Source: Pseudomonadota bacterium (GTDB taxonomy: Bacteria; UBA10199; 2-02-FULL-44-16; JBDRGF01). From it: a stretch of 64,000 bases of DNA. Below are positions 1 through 64,000 of the stretch, one piece after another (positions within the stretch are counted from its first letter, which is position 1; each line of letters opens with the position of its first letter). Both the position numbers and the translations under genes were made by a program. The notes under the pieces are model-generated. The model saw nothing but the letters and a program-made list of their open reading frames with translations. It ran no database searches and was not told the origin of the DNA. The stretch is taken from the NCBI GenBank assembly GCA_043818055.1, contig JBDRGF010000033.1, positions 1 through 64,000 of the forward strand. The letters run 5' to 3'.

Positions 1-33
1 TCACACGGCCCTGAATATTCATCTGTCGAAAAG

Positions 34-1569
34 GTGTTGGAGGTAAAGGCGGGTGAGGTGCTCGATCTCGGCAAAATAACTTTGAAACAGATAAACCCAA
101 CGCCCGGATATGTCAGTGCTGACATGCACCTCCACTGCATCAACAGTCCCGATTCGGCGATACTTGAAAAGAGCCGTGTCATAGCGGCTATCGCCGAGGG
201 GATGGATATCATCCAATCGACCGATCACGATTTTCTCACCGATTACGGCAAGGGTCTTAGTGAATTGACCAATGCGGGAATCGTACTTCCTAATTCGATA
301 CAGACATCTATCGGGGATGAAGTGACTCCAAATCATTATGGTCATCTCAATGTATATCCGCTTGAAGCTGATGAGAGCGATCCCGATCACGGCGCGATCG
401 ACTGGAGCAACTCTCCGCTCGACGAAGTCTCTCCTGCCCCCGACTATGGTTTGAGCCTCGACGAGATAATCACTGAGGTGCGAAAAGACCCCGGCGAAGA
501 GGTAGTTCAGATAAATCATATAATGGATATGCCCACAGGTATTCCACTTGCTGCCGGCTGGGTGACTAGTCCACACTACGATGTCGATCCCCTTTCAAGC
601 TACGCTGATCCGATTGGACAGAGGATGGCACCCTCTTCACAGAGCACATTTCCCTTAGAGCTTGGAGCGACAGGTCTCATGCCGACTCTAGATTATGAGG
701 CAATCGAGCTCGTGATCGGAATCAATTCACATGACACCGATCTGTTCTATCGCTCAGCGCTCCCCACATGGTTCAACCTTCTCAACATCGGAAAGGTTGT
801 TACAGCTGTAGCTGATTCAGATAGCCATAGAGAGAGCGCTAATCCACTGGGACTCCCCCGAAATTACATCGCCCTTAAAACCGACCCTAGAGATGGCATT
901 GGAGATAACTATTCAGACATCGATCTTGAAGAGTATGCGGTATCGATCAGAAATCATCGCGTGGTCGTCTCGACAGGTCCATTCATAACAGTCGATGCAC
1001 GAAATAAGAAGGGTGAAATCGTAACGATCGGAGATATGATCAAGGGTAATTCGATCGAGCTAGACATCACCGTCTCTGCCCCATCGTGGGCGTGGTTCGA
1101 TACGATCGACATCTACGCCAACACCGATCCGATGCCGGTCGATGACAAGACGGATGAACCGATGAAGGGTGTGGCAGCAAATCCCGCCACATTCTATGAA
1201 CCGTATCATATTCCGCGATATACCTATCAGCCGACAAAAACATTCAGCCTTCAATCAAAAACTCTCGAGGGATGGGAGGAGAAGGATGGAAAGATCACCG
1301 CCCACCTGAAATACACGCTGACCGCGAGCGAGGACACATGGGTCGTCGTCATGGCCAGAGGGTCGAAGGGGACAAAGGGCTACAGATCCCTCTTCCCGAT
1401 CGCGCCGGATGTTTTAGTTGATCCCAAGAAAAAGCCCGAGAACTTCGATGTAAACGATCTTACATCATTCCACCAGAGCGAGCTGGTCGGCGCCAACGCC
1501 TGGGCGCTCTCCAATCCTATCTTCATCGATGTCGATGGAAATGGGTTTAAGGGAAAGTTTGAGAAGTAG
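34..1569 (+). CDS. CehA/McbA-type PHP-fold metallohydrolase, probably 5'-truncated by the window edge
   Basis: Motifs ADMHLHC, STDHD, GDEVT, HYGHLN, QINH, ADSDSH and terminal SNPIFID typical of this family. Confidence 0.75.
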   Translation: MLEVKAGEVLDLGKITLKQINPTPGYVSADMHLHCINSPDSAILEKSRVIAAIAEGMDIIQSTDHDFLTDYGKGLSELTNAGIVLPNSIQTSIGDEVTPNHYGHLNVYPLEADESDPDHGAIDWSNSPLDEVSPAPDYGLSLDEIITEVRKDPGEEVVQINHIMDMPTGIPLAAGWVTSPHYDVDPLSSYADPIGQRMAPSSQSTFPLELGATGLMPTLDYEAIELVIGINSHDTDLFYRSALPTWFNLLNIGKVVTAVADSDSHRESANPLGLPRNYIALKTDPRDGIGDNYSDIDLEEYAVSIRNHRVVVSTGPFITVDARNKKGEIVTIGDMIKGNSIELDITVSAPSWAWFDTIDIYANTDPMPVDDKTDEPMKGVAANPATFYEPYHIPRYTYQPTKTFSLQSKTLEGWEEKDGKITAHLKYTLTASEDTWVVVMARGSKGTKGYRSLFPIAPDVLVDPKKKPENFDVNDLTSFHQSELVGANAWALSNPIFIDVDGNGFKGKFEK

Positions 1570-1634
1570 TACCCATTCTCAATAATCCTAATTTCATTTG
1601 GATTATTCCCAAAATTTCACTATAATGCCCCTCT

Positions 1635-3284
1635 ATGGAAAATACATTCAGCTGGGCTTTGCTCATTGGAGGTCTCACATTCTTTTTCTTCGGGCTCAAA
1701 GAGGTGCGGGAGGCCCTTCAGCTTTTGGCGGGGGATCGCTTTAAAGCAGCTCTCGGACATCTGGTCGGAAACAGATTCAAAGCGCTAACACTCGGAGCGC
1801 TCATGACCGTGATATTGCAAAGCTCATCGGCGACCTCTGTGATGTTAGTAAGCTTTGCTTCGACTTCGCTCATCTCTCTAAAACAGGCTATTGCCGTCCT
1901 TTTAGGGGCAGGAATCGGGACTACAGTTGTTGTAGTTCTTCTATCCATCAAAAAAATAACTGATTATTCACTGGTTTTAATTGCGATCGGATTTGTCATA
2001 TTTGCTGTGGCAAAACAGAGAAAGGCAAAATATTTCGGATCGGCAATTCTAGGTTTTGGACTGATTTTCTATGGTATGTTTTTGATGTCACAGGCCGCAT
2101 TGCCTCTCAGAAGCAGTGAAATCGCCATACAGATGTTTTCATACTTAGCAGAAAACCCCTTTGCATCTTTGGTGCTTGCCACAATATTTACATCTATAAT
2201 ACAGACATCCGCTGCGACGATAGGTCTGGCCATAGCACTCGCATTCGCTGGCACGATCAACTTTGAGCAGGCAGCTCCAATCGTGCTTGGCGCAAATATT
2301 GGCACCTGCATGACAGCTTTAATCGCAAGTTATGGAATGGGAATCGACGGAAAACGAGTTGCTATTGCTCATACACTTTCAAAGATCTTTGGCGTTGCTA
2401 TTATTTTTCCATTTCTACCTCAGGTTGTTTCGTTTATAGAATCGATACATATAACCGGAGGGCTATTCAACCTGCAAACAGGGATCGCAGGTCAGATCGC
2501 CCTTTTTCATCTCCTCTTCAACGTGGCAGTGGCAATATGTTTTCTTCCACTGGTAACTCCTCTTCATAATCTCGTCGTAAAAATTCTACCTTCAAAAGCG
2601 AAAGAAAAAGAGACATTTGAGCCAAAATATCTTGATGAATCAGCACTAGCAACACCGAGCATCGCATTCGCACACGCGAAAAGGGAGATATTGAGAATAG
2701 CTGAATTGACCAGAACGCTTTTGAGCAAAGTTTTATTGATGTTCAGCAAAGGTGAGGATGTGAGGGATCGCTGGGAGGAGATTCAGGGAGATGACGATAA
2801 GATCGACCTTCTGGAAAAGGCCGTCCGATTCTATCTGGCGAAGATCTCGCAGGAATCTTTAAGCGAATCACAGGCCTTGACCCAGCTCTCACTTCTTTCC
2901 ATATCATCAGACCTCGAAGAGATCGGCGATATAATATCCCGCGAACTTCTGGCACTCTCCAAGAAGAAATCATCGTGGCACAGGATTTTTTCAGAGGAGG
3001 GCTGGCACGATCTTAAAGGTTTTTTAAAGATGGTAGAGAAGAACTTCGATCTGCTCTTGCTTCTGATGGCACATCCATCCGAAGAGTTGCACATGAAGAT
3101 CAAGAGACATGAGAATGACATGAATGAAGAGGAGCAAAGATTGCGACAGTCTCACTTGCTGAGACTTCACAAAGGACTGAAGGAGACATTCGATACAAGC
3201 TCAATACATCTGGACGTGCTTTCCAACTTAAGAAGGATTAACACAAAGCTATCTCAAATAGCTGACAGATCGATGCAGGAGTAG
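1635..3284 (+). CDS. Na/Pi cotransporter family protein with C-terminal PhoU-like domains
   Basis: QSSSAT and LGANIGT repeats in a multi-TM N-terminus; helical soluble C-terminus. Confidence 0.9.
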   Translation: MENTFSWALLIGGLTFFFFGLKEVREALQLLAGDRFKAALGHLVGNRFKALTLGALMTVILQSSSATSVMLVSFASTSLISLKQAIAVLLGAGIGTTVVVVLLSIKKITDYSLVLIAIGFVIFAVAKQRKAKYFGSAILGFGLIFYGMFLMSQAALPLRSSEIAIQMFSYLAENPFASLVLATIFTSIIQTSAATIGLAIALAFAGTINFEQAAPIVLGANIGTCMTALIASYGMGIDGKRVAIAHTLSKIFGVAIIFPFLPQVVSFIESIHITGGLFNLQTGIAGQIALFHLLFNVAVAICFLPLVTPLHNLVVKILPSKAKEKETFEPKYLDESALATPSIAFAHAKREILRIAELTRTLLSKVLLMFSKGEDVRDRWEEIQGDDDKIDLLEKAVRFYLAKISQESLSESQALTQLSLLSISSDLEEIGDIISRELLALSKKKSSWHRIFSEEGWHDLKGFLKMVEKNFDLLLLLMAHPSEELHMKIKRHENDMNEEEQRLRQSHLLRLHKGLKETFDTSSIHLDVLSNLRRINTKLSQIADRSMQE

Positions 3285-3286
3285 AT

Positions 3287-3943
3287 ATGAATAAAATAAT
3301 AATCTTCGCTTTAGCTTTCGTGATGGCAATCCTATCATGTTCGCTTGTTTACTCCCACGATCTGAATTCCACTGAATACTCTCATTTTACAAGGGTGTCG
3401 ATTCAACCCGATTCGCTTCAGATCAAATATTCGGTTTATATCCCTGAAAGCCATATCAATAAAATGATCAAAAAGCTCTCCAAGAGCAAAGATGCCGTAT
3501 CTGAACTGGAAAAACAGATTGCTGATGAAGTGGCTCAAGGTTTCAGAGTTGTATTGAACGACATACCACAGAAAATGAACCTGCTAAAAAAACACCTCGA
3601 CACATCTGATCATCATGGCCACGATCAATGGGTACTTAATATTAATATCGCAATTCCTATTGAGTTACCTCCTGATCAAAAGTCCAAACTTATCATCAGC
3701 AACACAAATTTCAGGGAATGGAACTCCCTCTACAAAAACCAACTGGAAGCTGAAGGGGTCGTGATCTCTCAATCATCGATCCCTGAAAACATGTCATGGG
3801 TTCGCGACAACAAACACAGGGATATAAACATAGAACTCTTTCCAGAGATCAACAAGGAATTCCCGATAATTTATATAATACTTGGATTGGGGATAATTGC
3901 GTTTATTGCTTTGATGATGCTGATAAAAAGAAGAAAGCAATAA
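3287..3943 (+). CDS. Hypothetical exported protein with C-terminal membrane anchor
   Basis: Signal peptide, C-terminal TM followed by KRRKQ; starts 2 nt after upstream stop. Confidence 0.7.
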   Translation: MNKIIIFALAFVMAILSCSLVYSHDLNSTEYSHFTRVSIQPDSLQIKYSVYIPESHINKMIKKLSKSKDAVSELEKQIADEVAQGFRVVLNDIPQKMNLLKKHLDTSDHHGHDQWVLNINIAIPIELPPDQKSKLIISNTNFREWNSLYKNQLEAEGVVISQSSIPENMSWVRDNKHRDINIELFPEINKEFPIIYIILGLGIIAFIALMMLIKRRKQ

Positions 3944-3951
3944 TTAATAAT

Positions 3952-4007
3952 TACCAATTCACAATATCCAATTAACAATTTCTAAAATGATGTTAATTGG
4001 ATATTGT
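3952..4007. repeat. Heptamer-type array forming a 17-bp perfect inverted repeat
   Basis: acaatatccaattaaca (3961-3977) and tgttaattggatattgt (3991-4007). Confidence 0.8.
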
Positions 4008-4201
4008 TCTCGGCGTCATCTATGGATCCGTTCGGGAGTCAAGCGCGAAAGGCAAATTGCTTAAAATTTAACTGACACATTTTCGCTGACAACCGGGGCG
4101 ACTATCAGATCAAGTCGCGACCACTACACTTAAAATGTTAACAGAACCGCCTTTCAAAATTTCAGCTAAGTTTGTGGTTGATTCTTTTTGTTAATCCGCT
4201 T

Positions 4202-5479
4202 TTATTTTTTAGACTTTTGTTGAACCAACTGAAGTGCTTTTAAATAGCATTGATCAAGTTTTGAAACAGGATAATTAATATTTCTTGCCATGTTTCTAAA
4301 TATTTTCATTTTCAAATTAAAATGAAATTTAAAATCCGAAATAGAAAATATCTTAACAGAGTCATCTATATATTTTTGATACATCCTTCTAAATTTCCGC
4401 CTTAATATAGCTCCGAATTTTCTTAATATAAGAGGATTTATTTTGAAAAGCATAGTCGCAGCATTTAAATTCAATATGGCTATCATATATTCCTTTTTTT
4501 TATTTGCTTTGTTATAGTTTTGCATATGTCTCTTCAATTCTTCAACTAATCTATTCGATGAAAATAAGTAATAATCTTTGCGCAAAGATTGAGGACGCAG
4601 ACGAATCCTTACTACACGTAAGTTATTGTAGAATGAAGCAAACTTATGACTTTTTCCAAATTGGATGGCTATATTTGGTTTTTTGCATAAATGTGGTCTA
4701 TCTTTATATCTTTTAAAGAAACGATGAATTTGCGATAAAGCAAAATTTTCTCGTTGGATATTAACTTGTTTTATCTCTTTCAATACCGTTGTCATTTCAG
4801 CAATAACTTGCTTCATTTTTCTTTTTAAAAGAGAACTTTTTGAATTGCTTGCAGCCAAAGTTTTAAAGTTTGGATTTTTTATTAATTTACGAGCCTCTTT
4901 TTTCCAATGACGAAACCTTATTATAGCAGCTATGTGCTTTTCAACTAATGAATCACTGCCTGCTATCAGCAATTTAGTTTTTGGGTTTAGCACCTTATAA
5001 AGGCGAGCGGCTCCGTACGCATAAAGAAGAAAAGCAGTATCTACGTTCCAATTTACCTTACCATTTGGTTTCATTAAAGTGCTAAATGATTTTCTGATTT
5101 TTAGACGATCAATATCGGATATCAGTTTCATTTCACATCCGGCTGCCATGCAGCTTTCAAGTAAAATATGATGCGTTTTATTTGTAACATAGAATCTAAG
5201 AATGGATAACTGAGACAACACAGCACGTAGTTCATCTTTTTTTATACGCCCCGATATCATCCTAAATCTATTAATGCTACGCAATGGATTAGCATGTACT
5301 TGTGGTAAATGAGCTACGGTAGGACTGCATTGTGTTATTGCAGTAGATACTTTTTTCAGTGATTGTTTTGAGCTCTTTGTGGGTTTAGAAGCTGAACTTC
5401 TTTGTCTCAATGTATTAGACAGCAATAACGGTTTGAGCAAGTTGTCTGTAAAACTCACAAACGATGATACGTTTGCCAT
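4202..5479 (-). CDS. Hypothetical basic (Lys/Arg-rich) AT-rich orphan protein
   Basis: 425-codon ORF in AT-rich DNA; no recognised motif. Confidence 0.55.
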   Translation of the reverse strand: MANVSSFVSFTDNLLKPLLLSNTLRQRSSASKPTKSSKQSLKKVSTAITQCSPTVAHLPQVHANPLRSINRFRMISGRIKKDELRAVLSQLSILRFYVTNKTHHILLESCMAAGCEMKLISDIDRLKIRKSFSTLMKPNGKVNWNVDTAFLLYAYGAARLYKVLNPKTKLLIAGSDSLVEKHIAAIIRFRHWKKEARKLIKNPNFKTLAASNSKSSLLKRKMKQVIAEMTTVLKEIKQVNIQRENFALSQIHRFFKRYKDRPHLCKKPNIAIQFGKSHKFASFYNNLRVVRIRLRPQSLRKDYYLFSSNRLVEELKRHMQNYNKANKKKEYMIAILNLNAATMLFKINPLILRKFGAILRRKFRRMYQKYIDDSVKIFSISDFKFHFNLKMKIFRNMARNINYPVSKLDQCYLKALQLVQQKSKK

Positions 5480-5574
5480 ATTGCCTGATCCTTTATTAAT
5501 AAGCCATTCCCTTCCAAAATTGCAGTTTTAGAGCAGCTTGGAGAAAAAATACAATTGAAATCGAAAAATAACAT

Positions 5575-5878
5575 TTGGGCACCTCTAAAAACTTCCTCTG
5601 TCATCTTATTTATCGTCATATCCAGAAAAAAGTTGCTAAATAACCGGCCCATAATCCGACACTTGATTTCAACATACTTTCCTCCCTCCCTTGAGGGGAG
5701 GGAGTCAGAGGGAGGGTGATTTGAATGCTCATTTCACTTATTGAGTTAATATCACCCTCACCCTAACCCTCTCCCGTCAAGGGAGAGGGGCAAAGAGGTG
5801 TCGGATTTTGGCGGCTAATAATTGGGAAAAGATTGGTGTAAAAACAAAATGACAAAGGAGGTTTTTAGAGGTGCCCAA
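5575..5878. mobile_element. MITE-like non-autonomous element with 30-bp terminal inverted repeats and nested palindromes
   Basis: ttgggcacctctaaaaacttcctctgtcat (5575-5604) vs atgacaaaggaggtttttagaggtgcccaa (5849-5878), 28/30 match; internal tccgacac/gtgtcgga and CCCTCACCCTAACCCTCTCCC-type palindromes. Confidence 0.7.
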
Positions 5879-5919
5879 TTATTGGATATTGGATATTGGA
5901 TATTGTGAATTGTTAATTG
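5879..5919. repeat. Tandem heptamer array (attggat)n at the ftsY stop
   Basis: attggatattggatattggatattgtgaattgttaattg. Confidence 0.8.
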
Positions 5920-6875
5920 CCTTTCAGTATTGAATCTACGAACTCACTCGCATCGAATGGTTTAAGGTCTTCCATCCCCTCACCCACACCTATATAGCTG
6001 ATCGGAAGGTTTAGTTCCCCTGCCACTGAAAAGAGTATTCCACCCTTTGCTGTGCCATCGAGCTTTGTGACGACAACCGATGTCAATCCAAGGGCCTCAT
6101 TAAATTCCCTGGCCTGAACCAGGCCATTCTGACCGACTGTCGCGTCCAGCACTAAAATCTTTTCATGTGGCGCACCTTCGTACGCCTTTCCCGCTACTTT
6201 GGATATCTTCTTCAGTTCATCCATCAGATTAGTCTTTGTGTGAAGTCTGCCTGCAGTATCTACGATAATTACATCGTGACCAGAGCTCGTCCCCTTTTTT
6301 ATTCCATCGAAGACTATGCTCGCAGCATCGCTGTTGTTGGGATTTGCAAAAACGGGAACATTTAGGCGCTCTCCCCAAATCTTTAACTGATCCACAGCTG
6401 CCGCCCTGAATGTGTCGGCAGCGATTAGAAAGACTCTTTTTCCTTCTTCGGTCAACTTTCTGGCCATCTTAGCGATCGTCGTCGTTTTGCCGCAGCCATT
6501 GACACCTACAACAATTATCACTTGTGGTTCAACATGTTTAACCTGTGATGCTAAATCCAAAAGAGAGGTCATCTCATGTTTTAATATCCTTCTCGCTTCA
6601 TCGGCATCGTTCGTATTTTTCAAAGACTCCAAAAATCTTGTTGAAGTTGCAACTCCGACATCCGCTGTGATCAGAGCCTCTTCGAGATGACAAAACGCGC
6701 TTTCGTCCAATTGAGAAGCACCTAAAAAATTCGCAAACGCCTGTCTGACCCCCTTCGCAGGCTTAGCCCCGACAGATAAAACAGCACCGTTCGTTTTTTT
6801 TCTTTTAAGGAAAACAATGACTGTAATCAAAATGATTACAAAAAGTGCAGCCGCTACATAATAGTAATGATTCAT
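5913..6875 (-). CDS. ftsY: Signal recognition particle receptor FtsY
   Basis: GVNGCGKTTT, DTFRAAA, DTAGR, TKLDGTAKGG; follows smc. Confidence 0.97.
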   Translation of the reverse strand: MNHYYYVAAALFVIILITVIVFLKRKKTNGAVLSVGAKPAKGVRQAFANFLGASQLDESAFCHLEEALITADVGVATSTRFLESLKNTNDADEARRILKHEMTSLLDLASQVKHVEPQVIIVVGVNGCGKTTTIAKMARKLTEEGKRVFLIAADTFRAAAVDQLKIWGERLNVPVFANPNNSDAASIVFDGIKKGTSSGHDVIIVDTAGRLHTKTNLMDELKKISKVAGKAYEGAPHEKILVLDATVGQNGLVQAREFNEALGLTSVVVTKLDGTAKGGILFSVAGELNLPISYIGVGEGMEDLKPFDASEFVDSILKGN

Positions 6876-6888
6876 ATATGTTGTTTTT

Positions 6889-6950
6889 TGTAGGGGAGGG
6901 TTTCAAACCCTCCCGAAAATAAGCGGGCAGGTTTAAAACCTGCCCCTACA
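6889..6950. repeat. GTAG-family REP doublet
   Basis: tgtaggggagggtttcaaaccctccc...gggcaggtttaaaacctgcccctaca. Confidence 0.8.
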
Positions 6951-6972
6951 ATAAATTAACTCGTAGTTACCT

Positions 6973-9900
6973 CTAAGCTGCTGATCCTTCGAGATCGACC
7001 GAGGTGTCACCCTCTTTATTGAGACGGACAGAGACGAGCTTTGAAGCGCCGGCCTCTTCCATCGTCACACCGTAGAGCAGATCGGCGAGTTCCATCGTTC
7101 GTTTGTTGTGCGTGATCAGTATGAATTGTGAATGTTTGGTCATCGACCGGATCAGTTCGTTGAATCGATCGACGTTGACGTCATCGAGCGGCGCATCGAC
7201 CTCATCCAGCAGACAGAACGGAGATGGCTTGATGAGAAAGATCGAAAAAACAAGTGCGATCGCTGTTAGAGCCTTCTCACCGCCGGAGAGAAGTCCGACA
7301 GACTGCAGCTTCTTTCCGGGGGGTTGAGCAACGATCTCAATTCCGCTCTCAAGAATATTATCCTCATCCGTCATCAAAAGACGCGCCCTGCCACCCTTGA
7401 AGAGGGCTGGAAATAATTTTTGGAACTGGCCATCGACTGCGTCGAAGGCCTCTTTAAATCTCTCGCGGCTGGTCTTGTTTATCTTCTGAATTGCTTTTTG
7501 CAGCCCGCTCACTGATTGGGTGAGATCTCCATGCTGGGCAAATATATGATCGTGACGCTCTTTGATCTCATTAAATTCAGTGATCGCATCGACATTGACC
7601 GAACCGAATTTATCAAGACGATCCTTTAATGAAGAGACTAAAGACTCCTCTTCTTCGATATTTAAATCGTCCTTAGAATAACTGACGGCATGGGTCGGAA
7701 GATCTACCCGATATTTCTCTCCGATTGTCTGGACGAGATGCTGCAGGTCGGAGCCTCTCTGAGTCAACTTCAGCTCGACTTCGTGCGCCTTCGTCACCTC
7801 TTCATCGTGGGCTTTGCGCAGTCCATGGATCTTAGCCTCATCCTCTCTCAACAGTGATTTGGACTGATGATAGGCATCTGTGAGCTCTTTTTCTTTTGTG
7901 TCCAGCTTCTGCAAATCCTGAACTATAAAATTGAGATCAAGTCTCAAATCGTCAACCTGACTTCTCAAAACTTTCGCATCCTGGGCTTCGAGCGCTACGT
8001 CGTTCTTGCTCTTGTGAATATTGAGGAGAAACTCAATCTTATCAGAGAGCAATCTTTCGACATCCCTCGTAGCGGCAGAGCTTCGTTCTTCCACCTGAGC
8101 AAGTGCAATCTTAGCTTCGACGAATTTATCTTCTTCATCATGCAGACTCGAATCCCGCTCTTCGATTTGCCTTTGAATTTCAGAGAGTCTACTTTCAGCC
8201 TCTTTCTGTTTTGAATCGAGTTCGGTGCACAACTCTTTCAGGCTCATCTGCTCTTCTGCTATTTTCTTCTCCTCGTCAAAGAGATCGGTCAGCTCAAAGG
8301 TGGTCTGGTCGCGCTCCTCCTCGAGATGAGCCAAATCATCCTCGATCCTTTTCAATTCGCTCTCGGTTGATATCAACACAAGTTCCTGCTTATGAACCTC
8401 GGAGGAGACCTCGTTCAGACGATTGCGTCTGGTGAACAGATCCTCTTCGATTTCCTTGAGCGCGTGTTCCGAATCCTCGAGCTCCTTTTTCATACAGCCG
8501 TTGGAATCTTCAAGCTCCTTGAGTCTTCTATTTTGCGCCAGCAGCTGTTCAGCAACGTTCCCACCCTTACCGCCGGTGATCGTGCCGATGGGGTCGATGA
8601 CCTCTCCATCAAGCGTTGCCAGCGTATAGCCAAAGGTACCCTCACGCCAGACATCGATAGCAGATTTTAAATCCTTCATGAGAACGACATCGCCAACGAT
8701 GTAATTCCCGAGTTTTTTATATTCATCAGTAAAACTGACATGCTGGTTGAGCGGGCCTATGACCCCCTCTCCCTGCGGAGGCGTCGATTCCAGATTCACA
8801 GGGTTGATCTCCATAGGCACAAATGTCGATCTGCCACTCGCCGCCGACTTCAAATATTCAACCGCTTCGATACCTTTTGACTGGGACTCAACGACCACAT
8901 ACTGGAGCTTATCTCCCAAAACCGCACCCAGCGCGGTTTCATATTGGGGAGAGGTCGAGACGAATTCACTGATCGTCCCTATCACCCCTTTAAAGCCATC
9001 TTCGCCTGAGATCTTCTTCATCACGGATTTTACACCATCTTTATATCCGTCGAGATTTCTCTTCAGCTCCATGAGCGACTCGATCTGTGATTGCTTCGTC
9101 TGATAAGAAGCCCTGACCTGATCGAGTTTTTCCTTTGATAGTTTATATGACTCTTCCACCTGAGCGATCACGGGATGAAGTTCATCCCTCTCCTTCAGAA
9201 GTGAGTCCTTCAAATCCCTCACCGACTGAATGCTCTCATCTTTTGTCTGGAATTTTTCCTCAAGCTCTTTTTTCTCCTGATCGAGCTGATCGATGCGGGT
9301 CTGATCCTTGGCCATCTGAGAGGTGACTTCGACAGACCTCTCACCCAGATGCCCGAGCTTCGATTTCGATTCGGAGAACTTTGTAGCAAACTCGAAGATC
9401 TGTTTTCTCAACTCATCGCTATCGTATGCAACCTCATCGCGCTTGGAACGCCGACCGTTGACAATATCGCCAAGCATCGCAACAAGATCCCTCTTATCCT
9501 CACGCATCGAATCGGCAACTACAAATTCCGAATTCACATCACTTAGCTTAACGCTGATATCGGCGAGCTTTGCCTCGAGGAGTTTGAGTTCCTCCCTCGC
9601 CGTAGTCACATGAGCATCCAGGCTCTCTGCCTTTTCAAGCTTATGAGTGATATCCGCCTCGGTCAATTTTAGATTGTTCTGAGTTGCCCATCTCGACTGC
9701 TGCACCTCGTCGAGCTCCCGTTCCATATTAGCTAGTTCGAGCCTCTTGCTCTCAAGATTTGTCTCAAGACTGATAAGCTCTGCAGAGGCAGAGGCTGAAC
9801 CCTCGCGAGCCTTCGAACACTCAGAATCGAGAGAGTTCAACTCTCCCCTCTCCTTTAAATATTTCGTTGAGAAAAGGGCAAGCTCTCTCTCTTTGAGTTC

Positions 9901-10569
9901 GTCGCTCACCACTTTGTAACGCTCGGCTTTCTTCGCCTGACGATTTAATGAATTGAGCTGACGGGAGAGTTCAGCGATGAGATCGTCGAGCCTCAAAAGA
10001 TTCGACTTCGTCGCTTCCAATTTTCTGAGAGCGGCCTCCTTGCGCGATTTGAACTTTGAAATTCCCGAGGCCTCCTCGATGAGCATCCTGCGATCTTCCG
10101 GTTTTGATGAGACGATGCTCCCGATCATTCCCTGTTCGATAATAGAATAGGCCTTAGATCCGACACCCGTTCCGAGAAAGAGATCGACGATATCCTTGAG
10201 CCTGCAGGGCGTTTTATTTATAAAATATTCGCTCTCCCCTGAACGGTATAAGCGGCGTCCCACCTGTATTTCCGAGTATTTTGCATAATCAGCCGGCGCC
10301 CTTCCATCTGAGTTGTCGAAGGTCAAAAAGACCTGCGCCATTCCCATTGCGGGGCGCTTCTGAGAGCCGTTGAAGATGACATCGACCATCTCGCCGCCAC
10401 GCAAATGTTTCGCAGATTGTTCACCCATCACCCAGCGGATAGCATCGACGATATTGGATTTGCCGCAACCGTTCGGACCGACAATCGATGTTACGCCCTC
10501 CTCAAAATGGACAACAGTCCTATCGACAAATGATTTAAAACCGACCACTTCTAATGATTTTAGACGCAT
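6973..10569 (-). CDS. smc: Chromosome segregation protein SMC
   Basis: GPNGCGKSN, long coiled coils with hinge, LSGGEK, LLDEVDAPLD. Confidence 0.98.
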   Translation of the reverse strand: MRLKSLEVVGFKSFVDRTVVHFEEGVTSIVGPNGCGKSNIVDAIRWVMGEQSAKHLRGGEMVDVIFNGSQKRPAMGMAQVFLTFDNSDGRAPADYAKYSEIQVGRRLYRSGESEYFINKTPCRLKDIVDLFLGTGVGSKAYSIIEQGMIGSIVSSKPEDRRMLIEEASGISKFKSRKEAALRKLEATKSNLLRLDDLIAELSRQLNSLNRQAKKAERYKVVSDELKERELALFSTKYLKERGELNSLDSECSKAREGSASASAELISLETNLESKRLELANMERELDEVQQSRWATQNNLKLTEADITHKLEKAESLDAHVTTAREELKLLEAKLADISVKLSDVNSEFVVADSMREDKRDLVAMLGDIVNGRRSKRDEVAYDSDELRKQIFEFATKFSESKSKLGHLGERSVEVTSQMAKDQTRIDQLDQEKKELEEKFQTKDESIQSVRDLKDSLLKERDELHPVIAQVEESYKLSKEKLDQVRASYQTKQSQIESLMELKRNLDGYKDGVKSVMKKISGEDGFKGVIGTISEFVSTSPQYETALGAVLGDKLQYVVVESQSKGIEAVEYLKSAASGRSTFVPMEINPVNLESTPPQGEGVIGPLNQHVSFTDEYKKLGNYIVGDVVLMKDLKSAIDVWREGTFGYTLATLDGEVIDPIGTITGGKGGNVAEQLLAQNRRLKELEDSNGCMKKELEDSEHALKEIEEDLFTRRNRLNEVSSEVHKQELVLISTESELKRIEDDLAHLEEERDQTTFELTDLFDEEKKIAEEQMSLKELCTELDSKQKEAESRLSEIQRQIEERDSSLHDEEDKFVEAKIALAQVEERSSAATRDVERLLSDKIEFLLNIHKSKNDVALEAQDAKVLRSQVDDLRLDLNFIVQDLQKLDTKEKELTDAYHQSKSLLREDEAKIHGLRKAHDEEVTKAHEVELKLTQRGSDLQHLVQTIGEKYRVDLPTHAVSYSKDDLNIEEEESLVSSLKDRLDKFGSVNVDAITEFNEIKERHDHIFAQHGDLTQSVSGLQKAIQKINKTSRERFKEAFDAVDGQFQKLFPALFKGGRARLLMTDEDNILESGIEIVAQPPGKKLQSVGLLSGGEKALTAIALVFSIFLIKPSPFCLLDEVDAPLDDVNVDRFNELIRSMTKHSQFILITHNKRTMELADLLYGVTMEEAGASKLVSVRLNKEGDTSVDLEGSAA

Positions 10570-10863
10570 ATTGATTACCTTAAAACCTGAAAAAACATAG
10601 ATAAAAGGGAGCCGAGACTAACCAAAAGGATAGCTCAACCCCCCACCCCAAAACCTTTAAGGACATAGCAAATGGGTAGAAAAAGGCAATGGGAAAGATC
10701 GGCAAAAACAAACAAAAAGCGCATGTAGCATGTAGTATGTAGTTAACGATTTAGACTGATAAAATAATCTTTGGATATCTCTAAAAGGCTCAATTTTCTT
10801 TCTATGATGCCATTGCGGGCTTAGCAGGCGAAACAGAGTCAATTCGAGTCTTGGCAAAACAAT

Positions 10864-10926
10864 TGTAGGGGCAACCCCCCGTGGTTGCCCTCATATAAGG
10901 ACAGACATTTTCGGCCTACCCCTACA
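10864..10926. repeat. GTAG-family REP doublet
   Basis: tgtaggggcaaccccccgtggttgccct...cctacccctaca. Confidence 0.75.
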
Positions 10927-11002
10927 AAATCATCAAAAAACACAAGTTCGCCAACAGGCTCAAAGGCAATGGGTCAGGTAACATCATGCTTTTCCCTTAT
11001 TT

Positions 11003-12202
11003 TCATCCATCCCTAAGAAAACTCATAATATTCCTAACCCCCACATCATCAACTCTTCTCTCATTCCCAACACCCTTCAATGCCAATAGCAACTTTTCTC
11101 CATCATTCGGCGCCTCAGCTATAGCGGCTTTTCCTCTCTCATACGCCGGGTCGTAATCTATATCCATTTCCACCTGCACATACAACCGCTCATCCCCTCG
11201 CTCACACACAAAATCGAGCAATTTTCCCTCCTTCAACTGGCCAACCTTTACCTCATATTTTCTGCGTATTAATTCCAGATAGACCAGATTCTCGAGGCTC
11301 TGCTTCGTCTCCAGATAGCTATAACCGATACTGCTGTTTCTCATGCCGATATCTGTGAAATAATATTTTCCCCTGCCGCTCATAATTTTTCTTGTCTTCA
11401 CATTTACCCGCTTAACGCCCATTATAAAATCGGCCTCTTCGAGATAGCCGATATATTTATGCACCAGCCCCTCTGATATTTTATAACTCGTCGATCTCAA
11501 TGCCCGCTGTATTTTATCCGCAGTCAAAAGGGTTCCCATGTTTATTCCCAGATATTGTATCAATCTCTCCAAAAATTCTATATTTCTCAACTTCTCTCGC
11601 TCGATCACATCTTTTAAAAATATATTGCTCATGCTGCGCTTCAACCACCTGTCCACTATGTCGTGTTTGAGAGTGAGGTTCTTCATATAAGGCATGCCGC
11701 CATATTTGAGATAGAGCTGAAAACTTTCCATCGTATTGGGAAGTTCATGAAACTCCAGATTTTCTGAATAGGAGAGAGGGAGGATCAAAAACTGCTTAAA
11801 GAGTTCGTCGGATCCGAAGAGGGAGTCCGATATATTATCTCCAGCACAATATATATCGTATCTTCCTTCAGATAGAAGGTACTCCAAAGCTTGTTTACAG
11901 TTACTTATTTCCTGTATCTCATCTATAAAGAGATAGACCAGCCCCAAGCTCCTCTTACACTTTTGCTGTATATATTTGATGAGTCTCGAATCTGACTTAA
12001 TATGCTTAAAGGTATCGGAATCTTTGTTAATATGTAAAATAGTAGCATTATCAAGCCGGGTATTTATGACATCCAGCATCTGATTCAGCAAAAAACTCTT
12101 ACCAGCACCCCGAATCCCTCTGAAGACCTTCACAATATCCTTTCCAAGCAATAGCTTTATTTCGTTTAAATAGATGTTTCGGGGGATGTTTTGTGATGGC
12201 AT
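11003..12202 (-). CDS. AAA_14/DUF4143-type ATP-binding protein
   Basis: GIRGAGKS, FIDEIQ, YGGMP, YFTDIG, LENLVYLEL, DFV..YVQV. Confidence 0.85.
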   Translation of the reverse strand: MPSQNIPRNIYLNEIKLLLGKDIVKVFRGIRGAGKSFLLNQMLDVINTRLDNATILHINKDSDTFKHIKSDSRLIKYIQQKCKRSLGLVYLFIDEIQEISNCKQALEYLLSEGRYDIYCAGDNISDSLFGSDELFKQFLILPLSYSENLEFHELPNTMESFQLYLKYGGMPYMKNLTLKHDIVDRWLKRSMSNIFLKDVIEREKLRNIEFLERLIQYLGINMGTLLTADKIQRALRSTSYKISEGLVHKYIGYLEEADFIMGVKRVNVKTRKIMSGRGKYYFTDIGMRNSSIGYSYLETKQSLENLVYLELIRRKYEVKVGQLKEGKLLDFVCERGDERLYVQVEMDIDYDPAYERGKAAIAEAPNDGEKLLLALKGVGNERRVDDVGVRNIMSFLRDG

Positions 12203-12242
12203 AGTAAGTCTCCAATATTTGACTATTATAAAAAACTGTTCT

Positions 12243-12304
12243 AGCCCTATCGGACTAAAAGATCAAACATAAAATAGCCCGATCGGGCTTTGTCCGAACG
12301 GGCC
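12243..12304. promoter_or_regulatory. Three related 14-bp palindromic operators in a divergent promoter region
   Basis: agccctatcggact (12243-12256), agcccgatcgggct (12276-12289, perfect), tgtccgaacgggcc (12291-12304). Confidence 0.65.
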
Positions 12305-12337
12305 AATGGATCTATATTTTGCATCACGGAGATACAC

Positions 12338-12550
12338 ATGGATCCTAAACAGAAAAAATTCTTTAAGAAATTTGGAGCTGAAGTCAGAAAAGTCCGCCTT
12401 GAGACGGGTATGACTCTTGAAGATATGCAAAGCTTCGGTTTTTCAGCACAACATTTTCAGAAAATTGAATCTGGTCAAAAAGCAATCAATCTCTATACAG
12501 CCCATCGCATCTCTAAAGCTTTTAAGATTCGCATTGATGACTTGATATAA
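12338..12550 (+). CDS. XRE-family HTH regulator
   Basis: FGAEVRKVR..MTLE..FQKIESG; ATG at 12338 preceded by ggaga (ORF-track start 12290 overlaps the operators). Confidence 0.85.
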   Translation: MDPKQKKFFKKFGAEVRKVRLETGMTLEDMQSFGFSAQHFQKIESGQKAINLYTAHRISKAFKIRIDDLI

Positions 12551-12559
12551 AATCTTATT

Positions 12560-12766
12560 ATGGATGCCACAGAAAGAGTTCGAAAAAATATTATTCGCAT
12601 AAGACAGGAGAAGGGCTTCACCCAAGAAAGGCTAGCTTATGAATCTGACATGTCAAAAGGCCATCTGTCTGAAATTGAATCCGGCAAAAAACCTTCTACT
12701 GTACGTACACTCGAAAAACTCACAGAGACTTTGGATGTTAAGCTTTCTAAACTGACTTTTGAATAA
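12560..12766 (+). CDS. XRE-family HTH regulator (C-protein-like)
   Basis: IRQEKGFTQERLA..LSEIESG..TLEKL. Confidence 0.9.
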   Translation: MDATERVRKNIIRIRQEKGFTQERLAYESDMSKGHLSEIESGKKPSTVRTLEKLTETLDVKLSKLTFE

Positions 12767-13051
12767 ACGTGGTTACGTCTCAAATTCGAGCCTTTTTAGA
12801 ATATTATAGAGTTGTAGTTGCACTTCGATATCGTTTCCAAACAGTTTATTGAACATTCTAGTCCATAACTGACAGTTGTAGTTTTAATCCCTTAGCATTC
12901 TGCAGTTTTTTCCTTTTGAGAATATTTTTCCGTATTTTGTAAGCAAATATAAAACTACTGCAACTTGAATGGCTATATAAATGAAAGTTTATATAGTGTT
13001 TAATTTTGGAACGTATTTAAAATTCGAGATGTGACTCCATAAATGGAATGA

Positions 13052-14392
13052 TCACATAGCAGCAAATTGATCATAATATCTTGCTAATGACTTAGGTCTA
13101 ACACCTTCACAAAGCATAATTTGAAGGAACATAGTCCCAAGAGATATTGTGTTACCTTTTAGTCCAATTAATTGAGGAATTTTATTGTGTACCACTAATA
13201 ATCTCTCATCTACAGGTTTTTGGAATTCAGCTTTACCCTGTTTCGTACTTGACCATACAAGACGGGCCACCTGCAAATGCTTTGCCCACGCATTGATATC
13301 AAATCCAAAATACACTTCAGTGTGCCCTAAACTTATCTTTGCAATATCTTCGTTTAACCATGAGCGAAGCATGATTGGCATAGAGGTGGGATAACCGAAT
13401 GAGGAATCAAGGGACATGATTACATTGGTACAGTCCACTTGCTCAGAACTAGGCTGACTCATTGTATTTTGAAAATATTCTTTGACAATTTTTTGCCCCG
13501 CTTCAATAGACATGCCGCGTAACCTATTAAATACCAACACATGCAGGCAATCATCTATACTATGTTCTACAAAGTTTTTTGAGCGGACATCCTTAAACAG
13601 AGAAGTTAATTCATCCTCGAATCTCTCGAAAGGTTTAGATGGCGCAATTGCATTCCGCTCCATATCCAAAAACGGATCATACACTTTATCATTTTCAACT
13701 AGATCAACCAATTTACTTGCCCTATCCTCCTGTCTAATAATTCGGTTTATCTGTTTGATTCCATGATCACCATGTTCCTTCACAAATGTATTGAGATCCT
13801 TTAAAATTATATCAGGATTTTTTTGGTGCATCATGTCACTAATCTTTTGATTAACTTTTCCAGACTTGAGTTCAACAAACGAGACGCCAGAAGGACTAAA
13901 TAAAGTTATATCGCCAATATCTATACACCTAGTTGCATCATTCCAAATTGGTAAGCACTGGCCCTCAGCAAATAAATATTTCATTGTCTTTAAGATTGAT
14001 TCAGGATTTTGATCTTTTAACTTACCTCGTTCTTGATTTCGACATGTTCTCCTAACAAATAAACCAGGTTCACGAGGATAGGCAATCCAAAAAATTGAAT
14101 CATTTATACATCTAAAAAGTTGCCTTATGTAGGACCACCCCTTTTTTGAAATCTTAACTTCCTTAGGTGTGACACTTCCAGGTAACAACATCTTATCTTC
14201 CGTGTGAATTATGGCATCGATTGTCAAAACATGTAATGAATATAATCCTCTATGGAAATCTTTAATAAATTGGTCACGGTTGTTATGAATATCCTTCATT
14301 GAACGATACTTTTTCCCAGCTGGTTCACGTAGCAAATCTACCGCAGTCATAATCATCTGTTGGAGAGCACCACTGGAATCTTTGATCATCAT
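13052..14392 (-). CDS. Hypothetical protein with putative PD-(D/E)xK nuclease motif
   Basis: IGDIT....FVELKSG. Confidence 0.55.
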   Translation of the reverse strand: MMIKDSSGALQQMIMTAVDLLREPAGKKYRSMKDIHNNRDQFIKDFHRGLYSLHVLTIDAIIHTEDKMLLPGSVTPKEVKISKKGWSYIRQLFRCINDSIFWIAYPREPGLFVRRTCRNQERGKLKDQNPESILKTMKYLFAEGQCLPIWNDATRCIDIGDITLFSPSGVSFVELKSGKVNQKISDMMHQKNPDIILKDLNTFVKEHGDHGIKQINRIIRQEDRASKLVDLVENDKVYDPFLDMERNAIAPSKPFERFEDELTSLFKDVRSKNFVEHSIDDCLHVLVFNRLRGMSIEAGQKIVKEYFQNTMSQPSSEQVDCTNVIMSLDSSFGYPTSMPIMLRSWLNEDIAKISLGHTEVYFGFDINAWAKHLQVARLVWSSTKQGKAEFQKPVDERLLVVHNKIPQLIGLKGNTISLGTMFLQIMLCEGVRPKSLARYYDQFAAM

Positions 14393-14475
14393 CGATTTTA
14401 CCTGCTCATTCTTTTACTAGTTTCTATCGTCTCTATTAAAACGAGCGGCTAACAGAAAAAATAAAAAACAAGATA

Positions 14476-15009
14476 TTACTGTTTCCTATATTCTATAATT
14501 TTCTTTATTGCACATATGGACTGTTCAGCAAACCCTAGAAGGTGCAGAATCAACCCTGGTTTATTCATAATCTCATCGAATTTTGGACCATGAACTTCAC
14601 CATAAATTGATCTGTCACGGTGAGCGCATGCTTTATCACGTAGGAAACATATGGCCTCTTGCATATTTTGGTAATCTTGGAATAATTTTTCGCCAATTGT
14701 TTTTATCTCTTTGTCTTGGTCTAGAATTAAAGAAAATGCCAACAACTCTAATAAAAGAGGAATTTCATTTTTATCCCTTTCATAAAGGGCAGCAAGTACT
14801 ATAATTATATACTTAATTATGGCTTTGCCCTTGTTATTCAACAACGGATCATTTCTATGGGAACCCTCTAATTCTCGCCTAATAACTAGCAACGCTTCAA
14901 GATCTTCTCCAGCTTCCTTAATGACAGCGAACCCTTTTGCGGCCTTTTCTGCAAAATCTTTTTGACAACCTTTCAATTCATAATTCATTTGTTCACCCCA
15001 AAGCTTCAT
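14476..15009 (-). CDS. Putative HEPN (AbiU2-like) domain protein
   Basis: Helical protein with LRDKACAHRD (RxxxxxH). Confidence 0.55.
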   Translation of the reverse strand: MKLWGEQMNYELKGCQKDFAEKAAKGFAVIKEAGEDLEALLVIRRELEGSHRNDPLLNNKGKAIIKYIIIVLAALYERDKNEIPLLLELLAFSLILDQDKEIKTIGEKLFQDYQNMQEAICFLRDKACAHRDRSIYGEVHGPKFDEIMNKPGLILHLLGFAEQSICAIKKIIEYRKQ

Positions 15010-15077
15010 ATTTCAAGCAAAATCCATAGTCAAAATTCCTAATGACGATGACATAATTAAACACAAAAACCAAACCC

Positions 15078-15165
15078 GAGATGGCCACGTCGCTTCGCTC
15101 CTCGCCCTGACAAAGTGCTGGATTCCCGACACCTCGAGAATGACAAAGGGGAGACAGGAATGACA
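15078..15165. repeat. Degenerate intergenic palindromic repeats (GTCATTCC/GGAATGAC-type halves)
   Basis: gagatggccacgtcgcttcgctcctcgccctgaca; ctggattccc..gagaatgaca; ggaatgaca. Confidence 0.55.
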
Positions 15166-15192
15166 AAAAGGGAACACCGGAGTTTTACCTCC

Positions 15193-15789
15193 CTAAAACC
15201 CCTCCATAAAATTACAAAATTCATCGAAGGTTACCGCCTTTGATCGAATCTTTTTTAAATTTAAAGAATCTACAAAATGTTTAGAGGCATCACCTTTTCT
15301 ATAATCCTTGTCAGCCTGTTTATATAATCGCGACAGATCACGATTATTTAATTTTTCCACCGGGATATATTTTTCAGGTTTTCTTTTTGCCTTAGATATT
15401 CTTAAGAATTCATATATTCCATCAATATCATGAAAAAACCACGATTCAATATCCTGCACGGCTTCAAAAAGTAAAATCTCATCTTTGTTGATATTATCGT
15501 AGCAGCTCAACTCCTCTTTTATATACTGCATATCTATTGGAGCTAAACCAAATCTAGATTCCTTGTCTATGCAGATGACTATTGAAAAGAGAGTATCTTT
15601 GTGATCTCTAGCAAATGCCTCAGTTCTATTCAGGATTTTTTTATTGATGTTCCAATTGCCTTTAAGATTTATTATTTTGGATGCCTTACTGTTAAAAAAC
15701 ACTTCCTTTGATCTTCTGTAGAAGAGAATCTCTGTATCTCCTTCAACCATTATCAAAGCATGTTTTTTTTCAAAGCTGCATCTGTTCAT
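15193..15789 (-). CDS. DUF4276/RloB-like TOPRIM-type protein
   Basis: IMVEGDTE, CIDKE, DIESWFF, PVEKL, YRKG; start overlaps the ATPase stop. Confidence 0.7.
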   Translation of the reverse strand: MNRCSFEKKHALIMVEGDTEILFYRRSKEVFFNSKASKIINLKGNWNINKKILNRTEAFARDHKDTLFSIVICIDKESRFGLAPIDMQYIKEELSCYDNINKDEILLFEAVQDIESWFFHDIDGIYEFLRISKAKRKPEKYIPVEKLNNRDLSRLYKQADKDYRKGDASKHFVDSLNLKKIRSKAVTFDEFCNFMEGF

Positions 15790-16985
15790 AATGAAGTATC
15801 AATCTCAGTGTTGAAGTTGTCTGCAAATAGATCTCCAAAATCAATGTATTTCCCTCTTAAGCGTTTTTTAATATTGTTTATTTTAGAAGCAGGTTTGAAG
15901 CTGACCATTCCCCCCGCCACCTTCTCAGCTACAGTCACACAGCTAAAGTCAACAAGGTTGAGCAGAAAAGGTGAGTGTGTGGCTATCAAAACTTGTTTTC
16001 TCTCAACATCTTTTTTCATAGTATCCAACAACGAAGCCAGCGCATTCGGATGAAGACCAATTTCAGGTTCATCGATGACAACCTGTCCAAAATTGGAAAT
16101 AAAGAGTTCATAAAGCATCAAAAAGAGCAAACGTGAACCATCTGATAAATCATATATAAATCGAGGCTCGTCTATTCCTCGTTCTTTTATTAGACAGTAA
16201 TAGTAAATTTCGTTTTCTTTTTCCGGATAAGTTAGTTTTCCAAAGTTAATATCATCTAAATTTAGTATCCTTATAAAAGAAGCCTTAAACTTTAAAAGGT
16301 TTGCGTCTTTTTTTTCCTGAAGCTCATACAGTGGCTGCAATTTTTCCCGGATGGCTGCTTTATAACTGAAATTTAGATCGTGCGCTTTGAAAAGTGGGGT
16401 TCTTGCTAATTTTCTTATAAATAATAATGGGAGATATTCATTCTTAATTGTTTCTTCATCTGTAATTATAAGCCTAATTAATTCGAAAGAGATTGAGTTT
16501 AAAGGAATTTTGAAGCTCTTTAATTTCGAATCCCCAACCTTATCTCTAATCTTAAGTCTTTCCTCTTCCTTTTTAAAAATCGTAACACTAGGACCGGGAA
16601 CATCTGGTTGTTTAAAGAATAGCTCCTCATGGTTAATTGCGAGTTTATCTTTATTATCCTTCTGCAAGCTTAACTCTAGATGATAGGTCACATTTATTGG
16701 TTGGCCATTCTTTTCAGTTGAAAAAAAGATTTTTATAACAAGGGGCTTGGTAGGAATATGTTCTCGATTTGTCGAGAATATCAGCTGTGCAATTTCCTTT
16801 TCACCCTCCTCACCCCGATGAAACAATTTGTTCAAAATAGAAAAAATTTCAAAAAAATTGCTTTTCCCGGAGTTATTCGAGCCAACTAATACAGAGATGT
16901 CGCCGACATCAAAATGGCAATCTTTGAGGTTTTTATAGTTTGATATATAGAGCCCCGTGAGCCTTGTCTTCACTTTATCTATCAT
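15786..16985 (-). CDS. ABC-type AAA_21/AAA_15 ATPase
   Basis: NYKNL, GSNNSGKSN, LSDG, IDEPEIGLHP, ATHSP. Confidence 0.9.
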   Translation of the reverse strand: MIDKVKTRLTGLYISNYKNLKDCHFDVGDISVLVGSNNSGKSNFFEIFSILNKLFHRGEEGEKEIAQLIFSTNREHIPTKPLVIKIFFSTEKNGQPINVTYHLELSLQKDNKDKLAINHEELFFKQPDVPGPSVTIFKKEEERLKIRDKVGDSKLKSFKIPLNSISFELIRLIITDEETIKNEYLPLLFIRKLARTPLFKAHDLNFSYKAAIREKLQPLYELQEKKDANLLKFKASFIRILNLDDINFGKLTYPEKENEIYYYCLIKERGIDEPRFIYDLSDGSRLLFLMLYELFISNFGQVVIDEPEIGLHPNALASLLDTMKKDVERKQVLIATHSPFLLNLVDFSCVTVAEKVAGGMVSFKPASKINNIKKRLRGKYIDFGDLFADNFNTEIDTSL

Positions 16986-17192
16986 AATTAACCCCTTTAA
17001 ATTGACTCTATTAGAGCTATATTGTCATAAAAAAGCCAAAACAGGCCTAATATATCCACTAAAAGGTCTATATTGTCAATAATATTATAATCAAACCCGG
17101 TGACAGAGAAGCTTTCACTGTTCGAATCCCGTGTCTTCAAAGTAGACATTTCCTACCTTCACCACAGGGTTTCTCATCTTCATTGAATCGGT

Positions 17193-17457
17193 TCTGACCT
17201 TTGGACACAATTGGTTTTACACTGTTTAAGGGATAAAAGAATACATTTAAAAGCTTTTTTGTTTACTCACGATGTCATCCCGTACTTGATACGGGATCCA
17301 GAACAGCCTCGCAAATAGCGCTAATCCTGGATGCCGGATCGGGCATGTCCCAGACTTGATCTGGGATCCGGCATGACAAAAAAAATGAAAAGATCTTTAT
17401 GTAGTCTCTTGAAAGCCTTGATTTTCCATTATCACAGACTTGTGTCCAAAGGTCAGA
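17193..17457. mobile_element. MITE-like element with perfect 18-bp terminal inverted repeats enclosing a palindromic repeat
   Basis: tctgacctttggacacaa (17193-17210) and ttgtgtccaaaggtcaga (17440-17457); internal tgtcatcccg..cgggatccag/ctggatgccgg..ccggcatgaca (17273-17378). Confidence 0.65.
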
Positions 17458-17552
17458 TCGGTTCTCTTGAAATTTTGCCAAAAGTAGAGTATATATCCGC
17501 GCTTGCCAATTCTGCTGCACTTTTCTATAGAAAGAATTAGGCAAAAGACCTG

Positions 17553-18092
17553 ATGAATGAAAGGATGATAGTTATGAAACCTGAACAGATACCAGAAGGA
17601 ATGAAACATATATTTGATACCGTAATAACACTAGTCGATCAATGCTGTGCCAATGCTCTCAATGATGAGTATAGAAAGGTGTGTCACAAGGCGGTAGCAA
17701 AGCTTTGCAGAAAACGCCCATCTCCATTATCACGTGGTAATATTAATGCATGGGTATGTGGTATTATTTATGCCATTGGGCAGGTCAATTTTCTCTTTGA
17801 CAGGAACAATGAACCTTATTTATCAGCTAGCGATTTATGCAGCATGTTTGGTATAAGCAAGAGTACCGGTTCTGCAAGGGCAAGAGAGGTCTCTAAAATG
17901 CTCAAATCTTATCCTTTAGATCCCAAGTGGAGTCTTCCTTCTGTACTGAAGAGAAACCCCCTAACTTGGATGATTGAAGTTAACGGATTTATTGTGGATG
18001 CTCGTACGCTTCCGCATCCAATGCAGCAAATTGCCTATGAAAAAGGATTAATCCCATATATTCCAGTTAAAGAGGGGGAGCATGAACACTAA
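17553..18092 (+). CDS. DUF6398-like hypothetical protein
   Basis: KLCRKRPSPL, WVCGIIYAIGQVNFLFD, VNGFIVDARTLP..Q..AYEKGLIPY. Confidence 0.75.
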   Translation: MNERMIVMKPEQIPEGMKHIFDTVITLVDQCCANALNDEYRKVCHKAVAKLCRKRPSPLSRGNINAWVCGIIYAIGQVNFLFDRNNEPYLSASDLCSMFGISKSTGSARAREVSKMLKSYPLDPKWSLPSVLKRNPLTWMIEVNGFIVDARTLPHPMQQIAYEKGLIPYIPVKEGEHEH

Positions 18093-18389
18093 CAATCTCA
18101 CCGAAATGGCTTAGGTTTTGAGGTTGATACTGACGATAAGTTAAAAGTAGCAATTTTTCATAAAAGATGATCCCCAGACCACCTTTGACAAAAAAAACCT
18201 CAAGAAGATGCTGAACATGCTATTCTTCAAAGACTTCGCCGCGATAAATGCAAAGTGCGATAATGGAAATTCCGTATCAGTTGAACTGGATGCGTGACCT
18301 TAGTTTTCTATCTTCAACCATCTGTCAAAATCCTTGTCCTATTTGATTTGTCTGGCCCTTATAAAACAACAAAAAGTCATAATATATAC

Positions 18390-18420
18390 TTGATATAGTA
18401 TAGTATATATAGTATAGTAT
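18390..18420 (+). promoter_or_regulatory. sigma70-type promoter overlapped by a 14-bp tandem repeat; probably leaderless transcript
   Basis: TTGATA(18390)-N17-TATAGT(18413); atatagtatagtat twice (18393-18420); ATG 7 nt after the -10. Confidence 0.6.
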
Positions 18421-18425
18421 ATGTC

Positions 18426-19154
18426 ATGAAATCCCTTCCCACATCTAAGAAGGCTATTCTGGAGCTTATAGAAACCGGTATAAAACTTCCTATGGCTACC
18501 CAGAATTATCCTTCAAGAGGTCAGTCAGCTGTTCAGGAGCTTTATCAAACCAAACTGGGAAAACTTTTTTTGAAACGGGTATCAAAAAGAAACCATACAG
18601 AATGCCAAGTAAAAATTGAGAATGGAACGATAGCGGAACGAGAGTTCTGGGCGTCATCTTTGGCTAAGGATATCGGACTTGATGTTCCTTCGATTTTTTT
18701 AATCGATGAGTTTACAACTGTTCAACCCTGGCTTGATTACCCCGATGGCCACATCTATTCCTCACATGAGGGAAGGATGGAATTCAACATTGAGAACATC
18801 TTCGATTGCGGCATTTTTGATTGGCTCACAGGACAGGTTGACAGGCACGATGCTAATTATCTTTATAACCTCACTGAACAAAAAATCATACTGGTTGACT
18901 CCGGACATAGCTTCTTAAAATATGACGGTTCACTTCCGGACTACTTAAAACTCTTTGAAATGACAGGAAAGCTCGAACTAAAACAACTCCTACAAAGCAA
19001 AATCAAGGACAGGATCATAAAGTTGAGTGATGATCATATTCATAAACTTGTTCCGCTGAAAGACATCGAAGAGAAAGAGGCTTTTTTTAGACGTAAAAAT
19101 AAATTGAATGATATTGCTTCGCTCGAAGATCTGATAAGTTTGTATAGGAGATAA
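18426..19154 (+). CDS. HipA-like (PI3/PI4-kinase fold) kinase, putative toxin
   Basis: LFLKR, AEREF..LA..IGLDVP, FDWLTGQVDRHDANYL, LVDSGHSF. Confidence 0.75.
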   Translation: MKSLPTSKKAILELIETGIKLPMATQNYPSRGQSAVQELYQTKLGKLFLKRVSKRNHTECQVKIENGTIAEREFWASSLAKDIGLDVPSIFLIDEFTTVQPWLDYPDGHIYSSHEGRMEFNIENIFDCGIFDWLTGQVDRHDANYLYNLTEQKIILVDSGHSFLKYDGSLPDYLKLFEMTGKLELKQLLQSKIKDRIIKLSDDHIHKLVPLKDIEEKEAFFRRKNKLNDIASLEDLISLYRR

Positions 19155-19156
19155 TT

Positions 19157-19720
19157 ATGGCCAAAATCACTAATGATGAACTTAAAGAATTAATTAACGC
19201 GCTTCAGCTGAGCATCAGCTCTAAAATTGTTGACGGTGTTTTGGGTAAAGATAGCGAAACTGTTGTGATAAAGTTCGAAAAAAGGCCTGCGAATGATAAG
19301 GGGTGGATGATTTTTGAAAAAATCATTGGAGGAGGCCTCGATAAAAACGGGTTTTCCTGTTCAATCGATCTTCATAATTATGAAGATGCACAGATGAGTA
19401 CGATCACAAGTTTCCTGATGCTCTCTCGTTTGAAAAAAGATAATATGAAAAAATTAGCTGAGCTGGATGCAAAATTTGAAGGGATTGCGAAAAAAATTGG
19501 AATTGATGTTTCCGACTATTCTCCAGCATCCACGGTTCAGGATATCTCCAAAAGAATTTTCAATGTTTTGGGTGAAAAAAAAATGACAATTCGGGAACTC
19601 TCTCTCAAGACAGGGTTAACCCCTGTTGCCCTAAGCAGATTCAAGGCCGGCAATGACATACGCCTTTCAAGCTTATTAAAAATAATCAAAGCGTTAGGCA
19701 TGAGACTGGGAATAAAATAG
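19157..19720 (+). CDS. Protein with C-terminal XRE HTH, putative antitoxin/regulator
   Basis: MTIRELSLKTGLTPVALSRFKAG..RLSSLLKIIKALG; begins 2 nt after the kinase stop. Confidence 0.7.
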   Translation: MAKITNDELKELINALQLSISSKIVDGVLGKDSETVVIKFEKRPANDKGWMIFEKIIGGGLDKNGFSCSIDLHNYEDAQMSTITSFLMLSRLKKDNMKKLAELDAKFEGIAKKIGIDVSDYSPASTVQDISKRIFNVLGEKKMTIRELSLKTGLTPVALSRFKAGNDIRLSSLLKIIKALGMRLGIK

Positions 19721-19754
19721 CCTTTCACTACATGCTACATGCTCGGCACTGCCT

Positions 19755-20954
19755 TTAAGGGTATGTCGCCACAACAGTTGGATTGGTATCGATCTTGACG
19801 ATCGTGAAGTTGTTGTCGTAGAGATTACCGACATAGAGAAACTCAGAAGTCCCTGCTGGTGCGTAAAATGCCATGCTGTAGGGATATTCGCCTGTGTCCA
19901 GAGCTTCTACCTGTTTTTGCATTGTAGTAGTATTTACAACCGAGAGCTTATTGTTCTCCCTGCATGTCACAAATGCGAGATTCTGGCCTAAACCTGTTGT
20001 TATCGCGATGTTCTGTGGATCCTCTTCGACCTCCACCGTCGTAACGACGGAAGCATGTGGTGTGTCACTGTCCAGGCTCATATCCACATACAGAGGAGAG
20101 GCGTTGTCGGTCAGCGCAGGAAACTTAGTCGGATCGACAACAAGTATATGAGGTATATATTCATCTACTACCACACCCTGATTGAGAATGTAGATATTTG
20201 TACCATCCGTCGTTATATCCCTCGGTTCATCAACACCATCCAGAAAATAATCTACCGGCTGTTTTCCCGCAACTCCAACTTCATCGAGATTTACGATGAA
20301 GACACCACCTCTTAATCTTGAGATGTACGCCTGATTGTTGAATATCTGTATAAAATTGATCTCGGCCTGAGCGACAGTAGAGCCGTTATCCAGCGTCACC
20401 CTCATATCGAGATTCACAGGGGATAGTACCTGAGCGGTTGTGGTAAGATCGAGATATTGGAGAAAATTTTCAGAAGTTATCCACGTGCGATTTGCAGGAT
20501 AACAACAAGCAACGCCATAAGGATCCAACTGTATCGGCGTTCCATCGGCAACACCTAGATAATCAGCAGAGGCCTCATTGAAATCTATTGTGAAGAGTGC
20601 GTCCTGCGAGACGTCGGCATTCACGCTGTAGCGATTTGCAAGATAGGCCAAATTATTTACCACATCGATATACATCTGACTGCTCAAACTTGTAATCTGA
20701 CTAGTCTTCAAAGCGGCTGCCGCAGGATATGGAACACCATTTGCATTCAAGGAGAGCACATATGTCTGCAGCGATCCCTGCTCCGGCCGATAAAAGGCCT
20801 GATCGTTAGAGTTCACGACATAGAGGCGATCCCCTGCAGCGTTGATAGAGATATAGCTTGGCGACGCGATATTCGTCCCGATATCGGTAAAGATGCTCGA
20901 GCTCTTGCAGCCGACCAGCAACACCAACAATAGAAAGAGAAAAGTTTTTTTCAT
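19755..20954 (-). CDS. Lipoprotein, YncE-like beta-propeller
   Basis: Lipobox LVGC; repeated beta blades (LYVVN, AYLAN, AFVT, LYVGN). Confidence 0.7.
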   Translation of the reverse strand: MKKTFLFLLLVLLVGCKSSSIFTDIGTNIASPSYISINAAGDRLYVVNSNDQAFYRPEQGSLQTYVLSLNANGVPYPAAAALKTSQITSLSSQMYIDVVNNLAYLANRYSVNADVSQDALFTIDFNEASADYLGVADGTPIQLDPYGVACCYPANRTWITSENFLQYLDLTTTAQVLSPVNLDMRVTLDNGSTVAQAEINFIQIFNNQAYISRLRGGVFIVNLDEVGVAGKQPVDYFLDGVDEPRDITTDGTNIYILNQGVVVDEYIPHILVVDPTKFPALTDNASPLYVDMSLDSDTPHASVVTTVEVEEDPQNIAITTGLGQNLAFVTCRENNKLSVVNTTTMQKQVEALDTGEYPYSMAFYAPAGTSEFLYVGNLYDNNFTIVKIDTNPTVVATYP

Positions 20955-20971
20955 TTATGCCTCTTTCAAAT

Positions 20972-20993
20972 TTGTAGGGGTCGACCCCTACAA
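20972..20993. repeat. Minimal GTAG-family REP palindrome
   Basis: ttgtaggggtcgacccctacaa, perfect palindrome. Confidence 0.75.
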
Positions 20994-21002
20994 TAATTCG
21001 AT

Positions 21003-23663
21003 TTACTTTTTTGTGTATACAGCCTGCGCAGCCGCAAGTCTTGCAATCGGAACACGATAAGGCGAACAGCTGACGAAGTTCAGGCCGATCTTATAGCAGA
21101 ATTCAACAGACTTCGGTTCCCCGCCATGTTCACCGCATATGCCGACCACCAAATTCGGATTGCTCTTGCGCCCTCTTTCAACACCGATCTCCATGAGAGT
21201 GCCCACACCCGCTGTATCGATTGTGACGAAGGGATCGGAATCGAGTATGTGCTTCTGCACATATTCCTTCAAAAATTTTCCCGCATCGTCGCGTGAAAAA
21301 CCAAAAGTAGTCTGAGTAAGATCGTTCGTGCCAAACGAGAAGAAGTCGGCGTACTTTGCGATCTCCTCGGCAGCGAGAGCGGCTCTGGGCAACTCGATCA
21401 TCGTACCGATCTCGTACGGCACTTTGCACTTATATTGAGCCTCGACCTCCTTACAAACCTTATCACAAACAATGCGAAGCATCTTGAGTTCGTTTGGATG
21501 ACCGACGAGCGGGATCTCGATCTCAGGAATCACTTTGATTCCCTCACCTATCAACTCACAAGCCGCTTCCATGATGGCCCGCGTCTGCATGGCGTAAATC
21601 TCCGGGAACGTGACGCCCAAGCGGCAACCGCGATGTCCCAACATAGGATTGAACTCGGAGAGGCTCTCTTTTTTTAATTTAAGTTTCTCAACAGGAACTC
21701 CCATCGTCTTTGCAAGATCCTCCATGTCCTTATCCGTGTGCGGCAGGAATTCGTGCAGGGGAGGATCCAAAAGACGGACGGTGACAGGATATCCATCCAT
21801 AGCGCGGAAAATACCCTTGAAGTCACCCTTTTGCATCGGCATGATTTTCTTGAGCGCCTTTTCGCGACCTTCGAGATCATCAGCCAGAATCATCTCACGG
21901 ACCGCGGAGATACGATCTCCCTCAAAGAACATGTGCTCGGTTCGACAAAGGCCGATTCCGGCGGCGCCAAACCTTCTAGCCACCTCGGCATCGTGCGGCG
22001 TATCGGCGTTTGCCCTCACACCCAGGGTCCTCACCTCATCAACCCAGACCATGAATGTCCCAAACTCGCCAGTGAACTCTGGTATGATGGTCGAGAGTTT
22101 TCCCTCTATGACCTCACCTGTAGAACCATCCAAAGTTAAATAATCGCCTTCCTTATAAGTTGTGCCTCCAACTTTTAATTCCTTCTTCGCCTCACTGATC
22201 TGCAGCTCTCCGCAGCCGGCCACACAACATTTTCCCATTCCTCTGGCAACGACAGCGGCGTGCGATGTCATGCCGCCTCTGGCGGTCAGGATGCCCTGCG
22301 CGGCATGCATCCCTTTGATATCGTCAGGGGATGTTTCGACGCGCACGAGAATCACCTTTTCGCCACGCTCCTCATTCCATTCCGCAGCATCGTGAGCTGT
22401 AAAGACGATTCGTCCGACAGCCGCTCCGGGTGAAGCTGGGAGCCCTTTAGCTACTACTTTTCTCTCGGCTTTAGGATCGATCATCGGATGAAGAAGCTGG
22501 TCCAGCTGATAGGGATCTACTCTCAAAATAGCTGTTTTCTTGTCGATCAGTCCTTCACCGACCATATCTACAGCGATCCTCACTCCAGCTTTAGCGGTGC
22601 GCTTTCCATTTCTGGTCTGCAACATCCAGAGCTTATTATTCTGAATCGTAAATTCTATATCCTGCATATCCTTGTAATGTTTTTCGAGCTTTTTGTAGAT
22701 ATCGACCAGCTCCTGATATTGTTTCGGAAAGGTCTCTTCCAGGGAAGGCAACTTGGAATCCTTTTTGGCTGCGATGTTTATCGGCTGCGGCGTGCGGATA
22801 CCGGCAACGACATCCTCGCCCTGCGCGTTGACTAAAAATTCTCCGTAGAATAACTTTTCGCCTGTGGAGGGGTCCCTGGTGAAAGCAACTCCTGTGGCAC
22901 AATCGTCTCCCATATTTCCAAAGACCATCGCCTGGACGTTGACCGCTGTTCCCCAGTTGTGCGGAATGTTGTTCAGTTCCCTGTATGTGATCGCCCGCTC
23001 AGTCTGCCATGATTTAAATACAGCTCCAACACCCTTCCATAGCTGATCTTGCGGATCTGTCGGAAAGTCCTCTCCCGTCTCCTTTTTCACAAGCGCTTTA
23101 TACGATGCAACCAGTGTTTTTAAATCATCAGCTGCCATATCTGTATCGAGTTGTATTCCCTTCTTCTCCTTTACCTCGTCGATAATCTGTTCGAATTTAT
23201 CAGAATCGACTCCCAGGACGACATCGCTAAACATCTGGATGAAGCGGCGATAGCTGTCGTACACAAATCTCTCTTTTCCGGTGCTCTTTATCATCCCCGC
23301 AACTGTTTCCTCATTGAGACCTAAGTTTAAAACCGTGTCCATCATCCCGGGCATAGAAACACGCGCGCCGGAGCGAACGGAAAGAAGGATCGGATTGTTT
23401 GGATCTCCAAACTTTCCACCCATGATCTTCTCAGTGTGGTGAACAGCCTTTTCAACCTGATGAGTAAGATCTTCAGGGTACGAGTGATCGTTATCGTAAT
23501 AATAGGTGCAGACCTCTGTGGAAATTGTAAAGCCAGCCGGAACAGGAATGCCGATATTGCTCATCTCGGCTAAATTCGCTCCCTTGCCCCCCAAAATTTC
23601 TTTCATCTTCGCTTCGCCCTCAGCCTTGCCACCGCCGAATGTGTAAACGTATTTCTTGCTCAC
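21003..23663 (-). CDS. ppdK: Pyruvate, phosphate dikinase
   Basis: GGKGANLAEM, GGMTSHAAVVARG, GLCRTEHMF, FSFGTNDLTQ. Confidence 0.98.
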   Translation of the reverse strand: MSKKYVYTFGGGKAEGEAKMKEILGGKGANLAEMSNIGIPVPAGFTISTEVCTYYYDNDHSYPEDLTHQVEKAVHHTEKIMGGKFGDPNNPILLSVRSGARVSMPGMMDTVLNLGLNEETVAGMIKSTGKERFVYDSYRRFIQMFSDVVLGVDSDKFEQIIDEVKEKKGIQLDTDMAADDLKTLVASYKALVKKETGEDFPTDPQDQLWKGVGAVFKSWQTERAITYRELNNIPHNWGTAVNVQAMVFGNMGDDCATGVAFTRDPSTGEKLFYGEFLVNAQGEDVVAGIRTPQPINIAAKKDSKLPSLEETFPKQYQELVDIYKKLEKHYKDMQDIEFTIQNNKLWMLQTRNGKRTAKAGVRIAVDMVGEGLIDKKTAILRVDPYQLDQLLHPMIDPKAERKVVAKGLPASPGAAVGRIVFTAHDAAEWNEERGEKVILVRVETSPDDIKGMHAAQGILTARGGMTSHAAVVARGMGKCCVAGCGELQISEAKKELKVGGTTYKEGDYLTLDGSTGEVIEGKLSTIIPEFTGEFGTFMVWVDEVRTLGVRANADTPHDAEVARRFGAAGIGLCRTEHMFFEGDRISAVREMILADDLEGREKALKKIMPMQKGDFKGIFRAMDGYPVTVRLLDPPLHEFLPHTDKDMEDLAKTMGVPVEKLKLKKESLSEFNPMLGHRGCRLGVTFPEIYAMQTRAIMEAACELIGEGIKVIPEIEIPLVGHPNELKMLRIVCDKVCKEVEAQYKCKVPYEIGTMIELPRAALAAEEIAKYADFFSFGTNDLTQTTFGFSRDDAGKFLKEYVQKHILDSDPFVTIDTAGVGTLMEIGVERGRKSNPNLVVGICGEHGGEPKSVEFCYKIGLNFVSCSPYRVPIARLAAAQAVYTKK

Positions 23664-23682
23664 TTTGAACCTCCTTGTTTGT

Positions 23683-23786
23683 CAGTGTTTAAGTGTAGAA
23701 GTGTTTGAGTGTAGAAGTTATGAAAAGGAAAATAACATCATAATTAAAAAACTTAAACACTCCTACACTTAAACACTCAAACACTA
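23683..23786. repeat. Inverted pair of octamer tandem arrays with no gene between them
   Basis: cagtgtttaagtgtagaagtgtttgagtgtagaagt ... acttaaacactcctacacttaaacactcaaacact. Confidence 0.85.
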
Positions 23787-25097
23787 TTATTTAAATTTGT
23801 TCCTCAAATACTCTTTCAGCCCCTCAATCGCAACTCTCTCCTGTTTCATCGAATCCCTATCACGAACCGTCACCGCATTGTCGGTCTCAGAGTCAAAATC
23901 GTATGTGATGCAATATGGCGTTCCGATTTCATCGTGGCGCCTATAGCGTTTTCCGATCGATCCTATGGAATCGAATTCAGATGAAACCTCTCCCCTCAAA
24001 GCGGCGTGTATTTTAAATGCCGGCTCAGAGAGTTTTGCAGAGAGCGGAAAGACCGCGACCTGATACGGCGCTATATTCGGGTTGAACCTCATCACCACAC
24101 GCTTCTCACCGTTCACCTCTTCCTCGTCATACGCGTCGACGAGGAGCGCGAGACAGGTCCTGTCAACTCCGACCGAGCTCTCGATGACGCTGGGAATATA
24201 TTTTTCCTTCCGCTGATCGTCGAAGAAGCTCAAATCCTTTTTCGAGCTGTTGATGTGCTGCGTGAGATCGTAATTGCCACGATCCGCGATCCCCTCCATC
24301 TCCGACCAGCCGAATGGCATCTTAAATTCCACATCTGTGCATTTGCTGGCGTAATGAGCGAGTTCACTTTTGTCGTGGGGACGAAGGCGCAAGCCATCCT
24401 CTTTGACGCCGATATCTTTGAACCACTGAAATCTTTCATTCACCCAGAAATCAAACCATTTATCAGATTCGCTTACGTGACAGAAGAACTCCATCTCCAT
24501 CTGCTCAAATTCGCGAGAGCGAAAGATAAAATTTCTCGGCGTGATCTCGTTTCTGAATGCCTTCCCAATCTGGGCGATGCCGAAGGGAATCTTTCTTCTC
24601 GACGTGACCTGCACATTTTTAAACTGTGTGAATATCGACTGGCAGGTCTCCGGCCTCAAATAAGCAACCGATGCGCTATCTGCCGTTGCACCGACATGAG
24701 TCTGAAACATCAGATTGAAATCGCGGGCAGCGGTCAATTCTCCACCGCACTCAGGGCATGTACCGACCTTTTCGATATCCTCTTCGCGAAAGCGCCTCTT
24801 GCATTTTTTACAGTCGACCATCGGATCGCTGAAGCTCGATACGTGGCCGGAAGCGATCCAGGTCTGGGGATGAGCTATAATGGAAGAGTCGAGACCGACT
24901 ACATCGTCGCGCTGATAGACCATGCGCTGCCACCAGCTCTCCTTCACGCGTCGTTTGAGCTCACAGCCGACAGGACCGAAATCCCAGAAGCCATTAATTC
25001 CTCCATAGATTTCGCTACTTTGGAAGATAAAACCGCGTCTCTTGCAGAGTGACACCAAAGTTTCCATATCGCTTAACCCCAAAATTGCCTCCATCAT
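23787..25097 (-). CDS. glyQS: Glycine--tRNA ligase (alpha2, GlyQS type)
   Basis: KRRGFIFQSSEIYGG, YLRPET, FRNEITP, GSIGKRYRRHDEIGTP. Confidence 0.97.
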   Translation of the reverse strand: MMEAILGLSDMETLVSLCKRRGFIFQSSEIYGGINGFWDFGPVGCELKRRVKESWWQRMVYQRDDVVGLDSSIIAHPQTWIASGHVSSFSDPMVDCKKCKRRFREEDIEKVGTCPECGGELTAARDFNLMFQTHVGATADSASVAYLRPETCQSIFTQFKNVQVTSRRKIPFGIAQIGKAFRNEITPRNFIFRSREFEQMEMEFFCHVSESDKWFDFWVNERFQWFKDIGVKEDGLRLRPHDKSELAHYASKCTDVEFKMPFGWSEMEGIADRGNYDLTQHINSSKKDLSFFDDQRKEKYIPSVIESSVGVDRTCLALLVDAYDEEEVNGEKRVVMRFNPNIAPYQVAVFPLSAKLSEPAFKIHAALRGEVSSEFDSIGSIGKRYRRHDEIGTPYCITYDFDSETDNAVTVRDRDSMKQERVAIEGLKEYLRNKFK

Positions 25098-25291
25098 CTA
25101 TAATATTGATTGGGATGCCGATTAGCATGCAATCACACCATCCGTCAAGAAAAGATGCCTGATTTTACTATGCGGAATTTATCAATATTTTTAGAAATTC
25201 CGCATGCTGTTTCTTAAAATTCAATGTGCGGATTTTTGGAAAACGAGATAAACAATTGAATTCCAAGCCTATTGGAGAGGACATCAAAAAC

Positions 25292-26059
25292 TCACTTCCC
25301 ACGTTTTTTTAGACCCGCCAGGCGTTTGTCGATGAAGGCTTTGTTTTGGAAGAAGGGTTTTGCTTTTTTGAGCCAGTTTATCGCTTCGTCATTGTAGCCT
25401 TCGATCTCATAGCAGGTCGCGATCTTTATCATCGTCTCGCCTGTCATTTCGCTATCGACGAATTTTCGAATGATGGCCTGATACTGTTCTCTCGCCTCTT
25501 CATATCTCTTTCCCATAAAAAATGATTCCGCATAAACGAAGAGAGCCCTTGCAGCGACATCCGGTTTTAATTTCATCTGATTATTGAGTATCGGTCCCAG
25601 CTCGATCCTGGCCTGTTCGAAATTTTCTGATGCGATATAAGACTCGGCTAGTTTTACCCTGAAAATAGGCTCATCGGGATTGTTCCTGATCAACTCTTCA
25701 TATTGATATATCGCGCCCTCCCAATCCTCTTCGTCTTTGGCGATATGCGCCAGATTGATCCTCGCCCGTTTTGAGAGCTTTGTGTCTCCATATTTTTCGA
25801 TTACGCTTTCATAGCTTTTTTTGGCATCATCGACATTCGTCAGACTATTTTCCTGAAACTCGCCCAACAGAAAATAGACCGCGGCGACTTTCGCATCATC
25901 AGAGTATTTTTTGATCATCTTTTTGTATAGGGATTCGGCCTTTTGATATTCGCCGGTAGCAACATATTGTTTTGTTTGATTCAGATCAGATTCAAAATCA
26001 TTATTTGAATTACATCCACCTATGAGAAGCAACAACGAAAGAAGAACGTACAACCTCAT
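25292..26059 (-). CDS. TPR lipoprotein (BamD/CpoB-like)
   Basis: Lipobox IGGC; multiple TPR units. Confidence 0.75.
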   Translation of the reverse strand: MRLYVLLSLLLLIGGCNSNNDFESDLNQTKQYVATGEYQKAESLYKKMIKKYSDDAKVAAVYFLLGEFQENSLTNVDDAKKSYESVIEKYGDTKLSKRARINLAHIAKDEEDWEGAIYQYEELIRNNPDEPIFRVKLAESYIASENFEQARIELGPILNNQMKLKPDVAARALFVYAESFFMGKRYEEAREQYQAIIRKFVDSEMTGETMIKIATCYEIEGYNDEAINWLKKAKPFFQNKAFIDKRLAGLKKRGK

Positions 26060-28497
26060 CCCTCCTCCCCATCCCTCTCTGCCAGTCTCGCAACCGAGAC
26101 CACCTTCTGTCCCTCATCCAGCGAGATGAGACGCACTCCCTGAGTGGATCTCCCTTGAACAGAAATCTGATTCACAGGGCTTCTGATGACAACACCTTGA
26201 TCCGTCACCAGCATTATCTCGTCGGTATCCATGACCTGAAGCACACCTACGACCGGACCGTTTTTGTCAGAGACCTTTATCGTCTTGATGCCGCTTCCTC
26301 CGCGCGATTGCACGCGGTAATCGTTTGCTTCGGATCGTTTGCCATAGCCCTTTTCCGTCACAGTCAGAAGCGCGGCTTCACTATTTATCGTCTCCATGGC
26401 CACAACTAAATCGTCCTTCTTGAGATTGATTCCCCTTACTCCCCTTGCCGCCCTTCCCATCGGTCTGATATTGTTCTGCGGGAAGCGAATCGATTGACCA
26501 TCCCTTGTGGCGATGAAAATCTGATGCTGGTCATCTGTAATATGAGCTGAGATGACCTCATCCCCTTCGTCAATCGTAGCGGCAATAATTCCACCAACCC
26601 TTGGATTTGAAAAAGACATGAGCTCTGTCTTCTTGATCACACCCTTTTTGGTAGCCATGACTACGAATTGATTTTCTACAAATTCTGCCACTGGCAGGAT
26701 CGCAGCAACCTTTTCGTCAGAACTTATCCTGATCAGATTCGTGATCGACTGCCCTCTGGCGGTCCTTCCGAACTCTGGGATCTCGTGAACTTTCAGCCAG
26801 AAGACCCTGCCGGAGGTGATGAAGATCAAAAGATATGTGTGGGTCGAAGCGACAAAGAGCTTTTCTACAAAATCATCTTCCCGCACCGACATCCCGCTCT
26901 TCCCTCGTCCACCGCGCCTCTGCGCCCGATAGATGCTGATCGGGTTTCGCTTCACGTATCCACCGTGCGAAACGGTGACGACCATCTCCTCCTCCTGAAT
27001 CAGATCCTCTACGGAGAGGTCCTCGCTCTTTCCCTGTATGATAGTTCTACGCTCGTCGCCATAGCGCGCTCTGACATCCTGTAGTTCGTCCTTGATTATT
27101 TTTAACACCTTCTTCTCATCGGCGAGTATCGCCTTGAGCAGCTCGATCTCCTTCATCAGTTCCAGGTATTCGTCGATTAGCTTTTGCCTCTCGAGTCCGG
27201 TGAGACGCTGCAACCTCATCTCGAGGATCGCCTTGGCCTGAATCTCAGAGAGCTTGAAGCGCTTTATTAACGCGATCCTGGCCGATTCCGGCTCTTTCGA
27301 CTTCTTTATCATCGCGATGACTTCATCGATATTTTCAACTGCAATCTTGAGACCTTCCAAAATATGCGCTCTAGCTAGAGCTTGTCTTAAATCATAGGCG
27401 GTTCTGCGCGTGACGATCTCTTTTCGGTAATCGATGAAAATCTGAAGGATTTCCTTGATGGTGAGAAGTCTCGGCTGACCGCCCACGATGCCAAGCATTA
27501 TTATGCCGAACGAGGTCTGCATCGATGTATGTTTGTAGAGCTGGTTCATGATCACGCCAGCGACGGAACCACGCTTCAATTCGATAACGACGCGCATGCC
27601 GTCGCGGTCGGATTCATCTCTCAGATCTGAAATTCCCTGTAGTTTTCCCTTGTTCACAAGCTGTGCGATCTGTTCGAGGAGCTTCGATTTGTTGACCTGG
27701 TATGGGATCTCGGTGACGACTATCTGTTCGCGATCCCCTCTTGCGATGCTTTCTACATAAGCCTTGGCGCGAAGATAGATTATACCTTTGCCGGTCTCAT
27801 AAGCCTTGACTATTCCATCCCTGCCGTCGATGAATCCCCCGGTTGGAAAGTCAGGTCCGGGAACCTTCTTCATAATATCTCTGATGGTTAAATCGGGGTT
27901 ATCCGCCAGATCCATGAGAATATCGATCACCTCTTTTAAATTGTGCGGAGGAATCTTCGTCGCCATACCTACTGCGATGCCGTCCGAACCATTTATCAAA
28001 ATGTTCGGAATGCGCGTGGGGAGGACGACGGGCTCGACTGTCGAATTATCGAAGTTAGGTACAAAATCCACAGTCTCCTTGTCGATCTCATCCAGCATCT
28101 CCTCGGCAAGCCTCTGCAGCTTCGCCTCTGTATATCGATATGCCGCAGCCGGGTCGCCATCGATCGAACCGAAGTTTCCCTGCCCGTTGACGAGCGGATA
28201 GCGCAAGTTCCAGTTCTGAGCTAATCTCACGAGGGAGTCGTAAACGGCGGAATCGCCGTGCGGATGATATTTTTTTAGAACTTCACCGACAACACCGGCG
28301 CACTTTGAAAAGCTCTTGCTCGAAAGAAGACCTTCGCGATACATCGCGTAGAGGATTCTTCGATGAACCGGTTTCAGGCCGTCCCGCATATCGGGTAGCG
28401 CCCGCCCTATGATAACGCTCATGGCGTAATCGAGATACGAATGACGAATTTCGTCTTCGATATTAACTTTGATCACTTCTTTGGATATATTTTCCAT
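26056..28497 (-). CDS. gyrA: DNA gyrase subunit A
   Basis: DGLKPVHRR, YHPHGD, AAYRYTE, GyrA box QRRGGRG. Confidence 0.98.
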   Translation of the reverse strand: MENISKEVIKVNIEDEIRHSYLDYAMSVIIGRALPDMRDGLKPVHRRILYAMYREGLLSSKSFSKCAGVVGEVLKKYHPHGDSAVYDSLVRLAQNWNLRYPLVNGQGNFGSIDGDPAAAYRYTEAKLQRLAEEMLDEIDKETVDFVPNFDNSTVEPVVLPTRIPNILINGSDGIAVGMATKIPPHNLKEVIDILMDLADNPDLTIRDIMKKVPGPDFPTGGFIDGRDGIVKAYETGKGIIYLRAKAYVESIARGDREQIVVTEIPYQVNKSKLLEQIAQLVNKGKLQGISDLRDESDRDGMRVVIELKRGSVAGVIMNQLYKHTSMQTSFGIIMLGIVGGQPRLLTIKEILQIFIDYRKEIVTRRTAYDLRQALARAHILEGLKIAVENIDEVIAMIKKSKEPESARIALIKRFKLSEIQAKAILEMRLQRLTGLERQKLIDEYLELMKEIELLKAILADEKKVLKIIKDELQDVRARYGDERRTIIQGKSEDLSVEDLIQEEEMVVTVSHGGYVKRNPISIYRAQRRGGRGKSGMSVREDDFVEKLFVASTHTYLLIFITSGRVFWLKVHEIPEFGRTARGQSITNLIRISSDEKVAAILPVAEFVENQFVVMATKKGVIKKTELMSFSNPRVGGIIAATIDEGDEVISAHITDDQHQIFIATRDGQSIRFPQNNIRPMGRAARGVRGINLKKDDLVVAMETINSEAALLTVTEKGYGKRSEANDYRVQSRGGSGIKTIKVSDKNGPVVGVLQVMDTDEIMLVTDQGVVIRSPVNQISVQGRSTQGVRLISLDEGQKVVSVARLAERDGEEG

Positions 28498-28794
28498 TTT
28501 AAAAGCTCCAAATTTCGAGGGGGTTCAACCTTAGTCAAAAACCACCTTCGTATTAAAAAAAGATAGGTAAAACGAATTGAGGATAGCTTTAATATCGAAT
28601 TAATCAGGCTTTGCCAATAAAAAAATGTTCTTTCCCAATCACCTGAATTTTGGCACTTGATGCAACAAAACATAGGCACATCCCGTATCAACAAGATTTT
28701 AAAAAGGGAGTGCGTAAGATCGCGCAACCATACAACTTCCAATAGGGTGTAGCGGCTATTGCCGCACAAAATTGATTTTGCGCTTACATTTTAT

Positions 28795-28823
28795 TTGACA
28801 ACCTCCCACCCATGAAGTAAATT
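28795..28823 (+). promoter_or_regulatory. sigma70 promoter of the HU gene
   Basis: TTGACA-N17-TAAATT. Confidence 0.65.
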
Positions 28824-28911
28824 GCCAATTACGAAATTGAGCAAATGCTGCTACATCTTGGCTTTTACGTCGCTCAAGTTTGAATCCAAAAAAGGAAGGG
28901 GGTGAAATCAA

Positions 28912-29184
28912 ATGACAAAAGAAGAACTTATTGCTTATATTTCCAAGGATTGTGATATTCCAAAGACATTGGCAAAGGAAGTGTTGGACTCAGTTTCAGG
29001 CAATGTAGCAAAATGTTTGCGCCGCAAGGACAAGATCACATTGACAGGTTTCGGAACATTCTATGTATCAAAGAGAAAAGCTCGTACAGGCCGCAACCCA
29101 CAGACAGGCGCTACTTTGCAGATTAAGGCAAGAAACGTACCTCGTTTTAAAGCAGGAAAGCATCTAAAGAATTGGGTAAGTTAA
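28912..29184 (+). CDS. hup: HU family DNA-binding protein
   Basis: MTKEELI, LTGFGTF, ARTGRNPQTG, PRFKAGK. Confidence 0.95.
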   Translation: MTKEELIAYISKDCDIPKTLAKEVLDSVSGNVAKCLRRKDKITLTGFGTFYVSKRKARTGRNPQTGATLQIKARNVPRFKAGKHLKNWVS

Positions 29185-29200
29185 TACGGGGAAAAAATTT

Positions 29201-29235
29201 GCAAAAAAAGGCGCTCCCTCGAGCGCTTTTTTTGC
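29201..29235 (+). terminator. Rho-independent terminator, probably bidirectional
   Basis: gcaaaaaaaggcgctc-cctc-gagcgctttttttgc. Confidence 0.8.
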
Positions 29236-29340
29236 GCCCGGAACTCTGTGGAAAGTTACTAGAAATAAACATCAAGCAAGTTACAATAAGAAATCGCTCG
29301 TGAGAGCCTTTTCTTAAAGCTTATCGCTTACAGCTTAAAG

Positions 29341-30729
29341 CTAGCCAAGGTTCATATACTCCCTTGCCCTGAATTTCACTCCGAGATCCTTCTCGGCAAT
29401 CCTCTGGCAGGCATCGATATCGATCTCGGGCATTGCGACGGCTGTCGCTACTACTTCAGGGATCGACTCTTTCGCTTTCAGGATAAAATCCTTCACTGCT
29501 TCATACGCCTTATCTTTATATTTCGAAGGACATATCTTCGCGTAGCTGACGGCATCCGGGGCGTTCAAAGATACGGAGACTGAATCGATTAGCCCTTTCA
29601 ATTCCTTCGTCACATCACGGCCGTAAACCAGATTCGCCAGGCCATCGGTGTTGAGACGGATCTTTTTTGCATGAACATCTTTCATCCTCTTGGCGATGAT
29701 CTTTATCAACTCAAGCCTCAGTGTCGGCTCGCCGTAACCGCAGAAAACCACCTCGTCATATTTTTCCGGGTTGCCCATCGCCTGAAAGACCTCTTCCACA
29801 TTCGGCTCATTCTCCAGCTTGAGATAATGCCCCTTCACTTCGTAGTCGATATGTTTTGGACAGAAGACGCAGGCGAGGTTGCACCTGTTTGTGACATTGA
29901 GATAGAGCGAATTGCGAATCTGATACGCTATCGAATATTCAACATCGGCCCCCGGCAGATTGAATAGTCGTTTTGTGTTCAATGTCGTCACTCGCGCTAC
30001 ATCGTCGAGGTGAAGATTTTTGAGCTGCGCTATCATCGCAGCAACCTCCACAACATATGAAGGCTCATTTCGTTTGCCGCGGTGAGGATGGGGGGCAAGA
30101 TATGGAGAATCAGTCTCGATGAAAAGGCGCTCCAGTGGTGCATTTGCGGCAACCTCCCTCATATCATGCGCGTTTTTATATGTGACAATCCCAGGAATGG
30201 AAAGATTGGCGCCCTCTTCTATCAACACTCTTGCAAAATCGATATCGCCGGAGAAACAGTGAAACAGGATCCCCTCCTTGGGAAAACCGTGTTTGTCGAG
30301 AATTTTCAGCATCTCGTCATGCGCTTCGCGATCGTGAATGATAACAGGTTTTTTTAATTCGTGAGCAAGATCGAGCTGCCTTCGAAATGCGTAAATCTGC
30401 TCTGCGCGGGAAGAGTGTTTGTAATGAAAATCGAGCCCAATTTCGCCGATCGCCACAACCTTTGGGTGCGAGGCGAGCTCCTCGAGCGTCTTAAAAGTAT
30501 TATCGGTGAAAAGCTTCGCGTCATGGGGGTGGATACCGACAGTGGCGTAAACCCTCTTCTCTTCATCCGCCAAATGAATAGCTTCTGCGTTCCCCTCAAG
30601 GCCATCTCCAGCTCCGACGGTGATAATATATTCAAGACCCGCTTCCCAAGCACGATTCAAAACCGCTTCGAGATCATCCCCAAAATCAGGGAATGTCAGA
30701 TGCGCATGTGAGTCGATGAATTTAGGCAT
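29341..30729 (-). CDS. tatD: TatD family nuclease fused to a TatD-associated radical SAM domain
   Basis: IDSHAHL, GIHPH, GEIGLD, HCFSG, ETDSPYL followed by CNLACVFC; start placed at ATG 30729 (MPKFID). Confidence 0.9.
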   Translation of the reverse strand: MPKFIDSHAHLTFPDFGDDLEAVLNRAWEAGLEYIITVGAGDGLEGNAEAIHLADEEKRVYATVGIHPHDAKLFTDNTFKTLEELASHPKVVAIGEIGLDFHYKHSSRAEQIYAFRRQLDLAHELKKPVIIHDREAHDEMLKILDKHGFPKEGILFHCFSGDIDFARVLIEEGANLSIPGIVTYKNAHDMREVAANAPLERLFIETDSPYLAPHPHRGKRNEPSYVVEVAAMIAQLKNLHLDDVARVTTLNTKRLFNLPGADVEYSIAYQIRNSLYLNVTNRCNLACVFCPKHIDYEVKGHYLKLENEPNVEEVFQAMGNPEKYDEVVFCGYGEPTLRLELIKIIAKRMKDVHAKKIRLNTDGLANLVYGRDVTKELKGLIDSVSVSLNAPDAVSYAKICPSKYKDKAYEAVKDFILKAKESIPEVVATAVAMPEIDIDACQRIAEKDLGVKFRAREYMNLG

Positions 30730-30795
30730 GGGGTCGTTATAGATGTCATAAGCTAAAAGGTCAATTAGAAGAAGTGATAAGATGTTGGTCAAAAG

Positions 30796-32433
30796 TCAGT
30801 TACACACCCAAATATTTCCTTTCTGAACAGGACTCATTTTGGATGGAGCTACGCAATTAGCTTCGCCCCTTATTTCTATCTTTTTAAATTTATCGGGACA
30901 CCTACATATCGCCCTGCAACTTCTATTTCTATCCTCAAAACTACAAGGTTTATTTGTAATTGGGTCCTGCCAATAAGGAATTGGAGGATTAGTAGACCAC
31001 ACAGGCATACCACACATTATGCACTCAGTCATTTTTCCTTGCTTCACCGAATCGTACCACGCATTGTAATCATTATCTCCACATGGCTCGCATTTTTTCA
31101 TCGTTATATTCCACCTCTCAATCCCGTTACACCTTGGAACCTCCTCACATGTTTTATTCTGTTTATCATATTTAGCTTCAAATCCTTGCGCAGACTCTCT
31201 TCCCCATTTCTTATTCTTCTCTTCACAGCCACAATCTCCAAGCTGAGTTCTCTTCAGACCCTCTGAACAAGGCTTTGCAGGCCCAACCTCAGCTGATCCT
31301 AGCAACTTGACATTTGTCATCTTCGTTGCAACGCATTTCAACTTTATCTTATCGCAAACCAGGCCATATTTTTCACAATTATCAACAGTGGCACTGCATT
31401 TTATATACCCATTATCAGGGGTGTTTGGAAAAGGACCATCTTTATTCCCATTTACGATAATCATATGGACTTTCTTTATATCAGCAGCAGTGGAGTCTTT
31501 CGTCTTTATTGCAAGTTTGTATTCTAACCTGGGAAGTTTTTTAATAACCGGCTTATTATCAGCGTCGAGAATTACTTTTTTTGCATTCAAATCGACCAGA
31601 ATGAGTTCAGAAAGTGAGATTTTTCTATCCTTATCCATCTCATAAGGCAACTCGTCTAAACCTGAAGCAGCAGTAAAAGAAGAACCATCCGCGTACTCGA
31701 CTACTGCTATAACAAATATCCGAGAAAAATATTTCTGAACATCACTCTTCTTAAAGGGATAGAAATAAAATTTTGTACGAACCTTAAAAATTCTTTTAGC
31801 TTTATTGGATCATCATCAACACCCCCCGCGACGTGCTCAATGTAGATACTAACCTTACCGTCCAATATATCTTTAAGATACTTACCGCGAAGATCAGTTG
31901 TTCTCATATATGGCGAATTGCAATAGCCACCTGTAGTCGGCTGCACCTTCATTGGTGCAGAAATAAAATGAGCAGTTCCTTCGAGACTCAACAATCCCGA
32001 CTTAAAATCTGAATGTGAATATCCCCACGACAGATTCTCCTTATCACAAAGCTCCTCCTCCATGTATACCGCCAAACTTTCACTCATCACACTATAAAGG
32101 CCTAACAATTACAAGCCACTTAGCTTTTTTAAAGACATTCCAATCTTGAAAAGCATGCATCAATTCATGTGCTATTGTAGAACAAATATTATTTTTAGAA
32201 ATAGCTTCAGATGTTGTAATTTGATTGAAGCTATTAAGCATATGCGTAACATCAAACTCAACAATCCCTCTTAAAATCGTATTCTCTGCTGAAAATTTAG
32301 AAACAACATGCGCAGCTGCATCTTTCAAGCTTCTAAAATTGACTTCTACAACATCTACCAAACCAAATCCCTTTGGATAATCTTTTATGTTCAACGCATC
32401 ATTTTGCGTAAAGGACAATCCGCTCCAATTCAA
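30796..32433 (-). pseudogene. Probable single zinc-metallopeptidase-like gene with Cys-rich C-terminus, split into three ORFs by frameshifts
   Basis: AHELMH in 32092-32433, ESLAVYMEE in 31707-32108; the frame of 30796-31650 stays open upstream to ~31810. Confidence 0.55.
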
Positions 32434-32558
32434 CCGGAGTTTTTGGGGAACCTATCCGATTTCTAAACCCGCCCCAGAGACCATTAGACACTCTCATAAT
32501 GTTGCGCTAGTTAAAAATAAATCTTTTTGAAAAATAACAGGTTGATATCATTAGAGAT

Positions 32559-33227
32559 TTACTGACTTGCCTTTAGAGAATATTCGGCGTCGAATTTATT
32601 ATTTAGACCCTGGAATAGATCTGTGAATACGGGTTCCTCGTTTAACCTACAGAATTTTAAGGCCTTTTTGAGAAAATGGCCGGCTTCTTCAATCCCCCAT
32701 CCCTTCCTGAGCACCCCTTCGAGCAGGCTTAAATCGATATTCTTGCCGGAGACGAAACCTTCAAAATCGTTTCCTGAAGACTTGACCAGCATCTCGACCG
32801 CTTTGTGTTTGCTCCCCTTTTTTAAGTAAGCCAGCCCCATAGTCGTATATGCCTGATGAGCGAAAACCGGGTTGTTGGGTATGATATCGAGAACCTTTTT
32901 GGCCTTGCGGATGGCTTGAGAATATTCGGCGAACTGTTCTATGAGAAGCCTGGCTGAAATTATCTTCAGAGCCGGGTCGTTTGGAAGAAGCTTTTCGGCC
33001 CGGTTGTAGTGACGCCACGCCTCTTTGAATTCCCCCTTCATCTTGAAGAGCACGCCGAGCACCGAATGATATAGTGCAATTGAGACTTCATCTTCAGCCT
33101 TGGATAGATTATTCAGAAGGAGTTTCTGGGCATCGTCATAATCTTTAGCCCCCATCAGTTCAAAAGCGCGCATGCAGACTGCGTTCGGATCGATGATCTG
33201 TTCATTGATATTCTGTTCTTCGATCAT
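32559..33227 (-). CDS. TPR protein
   Basis: TPR-like helical repeats. Confidence 0.75.
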   Translation of the reverse strand: MIEEQNINEQIIDPNAVCMRAFELMGAKDYDDAQKLLLNNLSKAEDEVSIALYHSVLGVLFKMKGEFKEAWRHYNRAEKLLPNDPALKIISARLLIEQFAEYSQAIRKAKKVLDIIPNNPVFAHQAYTTMGLAYLKKGSKHKAVEMLVKSSGNDFEGFVSGKNIDLSLLEGVLRKGWGIEEAGHFLKKALKFCRLNEEPVFTDLFQGLNNKFDAEYSLKASQ

Positions 33228-33276
33228 AACAGCTCGAGAATATCAGTGAATTGAAAATGAAGCAAATCTTTTAAAA

Positions 33277-33366
33277 CAAATTCCAAGCTCCAAAAAACTA
33301 ATTACTAAGTTTGGTTTTTGTAATTTGGAGCTTATTTGTTATTTGGAATTTGTAATTTGGAATTTA
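33277..33366. repeat. Inverted heptamer arrays overlapping the suhB 3' end
   Basis: caaattccaagctccaaa ... tttggagcttatttgttatttggaatttgtaatttggaattt. Confidence 0.7.
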
Positions 33367-34132
33367 CCAGAATGGTTATCATCTCCCCATGTATCAATCC
33401 GTTGCTGCAGAGAATCTCGGTTCCATAGAGATCATATGCTGAGCCATCGAACGATGTCACCGTTCCACCCGCCTCGCGGATGATCACGACACCTGCTGCC
33501 ATATCCCACGATTTTAAAAAGAGCTCCCAGAATCCATCGAGGCGACCGCACGCTACATATGCAAAATCGATCGAGGCAGCACCCGGGCGTCTCACCGCCC
33601 TTGCAGTCTTTATGAAATTGCGAAAATTATCGATGTTGTCGAGCTGATCCTCTTCCTGAACATTGTAGGCAAAGCCTGTGCCGAGCATGGCGTTCTTCAG
33701 AGGTTTGCGATCCGAAACATGAATCCGCTTGGAATTTAGAAAAGCCCCATTCCCCTTAACGGCATGAAAAAGCTCTCTTCTGATAGGATCGTATATCACG
33801 CCCATCACCAGCTCTCCTTTAAATTCAAGTGCGATGGATACTCCAAAGAATGGAAAGTTGTGGGCGTAATTTACAGTCCCATCGAGCGGGTCTATGATCC
33901 ATTTATAATCAGCACCTCTCTCATGACCGCTTCCTTCCTCGGCAAGAATATCGTGATCGGGAAATTTTTTTCTGATGGAATCGACGATCAGCCTCTCACA
34001 CGCCTTATCGACCTCCGTCACGAGATTGATCGCACCTTTAAATTCAATCGTATGATGTTTTTTAAGATTATCGAGCTGAATCTTTCCAGCCTTTTTCGCC
34101 AACTTCTGAGCCAGTTTCAAACAATCATTCAT
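33332..34132 (-). CDS. suhB: Inositol monophosphatase family protein SuhB
   Basis: ILAEE, WIIDPLDGT, WDMAAG; start placed at ATG 34132. Confidence 0.93.
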   Translation of the reverse strand: MNDCLKLAQKLAKKAGKIQLDNLKKHHTIEFKGAINLVTEVDKACERLIVDSIRKKFPDHDILAEEGSGHERGADYKWIIDPLDGTVNYAHNFPFFGVSIALEFKGELVMGVIYDPIRRELFHAVKGNGAFLNSKRIHVSDRKPLKNAMLGTGFAYNVQEEDQLDNIDNFRNFIKTARAVRRPGAASIDFAYVACGRLDGFWELFLKSWDMAAGVVIIREAGGTVTSFDGSAYDLYGTEILCSNGLIHGEMITILVNSKLQIPNNK

Positions 34133-34149
34133 AATTTTTCCTTTGATAA

Positions 34150-34797
34150 TCAGCAAGTCCTTGCAAGTGTGATGAGGTCAACCTGTTTTGCTCCACCCTT
34201 TTTTAAAACTTTTGCACATTCATTTACAGTGGCGCCGGTCGTTAAAACATCATCGATCAGCAGAATATTTCTTCCACTCAACTTATCAAGGGAATTATCA
34301 TCGACGGCATACAAACCCTTCTGATTCTCCAACCTCTCCTTCACATGCAGGCCTACCTGTTGTTTTCCTTTTATCACTCTTTTTAGCAGATGTAGATCGA
34401 CTTTTGTATCGATTCTTTTCCCAAGCTTCTTTGCGAGCTCAGCGGCAGGATTGTACCCGCGTGAGAATAGGCGGCGTTTGTATAGAGGCACAGGGATTAT
34501 CAAATCATAATCCCTCATCGACACTCGATCTGTGAGTTCCTTCACAAAAAAGGTCACAAGATAGAGCGCCGCTTCATATTTGAATTTGTGTATTGCGTGA
34601 GCGAGATCACCATCATAAGCAAAGAGCGATTCAGCGCGATCAAACCATCGCCTCATAAGATGCGGGGCATTGTAATCGCTCTCTATTTTGACAATTGCAG
34701 CATCGCAATCATCACACAATTCAAATTCATCCTGTCTGACATCGCACAGAGGACAGTGAGGGGGAAATATAAAATTTATCAGCGAATGAATTATCAT
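34150..34797 (-). CDS. comF: ComF family protein (phosphoribosyltransferase-like)
   Basis: CxxC..CxxC, PVPL..R..RGYN, LIDDVLTTGAT; the ORF-track N-terminus derives from a repeat. Confidence 0.9.
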   Translation of the reverse strand: MIIHSLINFIFPPHCPLCDVRQDEFELCDDCDAAIVKIESDYNAPHLMRRWFDRAESLFAYDGDLAHAIHKFKYEAALYLVTFFVKELTDRVSMRDYDLIIPVPLYKRRLFSRGYNPAAELAKKLGKRIDTKVDLHLLKRVIKGKQQVGLHVKERLENQKGLYAVDDNSLDKLSGRNILLIDDVLTTGATVNECAKVLKKGGAKQVDLITLARTC

Positions 34798-34875
34798 TAC
34801 AAATTTCCAATTAACAATTCTCAATTAACAATTATTGATACATTGCGAATTGGTCATTGTTAATTGGAGATTGTT
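34797..34875. repeat. Inverted heptamer arrays between gpmI and comF
   Basis: ccaattaacaattctcaattaacaatt ... aattggtcattgttaattggagattg. Confidence 0.75.
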
Positions 34876-36425
34876 TATTTTAAAAGTGAATTTCCCGTCA
34901 TCTCCGCCGGCTTTTCTATTCCGAGAAGTCCTAGCATCGTCGGCGCGATATCGGCAAGCCCTCCTCCATCCTTTAATTCTCTTCGATCTCCACTGGCGAC
35001 ATATATCAGCGGAACGGGATTGATCGAATGGGCGGTCATCGCCGAGCCTTTTTTATCGAACATCTCCTCGCTGTTTCCATGATCGGCTGTTATCAAAAGT
35101 GCGCCTCCCATTTTCAAAACTTCCGGCACTATTTTGGAAAGACATTCATCCACTGTATGTACCGCTTTTTTTGCGGCCTCTAAAAATCCTGTATGACCGA
35201 CCATGTCGCCATTGGCGAAGTTGGCTACGATCACATCGTACTTGCCCGAATCGATCCTCTTCAAAAACTCCTCCGTAACCTCAAACGCGCTCATCTCAGG
35301 TTTTAAGTCGTACGTAGCGACCTCTCTGGGAGATGGTATCAGCGCCCTCTCTTCTCCCGGAAAGACTTTATCCTCTCCACCATTGAAGAAAAATGTGACG
35401 TGGGCATATTTTTCAGTCTCAGCGATTCTCAACTGCTTGAGGTTATGCGAGCTCAACACCTCGCCAAATATATTATGAAGTATTTTTTCACCGAAGGCAG
35501 TCTTCAGAGGAAGCTTGGGATCATATTTGGTCATGCAGATGAATTCCAAAAGTTTATGATACTCTCCCCTGTCGAAAAAATCGAAGTCGTCGAGCGCCAA
35601 CGCTTTTGTAAGCTGTCTCGCCCTGTCCGGCCTGAAGTTAAAGAAGATTACGGCGTCGCCATCTTTTACATTTGAAACGGGCATGCCATCTTCCACCATG
35701 ACTGAGGGCTCTATAAATTCATCGGTGATCTCTCGTTTGTAGGAATCCTTCACAGCATCGATGGCACTCTCAAATTTTAATCCCTCTCCAGAGACTATCG
35801 CCCTGTATGCCTTCTCGGTCCTATCCCATCTCGTGTCGCGATCCATCGCATAGTATCTTCCCATCACAGTCGCTATTCTCGCACCATCTGTAGCATCGAC
35901 CATCTCCTGCACTCTTTCGATATATTTAAAACCTGAATCGGGAGGCGAGTCCCTGCCATCTGTAAAGGCGTGAACTAAAATTTTATCGATCCCATGATCG
36001 TGAGCCAATTTTAAAAGAGCCTTCAGATGACCTATATGAGCATGAACACCTATATCCGAGCAGAGCCCCATCAGATGAAGTGTTCCTCCATTCGATTTTA
36101 ACTTCTTCATCAGATCGACTAAGTTTTCGTTATTGTAAAATGATCCATCCTCAATCGCTTTGTTGATGCGCGTAAAATCCTGATAGACGATTCTCCCCGC
36201 TCCGATGTTCAGGTGTCCCACCTCTGAATTTCCCATCGTCCCCTCTGGAAGACCGACGGCGAGCCCGCTCGTCTTGATGAGGGTGTGCGGATATTTTTTC
36301 CACATCTCATCCCAAAATGGAGTCTCGGCGAGCCTAATAGCATTACCCTCGCTCTTTTCGCTGTAGCCCCAACCATCGAGTATAATCAACACGACCGGCT
36401 TTAGAATAACGCTATTTTTTTTCAT
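34875..36425 (-). CDS. gpmI: 2,3-bisphosphoglycerate-independent phosphoglycerate mutase
   Basis: ILDGWG, MGNSEVGH, GRYYAMDRD, ETEKYAHVT, TADHGN. Confidence 0.98.
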   Translation of the reverse strand: MKKNSVILKPVVLIILDGWGYSEKSEGNAIRLAETPFWDEMWKKYPHTLIKTSGLAVGLPEGTMGNSEVGHLNIGAGRIVYQDFTRINKAIEDGSFYNNENLVDLMKKLKSNGGTLHLMGLCSDIGVHAHIGHLKALLKLAHDHGIDKILVHAFTDGRDSPPDSGFKYIERVQEMVDATDGARIATVMGRYYAMDRDTRWDRTEKAYRAIVSGEGLKFESAIDAVKDSYKREITDEFIEPSVMVEDGMPVSNVKDGDAVIFFNFRPDRARQLTKALALDDFDFFDRGEYHKLLEFICMTKYDPKLPLKTAFGEKILHNIFGEVLSSHNLKQLRIAETEKYAHVTFFFNGGEDKVFPGEERALIPSPREVATYDLKPEMSAFEVTEEFLKRIDSGKYDVIVANFANGDMVGHTGFLEAAKKAVHTVDECLSKIVPEVLKMGGALLITADHGNSEEMFDKKGSAMTAHSINPVPLIYVASGDRRELKDGGGLADIAPTMLGLLGIEKPAEMTGNSLLK

Positions 36426-36510
36426 CTATCTCCTCCAGTAACAACTAACAATATCCAATATTCAATTAAAACATTCCTTATTGTAAATTGGGAATTTTCG
36501 CTACACGCGA

Positions 36511-37812
<1,302 letters not shown>

Positions 37813-37824
37813 ACTCACACACTA

Positions 37825-37850
37825 AAAAGCCCTCTTATTCAAAGAGGGCT
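37825..37850 (-). terminator. Rho-independent terminator after rpmA
   Basis: agccctct/agagggct stem with T-tract on the minus strand. Confidence 0.7.
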
Positions 37851-37880
37851 CGATAAATTAAATAAGGGTTGTGATCACGT

Positions 37881-38141
37881 TCACGCTTGGGCCGGAAGAA
37901 CGCTTACCCATTGGCGCTTATTCCTGCCGATATGAAATTTTACAACACCATCGGCCGTGGCGAAGAGGGTGCAATCCTGTCCAATGCCTACATTTTTCCC
38001 GGGATGAAATTTGGTTCCACACTGTCTCACCAAAATGTTGCCGGCATTGACAACTTCGCCTCCAAAGCGCTTCACACCGCGACGCTGACCGTGACTATCT
38101 CTTCCGTTCTTTGCCGATCCACCTGATTTTTTATGTGCCAT
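37881..38141 (-). CDS. rpmA: 50S ribosomal protein L27
   Basis: [21 protein letters not shown]. Confidence 0.98.
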
Positions 38142-38195
38142 ACAAAACCTCTTGTGAAAATATTCGCAGTTTATTCAAACCGCTTTATAGTGATG

Positions 38196-38513
38196 TTAGA
38201 AAATAATTTTTTTGATCTTAACTTCGGTATAATCCTGACGATGTCCCTGTGTGCGACGATAGCCTTTGCGCTTCTTGCTCTTATAAACGATTATCTTCTT
38301 ACCTCTTCCGTGAGAGAGGATCTCGGCCTCGACCTTCGCGCCTTCAACCAGAGGGGTTCCGATTTTGATGTCCGCCCCGCCGTTGACCATCAAAACATTA
38401 TCAAAATTGAAAACCGCGCCCGGCTCGCCGGCAAGTTTTTCAATCCTGAGATCTTCACCCTCACTGATCTTATACTGTTTACCACCTGTTGAAATTATTG
38501 CGTACACGTTCAT
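38196..38513 (-). CDS. rplU: 50S ribosomal protein L21
   Basis: YAII.TGGKQY, GHRQ.YT. Confidence 0.98.
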
Positions 38514-38626
38514 GCTCCTTCACTCTCCCCCGAAAAGGTCATTTAAATCCAGGGATTCCTATCCTAAACCCACCCCCGCCGTCAAGGGGAAATATCAGAC
38601 CTAATGAAATGTTTTGTACATTTTTT

Positions 38627-38780
38627 TGTCATTCCCTTGATAAGCGGGAATCCAACATAAATTCAACCTAATCTGGATCCCGCATCGGGGTGCGGGATGA
38701 CATTGTAGGCTCACAAAGCTGCCTTAAAATAAGTTGTTTTGCCCTTTATTGAGTTATAACTAATTGTGTCCAAAGGTCAG
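38627..38780. repeat. GTCATTCCC..GGGAATC palindromic repeat plus a third copy of the 17.2-kb MITE terminus
   Basis: tgtcattccc..gggaatcc..ggatcccgc..gcgggatgaca (38627-38702); aattgtgtccaaaggtcag (38762-38780). Confidence 0.7.
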
Positions 38781-38931
38781 TAAATATTCAAAAACAGTGA
38801 TAAATAGTCGATAAATTGGTTTCAATTGCAATTAAAAAGCATTTTTATCAATAAATAACCAAATAATATACCATAAATTATGCCAAATCTTTAGGAATGA
38901 AGTTTTTTGACGAACTGGTGAATGAAGGGGA

Positions 38932-40446
38932 TTATTTTCCAGCTATGTCGAACTGTTCGATATGAGAATCTGGAGAGGCCTCGACAACTATCCTCTTACC
39001 CAGTTTAATTTCCAGCTTTTCCAATGAGTTACGCTCTTCATCGTACAGGACGGAGGCTATATTCGGATGGCATGTTACTACGATCTGCTTTGACTTGATT
39101 TCAGTCGCTTCTCTCATCAATTCCCTGAAAATTTCATAACATACGGTGGTCGGACTCTTTAAATACCCTTTTCCTTCGCAATAATGACAGGGGTTGGTGA
39201 GCTGGCGCCTAAGATCCTCCCTCGTCCTCTTTCTGGTCATCTCCACAAGGCCGATCTCGGAAATCTTTGTAATAGTCGTGCGCGCCTTGTCATCCTTGAG
39301 CGCCTCTCTCAGCGTGTTATAAACCTTCGTCCGGTTTGCCTGCCTCGTCATGTCGATGAAGTCGAGGATTATAATTCCACCGATATCTCTGAGCCTCAAC
39401 TGATATACGATCTCCTTTACCGCTTCGAGATTGGTCTTTAAGATAGTATCTTCGACATTCCTTCTCCCCACGAAACGACCGGTGTTGACATCTATCGCTG
39501 TTAGCGCCTCGGTCTGCTCGATGATGATGTATCCTCCGCTCTTGAGCCAGACCTTCTGGCCCAGAGCTCTCGTGATCTCTATCTCTATCCCTAAGGCATC
39601 GAATATCGGCTCGCTGCCGGTGTAGAGCTCCACCACATTTCTCTGCCTGGGCATGTACTCATTGACGAAATCGAGCACCCTCTCATAGGCATCCTGATCA
39701 TCTATGACCACTTTATCGATATCGGACGTGAAAAGGTCCCGCACAACGCGCGAGATCAGATCGAGCTCCTCCCTCAAAAGCGCTGGGGCTTTAACTGAAG
39801 GCTCCTTCTTCTCGAGATCCTTCCACATCTTCATCAGGAATTCCGCGTCGGCCTTGAGTTCCCTATCTCCTACTCCCTGAGAGACAGTTCTCACAATGAA
39901 TCCGCCACTCGCACCTCTGATCTTCATGATCAGCTTCTTCAGCCGATCGCGCTCTTCATCATTTCCTATCCTTCTCGATATTCCGATATGGTCGATGGTC
40001 GGCATATAGACGAGATAGCGTCCCGGCAGAGATATGTGCCCTGTGACCCTTGCGCCCTTTGTACCCATCGGGTCCTTCTCAACCTGAACCACTATCTCCT
40101 TCCCATCCTTCAGGAGATTTTCGATATATCTTTCACTCTTTACATGTTTTTTGGATATCGCCGCTTTTACATCATCGGTGATATTTGTGCCGATCACATC
40201 CTCTTCCATCCTCGCCAGATTGTCGACAACATCGGAGGCGTGCATGAAGGCTGTCCTGTCAAGTCCGATATCAACGAAGGCAGCTTGCATGCCGGGTAAA
40301 ACCCTGACAACCTTTCCTTTATATATGTTGCCGACGACCGGCCTTTCATTTGCACGGTCGATGAAAAATTCCGAGACGACTCCATTTTCAAGGCGCGCCA
40401 CCCTCGTCTCCCCTACGGTGACATTTATTATTAATTCATTAGGCAT
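38932..40446 (-). CDS. rng: Rne/Rng family ribonuclease (RNase G-like)
   Basis: GNIYKG.V.RVLPGMQAAFVDIG, IDVNTG, LRDIGGIIILDFIDM, CxxC. Confidence 0.93.
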   Translation of the reverse strand: MPNELIINVTVGETRVARLENGVVSEFFIDRANERPVVGNIYKGKVVRVLPGMQAAFVDIGLDRTAFMHASDVVDNLARMEEDVIGTNITDDVKAAISKKHVKSERYIENLLKDGKEIVVQVEKDPMGTKGARVTGHISLPGRYLVYMPTIDHIGISRRIGNDEERDRLKKLIMKIRGASGGFIVRTVSQGVGDRELKADAEFLMKMWKDLEKKEPSVKAPALLREELDLISRVVRDLFTSDIDKVVIDDQDAYERVLDFVNEYMPRQRNVVELYTGSEPIFDALGIEIEITRALGQKVWLKSGGYIIIEQTEALTAIDVNTGRFVGRRNVEDTILKTNLEAVKEIVYQLRLRDIGGIIILDFIDMTRQANRTKVYNTLREALKDDKARTTITKISEIGLVEMTRKRTREDLRRQLTNPCHYCEGKGYLKSPTTVCYEIFRELMREATEIKSKQIVVTCHPNIASVLYDEERNSLEKLEIKLGKRIVVEASPDSHIEQFDIAGK

Positions 40447-41079
40447 CTAACTCCTCCACTCAACTTTAGTCTTCATTATCATAATATTCTCGTCTGTAAC
40501 TTTGAGCCCATGCTGGACAAATTCAGCAACCTTCAAACCGGGGCGCAAAGATCTTAAGGCAAGCTCTATCACACAACTTCGAACGACTGCAAGCTTCACA
40601 ACATACGAAACCAAATTTAATTTCAATGCCCTTTTCCCTCGCGTTATATCGACGATCATCTCCTTTGAATCGTTGAATCTATCAACTGCCGCTGACAACT
40701 CTTCATGATTCGAGTTGGGAAGGCTCACCTCATATGTGCTGCATGCAATAGACTCCTGAATCGAATTCACCTTTCCGTTGAGAATAGAGACCTCGACTGG
40801 AGACAAACCGCTCGGAAGAAATTTCTTCAAACCTTTTAGGATAGTATCACACTGCATCTCCGCTGTGAGTTCAACATCAAAAAATTCAACCCCGCTCTCC
40901 ATCCCAACAGAGAGAGCATCTCCCATGCTAACCCTGGGAAGCGGATGAAATCCCTCAGAGTATTTGAGCGGCATACGCGAAGCCCTGCACGCCCGACGAA
41001 TAATATCAGTCACTTCAAGGTGACCAAGCCAGCGTGCCGAAGATTCCTTCGTGTATTGAATGCGATATTTATAATTCAT
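40447..41079 (-). CDS. Radical SAM-linked protein (TIGR03936/DUF2344)
   Basis: WLGHLE..RRA, YSEGFHPLP, ALSVGMES; usual position between TIGR03960 and rne/rng. Confidence 0.9.
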   Translation of the reverse strand: MNYKYRIQYTKESSARWLGHLEVTDIIRRACRASRMPLKYSEGFHPLPRVSMGDALSVGMESGVEFFDVELTAEMQCDTILKGLKKFLPSGLSPVEVSILNGKVNSIQESIACSTYEVSLPNSNHEELSAAVDRFNDSKEMIVDITRGKRALKLNLVSYVVKLAVVRSCVIELALRSLRPGLKVAEFVQHGLKVTDENIMIMKTKVEWRS

Positions 41080-41085
41080 TTTTGT

Positions 41086-41512
41086 TAGCGCATAGCGTTT
41101 AGCGGATAGCGGTTAGAAAACCTCTATTTAGGGTTTATCATTCTATACAGCATAGCGCCTACCTCTTTCATTAATTCCTCTAACAAATTTTCTTTACCAC
41201 TATAACCTAATTCCACGGCAATCATATATTGAGTTTCTAATTCACAGAGTGAACCATAAGCAACTGATAAAAATTGTTTATATTCTTTATTGTATTGCCT
41301 GCCATATCCCTCCGCAATATTTGAGGGTATAGAAACAGCTGCTCTCCTAATCTGTTGAACAAGGGAATACATTTCATGTTTCGGAAAATTATTGGTAATC
41401 TCATAGAATTCTAAAACCAATTTGTAAGATTTCTGCCACACAACAAGATCTTTAAAGCTATTTGTTTTCATTCTTTCTTTCCTATACGCTAAACGCTCTA
41501 CGCTATCCGCTA
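41086..41512. repeat. Inverted (tagcgnn)n heptamer arrays flanking a four-helix-bundle gene
   Basis: tagcgcatagcgtttagcggatagcggttag (41086-41116) and ctatacgctaaacgctctacgctatccgcta (41482-41512). Confidence 0.85.
41124..41471 (-). CDS. Four-helix-bundle protein (TIGR02436 / 23S rRNA IVS protein family)
   Basis: SFKDLVVWQKS, QIRRAAVSIPSNIAEG, GSLCELETQ; start placed at ATG 41471. Confidence 0.95.
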   Translation of the reverse strand: MKTNSFKDLVVWQKSYKLVLEFYEITNNFPKHEMYSLVQQIRRAAVSIPSNIAEGYGRQYNKEYKQFLSVAYGSLCELETQYMIAVELGYSGKENLLEELMKEVGAMLYRMINPK

Positions 41513-43249
41513 TTTGCATATTCCACACTTCTTGCACCTTCCAATCTCACACATCGGGGTGAGTTTCGATTCTTTTGCCCTCTCCCATTCGCTCCAGAGA
41601 TATTCTTTTTTTAGATCGACGAAGATGTGATCCCATGGAAATTTGAAATCTTTGTCACACTCTTTTAGATAATCATCAACATCGATCTTCATCTCTTCAA
41701 AGGCTTGTCTCCACAGATCGAACCTGAAATGTTCATCCCACGCGTCGAATCTGCAGCCTAAGTCACATGCCCTTTCGATCAGTTTTGAGAGCTCCCTGCC
41801 GCCGCGGGAAAAGATGCCCTCCAACAGACTCATCTCGGGATTGTGCCACTTGTATTTTAAGCCCGGCCCCCTGAGATCCCTTTTTAATATGGCCTGTTTT
41901 CTCCTTGTCTCATCGATTGAAATCTGAGGGGCCCACTGAAAGGGGGTATGGGATTTGTGCACAAATGTCGAAGTCGAAACTGTAATATTGGGATGCCTGA
42001 TGTATTCTCTTCCGATCGAGAGGCATCTCTTTGCCAGCGCTGAAATGGCAAAGATCTCTTCATCCGTTTCACCCGGCAGGCCCAACATGAAATAGAGCTT
42101 GATATGATGCCAGCCCAATTCAAAGATCTTTTTCACAGACGCGAGAAGCTCTTCGTCATTATTGCCCTTGTTCATCATCCTTCTGAGCAACTCGGAAGCT
42201 GCCTCCGGAGCGAGTGTGAAGCTTGAAGAACGATCTTTTCCTAGCCGTTTCAAAATTTCATCGTTAAGCGCCTCCACTCTTAGTGAGGGCATGGAAATGT
42301 TGAAGGGAAGTTCCGATTGTCGTGCATCCACTGCCTGTAAAGCAGCGCTTAAGCCCCCCCAATCGCTGAGTGAGAGGGATAGAAACGAGAGGACATCGCA
42401 ACCGCTATTTTCCAGCTGAGCGATGGCGAGCCTGACAGCATCTTTCGACGATCTCTCACGCCATGGCCTGTAGATGAATCCTGCCTGACAAAATCTGCAT
42501 CCCCTCTTGCAACCTCTGGCCACCTCTACAATCGCCCTCTCATGCGTCGAACGATAGGGCACAATCGGACTTAAAGGGTATTTGGCATTGTCCAGATTTT
42601 CAATGTGTGCGCGCTTGATCTGTTTCTTGCTAAAATGATTGGGGACATAAACACCTGTGATATCACTTAAACCCGATAATATAGCATCTCTCTTACCTTT
42701 ATTATTACGGACGACCTCTCCGATCTTCAAGACGACATCTTCGCCATCCCCGATGACAATCGCATCAAAAAAATCAGCCACGGGCTCAGGGTTGAAAACA
42801 GAGCTTCCCCCTCCGATAACAACAGGATCTGAGTCCCCCCTCTGAATCGACCGCCTCGGAATGTGCGCGAGATCGAGGATGGTCAGAATATTTGTAAATG
42901 TCAGCTCATATGGCAGCGTGATGCCGATCACATCAAAATCGCGAAGCGGCTTTTGAGATTCGAGCGAAAAGAGGGGGATGCCCTCCTCTTTCAAATGGGA
43001 GGCCATATCGAGGCCGGGGACAAATGCCCTCTCGGCTAGCATCCAATCTTCATCATTTACTATATTATAGAGGATCGAAAGACCCAGGTGGCTCGTTCCG
43101 AGTTCGTAGATGTCAGGATAGATAAGGCAAAATTTGACTTTAGAATCATCCCAGTTTTTTTTACGCTCCCCCACCTCCCCACCTATGTAGCGGTATGGCT
43201 TTGAAACCTTGGGAAGTATCCTGTTTAATTTATCAGTTTTCATGAGCAC
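41510..43249 (-). CDS. TIGR03960-family B12-binding radical SAM protein
   Basis: KP.RYIGGE, YPDIYELG.SHLG, RGCKRGCRFCQAG, TLAPEA. Confidence 0.92.
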   Translation of the reverse strand: MLMKTDKLNRILPKVSKPYRYIGGEVGERKKNWDDSKVKFCLIYPDIYELGTSHLGLSILYNIVNDEDWMLAERAFVPGLDMASHLKEEGIPLFSLESQKPLRDFDVIGITLPYELTFTNILTILDLAHIPRRSIQRGDSDPVVIGGGSSVFNPEPVADFFDAIVIGDGEDVVLKIGEVVRNNKGKRDAILSGLSDITGVYVPNHFSKKQIKRAHIENLDNAKYPLSPIVPYRSTHERAIVEVARGCKRGCRFCQAGFIYRPWRERSSKDAVRLAIAQLENSGCDVLSFLSLSLSDWGGLSAALQAVDARQSELPFNISMPSLRVEALNDEILKRLGKDRSSSFTLAPEAASELLRRMMNKGNNDEELLASVKKIFELGWHHIKLYFMLGLPGETDEEIFAISALAKRCLSIGREYIRHPNITVSTSTFVHKSHTPFQWAPQISIDETRRKQAILKRDLRGPGLKYKWHNPEMSLLEGIFSRGGRELSKLIERACDLGCRFDAWDEHFRFDLWRQAFEEMKIDVDDYLKECDKDFKFPWDHIFVDLKKEYLWSEWERAKESKLTPMCEIGRCKKCGICK

Positions 43250-43521
43250 TCATCAATATCGGCCTCTCTCTTCAAAAGTTGTCTACTTTTGTCATTGACC
43301 ATAAAAAACAGCAACCGATATTTTGACTACAAAACTTAATCGAATATTATAGCTTTTTTCAAAGCATGTTGACGCGCTGCTCTTTATCATGTATCACGAC
43401 CCAGATTTTTTCAGCAAATTGATTTCAGCTGCAAGGCGTCGTGACAAATTTTTGTTTTTTTATATTCTCGATAAAAATAACATTTAAAACCAATAACAAA
43501 ATGATGAAAGGAGGATGTTAA

Positions 43522-44364
43522 ATGTCAAACGGAAAATTGTTTCTAACACCAGCGGAGGTACACAAAGCGGTATGCGATGTAGGTGCGGTCAAGACACAGT
43601 TATCAGCCTTTAAGATGATTCTGCTTGGAATTCTGGCCGGCGTCTATATCGGCTTCGGAGCGCATCTTTGTACCACAGTTGTAACAGGGATTGCACCCTT
43701 GGTCGGTTTTGGCATCACAAAGTTTTTGGGCGGCGCGGTATTTAGCGTAGGCCTGATGCTTGTCGTCATCGCCGGTTCCGAGCTCTTCACAGGCAACTGC
43801 ATGATTCCTTCAGCATGTTGCCACGGCCACGCAAAGTGGAGCCACATGATGAAGAACTGGACACTGGTATTTGTGGGGAACCTTTTAGGTTCGCTTCTTT
43901 TGGTCATCATCATCTACAACACAGGGCTCACATCAAATGATACAGTCGGAGTGACAGCGTTAAAAATCGCTTATAGCAAGGTTCATCTTGATTTCTGGCC
44001 TGCACTCTTCAGAGGTATTTGCTGTAACTGGTTGGTGTGTCTGGCTGTTGTTATTGCAACTTCAGCTCAATCCGTCGCCGGCAAGGTATGGGGCATCTTT
44101 TTCCCGATCATGGCCTTCGTCGCTTCCGGTTTCGAACATAGCATTGCCAACATGTACTTCATCCCGGCTGGCATTCTTGCCAAGGGAACAGCAGCTGGCG
44201 CAGCGTTCGTAACAGCCAACAGCGGCGCTGATCTGTCAACTCTCAACTGGGTAAGCATGTGGGATAATATCATTCCGGTAACCATCGGAAACATCATCGG
44301 CGGAGCGTTCTTCGTCGGCATGTGGTACTGGTACATCTACATGAGAGATACAAAGAAGGCTTAA
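43522..44364 (+). CDS. Formate/nitrite transporter (FocA/FdhC family)
   Basis: GSELFTGN, CNWLVC, GFEHSIANM, GNIIGG. Confidence 0.95.
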   Translation: MSNGKLFLTPAEVHKAVCDVGAVKTQLSAFKMILLGILAGVYIGFGAHLCTTVVTGIAPLVGFGITKFLGGAVFSVGLMLVVIAGSELFTGNCMIPSACCHGHAKWSHMMKNWTLVFVGNLLGSLLLVIIIYNTGLTSNDTVGVTALKIAYSKVHLDFWPALFRGICCNWLVCLAVVIATSAQSVAGKVWGIFFPIMAFVASGFEHSIANMYFIPAGILAKGTAAGAAFVTANSGADLSTLNWVSMWDNIIPVTIGNIIGGAFFVGMWYWYIYMRDTKKA

Positions 44365-44387
44365 ATCTAAAGCTTGAACGAAAAACA

Positions 44388-44421
44388 AAGACCCTCTTGG
44401 AGCAATCCAGGAGGGTTTTTT
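44388..44421 (+). terminator. Rho-independent terminator
   Basis: accctcttgga-gcaa-tccaggagggt followed by T-tract. Confidence 0.8.
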
Positions 44422-44496
44422 GCTTATATGTCGGCTTTAAATTCTACTTGGAAATTAATGTAACATTTTTGATACATATGTACCAAAAATGTTACA

Positions 44497-45345
44497 TTAT
44501 CTTTGCCCGATATATTGAAAATCGTCACTTATACAAATTTCAGGAAGGTATGTTGCTCGGATTATCCTTTGTGGAATTTTTTGATCAAACAGTTGAAGCA
44601 AATATTTGAGAGTTCCTGCTATTCCGTGTTTATATTTATTGGCTTTCAAAATAATATCGTTATATTCAATTCCAATTGAAAAGCCTCGTTGGTGAATAAT
44701 CTCGTTATCTCTGTATCTCTGTAAAACTTTAAAATCCTCCCAAAATCTTTGACTTTTATCAAAAACAATTCCTGTGAATTTGGGAATCCAAAAGTCAATT
44801 TTATCATCAAAACCTACTTTCATCTCTTTTGAATCATTCAGGTTGTCATTTGGATAATTATCATTCCAAATTTGTGCTTTTTCATTGATAAACGCTTCAA
44901 TGCTTGCAACGCCAAATACTATCGCTGTTTGTATATCCTGAATTATTCCTATTTCAATTCCTGTGTAAAGTCTTGAGAGCGAATAATTAAAAGAATGCAT
45001 ATAAGGACTAAAAGCAATGATGCCCGGGGCTTCAATTGTTTGTCCGATCTCTTGTTTTGGTAGTAATGTTTTGCCGTTAAATTTTCCGAGTTCACAAGCA
45101 GCTGAGAAACTTCCACCTAGAACATCTTCTACTAATGGTACACCTTCGTGAAAATTCCTACATTTCTCGACTGTTTTATTAAATATTTCTCCAGAATATC
45201 CCTGGTCTATATACAGTTGAATGACATCATCGATATCACCAAACTTTTCAGGATCGTCACTTTGAGCTAATTCCAGAATTAATTGTTTTGTTGCATTGAC
45301 TGACATTTTTTTAAAAGAAATTTTGTCATACAATAATTTTAACAC
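44497..45345 (-). CDS. Hypothetical protein, possible C-terminal HEPN domain
   Basis: ASIEAFINE and YRDNEIIH (RxxxxxH). Confidence 0.55.
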   Translation of the reverse strand: MLKLLYDKISFKKMSVNATKQLILELAQSDDPEKFGDIDDVIQLYIDQGYSGEIFNKTVEKCRNFHEGVPLVEDVLGGSFSAACELGKFNGKTLLPKQEIGQTIEAPGIIAFSPYMHSFNYSLSRLYTGIEIGIIQDIQTAIVFGVASIEAFINEKAQIWNDNYPNDNLNDSKEMKVGFDDKIDFWIPKFTGIVFDKSQRFWEDFKVLQRYRDNEIIHQRGFSIGIEYNDIILKANKYKHGIAGTLKYLLQLFDQKIPQRIIRATYLPEICISDDFQYIGQR

Positions 45346-45438
45346 ACCATTTACTGCTTAACACTTATAACTTATATCAGCTCAACACCATACACATCGA
45401 CTCGTTAGTAAGTCACCAAAAATTCTAAAAGCACCAAA

Positions 45439-46638
45439 TTATTTTACAACAAATGTAACTTGACTACTTATACTCTTTAGCAACATGTTCAACTCCAGAT
45501 AACCATCTGTTTTTAAAATAAAATAACCAAATCTAGACGTAAGATCTACAAACTTTTTAACATAATCCCCTTTACTAACTCCTATATTCCACTCTACGAC
45601 TTTAGGATTGTTTAGTACTTCCAAATTTTTAATTTCTAGTAGTTGCCCTGACTTCGATGAAGTAAAATTATTAATGGCAGAAAGATACCTACTATTAACA
45701 TTTAAATTTACATGGCCATTAGTTAATACGTTAAGGTATGCTTCATAAAAATTAAACTGGTAGCTATTTGTTATCAAATCTGGCAATAGACTCCCTGGTA
45801 AACGCCCTGCGCATTCAACCAGAATAATTTTGTCATCTTGTAACATCCATTCAGCATGTAGCACTCCATTTTCTACTTCAAGTGCTTTCGCAAGTCTTGT
45901 TTGATTCTCAATAATTTTAGCTCTTTGTAAGGAATTGAGATCTTTAGGTACTATGCGAATTTGCTTCGTTGAATAATCTGTGACATTTAGAAATATTATT
46001 TCTTTATTCTTTACCAAACATTCTACACTTACCTCATTACCTTCAATAAACTCTTCAACCATGAATTCCCATTTTATCGGACGATCAACAACTAATGGTT
46101 CTGTGGCATTAACTGTTAAATTAAATGTTTTCTCAATGTCATTTGGTGAGGAGATTTTATTAACACCAATACTCCCATCACGATTAGCCGGTTTAAAAAT
46201 GACGGGAACATCCTCGAAAAAATCCTTCAATTCCTCAAGAGATTCAATTTTTTTAAACAAAGGAGAATTAATCCCTGCCTTCAAACACAGCTCACGCAAT
46301 GTTAATTTATTCGTTAAGCATTGAGCGGCTTTCTCCCCCAATCTTGGCAATCCCAATAATTCAGCAGCTCGGCTTGCTGCGAGCACTCCAGCTTCACGTG
46401 CCGCGACAACACCAGAAAATTTGACTTGTGCACTCCACTCTTTAACAACACTCAAATATTCTTCACTCTGATGATATTTCGCTAATTTCAGACCCTTTAT
46501 TGATGCAAACGCGTATTTCGATTTATCGTCTTTTAGATAAACGTCCTCTTCCTCAATTAAATATACGTTTATTTTAACGTTACTTTTTTCAAGGGCTCGA
46601 ATAAAATATCTTTGGCGACCAATCATTAATATATTCAC
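45439..46638 (-). CDS. ATP-grasp ligase (L-amino-acid ligase-like)
   Basis: NK..LR, PVIFKP..GSIGV, VEEFIEGNEVSVE, LHAEW, VECAGR.PG. Confidence 0.9.
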   Translation of the reverse strand: MNILMIGRQRYFIRALEKSNVKINVYLIEEEDVYLKDDKSKYAFASIKGLKLAKYHQSEEYLSVVKEWSAQVKFSGVVAAREAGVLAASRAAELLGLPRLGEKAAQCLTNKLTLRELCLKAGINSPLFKKIESLEELKDFFEDVPVIFKPANRDGSIGVNKISSPNDIEKTFNLTVNATEPLVVDRPIKWEFMVEEFIEGNEVSVECLVKNKEIIFLNVTDYSTKQIRIVPKDLNSLQRAKIIENQTRLAKALEVENGVLHAEWMLQDDKIILVECAGRLPGSLLPDLITNSYQFNFYEAYLNVLTNGHVNLNVNSRYLSAINNFTSSKSGQLLEIKNLEVLNNPKVVEWNIGVSKGDYVKKFVDLTSRFGYFILKTDGYLELNMLLKSISSQVTFVVK

Positions 46639-48620
46639 TCTTTCCCTCCTAATTTGATTTCTTTCATAAGATGATCATAACCTTTTCTAATATTAGATAA
46701 TATTTCATTTAAATCCTCACGCAGAGGTTTTTGCGACAAATTTAATTTTCCATAAATAAATTCAGAGCAGGCTGGCACAAAGAGAAAGAGAATCCCAAGA
46801 AGATATTTCACAGCACGTTGAAGTATAATTTTTTCCCCATTTTCTAACTGCAAATCTTTTTCAAGCCAGACTCTTGGAATTGTTTTTCTTACAAGTGTCT
46901 CCACAACCAAGCGAGATTTAACATATTCAAACCGAGCTAAATGCTGGTCAATTTTATTAAGAACACCCACCAAATCAGTTACAACTTGCTTCAACAGCTT
47001 TTCATCGCCCCCCCCATTGATAAGTGTCTCGCCTTCGGCCATTGATGCAGACAAAATTAATTCAATGAAGTTATTGAGTTTCTTAGTCACATTATTGCCT
47101 AGTCTCAATTCAGCCTCAACTAAGGTACGATCTCGTCCAAGAGCAGTACCCAATGCCCACCATCTCACATTATCAGTCGAATACATATTAATATAAGGCG
47201 TAATATTTCCTGGCGAAAGAACTCTTTCTTTAAATGAATTACCATCTCCTTGTAAGTAACCATGAGAAACTATTATATCAGGTTTCAAAACCCAATCAAT
47301 CAAAGTGGAAAGAACAATTGTGCTATAATGCCAGCATTTTGCGCTTGCCAAACGATGAATCCTCACAATTTTCGATGGCACCTTTTTTAGCCTGCTGGCA
47401 ACTAAAGTGGCTGACATCGCTGCAACAAACATCGTATCCAAAACCATTATCTTCCCGTCCTCATTCTTATTGTCATTATTCCATACAATGTCACCATTTC
47501 CTAAAAATCCAAATGGACTCAAAACTCCAAATTTTCTAGATCTCGTAATGGGCCAATCATCACCTGTATCTGTCAAAAATTGGTGTAATATATTCAATCC
47601 CGTTTTGGGGTACCATTCAATTGATTGAGCGCTTGCCTTTATATCATTTATTTTATCTCGCAACTTAACAGTTACAGTAGGTTCGGAAGAGATTAACACC
47701 GTGTCATTACAGGTTTTATGTTTAGTCAGAAGCATGGAAATTTCCATCGTATCAGTAGAAATTTTCGGTAAAGGTATCTTTTGGAGCACTGATCGCGAAT
47801 AAATACTTATGCCAAGTTTCTTCATAGCTTTTTTGTGCAATGAGAAATACCAAGGTGATAGTTCGGGCCCAACTAGTACATATGAGTTGTTGGGAAAATT
47901 AGGCAAATAGGCTTTCAATACAGGAATCCTCGCATTGTTTATGACAAGAGGTTCCATTAAAGACATTTCTTTCATTGGTGATGAAACGGTTTGAATAAGA
48001 CAAGAAAAATATGAATCTTTTTTTTCTTCAGGTATGATCAGCTCAAAGCGTTTCCCCGAAACAGTTAGAGTATATTTGTTAATTACTCTTTTCTCATGGA
48101 TCTCATATAGCTGATGATGCAATACCTCTTTTCCACAACTTGGGCATCTCAATGAGTAACGAACGCCAGAATATATCAACCCTTTTTCCATTAATTCTTT
48201 ACATACATTATATGCTAAAATTTGAGTTTCCGACTGCACTGATGCATATTCATGGGACCAATGAGGAACATATCCTAAGCGTAAAAATTGTTTTTTTATC
48301 AATTTGATTCGATCCGCAACCTCATCATTGCACTGCTGCACATCGCCATCAAGAAGGTTTTCCAGCTCAATACTGTGACAGTCAAACCCCTGTGGCAACA
48401 AAACAGATATACCTTTTGATTCTAACCATAATGAATACGTCTCAGCTAAAACATGTGGAATAGCGTGATGAAGATGCAAAAACCGATCGGTGTATGGCGG
48501 TGGAGTGTCAATCAATACATCAACAGGCTCAAGCAAACTTCTATGGACGTTCTCCCACCGTTTTTGAGCATAGGCTTCGACATCAGACAAAATGATAGAT
48601 TTATTTGTTGAATAAAGCAT
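46635..48620 (-). CDS. Divergent valyl-tRNA synthetase paralog (class Ia), HIGH degenerate, KMSKS absent
   Basis: IDTPPPY...LHLHH, PQGFDCH, DWPITRSRKFGV, VLDT, Y.TD.VRWWAL..LG.D. Confidence 0.8.
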   Translation of the reverse strand: MLYSTNKSIILSDVEAYAQKRWENVHRSLLEPVDVLIDTPPPYTDRFLHLHHAIPHVLAETYSLWLESKGISVLLPQGFDCHSIELENLLDGDVQQCNDEVADRIKLIKKQFLRLGYVPHWSHEYASVQSETQILAYNVCKELMEKGLIYSGVRYSLRCPSCGKEVLHHQLYEIHEKRVINKYTLTVSGKRFELIIPEEKKDSYFSCLIQTVSSPMKEMSLMEPLVINNARIPVLKAYLPNFPNNSYVLVGPELSPWYFSLHKKAMKKLGISIYSRSVLQKIPLPKISTDTMEISMLLTKHKTCNDTVLISSEPTVTVKLRDKINDIKASAQSIEWYPKTGLNILHQFLTDTGDDWPITRSRKFGVLSPFGFLGNGDIVWNNDNKNEDGKIMVLDTMFVAAMSATLVASRLKKVPSKIVRIHRLASAKCWHYSTIVLSTLIDWVLKPDIIVSHGYLQGDGNSFKERVLSPGNITPYINMYSTDNVRWWALGTALGRDRTLVEAELRLGNNVTKKLNNFIELILSASMAEGETLINGGGDEKLLKQVVTDLVGVLNKIDQHLARFEYVKSRLVVETLVRKTIPRVWLEKDLQLENGEKIILQRAVKYLLGILFLFVPACSEFIYGKLNLSQKPLREDLNEILSNIRKGYDHLMKEIKLGGKE

Positions 48621-50025
48621 AGGGTAATTCAGTTTTATCCATGTAATTCATTTTTTTATCCAGCTGTGTCAAATCCTTATCTAATCCTTGCCAACGCCAT
48701 GAATACACCCTCATAAAATCCTCTTCTGAATTAACTATTTTCGGAAGAATTTTAGAAAGAGCAAACATCTGCTTATAGCTAAAATCAAAGGAGGGATTTA
48801 TTTTCAGGTGATCCCATTCAAGGTTAGAATCAGCCAAGGAGATGGAGGTACCATATTTTTTTTCATAATGCTTCAAGTTTCTGAATATTTCAGCTCCGGG
48901 AAAGGCATATAACGCACTACAGGTCAGAAAACCGATCTTCTTTTTGTTCTTCAAAATAAATTCGATTGTCTTCGATAAGGTTTCAGGAGTTTCTCCGATA
49001 TAGCCAATGATGAAGTTGCACCACAACTTGACCCCATTCTCATAAAAAAGATCTATTAATTCTTGGGACCTACACAAGTATTCTTTTGGATTTCGTGTCT
49101 TATTCATCCGCAACAGGATCTCTTCGCTCGCAGATTCCACCCCAAAATACACGCTGGTTATGTCCAGTTGTTTTAGATACTCGATCCATTTTTCATAATT
49201 AATATCACATCTTGTATACGCTTGAATAAGCAATTTATCCTTATGCGGAATAAGGTTTTCTAATAACTTCAACGTATTGCTCTCATCCATTCCAAATGTT
49301 GAGCATCCAATATTAACAAACAATTTTTCTTCATTATAGAGTTTATAAACTTCCAGAATCTCTGCAATAACATTCTGCCATTTTTTAATTTTAATTTTTT
49401 GCTTTGAGTCACTGTTAACGCAAAAATTGCATCGAAATGGACACCCCCTACTCTCCTCAACAGTAGGAATTTTTTGTGAATAGTTATTTAACAACTTATA
49501 GTTCAATGATCCCAGCTGTTCGAATGACAAAGATTTAGGAGGATTTACAACAATTTTATTGTTCGATTTATACACCAAACCAGGTGAATTTAAATAATCA
49601 GAGTCAGGAAAATTCCTTATCAGGTGCAATACTGTGGACTCGCCTTCATCGAAACACGCATACTTCAACTCTGGAATTTGGCTAAAAACATTCTCCCTCA
49701 ATCCGATGACATGCTGCCCGCCAACGATAACAAGCGTCTCTTTGAAATCGCTAAGTGCCTTAACCGCCGTCATCAAAGAACCATAGGAAAAGGATGAAGT
49801 ACAATTGATCGCTATAATCTTTACTGTATTGTTTTTCACAAAATCCAGGAGCTCACTCAAAAAGTTCTTTTCATGTTGGAAATCGAGTAGTTTAACCTTG
49901 TAACCATTATTGTATACGTAACTCGCAATAGATAGTATCCCAACGTTGATATTATTCTTTGTGTGCTTTGGATAATTCGTTTCCACAAGAGGATCGATAA
50001 TTACCAAATCATATACTTCACTCAT
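48601..50025 (-). CDS. B12-binding-domain radical SAM enzyme
   Basis: GILSIASY, IVGGQH, EGE, SRGCPFRCNFC, GVESAS, FIIGYIGET. Confidence 0.9.
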   Translation of the reverse strand: MSEVYDLVIIDPLVETNYPKHTKNNINVGILSIASYVYNNGYKVKLLDFQHEKNFLSELLDFVKNNTVKIIAINCTSSFSYGSLMTAVKALSDFKETLVIVGGQHVIGLRENVFSQIPELKYACFDEGESTVLHLIRNFPDSDYLNSPGLVYKSNNKIVVNPPKSLSFEQLGSLNYKLLNNYSQKIPTVEESRGCPFRCNFCVNSDSKQKIKIKKWQNVIAEILEVYKLYNEEKLFVNIGCSTFGMDESNTLKLLENLIPHKDKLLIQAYTRCDINYEKWIEYLKQLDITSVYFGVESASEEILLRMNKTRNPKEYLCRSQELIDLFYENGVKLWCNFIIGYIGETPETLSKTIEFILKNKKKIGFLTCSALYAFPGAEIFRNLKHYEKKYGTSISLADSNLEWDHLKINPSFDFSYKQMFALSKILPKIVNSEEDFMRVYSWRWQGLDKDLTQLDKKMNYMDKTELPYALFNK

Positions 50026-50041
50026 AAAACCCTCGTTTCAA

Positions 50042-51154
50042 TTAATGTTGTTCAACATCATCAGAAGCTCCGCCATAGCAATCGTTGTTGTAGTTATATT
50101 TCATAATAGGACAAAGTGGTATAATGACATTTTCCTCACATCTCGGATCTTTGATATTGATTTTATCCTTAAGCAGTTTTGCATATCCGATGCATCCACC
50201 ACCACACAAATTCCAGTGTCGACAATCACCACACTCTGATTTGATATACGACCTGTTTAATTGCTTCCAATTGGAATCGTCACCAATGATATCTTTGAGT
50301 GCGTATTGATTGACATTACCGAGAACAATCGGAACATCGAGCCCAAAAACGCATGGATAAACATTACCATCGCAACGTATCATTATGTATGTCCTCGTTT
50401 TAAATATTTGACTACATCCACCACCACAACCACTAAACTCAGAAATATCGATATTGGGAGTTTCTTTCCATTTCATATACGCAGGCTCAATAATGATATC
50501 CACATCACCTATTCTCTTATTCTTTCTTTTTTCAAGGATCCGTTTTGAAATTTGTTCATATCCATTTAGATACTCTTCAGGTAAGATCCAAAGATCGGGA
50601 TATTTGGCTCCCCGCCCTATCGCTGAAAAATAAAACCCAGAAACACACCTAACCCCCAAATTGCTCAGTTTTTCGACCAAGCCCGGGAAAGTAAAAAGTG
50701 TCTTCTTATTTAAAACGGCGTTAACTCTAACCTTCCAATTTAGATTCAGTGCAACCGCAATAGCCTGCATTGCCTTTTCATAAGCACCTTTACCACGGAT
50801 ATAATCGTTAATTTCTTTGTCTGATGAATCAATGCTGATCATGATTGATTGAAGCCCTAATTCTGAAAGCTCTTCTGCATATTTCTGGCTGAGCAAAACG
50901 CCGTTTGTTTGAAGGCGCACCTCAATGTTCAAATCTTTACAGTAAGCAAGAACGATTTTCAGATCTTCTCTCAACAAGGGCTCACCACCAGTTAAGTGTA
51001 TATGTTCCATTCCAAGCTCTTTGGCTTGATTAATGACATCTATAATTTGGTCAGTAGAAAGCTCAGGCAACTTCAGTTCATTCGATGAAAAACAACAAAC
51101 CTTACAGCTAAGATTACACCTATTAGTCATATGAAGATCGAGTTCTTTAAGCAT
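50042..51154 (-). CDS. Radical SAM/SPASM enzyme
   Basis: CNLSCKVC, TGGEPLL, DGNVYPC, CGDCRHWNLCGGGC, DPRC; start placed at ATG 51154 overlapping the upstream gene end. Confidence 0.92.
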   Translation of the reverse strand: MLKELDLHMTNRCNLSCKVCCFSSNELKLPELSTDQIIDVINQAKELGMEHIHLTGGEPLLREDLKIVLAYCKDLNIEVRLQTNGVLLSQKYAEELSELGLQSIMISIDSSDKEINDYIRGKGAYEKAMQAIAVALNLNWKVRVNAVLNKKTLFTFPGLVEKLSNLGVRCVSGFYFSAIGRGAKYPDLWILPEEYLNGYEQISKRILEKRKNKRIGDVDIIIEPAYMKWKETPNIDISEFSGCGGGCSQIFKTRTYIMIRCDGNVYPCVFGLDVPIVLGNVNQYALKDIIGDDSNWKQLNRSYIKSECGDCRHWNLCGGGCIGYAKLLKDKINIKDPRCEENVIIPLCPIMKYNYNNDCYGGASDDVEQH

Positions 51155-52145
51155 CGGTAATACCTTTTTTGTATGCCTCCGCAGCGATAAGACAAAGTGA
51201 ATCAACACCCAATCCACCTCTCTCTATAAAACTGCTCGCGGGACATCCCTTTTTGCAGTTGGTTGAAAAATCACAATTCAAACAAGCTGTATTTGCATTT
51301 TTTATTGCCTCAGAACGAAACGCTTTTAGCTTCGACCAGGACTCCTTGCCCAACTGACTCAAAAGAATGCAAGGTAAAAATTCTCCTTTTGCATCAAGGG
51401 CAAATATCGAGTTGCCAGCATCACATTCACAAAAGGGCATATTTGAAATGGTCCTCTTTGTGTTAATTGTCAAAGATGTATATTTCTTTCTGCAGTCATT
51501 AAGTATTTTACTTAATTGTGCTTGTGTTGTTGCATTGGCAAGAAAATTACTTTTAGTATTGTATGGCATCAAACCTAATAGCGTAACGGACTCAACACCC
51601 AACTGATGACACATTGCTATTGTTTCTGTGAGCGTGGCCATTGTTTCTTCAGTCAACACAGAGATGATATGAATCATCAATCCATTCTTAATTAGCAATT
51701 CTATTGCCTTGATTGTCTTACCCCAAGCCCCAATCTGTTTTCTGTGTTTATCGTGAACGCTTGCATTTGAGCTTTCCAGCGAAACAGAGATTTCACTTAA
51801 ATAAGATGCTAATATTTTTACATTCCCTTCATTCACCAATGTTGCATTCGTACAGATATCCACATTAAAATTTGACTGATGCAATCTTTGGATGAGTTCC
51901 TCCAACCAAGGTAGCAAAAGTGGTTCACCCCCTGAAAGAATGACGTCTTTAATTCCTTGTCTTTTCAGAAATGGAATTGTGTTAAGCGCGTCTTCATAAC
52001 TCCATTCAGCAACCGATTGCCCATAGCGGTGACATGTCGGACAGTTCAAATTACACCTTGTCGTAAGCTCCCAAAGCAATCGTCTATCCGTGCTTTTGTT
52101 TGGGCTGCGGAAACAACATATGCTGTTGTAATAGTTGTCTGTCAT
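51147..52145 (-). CDS. Radical SAM/SPASM enzyme
   Basis: CNLNCPTC, SGGEPLL, CDAG..GEFLPC, CLNCDFSTNCKKGC. Confidence 0.92.
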   Translation of the reverse strand: MTDNYYNSICCFRSPNKSTDRRLLWELTTRCNLNCPTCHRYGQSVAEWSYEDALNTIPFLKRQGIKDVILSGGEPLLLPWLEELIQRLHQSNFNVDICTNATLVNEGNVKILASYLSEISVSLESSNASVHDKHRKQIGAWGKTIKAIELLIKNGLMIHIISVLTEETMATLTETIAMCHQLGVESVTLLGLMPYNTKSNFLANATTQAQLSKILNDCRKKYTSLTINTKRTISNMPFCECDAGNSIFALDAKGEFLPCILLSQLGKESWSKLKAFRSEAIKNANTACLNCDFSTNCKKGCPASSFIERGGLGVDSLCLIAAEAYKKGITDA

Positions 52146-52155
52146 AGTAATTCCA

Positions 52156-53262
52156 TTAATATAAATGTGGATAAAAAATTAATGTTGGCAAATACCCATC
52201 ATGTATCGAAATCCGATTTGAAACATTCATGTCCTTTAACTCTGGTAATTCAGAAAGATCTACGTTGCTATTTTCACGAAACGGACAGTAAGGATCCCTT
52301 TCGGATAACGCGTTATAATAAAGTATTCTTCGATCCTTGACCCCTCCTTTACACGTTGTCTCAAATTCACACTCCTTGCACAATGCAGGCTTTACAGTTT
52401 CACGCAGTAATGCAAATTGCTGCCTCTCTCCAATTCGATCAAGAATCTGATTTTCAAGAATACTACCAGCTATCCAATCCCTTCCGACCAAATAGGTTGA
52501 CGGCGTGATATCGCCGGTTGGCAAAATTCTTAAACTTGAAACACCAGACATATCATCAGAAATTCGAGATTGTTTAAAAATACTTGAAAAGAGAGGATCT
52601 GAAAGTACAGCAACTTTGTAACGTTTCATTATCCATGAAAGAGCTTTATAGACTGTCTTTGAAGAAGGGGGAGATAACCGATTATTCGTAGGACGAAATA
52701 GATTAATGCGCACCATGGCATTGTGCTGTGATGCTACATCAAAAATCCCTTTTAAATTTTCTTTGGTGAGGGTATCCTCAATTCCAATCATTACTATCGT
52801 GCTTTTAATATTAGCTTGTGTGCAAAAATCTAAAGTTCCAATCGCCCACTCAAAAGCGCTTTCATGTCCTCTTATTTTATTGTGTTTGTTTGGATTTGAG
52901 TAGTCAAGAGATACATCAATTTCATTTATACATCTGCTCACTAGATTTTGATAGAATGAGTCATTTTTCACGACTTCAAACAAATAACCATTTGTTGTAA
53001 GTGCCTGTAATATATTAGGAAAATACTTACGCGCATAATCAATTAAATCGAACCAAATTGGAGTTAGAGCATTTTCTCCTGTGCCGTAGTTTATTGAATC
53101 AATATAATTGTGATTATTAGAAATAAAATTTCGTAATGTATCTAAATTAAGAGTATCCTTACCTTCTCGCGCATCAATGCTGTAACAAAATGAACATCTC
53201 ATGTTACATGCTTTTGTGATTCCCCATCCAATTTGCCATTTAGTTCCCAACTGACAATTCAT
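52156..53262 (-). CDS. Radical SAM enzyme with degenerate SPASM domain
   Basis: CNMRCSFC, GTGEN, GDITPS, CKECEFETTCKGGV, DPYCP. Confidence 0.9.
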   Translation of the reverse strand: MNCQLGTKWQIGWGITKACNMRCSFCYSIDAREGKDTLNLDTLRNFISNNHNYIDSINYGTGENALTPIWFDLIDYARKYFPNILQALTTNGYLFEVVKNDSFYQNLVSRCINEIDVSLDYSNPNKHNKIRGHESAFEWAIGTLDFCTQANIKSTIVMIGIEDTLTKENLKGIFDVASQHNAMVRINLFRPTNNRLSPPSSKTVYKALSWIMKRYKVAVLSDPLFSSIFKQSRISDDMSGVSSLRILPTGDITPSTYLVGRDWIAGSILENQILDRIGERQQFALLRETVKPALCKECEFETTCKGGVKDRRILYYNALSERDPYCPFRENSNVDLSELPELKDMNVSNRISIHDGYLPTLIFYPHLY

Positions 53263-53318
53263 AATTACTTACCCCAAATATTATTTTGTAACAGATAAAT
53301 CAATCAACCTTAAACACT

Positions 53319-53334
53319 CGCAAAAATTATGCCA
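53319..53334 (-). promoter_or_regulatory. sigma54 (-24/-12) promoter upstream of the radical SAM operon
   Basis: Minus strand TGGCATAATTTTTGCG, GG-N10-GC spacing, 56 nt before the ATG at 53262. Confidence 0.7.
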
Positions 53335-53407
53335 AAATGGTAAAAAACATAACCATTTGAAATTATACTTGTTTTTTTTAAAAATCGTTAATAACAATTA
53401 ATTATTT

Positions 53408-53445
53408 GTCCAAAAAATCGGACTCGAGAGTCCAGAAAATCAGAC
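53408..53445. promoter_or_regulatory. Tandem palindromic sites, candidate upstream activator sequences for a sigma54 activator
   Basis: gtccaaaaaatcggac (53408-53423) and gtccagaaaatcagac (53430-53445), 22-bp period. Confidence 0.55.
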
Positions 53446-53499
53446 ACTCCAGATCGAACGGTTATATCAAAGGATGGATTTTAATAAAAAATTAAACAA

Positions 53500-55008
53500 T
53501 TATATTTTCTTCCATTCTGTCTTTTGAGAAGTATCTCTAATCTCAATTCCTAAGTCTCGTAACATGTTGCGAATTCGATCCGCTTGTTTGAAGTTCTTTG
53601 TTTTGCGAGCTTCATTTCTCTCTGAAATGAGATTTTCAATTTTTCGGATGAAATTAGCATCCACCTCTTCGACTCCATAGTCAAAAATAACGCCTAGAAT
53701 GGAATCAAAAACTTTTAAAACCTGTAAACAAGTTTTAGCTTGTTCTTTTGAAAGCATACCAACTGAATTTATTTTTGTCACAAAATTAAAAACGTACGCC
53801 AAACTCCCTGATATATTTAAATTATCATTTAAAGAATCGACAAACCCAGTTTGTGCTTCACAGCAGATCTTAGAAATATTAACCTCAACATCCTCATGGA
53901 TCGAACCCTTCTCGTATGCAAGCAACTTGTCCCTCAATTCCACCAAACGGTTAATGTTGCTTTTCGCTTGGCCTAGCGAAGTTAATGTAAAATTCATAGT
54001 TTGAGCATAATGCGTTGTCATGAGTGCCCACCTGATTGCAAGAGGATGATGTCCCATATTGATTAGATCTCGAATTGTATAAAAATTACCCTTTGACTTA
54101 CTCATCTTTTCGCCATCCACAAGCAAGAACTTCGCGTGTATCCAGTAATTGACGAAAGGTGCACCATTAGCACACATGGATTGAGCTATTTCGCATTCAT
54201 GATGCGGAAACTTATTATCCTCTCCACCAGTATGAATATCGATCGTATCGCCTAGCAATTCCTTTATCATAGCCGAACATTCTATGTGCCAGCCTGGAAA
54301 ACCGACACCCAACTCAGTCTCCCACTTCATAATATGCGTGTCGTCCTTCTTCCAAAGTGCGAAATCATAAGGATTTCTTTTAATGGCGGACTTAATTTCA
54401 TCTATGCGCCCGCCAGCTCCCGTCTTTAAAGATTCCATGGTATTATTTGACAAACGACCGTATTCCTTAAATGAAGAAATATCAAAATAATATGCGCCAT
54501 CAGATGCCTTATACGCATAGCCCTTGTCGATAAGAGCTTTAATCATCTTAACCATTGTATCGATATGTTCAGTCGCTCTTGGAAAACTCATCGGCTTTTT
54601 AAGATTGAGGGCATTAAAATCTTCCTTGAATGCTTTGATATAAAAGTCAGCAACATCCCATGGAGACTTAAAATCAAGATCCTTATATCCCTCCTTGCGA
54701 CCAGCTTTTTTCGATTTCAGCTGATTTACAGCGAGAGTCATTTTATCCTCTCCGCCACCTTCAGGGAAATCATCGTTAGTCATGTGACCTACATCGGTTA
54801 TATTCATAACTTGCTGCACTTCATATCCGTTTTGCTCCAAAACTCTCCGAAGCAAATCAGCCATAAGAAAGGTTCTAAAATTACCGATGTGAGCATAGTC
54901 ATAGACTGTAGGACCACAATTATACATCTTAACAATAGGATGACTGATAGCTCTGAATGGAGTTAGGCTGTTTGTGAAACTATTATATAATGTCAGTTCC
55001 TTAGTCAT
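53500..55008 (-). CDS. cysS: Cysteine--tRNA ligase (full length, island-encoded)
   Basis: CGPTVY..AHIGN, DFALWK, PGWHIECS, HTGGED..FPHHE, KMSKS, K.F..AD.IR. Confidence 0.95.
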   Translation of the reverse strand: MTKELTLYNSFTNSLTPFRAISHPIVKMYNCGPTVYDYAHIGNFRTFLMADLLRRVLEQNGYEVQQVMNITDVGHMTNDDFPEGGGEDKMTLAVNQLKSKKAGRKEGYKDLDFKSPWDVADFYIKAFKEDFNALNLKKPMSFPRATEHIDTMVKMIKALIDKGYAYKASDGAYYFDISSFKEYGRLSNNTMESLKTGAGGRIDEIKSAIKRNPYDFALWKKDDTHIMKWETELGVGFPGWHIECSAMIKELLGDTIDIHTGGEDNKFPHHECEIAQSMCANGAPFVNYWIHAKFLLVDGEKMSKSKGNFYTIRDLINMGHHPLAIRWALMTTHYAQTMNFTLTSLGQAKSNINRLVELRDKLLAYEKGSIHEDVEVNISKICCEAQTGFVDSLNDNLNISGSLAYVFNFVTKINSVGMLSKEQAKTCLQVLKVFDSILGVIFDYGVEEVDANFIRKIENLISERNEARKTKNFKQADRIRNMLRDLGIEIRDTSQKTEWKKI

Positions 55009-55145
55009 AGTGTTTTAATAACTATAATGAAGTCCATGTGATTGTCTATATCAAAAATTTGTTTTTTATATGGTGGCTTGACAGAAAATAGAGAAACTGT
55101 CACTAATAAGCGCATATCCTTATTGGAAAGGGTTTTTAAAAAACT

Positions 55146-56324
55146 ATGAATTTTATATACACATTTTTGAAACCAGCTCAAAGCAATTTTGAATTGTTGA
55201 AGAAATGGAGTACCATTTCGATTTACAATCCAGAAAATCCCGTAGTAGTTAAAATCACAGTTCCTTTAGGCGAAGTCTTTCAGAAGAATCAATTTGTTTT
55301 AATTGGGAATTCTCTCACAGGAGAGTATAAAAAAGCGATTAGTTCAGCTGCTATCAAGGGATACGAACTGTTACGAAACTCAGCTGAACAAGCGATCAAG
55401 CTTAAAACTCACACAGAAGTTTCGGATCCACACGGACAAATTGTAAAAACCTTTGATGAAGCCGCCAAACTCATTATGGAGCAATTGACACTTTTAGAAA
55501 AAACGGAATCCACAGATGCATTTCAAATTATAATTCCGCTTCAATTAGATACTTCTATTCAATTTAAAAACATGACAAGTCTACAGATCAAAAAAATGCT
55601 AGAGGCTGGCTGGAAAAGTGTAATTGTGCCAAGTGGTGCAATTGAACAACATGGCCCCCACTTGCCAATGAACACTGATATCTATTTAGCAACGGTGCTT
55701 TCAAATTTAATAGCTCAGGAATTAGGAATGATGTTAGTCTCATATGGAATTGCTCCCGGATGCTCTGACAATCATCTTCCTTTTGCCGGCACGCTATCGT
55801 TGGACCAAGATACATTCAAATCTGTACTAAAGAGGATGACTCGCAATTTGATCTCTCATGGTTTCAAAGAAATCATACACTTTCCTTTCCATGGAGGTAA
55901 TTTTAATCCAACTCAAGAAGCAATTAGAGAGCTGAGAGCCGAATTTGAAACACAAAAAATCAAAATTATAGGCCCAAAACAAGGCAGTATGGACAAGAAA
56001 GACTTTTTTAATACCCTAGAATCTGCTTTGCATATACACTTTCCTGACAAACCTGATGACTGGCACGCAGGTTGTATTGAAACATCGATGATGCTATATG
56101 CTGATCCTTTTCTTGTAAGAAAGGAATTGGTCGAAGTTGGTTACACTGGAAAACCAATCCCGTCTGAAATTGTGAACCGAGAAGGTCTTAATAAGTATAC
56201 GGCTAACGGCATTTGGGGGGATCCAGTTGGATATAGCATAGAATTAGGTGCTTTAATCTTTCGAAAACTGATTGCCAGAGCTATCCAACATATAGAATCT
56301 GAAAGAAACAAAAACGTTACCTAG
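55146..56324 (+). CDS. Creatininase-family amidohydrolase with ~135-aa unknown N-terminal domain
   Basis: GAIEQHGPHLP..TD, S.NH..FAGTLSL, HGGN, DWHAG..ETS, NGIWGDP. Confidence 0.9.
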   Translation: MNFIYTFLKPAQSNFELLKKWSTISIYNPENPVVVKITVPLGEVFQKNQFVLIGNSLTGEYKKAISSAAIKGYELLRNSAEQAIKLKTHTEVSDPHGQIVKTFDEAAKLIMEQLTLLEKTESTDAFQIIIPLQLDTSIQFKNMTSLQIKKMLEAGWKSVIVPSGAIEQHGPHLPMNTDIYLATVLSNLIAQELGMMLVSYGIAPGCSDNHLPFAGTLSLDQDTFKSVLKRMTRNLISHGFKEIIHFPFHGGNFNPTQEAIRELRAEFETQKIKIIGPKQGSMDKKDFFNTLESALHIHFPDKPDDWHAGCIETSMMLYADPFLVRKELVEVGYTGKPIPSEIVNREGLNKYTANGIWGDPVGYSIELGALIFRKLIARAIQHIESERNKNVT

Positions 56325-56370
56325 TTACAAGCTATAACTTTTTTTTAAATTTAGCTAAGTTGAATATATC

Positions 56371-57639
56371 ATGATAAAGAAACTGTTATCGATTCCCACC
56401 TTATATAAAAAAGCTCCAAAGGAAATATACATTCTCGCTTTGTCTAGAATAATTAACAGCTCAGGCAATTTTGTTTATCCCTTTCTAGCCCTCTTTATTA
56501 CACAAAAATTACAGCTATCTGCGAAAACAGCGGGAACGGCTGTTCTTCTTGTTTCAATTGCTTCGATTCTTGGCACATTAGTTGGTGGGAAACTAACGGA
56601 TCATAGTCGGCTTGGTCGGAAAAAAATTATGATTATCGCACAATTCTTTTGTGCCATAAACTTAATTCTGTGTACTCAGTTCGCCCATTCATACATAATT
56701 TTATTCTTTATTTTTATTTCACATTTTTTCCATGGAATCTTTAGCCCAGCAAATAAAGCAATGGCAATAGACTTGACGGATAAAAACAATAGGTATCCTT
56801 CATTCTCCTTAATTTATTTGGGACATAATATAGGCTGTTCTATAGGACCTCTTTTAGCTGGTTTTCTATTTAAAAATTATATCATGTGGTTATTTATTGG
56901 AGACGCACTAACTACACTTATTTCAGCTTTAATCATTGCAATATTTCTACATGAAACGCGTCCATCAAACGAGAAGATAGAGTCGAGCTACACAAAACAA
57001 TCACAGGAACGAGCCGAACAAGGCAATGTCTTTGTCAGTTTATTTAAAAGACCCAACCTCTTGTTTTTTGTTGTATTACTTATCATTCTACAAATTGTTT
57101 ATTCTCAGCGACATTTTTCACTTCCATTGCAGTTAAATCTCATTTATGGAAATACTGAAGGTCCAATTCTTTTTGGAACTATGATGACAATAAATTCATT
57201 GTTTGTGATCGCTTTTACTACCATAATCACTTCATTCACAAACAAGTTCAATCCTCTTATAAATGAATCTATCGCTAGCATATTTTATGCTCTGGGATTC
57301 GGAATGATCATTTTCACCCACTCTATTCCGTTCTTCATAATTTCTACATCTCTATGGACAATTGGTGAAATTCTATATTCCACCAATTCTTCTGTTTATA
57401 TCGCTAACCACACTCCTATTTCACATAGAGGAAGATTTAATGCGATTATACCCTTAGCAATGTATGTTGGATATGGACTTGGTCCATTATTAATGGGAAA
57501 AGTTATCGAATTACATAATCTCCAATATGTATGGATATCAACTTTTCTCCTAGCATCATTCGCAGCTTTTGCATTATGGACATTGCACATCTTAGAAAAA
57601 ACAAAACTGCAAACTGTGTTTAATAATGTTTCCAATTGA
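56371..57639 (+). CDS. MFS transporter (efflux-like)
   Basis: About 12 hydrophobic segments; GGKLTD...GRKK motif A. Confidence 0.9.
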   Translation: MIKKLLSIPTLYKKAPKEIYILALSRIINSSGNFVYPFLALFITQKLQLSAKTAGTAVLLVSIASILGTLVGGKLTDHSRLGRKKIMIIAQFFCAINLILCTQFAHSYIILFFIFISHFFHGIFSPANKAMAIDLTDKNNRYPSFSLIYLGHNIGCSIGPLLAGFLFKNYIMWLFIGDALTTLISALIIAIFLHETRPSNEKIESSYTKQSQERAEQGNVFVSLFKRPNLLFFVVLLIILQIVYSQRHFSLPLQLNLIYGNTEGPILFGTMMTINSLFVIAFTTIITSFTNKFNPLINESIASIFYALGFGMIIFTHSIPFFIISTSLWTIGEILYSTNSSVYIANHTPISHRGRFNAIIPLAMYVGYGLGPLLMGKVIELHNLQYVWISTFLLASFAAFALWTLHILEKTKLQTVFNNVSN

Positions 57640-57682
57640 GAATGCAATTTTGCGATAATCTTTTAGAAAGAGTGAATTTTGT

Positions 57683-58879
57683 ATGAAAGAAAATATACTA
57701 ATTTTGAATAACGCCAGATATGAGCACTACTATAAGAATAAAAAACCAATTATTGACTATAATCGTTACAACGTTTTTTTTATAACAAAAAAAGAATACG
57801 CTGCTGAAATTCCAGATAATGATTACTCAGAACTTCACTCCATCAATATGAGTGACAGCGACGCTGTATTCGAATTAGCAAGAAATATTCATTTAAGGTA
57901 TTTTATCAATCGTGTCATTGCACTATCCGAAAGTAACATTTTGGATGCAGCACGAATTAGAGAATTTTGTGGGTGTAAAGGAATGCCATTTAACCAAGTG
58001 CTAATATTAAGAGATAAATGTTTAATGAAAGAATACCTCAGTGGTAAAGGAATTAACGTCCCTGCATTTAAAAAATTATACTCAACTCAGAATGCCATAG
58101 AGTTTTACCAATTATATGGTAGAGTTGTGATCAAACCTGCGTTAGGAATGGGATCAAAGAATACCTACATTATTGATACAGAGACTAAGTTCAACTTAGC
58201 GTTAAAATGTATTAATAATAGCATTCTTGATTACGAAATTGAGGAATTTGTTGATGGAGATATGTATCATTGCGATTCCATCATAGTGGATGGACATGTT
58301 AAACTATGTAGCGTTAGTAAATATCTTGATTCCACATGCGGTTATTTAGAGAGTCAACCACTTGCATCAGTTATGGAAGATGACGAAAACATCTGCTCTA
58401 GGTTACAGACTTTTAACAGCATGATTCTTAAAGCTTTCGGCATCAAAAATGATGTTACACATCTTGAGGTCTTCTATAAGGATTCTAATATCGTATTTTG
58501 TGAAATTGCAATAAGAACAGGAGGGGGAGGAATTATTGATTCAGTTGAGCAGAAATATTCAATCAATCTCATGGAAACCCATCTCAAACTCCAACTTTCA
58601 CAATGTGAAAAATTACAACTATGTAGCAGAGATCTTTACAGTGGATTTGTTATGTTTTATGCGAAACCAGGGATAGTAGTCAATATTACACCGGCCGATA
58701 AATTTAATCAGGAATGGATATCTAAATTTAAAGTCTACATCAAAAAAGGCGATCGAGTCATTTTACCAAAATATAATGGAAAACCAGCCGCCATAGTAAT
58801 CATCGTTGGAAAGACGAAAGACGATTTGATCAATAAAGTTGAATGGGTAAAAAGCAATTTCAGAATTAGCTACATTTAA
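57683..58879 (+). CDS. ATP-grasp ligase
   Basis: RDK..MK, VVIKP..GMGS, IEEFVDG..YHCDS, THLEVF, CEIAIR.GGG. Confidence 0.9.
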   Translation: MKENILILNNARYEHYYKNKKPIIDYNRYNVFFITKKEYAAEIPDNDYSELHSINMSDSDAVFELARNIHLRYFINRVIALSESNILDAARIREFCGCKGMPFNQVLILRDKCLMKEYLSGKGINVPAFKKLYSTQNAIEFYQLYGRVVIKPALGMGSKNTYIIDTETKFNLALKCINNSILDYEIEEFVDGDMYHCDSIIVDGHVKLCSVSKYLDSTCGYLESQPLASVMEDDENICSRLQTFNSMILKAFGIKNDVTHLEVFYKDSNIVFCEIAIRTGGGGIIDSVEQKYSINLMETHLKLQLSQCEKLQLCSRDLYSGFVMFYAKPGIVVNITPADKFNQEWISKFKVYIKKGDRVILPKYNGKPAAIVIIVGKTKDDLINKVEWVKSNFRISYI

Positions 58880-59017
58880 AAACATTTATTTGTTCTTTCA
58901 CCACTAGTACCGAATAAATTAAAAACAAGCGCTGTTTGAATCGATGACGGTGTGATATTCTGATGCTTGAAGCGGCGTTTAAAATCATAAGATTTCAATG
59001 TCAAATATTACCACTCA

Positions 59018-60058
59018 TCACCCCACCAGTTCAATTCTTTCACCCTCTGTCAACTCACCAAATGAATTTATCGCATGTTCAGCAAGCCCCATTTTTCTAG
59101 CAACTCTGATATATTCTTCCACATTTGAAGGATCGACTGCGACAAGCAATCCACCCGATGTCTGCGGGTCGGCTAAAATCTTTTGATTCTCCCCTGTGAG
59201 ACCTTCGACATGATGGCCATAGCTCCTAACATTTCGAAATGTTCCTCCGGGACAGCACTCTTTGTCGAGATAGTATTCAACTTCTTTAAGCAGAGGGACA
59301 TCATCAACTCTAATTACAGCTTTGAGCTTCGATCCTTGAGCCATTTCAAGGAGATGTCCCAAGAGTCCAAACCCGGTGACGTCGGTCATCGCGTGCACAC
59401 ATGATAGCTTTCCAAAGGCCTCACCTGCGCGATTCAATGCTGTCATTATCTCTACCGCTTTTCCTTCATCTGTCGGCTTTAGCACTCCGTGTTTTTGGGC
59501 GCTCGTGAGGATGCCTATACCAAGCGGCTTTGTGAGAAATAAAAGGTCCCCTGCCTTTGCGCCGTCATTTCTTTTTATATGGGCCTTTTTTATGGTGCCG
59601 TTCACGGCCAATCCAAATATCGGCTCAGGTGAATCAATGCTGTGTCCGCCGGCCAGCGGAATGTTCGCATCTTTGCAGACTTCGCTAGCCCCCCTCATCA
59701 CCTCCCTTGCAACATCGGGTGATAATTTATCTATCGGCCAGCCCAGGATCGATATCGCAAGGATCGGAGTCCCTCCCATCGCATACACGTCGCTGATCGA
59801 ATTCGTTGCAGCTACCCTGCCGAAATCGTATGGATCATCGACGATCGGCATGAAGAAATCGGTCGTACTGATCAGCGCCTCTCCGTTCCCCAGATCGACA
59901 ACGGCGGCATCATCCTTGCTCTCGTTGCCAACGATGAGATTTGGGAATTTCGTGTTGTTTTTCCCCTCTAAGATCTTCTCCAGCACATCAGGCGCGATCT
60001 TGCACCCGCACCCTGCCCCGTGGCTGTATTGTGTCAGTCGAACATTTTTTTTATCCAT
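59018..60058 (-). CDS. selD: Selenide, water dikinase (Cys-type)
   Basis: [40 protein letters not shown]; start placed at ATG 60058. Confidence 0.96.
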
Positions 60059-60169
60059 AACGTTTTCTACCTTTTTTCTCAAGACTGTTCGAAAATGCTG
60101 AGGGAGTTCACCCGCCTCAACTTCCCCGTTATGCAACGGGAGAAGCCTTGTCAAGAGAAGTGATTCTGA

Positions 60170-62473
60170 TCAAAAATTTGGTATCAATCTTAGCTCTTCG
60201 ACAGCTTTATCATCTATTATACTTCCAAACCTATCTATCGGCTCGACAAGGGCTTCTAAAATTGTAAGTGGGTCTTCAACCTTTCCGATCGAAACTTTTT
60301 CTTTGTAAAGTTTTGTTAAATTATATTGAAGCTCCTTGAGAAATTTTGACAGTTCATCTCCATTTGAATAAATGGCGCTCTGTGGTTTTAATGGAGATGA
60401 TATTTTCCATTCACTATCGATAGCCTCCTGAAACAATTTTGTGAACTTATCAATCATTGCCATTAGTTCATCAACAGCCGGGTTGTTTTGTCTATATTTC
60501 GACAGTATGTGTTTATATTTTAACAAATCTTTTGTGATCGATTCTCTCAATGATCTCAAAGGTAACTGGCCGGAGGTCCTTCTGATCATATCCCTTTTAT
60601 TGATTAAACCCTGAACGACCCATTTAATCTCCCTTGGTATTTGATTTCTATAATACGATTCAATTGAATTAATGATGTGAAAGGTCGAAACATTGGATAT
60701 AGTCAATGGGGTGATTTTTTGATCATTCGTCTCAGCTTCAAGTTGGGTTCTTCTCTTGTTCAGTTCATTTTGATATTGTCCTCCCATGACATAAAGAAGG
60801 TTAACGGCCAAATACCTATCTTTTGTTGGGGTTCTACCGTCGCTGGCTATTCTGAAAAGCAACTCGAAAAACTCATTATTATATTCCAACGTGCCAAACT
60901 CATTAATATAATGTGTAAACCAATGTAAAATAGCAAAAAGCTCATCATGATCTCTAGATGGAATAATCATTAAATCGGAGTTTTTTAATAAGTTGATTAC
61001 ATATTTAAACCGCTCAACTTCTGGCAGACGCCATATGAGTTTTGAAAATTGATTTAAAATTCTCATTCTTGAATTACGTGATCGCTCCGCCATGTGAGAA
61101 TAGTTAGAAATAGCCATTCCTAAATTACCAGATTGTTCCTCGTTGAATGTTTCTATGATTTTATCCAGATGACCACGAAGATATTCCATATTGTCAATAT
61201 TTGATTCGACGCCAAATTTAAATGGAAGGCCAGCATTATTTCCAACTTTTGACAGTGTGGCGGGATCCTTAAAATGAGTATATGGATCAGCGCAACTTTT
61301 TGAAAATAGCTTTGAAATCAATGTTTTTGCTTGTCCTGTCTTGTCATCATAAGAAATAGTGTTGAGAAAAAGAAAAAATAAAAGATGGGTTGAATTTGCG
61401 ATATCTAGAATTTCATTCAAGGGTTCGTTTGATCTCTCGCAAAAGTTGGATATCTGTTCGATTGCTTCAGAAATCAAACCATCCCTGTCAGGATACGAAT
61501 AACCATTCAACACGGCGAATATTGCAAGTCGCAACCGTTGTTCTTTGTCCTTTGTTGCGGAAATAAGTTTTTGAAATAGCATTTCGTCGATTAGCAGATG
61601 AGGGTGACAGAAGGCCTGTTGCCATATAGTGCCAGATTCATATCCATATGTTGATTCATATATAATTCTGTTGAAAGTTTGGAAATCAAGGCTTTCAGAC
61701 TCTAAATGATTTCCTATAATAATTTTGGACAACTTCTTTTTGATTGCGATTTGTACTTTTTCAGAAAACTTTGAGAGCATCATTAGTAAATCAGGTTGGT
61801 TTAAGATACCAACCCAAATATCTCGACTACCTGATACATCAAGTACATATTTTTCAAACTCCTTATCGTAGCCCAATTGAAGGGCAAGGACACCTAGTTT
61901 ATGGATGTTTTCGTCACTGTATAGTAGTTCTAAAAGTTGGCTAAAATCTTCTTGAGCAATAAACAAACCTTCGTCAAAGTAGTTGCCTAATATGTGATCA
62001 AAATACTTTTGTAGTGTAAGTCTATCTGCTGATCTAATGGCCTGGGCAATGATATTGTTTTTCAATGCGCTAGATCTTTTTGCTGATTGAGATAGCAAGT
62101 CATCTTCCTTACGTATGTATGCAAATAAATGATAACTTCCGACCGCCTCCCCACCATGGTCTTCGACAATTTTTTTAACAAGGGACGTGTCAAACCCTCC
62201 CTCGAATAGGAGTTCCATAAAACCGGGTGCGGTATAGTTAGAGGCATTTGAAGGTTGCAATAGATCTCTGGCTATTTCAGAAAGCAGGTCGTCGATGATT
62301 TTTTCACAATTTGTGATTTTGAGCTCTTGCAAAACATGATCGCATTTCATCATTTTAAGAAGCAGTATTGAATGTCCTGTTAATACGTTTGAACATATCA
62401 AATTTTTTAACGATTCTGCTATAACTGTACGTGATGCTGGATAATGCAAGATGTAATCTGAGATATTTGACAA
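60170..62473 (-). CDS. Large helical hypothetical protein, probably the C-terminal part of the upstream gene
   Basis: 767 codons; the frame remains open upstream to ~62630. Confidence 0.6.
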   Translation of the reverse strand: MSNISDYILHYPASRTVIAESLKNLICSNVLTGHSILLLKMMKCDHVLQELKITNCEKIIDDLLSEIARDLLQPSNASNYTAPGFMELLFEGGFDTSLVKKIVEDHGGEAVGSYHLFAYIRKEDDLLSQSAKRSSALKNNIIAQAIRSADRLTLQKYFDHILGNYFDEGLFIAQEDFSQLLELLYSDENIHKLGVLALQLGYDKEFEKYVLDVSGSRDIWVGILNQPDLLMMLSKFSEKVQIAIKKKLSKIIIGNHLESESLDFQTFNRIIYESTYGYESGTIWQQAFCHPHLLIDEMLFQKLISATKDKEQRLRLAIFAVLNGYSYPDRDGLISEAIEQISNFCERSNEPLNEILDIANSTHLLFFLFLNTISYDDKTGQAKTLISKLFSKSCADPYTHFKDPATLSKVGNNAGLPFKFGVESNIDNMEYLRGHLDKIIETFNEEQSGNLGMAISNYSHMAERSRNSRMRILNQFSKLIWRLPEVERFKYVINLLKNSDLMIIPSRDHDELFAILHWFTHYINEFGTLEYNNEFFELLFRIASDGRTPTKDRYLAVNLLYVMGGQYQNELNKRRTQLEAETNDQKITPLTISNVSTFHIINSIESYYRNQIPREIKWVVQGLINKRDMIRRTSGQLPLRSLRESITKDLLKYKHILSKYRQNNPAVDELMAMIDKFTKLFQEAIDSEWKISSPLKPQSAIYSNGDELSKFLKELQYNLTKLYKEKVSIGKVEDPLTILEALVEPIDRFGSIIDDKAVEELRLIPNF

Positions 62474-62600
62474 CCAATATCGGAGCTTTATTTGAGTCTC
62501 ATCTCTGAGATGATCATTAAACCTATCCCTCCAAATTAATTTTGAACTTAAATCGTTGTCTTTATTAAATAGTCTAAAAAGTTCATGCCATTTTTTAAAG

Positions 62601-64000
62601 TTAGTCCCAATCGATTTCTGCTTGGATTATCTTGATTATCTCTTCATCGCTAGGGTCTATCAGTTCAGACAATGAACTAATTGTGTCTATATCTAGCTTG
62701 TTTTTAAGCGAATTGAGCTTTTTAATAATTTCTTGATTGCTTGACACTATCTTCCAAGCAGCTCTGTAATAAACTTTAGTATCATCGAGCCTTTTGAGAA
62801 AATCCCGTCCAGACAGACCTTTTAAATAATCAATAAATATTAAAATAATATCTTCGTCTGGACACAAGAACGCGGCAGCGGGATTATTTTGTATAATGAT
62901 TCTTATTAGATGTTTTACTGCTTCTTTGACCTTCGAGTGTCCTGATTTGTATAGAATTGCTAGCTCGCTTAAATATTCTTCGAGGCCATAATAAAGCGAA
63001 GAAAGAAATTTAATATCTTCGTTCTTCTTTCGATTTCTATTAAACAGTCCTCTTATATCTGTTGGAGAGTGCTCTTCAGCACCAAAGGCGGTTTCAATCG
63101 AAAAGGGATATATGCTTCTTCTGTCATCTGTCAGCAGAAAATTCAAAGTTGTTGCATGCGTAGTTGCACTTGTGACCTTTGGTTCGGATACACTTACTCC
63201 ACCTGAAAATATTACAGAAAAACCAAGGTGTGCAAATATCTCCCTGGTGACTATTGCAAAACCATCACATTTAACCTTGTATTTTAATCTCCTCGTCTTT
63301 TTACATATTTTCGAGCAGTGTTTATGAATAAATTCTAAGAGAATGACTTGAGAATGCTCTCTTTCTCCTAGAAATTCTCCATATCTTTCAACAAAATTAT
63401 CTGCGTAATCTCTATTGTAGGCCAAGTCAAAATCATATTCGTACCAAGAGCCAACATGTTCAATCACCTCTTCTAGACATTCTCCTAATTGCAATGATCC
63501 TCTCAAAATTCTTGAATTCATGGCTTCTATAAATTTTCTCGTTGGTTCAGGCCACTCATCTAATTTTGAATCCGGGCGCGTCAATGACATCAGCTCTGGA
63601 GGATCACCCCAAAAAGCTCCCCAATAATTGAAGCCAGATGCCTCTCGCGGCACTTCGAGAATTTTAAATGAATAAAAAAGGTCTCTTTTCTCTGTCATCT
63701 CTGGAATTTCAATGAATGTTAGATGCTGGTATTTTGTCGGTCTGAAGTCCCAGCCTTGCAAACCTTCTATCCTTATCGTTTCAGGTTCTATTTGAGCGGC
63801 GAATGGCTGTGGCAACAGAATGCGCCTCTTTTCGCCCGCTTCAATTTGGATTTTTACGGTTACCCTTTTAGGTTCTACTCTAAACAATGACCACAATTCA
63901 TCCGGCGCATTGGGAAGCGAGGGGGATAATGCATTGTGAATCTCCTCGATTTTTTTGCATGCTGCCTCGAATTCCTCTTCTGTGCAGGAATCAGGTTTTT
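62601..64000 (-). CDS. Transglutaminase-like domain protein, 5' end beyond the window
   Basis: YEYD..VKCDGFA..THAT; the frame is open to the window end. Confidence 0.6.
   Translation of the reverse strand, partial: KPDSCTEEEFEAACKKIEEIHNALSPSLPNAPDELWSLFRVEPKRVTVKIQIEAGEKRRILLPQPFAAQIEPETIRIEGLQGWDFRPTKYQHLTFIEIPEMTEKRDLFYSFKILEVPREASGFNYWGAFWGDPPELMSLTRPDSKLDEWPEPTRKFIEAMNSRILRGSLQLGECLEEVIEHVGSWYEYDFDLAYNRDYADNFVERYGEFLGEREHSQVILLEFIHKHCSKICKKTRRLKYKVKCDGFAIVTREIFAHLGFSVIFSGGVSVSEPKVTSATTHATTLNFLLTDDRRSIYPFSIETAFGAEEHSPTDIRGLFNRNRKKNEDIKFLSSLYYGLEEYLSELAILYKSGHSKVKEAVKHLIRIIIQNNPAAAFLCPDEDIILIFIDYLKGLSGRDFLKRLDDTKVYYRAAWKIVSSNQEIIKKLNSLKNKLDIDTISSLSELIDPSDEEIIKIIQAEIDWD

Follow-up and report, generated by a model that had tools for sequence, protein, structure and literature searches.

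The window, a stretch of 64,000 nucleotides, encodes a ValRS-like protein (P0001) in which the aminoacyl and tRNA 3′-end residues are retained while the ATP residues decay, as read from the sequence with residue roles taken from ValRS and IleRS structures. We see about an even chance that P0001 is an AcmF-like aminoacyl-tRNA-dependent transferase built on a ValRS scaffold, with a donor that need not be valine. Judged by sequence comparison, P0001 is real, rare and under selection. Its gene is part of a biosynthetic-type cassette, roughly 14.5 kb long, whose features are listed below.

44400..58950 (approximate), unstranded: low-GC imported cassette, with a formate/nitrite channel gene on one side and selD on the other
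44497..45345, minus strand: ORF of 282 aa without a known family, on the left edge of the cassette, membership uncertain, GC3 0.24
45439..46638, minus strand: ATP-grasp 1, L-amino-acid-ligase type (ATP-grasp_4 and LAL_C2), overlapping the P0001 stop by 4 nt
46635..48620, minus strand: ValRS-derived protein P0001, with HLHH for HIGH, SFKER for KMSKS, a small editing domain and a degenerate anticodon domain
48601..50025, minus strand: B12-binding radical SAM enzyme, 474 aa, overlapping P0001 by 20 nt
50042..51217, minus strand: radical SAM/SPASM enzyme 3, true start probably later, near the stop of radical SAM enzyme 2
51147..52145, minus strand: radical SAM enzyme 2, whose Cys-rich tail is SPASM-like
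52156..53262, minus strand: radical SAM enzyme 1 (rSAM1), with relatives at 24–27% in small plasmid clusters
53500..55008, minus strand: second CysRS, intact (HIGN, KMSKS, zinc-site Cys/His motifs)
55146..56324, plus strand: creatininase/MftE-like amidohydrolase with an unknown N-terminal extension of 140 aa
56371..57639, plus strand: MFS transporter, a likely exporter as predicted from family matches
57683..58879, plus strand: ATP-grasp 2, L-amino-acid-ligase type, 24% identical to ATP-grasp 1

P0001 has 661 aa and no internal stops. The original prediction, made from the letters of the DNA, gave no strand for the gene, which proved to be on the minus strand. The ValRS motifs that it quoted were all recovered (IDTPPP at 37–42, DWPITRSRKFG at 355–365, VLDT at 393–396 and DNVRWWA at 483–489), as were the change of HIGH to HLHH at residues 49–52 and the overlaps with the two neighbouring genes (20 nt with the B12 radical-SAM gene upstream, 4 nt with the ATP-grasp gene downstream). 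Its figure of 661 aa was correct, but shortness alone is no distinguishing sign, since P0087, a ValRS whose HMGH and KEMHKS are intact, has 679 aa. P0001 matches PF00133 (E 8.5e-17). Its top NCBIfam model is ValRS PRK13208, and it falls under the curated ValRS cut-offs (113 bits versus 738 for PRK13208, and 72.5 versus 612). The Atlas model of P0001 matched ValRS clusters with TM 0.78–0.79 across 609–627 residues. The likeness to ValRS is beyond chance.

The class Ia Rossmann fold, the stem-contact domain and the helical anticodon domain are all present, by the Atlas TM scores and an AF2 model. The AF2 model, built from a 68-row alignment, has a pLDDT of 86.4 and a pTM of 0.89, and its pLDDT is below 50 only at the N-terminus and residues 464–469. 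With a 2-row alignment the pLDDT was 33. Because most of the 68 rows are canonical synthetases, the model demonstrates compatibility with the fold and is not independent proof of it.

A HMMER search of 1.84 billion representatives gave, among the best 150 of 761 hits, a single true relative, P0002 (706 aa, 38% identity to P0001). The next best match among these 150 (132 bits) was a compact yet canonical ValRS, and the HxHH motif was found in none of the 148 other hits of the best 150 of 761. The best 30 other profile hits were all IDTPPP-type ValRS, i.e. of the archaeal type. Word-index searches that scored 8000 and 7999 candidates gave no family member beyond P0002, and none of 156 pattern matches in GTDB contigs was confirmed as belonging to the family. 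In JGI metagenomes at least eight loci were matched, all with KMSKS, and no family member was among the matches listed. The family was also not found in viral contigs, plasmids and 40 relatives, nor in 92 other genomes of the same phylum.

The residues of P0001 and P0002 were compared with 51 ValRS and 15 IleRS rows in one alignment. The Gly of HIGH, present in 51/51 ValRS, is His in both proteins. The KMSKS positions, conserved in 46, 49, 51, 50 and 51 of the 51 ValRS, read SFKER in P0001 and TFKER in P0002; this alignment is gap-free and puts Glu at the second Lys, whereas pairwise HMMER and BLAST alignments have a 3-residue insertion at this site. No KMSKS-like motif appears under either alignment, and the predicted replacement of the loop is borne out (P0001 461–472, NSFKERVLSPGN). 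The GxD ribose motif is RLA or RIA in the two members. The loss of ATP motifs put forward in the original prediction thus stands, but its inventory was incomplete, because P0001 is also without the editing motifs, two residues of the side-chain pocket and most of those for the anticodon. The CP1 domain of P0001 is shortened and lacks the editing motifs TTRPE and GTG, and the majority of positions in the anticodon-domain signature (KLWN..RF, FxWxxFCDWY) are altered in both members. In the valine pocket (Pro/Trp/Ile/Trp, with roles that we take from the T. thermophilus ValRS structure), the Pro and W430 are retained, and a Trp and an Ile found in 51/51 ValRS are changed in both members to Met (M397 in P0001) and Ser (S426 in P0001), respectively.

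Retained in both members are P40–P42, H49, H52, D80, D355, W356, R360, D395, W430, D483, R486 and D497, together with the zinc site (CxxC and HxxC). By ValRS and IleRS structures, P40–P42 (PPP) presumably belong to the amino-group site, D483, R486 and D497 are taken to be stem-contact residues, and other retained residues acceptor-stem contacts. Seven conserved basic residues (R46, H51, H56, H422, R423, K464 and R466) are predicted to line the former ATP site. Among 69 columns that are at least 90% conserved in the 66 canonical rows, 26 are retained in both members, 36 are lost in both and 7 are retained in one.

The third-position His of HLHH is shared with the G/AXHH IleRS2 enzymes. This His leaves G/AXHH IleRS2 active and abolishes the activity of IleRS1 (PMC10485003), so that it alone does not prove a loss of activity and the case for lost adenylation in P0001 rests on the combined losses. 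The active IleRS2 enzymes have Gly or Ala at position 1 (PMC10485003), whereas in P0001 positions 1, 3 and 4 are all His and KMSKS is absent.

The two members are 66% and 67% identical in the two Rossmann halves, 18% in CP1 and 24% in the anticodon domain. For comparison, 62 of 1275 ValRS pairs with 33–43% overall identity were taken; these pairs are non-independent, and the fixed overall identity makes high and low regions trade off. The catalytic halves of P0001/P0002 exceed all 62 pairs (means 42 and 45), the CP1 identity is lower than in all 62, and the anticodon domain is equally low in 3/62. At 30 positions the two members have a common residue that is present in at most 3 of the 66 canonical rows. 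This pattern points to a remodelled active site under selection and makes decay unlikely. The conservation evidence comes from one pair, because the family has two members. A decaying pseudogene is an extremely improbable reading: the very long branch (2.75–2.82 changes per column) and the extreme rarity of the family would suit it, but the frame is intact and the 30 rare residues and the zinc site are common to both members. Neutral decay, which the original prediction named as a finding against itself, is argued against by the same replacements in P0002 at 38% identity. In addition, run X8 contains a related strain with no fewer than 38 differing sites in four neighbouring genes, among which 27 synonymous and 11 non-synonymous differences are listed (depth 2–4); P0001 itself lies outside the X8 cover (2–3x, at which absence is uninformative).

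P0001 is likely of ValRS origin, probably of the archaeal type, as suggested by sequence. In a first tree the pair was best placed beside IleRS with support of 53/60, which is compatible with a Val or an Ile origin; the AU test gave p 0.36 and 0.27 for ValRS placements and rejected no placement. In a second tree the pair fell between the IleRS group and two ValRS groups without a settled position, and P0001 was outside the sampled IleRS group with support of 100/100, although the earlier AU test had rejected no placement. Residues shared by the pair matched the consensus of archaeal-type ValRS only in 14 columns, of bacterial ValRS only in 12, of both in 9 and of IleRS only in 6. P0001 shares the fold, the domain order, the IDTPPP start and the zinc site with archaeal-type ValRS (PRK13208). 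In contrast, the identity is about 20%, P0001 has replacements in its ATP, editing and anticodon signatures, and it is not nested within archaeal-type ValRS in the trees.

The genome carrying P0001 is 93.6% complete and has a canonical valS elsewhere, on C79 (1131.5 bits versus a cut-off of 612.1), and separate ileS, leuS and cysS with normal motifs. The canonical valS and the replaced ATP, editing and anticodon signatures give good support to the earlier claim that P0001 is no translation enzyme. A working, inhibitor-resistant ValRS kept as a self-resistance copy is very unlikely. Changes in the HIGH motif make IleRS2 hyper-resistant (PMC10485003), and P0001 retains the full domain order, but neither KMSKS nor the editing motifs survive, two pocket residues are lost along with most of the anticodon residues, and 113 bits against PRK13208 is far from its cut-off of 738.

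The GC content of the cassette is 32–40% per kb, and its GC3 is 0.24–0.40 versus 0.50–0.59 in four flanking genes. All three radical-SAM genes other than the B12 one are of the SPASM type. The best PDB matches of ATP-grasp 1 include BacD and L-amino acid ligases. The cassette resembles the BacD/bacilysin and DdaF/dapdiamide pathways in combining ATP-grasp_4 and LAL_C2 ligases with a transporter, but all scores are far under the family cut-offs; to our knowledge, the BacD/bacilysin and DdaF/dapdiamide clusters contain no synthetase-like gene. The cassette CysRS scored 462.8 bits against TIGR00435 (cut-off 340). It is 32% identical to the housekeeping CysRS and at most 45% identical to the matches listed in 93 genomes of the phylum, and by these comparisons it is foreign to the phylum. 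Among the 14 proteins scanned, no RiPP or pearlin hallmarks (a precursor peptide with an RRE/PqqD or PEARL gene) were found. Small ORFs were listed in two intergenic gaps of the cassette. The region gave no Rfam match, no tRNA and no convincing boundary repeat, and promoters and terminators were no more frequent than by chance. An RNA run covers 28/30 bins, but it is no evidence of transcription because the cover is by contigs and takes in the flanks.

No NCBIfam family was reached at cut-off by the B12 enzyme; the best was PhpK-type with 100 of 600 bits. Among 42 hits from 7613 candidates, its subfamily comprises five relatives at 53–56%, after which identity drops to 34%, and a search of 93 phylum genomes gave one match, its own genome. 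One orthologue (P0047) is probably on one contig with P0002, because both have the same source and the same longest contig (10,369). For the four others, on contigs of 1.8–31.6 kb, no P0001-family partner was detected, which argues against an obligate link between the B12 enzyme and P0001. By eye, the two partnered B12 enzymes share residues that are absent from the other four orthologues. A search of GTDB contigs with rSAM1 found nothing. Two of three plasmid relatives of rSAM1 examined adjoin a weakly similar radical SAM gene of about 520 aa, and no synthetase-like gene is listed in six plasmid neighbourhoods of distant radical-SAM relatives.

AcmF, an AlaRS-like protein of the ascamycin pathway, is without most of the ATP-binding residues and apparently does not discriminate between tRNA identities; it takes aminoacyl-tRNA from an intact synthetase of its cluster that also confers resistance, as described in a review (PMC12945691). 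P0001 is like AcmF in its losses at the ATP-binding and tRNA-identity sites and in having an intact extra synthetase and a hydrolase nearby (PMC12945691). P0001 keeps the aminoacyl and tRNA-end half and loses the ATP, editing and anticodon half, which is the AcmF pattern and favours the transferase reading. The two also differ. AcmF has a class II fold, a cognate partner (AcmD/AcmF) and a nucleoside sulfamate acceptor (PMC12945691), while P0001 has a class Ia ValRS fold and shares its cluster with two ATP-grasps, four radical-SAM enzymes and a CysRS that is not its cognate partner. The original prediction had drawn its analogy to SbzA, the IleRS-like protein of SB-203208. This holds for a class Ia scaffold in a biosynthetic cluster, as an extra copy beside a housekeeping one elsewhere, which is also true for P0001; it fails in that SbzA keeps HIGH (HYGH), KMSKS (AMSKA), an editing domain and weak charging, signatures that P0001 lost (PMC6331615, PMC12945691). 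SbzA is a weaker analogy than AcmF, since HIGH and KMSKS are both present in it and a weak charging of tRNA persists (PMC6331615). P0001 also falls outside the sampled IleRS group. TmoS was considered as a ValRS-like precedent and ruled out, being a methyltransferase (PMC9303977).

As a transferase, P0001 would take an amino acid from a charged tRNA and attach it to an acceptor that the radical-SAM enzymes of the cluster build. The aminoacyl end of the tRNA would sit in the retained half-site, and the former ATP site, now lined by His, Arg and Lys, would bind a small and probably anionic acceptor. The loss of editing would spare the aminoacyl donor. The ATP-grasps might then add further residues, the MFS protein export and the amidohydrolase trim the product, perhaps a peptide-like antimetabolite, as deduced from the ligases and the transporter. 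The donor is perhaps Cys-tRNA from the cluster CysRS, which may double as the resistant target; Val-tRNA or a relaxed donor would be equally possible, and Val-tRNA as the donor is in itself doubtful. The idea of Cys-tRNA arises because the pocket is changed, the editing site is lost and a CysRS resides in the cassette. ValRS is an enzyme that misactivates cysteine. Several points count against a transferase: the weak anticodon domain could equally mean that tRNA is not used, the two ATP-grasp ligases could make all amide bonds alone, the intact synthetase of the cluster is a CysRS and the cognate ValRS only a housekeeping gene, unlike in acm, and four B12 orthologues have no detected partner of the P0001 family.

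The weak anticodon domain would also suit an ATP-dependent ligase that works without tRNA and has a rebuilt nucleotide site. Such an enzyme might adenylate a non-standard acid supplied by the radical-SAM enzymes and then hand it to a small acceptor. MshC is a precedent for a ligase of this manner. H49 and H52 of HIGH are retained, the new basic K464 and R466 are conserved, and active G/AXHH IleRS2 enzymes accept a His at position 3 (PMC10485003). However, those active variants have Gly or Ala at position 1, HxHH is confined as above (0/148 other hits, best 150 of 761), the second Lys of KMSKS is Glu, and the ribose motif is RLA/RIA in both members. The acceptor-stem and stem-contact residues are also retained, and we consider such a ligase unlikely. 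The same low probability is given to a non-catalytic binder, either an adaptor holding aminoacyl-tRNA or an intermediate for the B12 enzyme, or a decoy sequestering the toxic product of the cassette. Its gene overlap with the B12 enzyme, the probable co-location at the second locus and the residues particular to the partnered B12 enzymes (by eye) would agree with this, and a ligand pocket would be conserved too. Against it, the 66–67% conservation and the many new shared His and Arg suit a catalytic site at least equally, four B12 orthologues are without a detected partner, and P0001 lies mid-operon with an enzyme on each side.

Returning to the aminoacyl-tRNA-dependent transferase, a cross-specific pair is a somewhat more remote version: the cassette CysRS would make Cys-tRNA, and a ValRS scaffold without editing and anticodon reading, its pocket widened and polar, would capture it and either transfer the cysteine to an acceptor made by the radical-SAM enzymes or keep it on the tRNA for methylation by the B12 enzyme. 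If true, tRNA would be the carrier of a new amino-acid-derived metabolite. If the transferase function holds, synthetase-like transfer chemistry would be extended to a ValRS scaffold with a fully rebuilt ATP site, and the cassette, which combines two peptide ligases with four radical-SAM enzymes, would mark an undescribed pathway whose extra CysRS is a candidate donor source or drug target. A search of mainly open-access literature found no ValRS-derived biosynthetic enzyme and no such cluster. P0001 and P0002 would offer a clear example from nature of how a class I active site is repurposed. The synthetase-like aminoacyl-tRNA transferases named in the review are SbzA and AcmF, both from Streptomyces (PMC12945691); the host of P0001 is an uncultured groundwater bacterium. 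Near-identical DNA to this locus is present in groundwater and biofilm metagenomes.

The cassette interrupts an apparent formate-dehydrogenase/selenium locus. Its protein-coding genes were labelled by eye from their N-terminal sequences. The gene for the formate channel is followed by selD, and after these come genes for dehydrogenase-like subunits, genes resembling selB and selA, a tRNA-Sec, and genes for transport of the molybdate/tungstate type. The parts of the locus are as follows.

43522-44364, window, part of the selenium/formate locus
59018-60154, window, part of the selenium/formate locus
G000:C33 65101-79900 (L067, same contig downstream of the window), part of the selenium/formate locus

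At the left edge of the cassette lies a 44-bp near-perfect palindrome (window 44456-44499), which has 22-nt arms with 95% identity and no loop, and is located immediately past the 282-aa ORF. Another low-GC insert is found on the far side of selD, running from window 60170-64000 on to C33:64862. It contains two large ORFs, both on the minus strand. The Pfam search with the first ORF gave no significant match, and the second one was read by eye as transglutaminase-like.

Within the cassette, the CxxxCxxC motif is retained in rSAM1 (window 52156-53262), and sequence comparison showed that several SPASM cysteines of its plasmid relatives are missing. For the 140-aa N-terminal extension (window 55146-55565) of the creatininase-like protein, no usable match was found in Atlas. 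A small ORF lies between the CysRS and rSAM1 genes and is probably noise.

53281-53397, minus (operon) strand, 38-aa ORF with a TTG start

One contig of the sequencing run X2 carries an extra A within an A-run of ATP-grasp 1 at window 46216; seen in this single contig only, it may be an error.

Among the plasmid neighbourhoods of distant radical-SAM relatives, a conserved radical-SAM gene is common to clusters of Enterococcus, Streptomyces clavuligerus and Phaeobacter (L017 10350-17717, L018 10145-15238 and L019 11890-21362). Its partners vary, including a second radical SAM, a pyrophosphatase, an adenylation domain, a kinase and a GNAT, and these clusters look like another undescribed pathway family. 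Two marine plasmids (L021 11385-16060 and L022 11398-15832) share a recurring cassette of NTF2, radical SAM, PqqD and two further radical SAM genes. The best plasmid relative of the B12-binding radical SAM enzyme is harboured by a methylase-helicase island in Nostoc (L020 13312-20847), where it is flanked by an AAA/kinase gene on one side and a helicase on the other.
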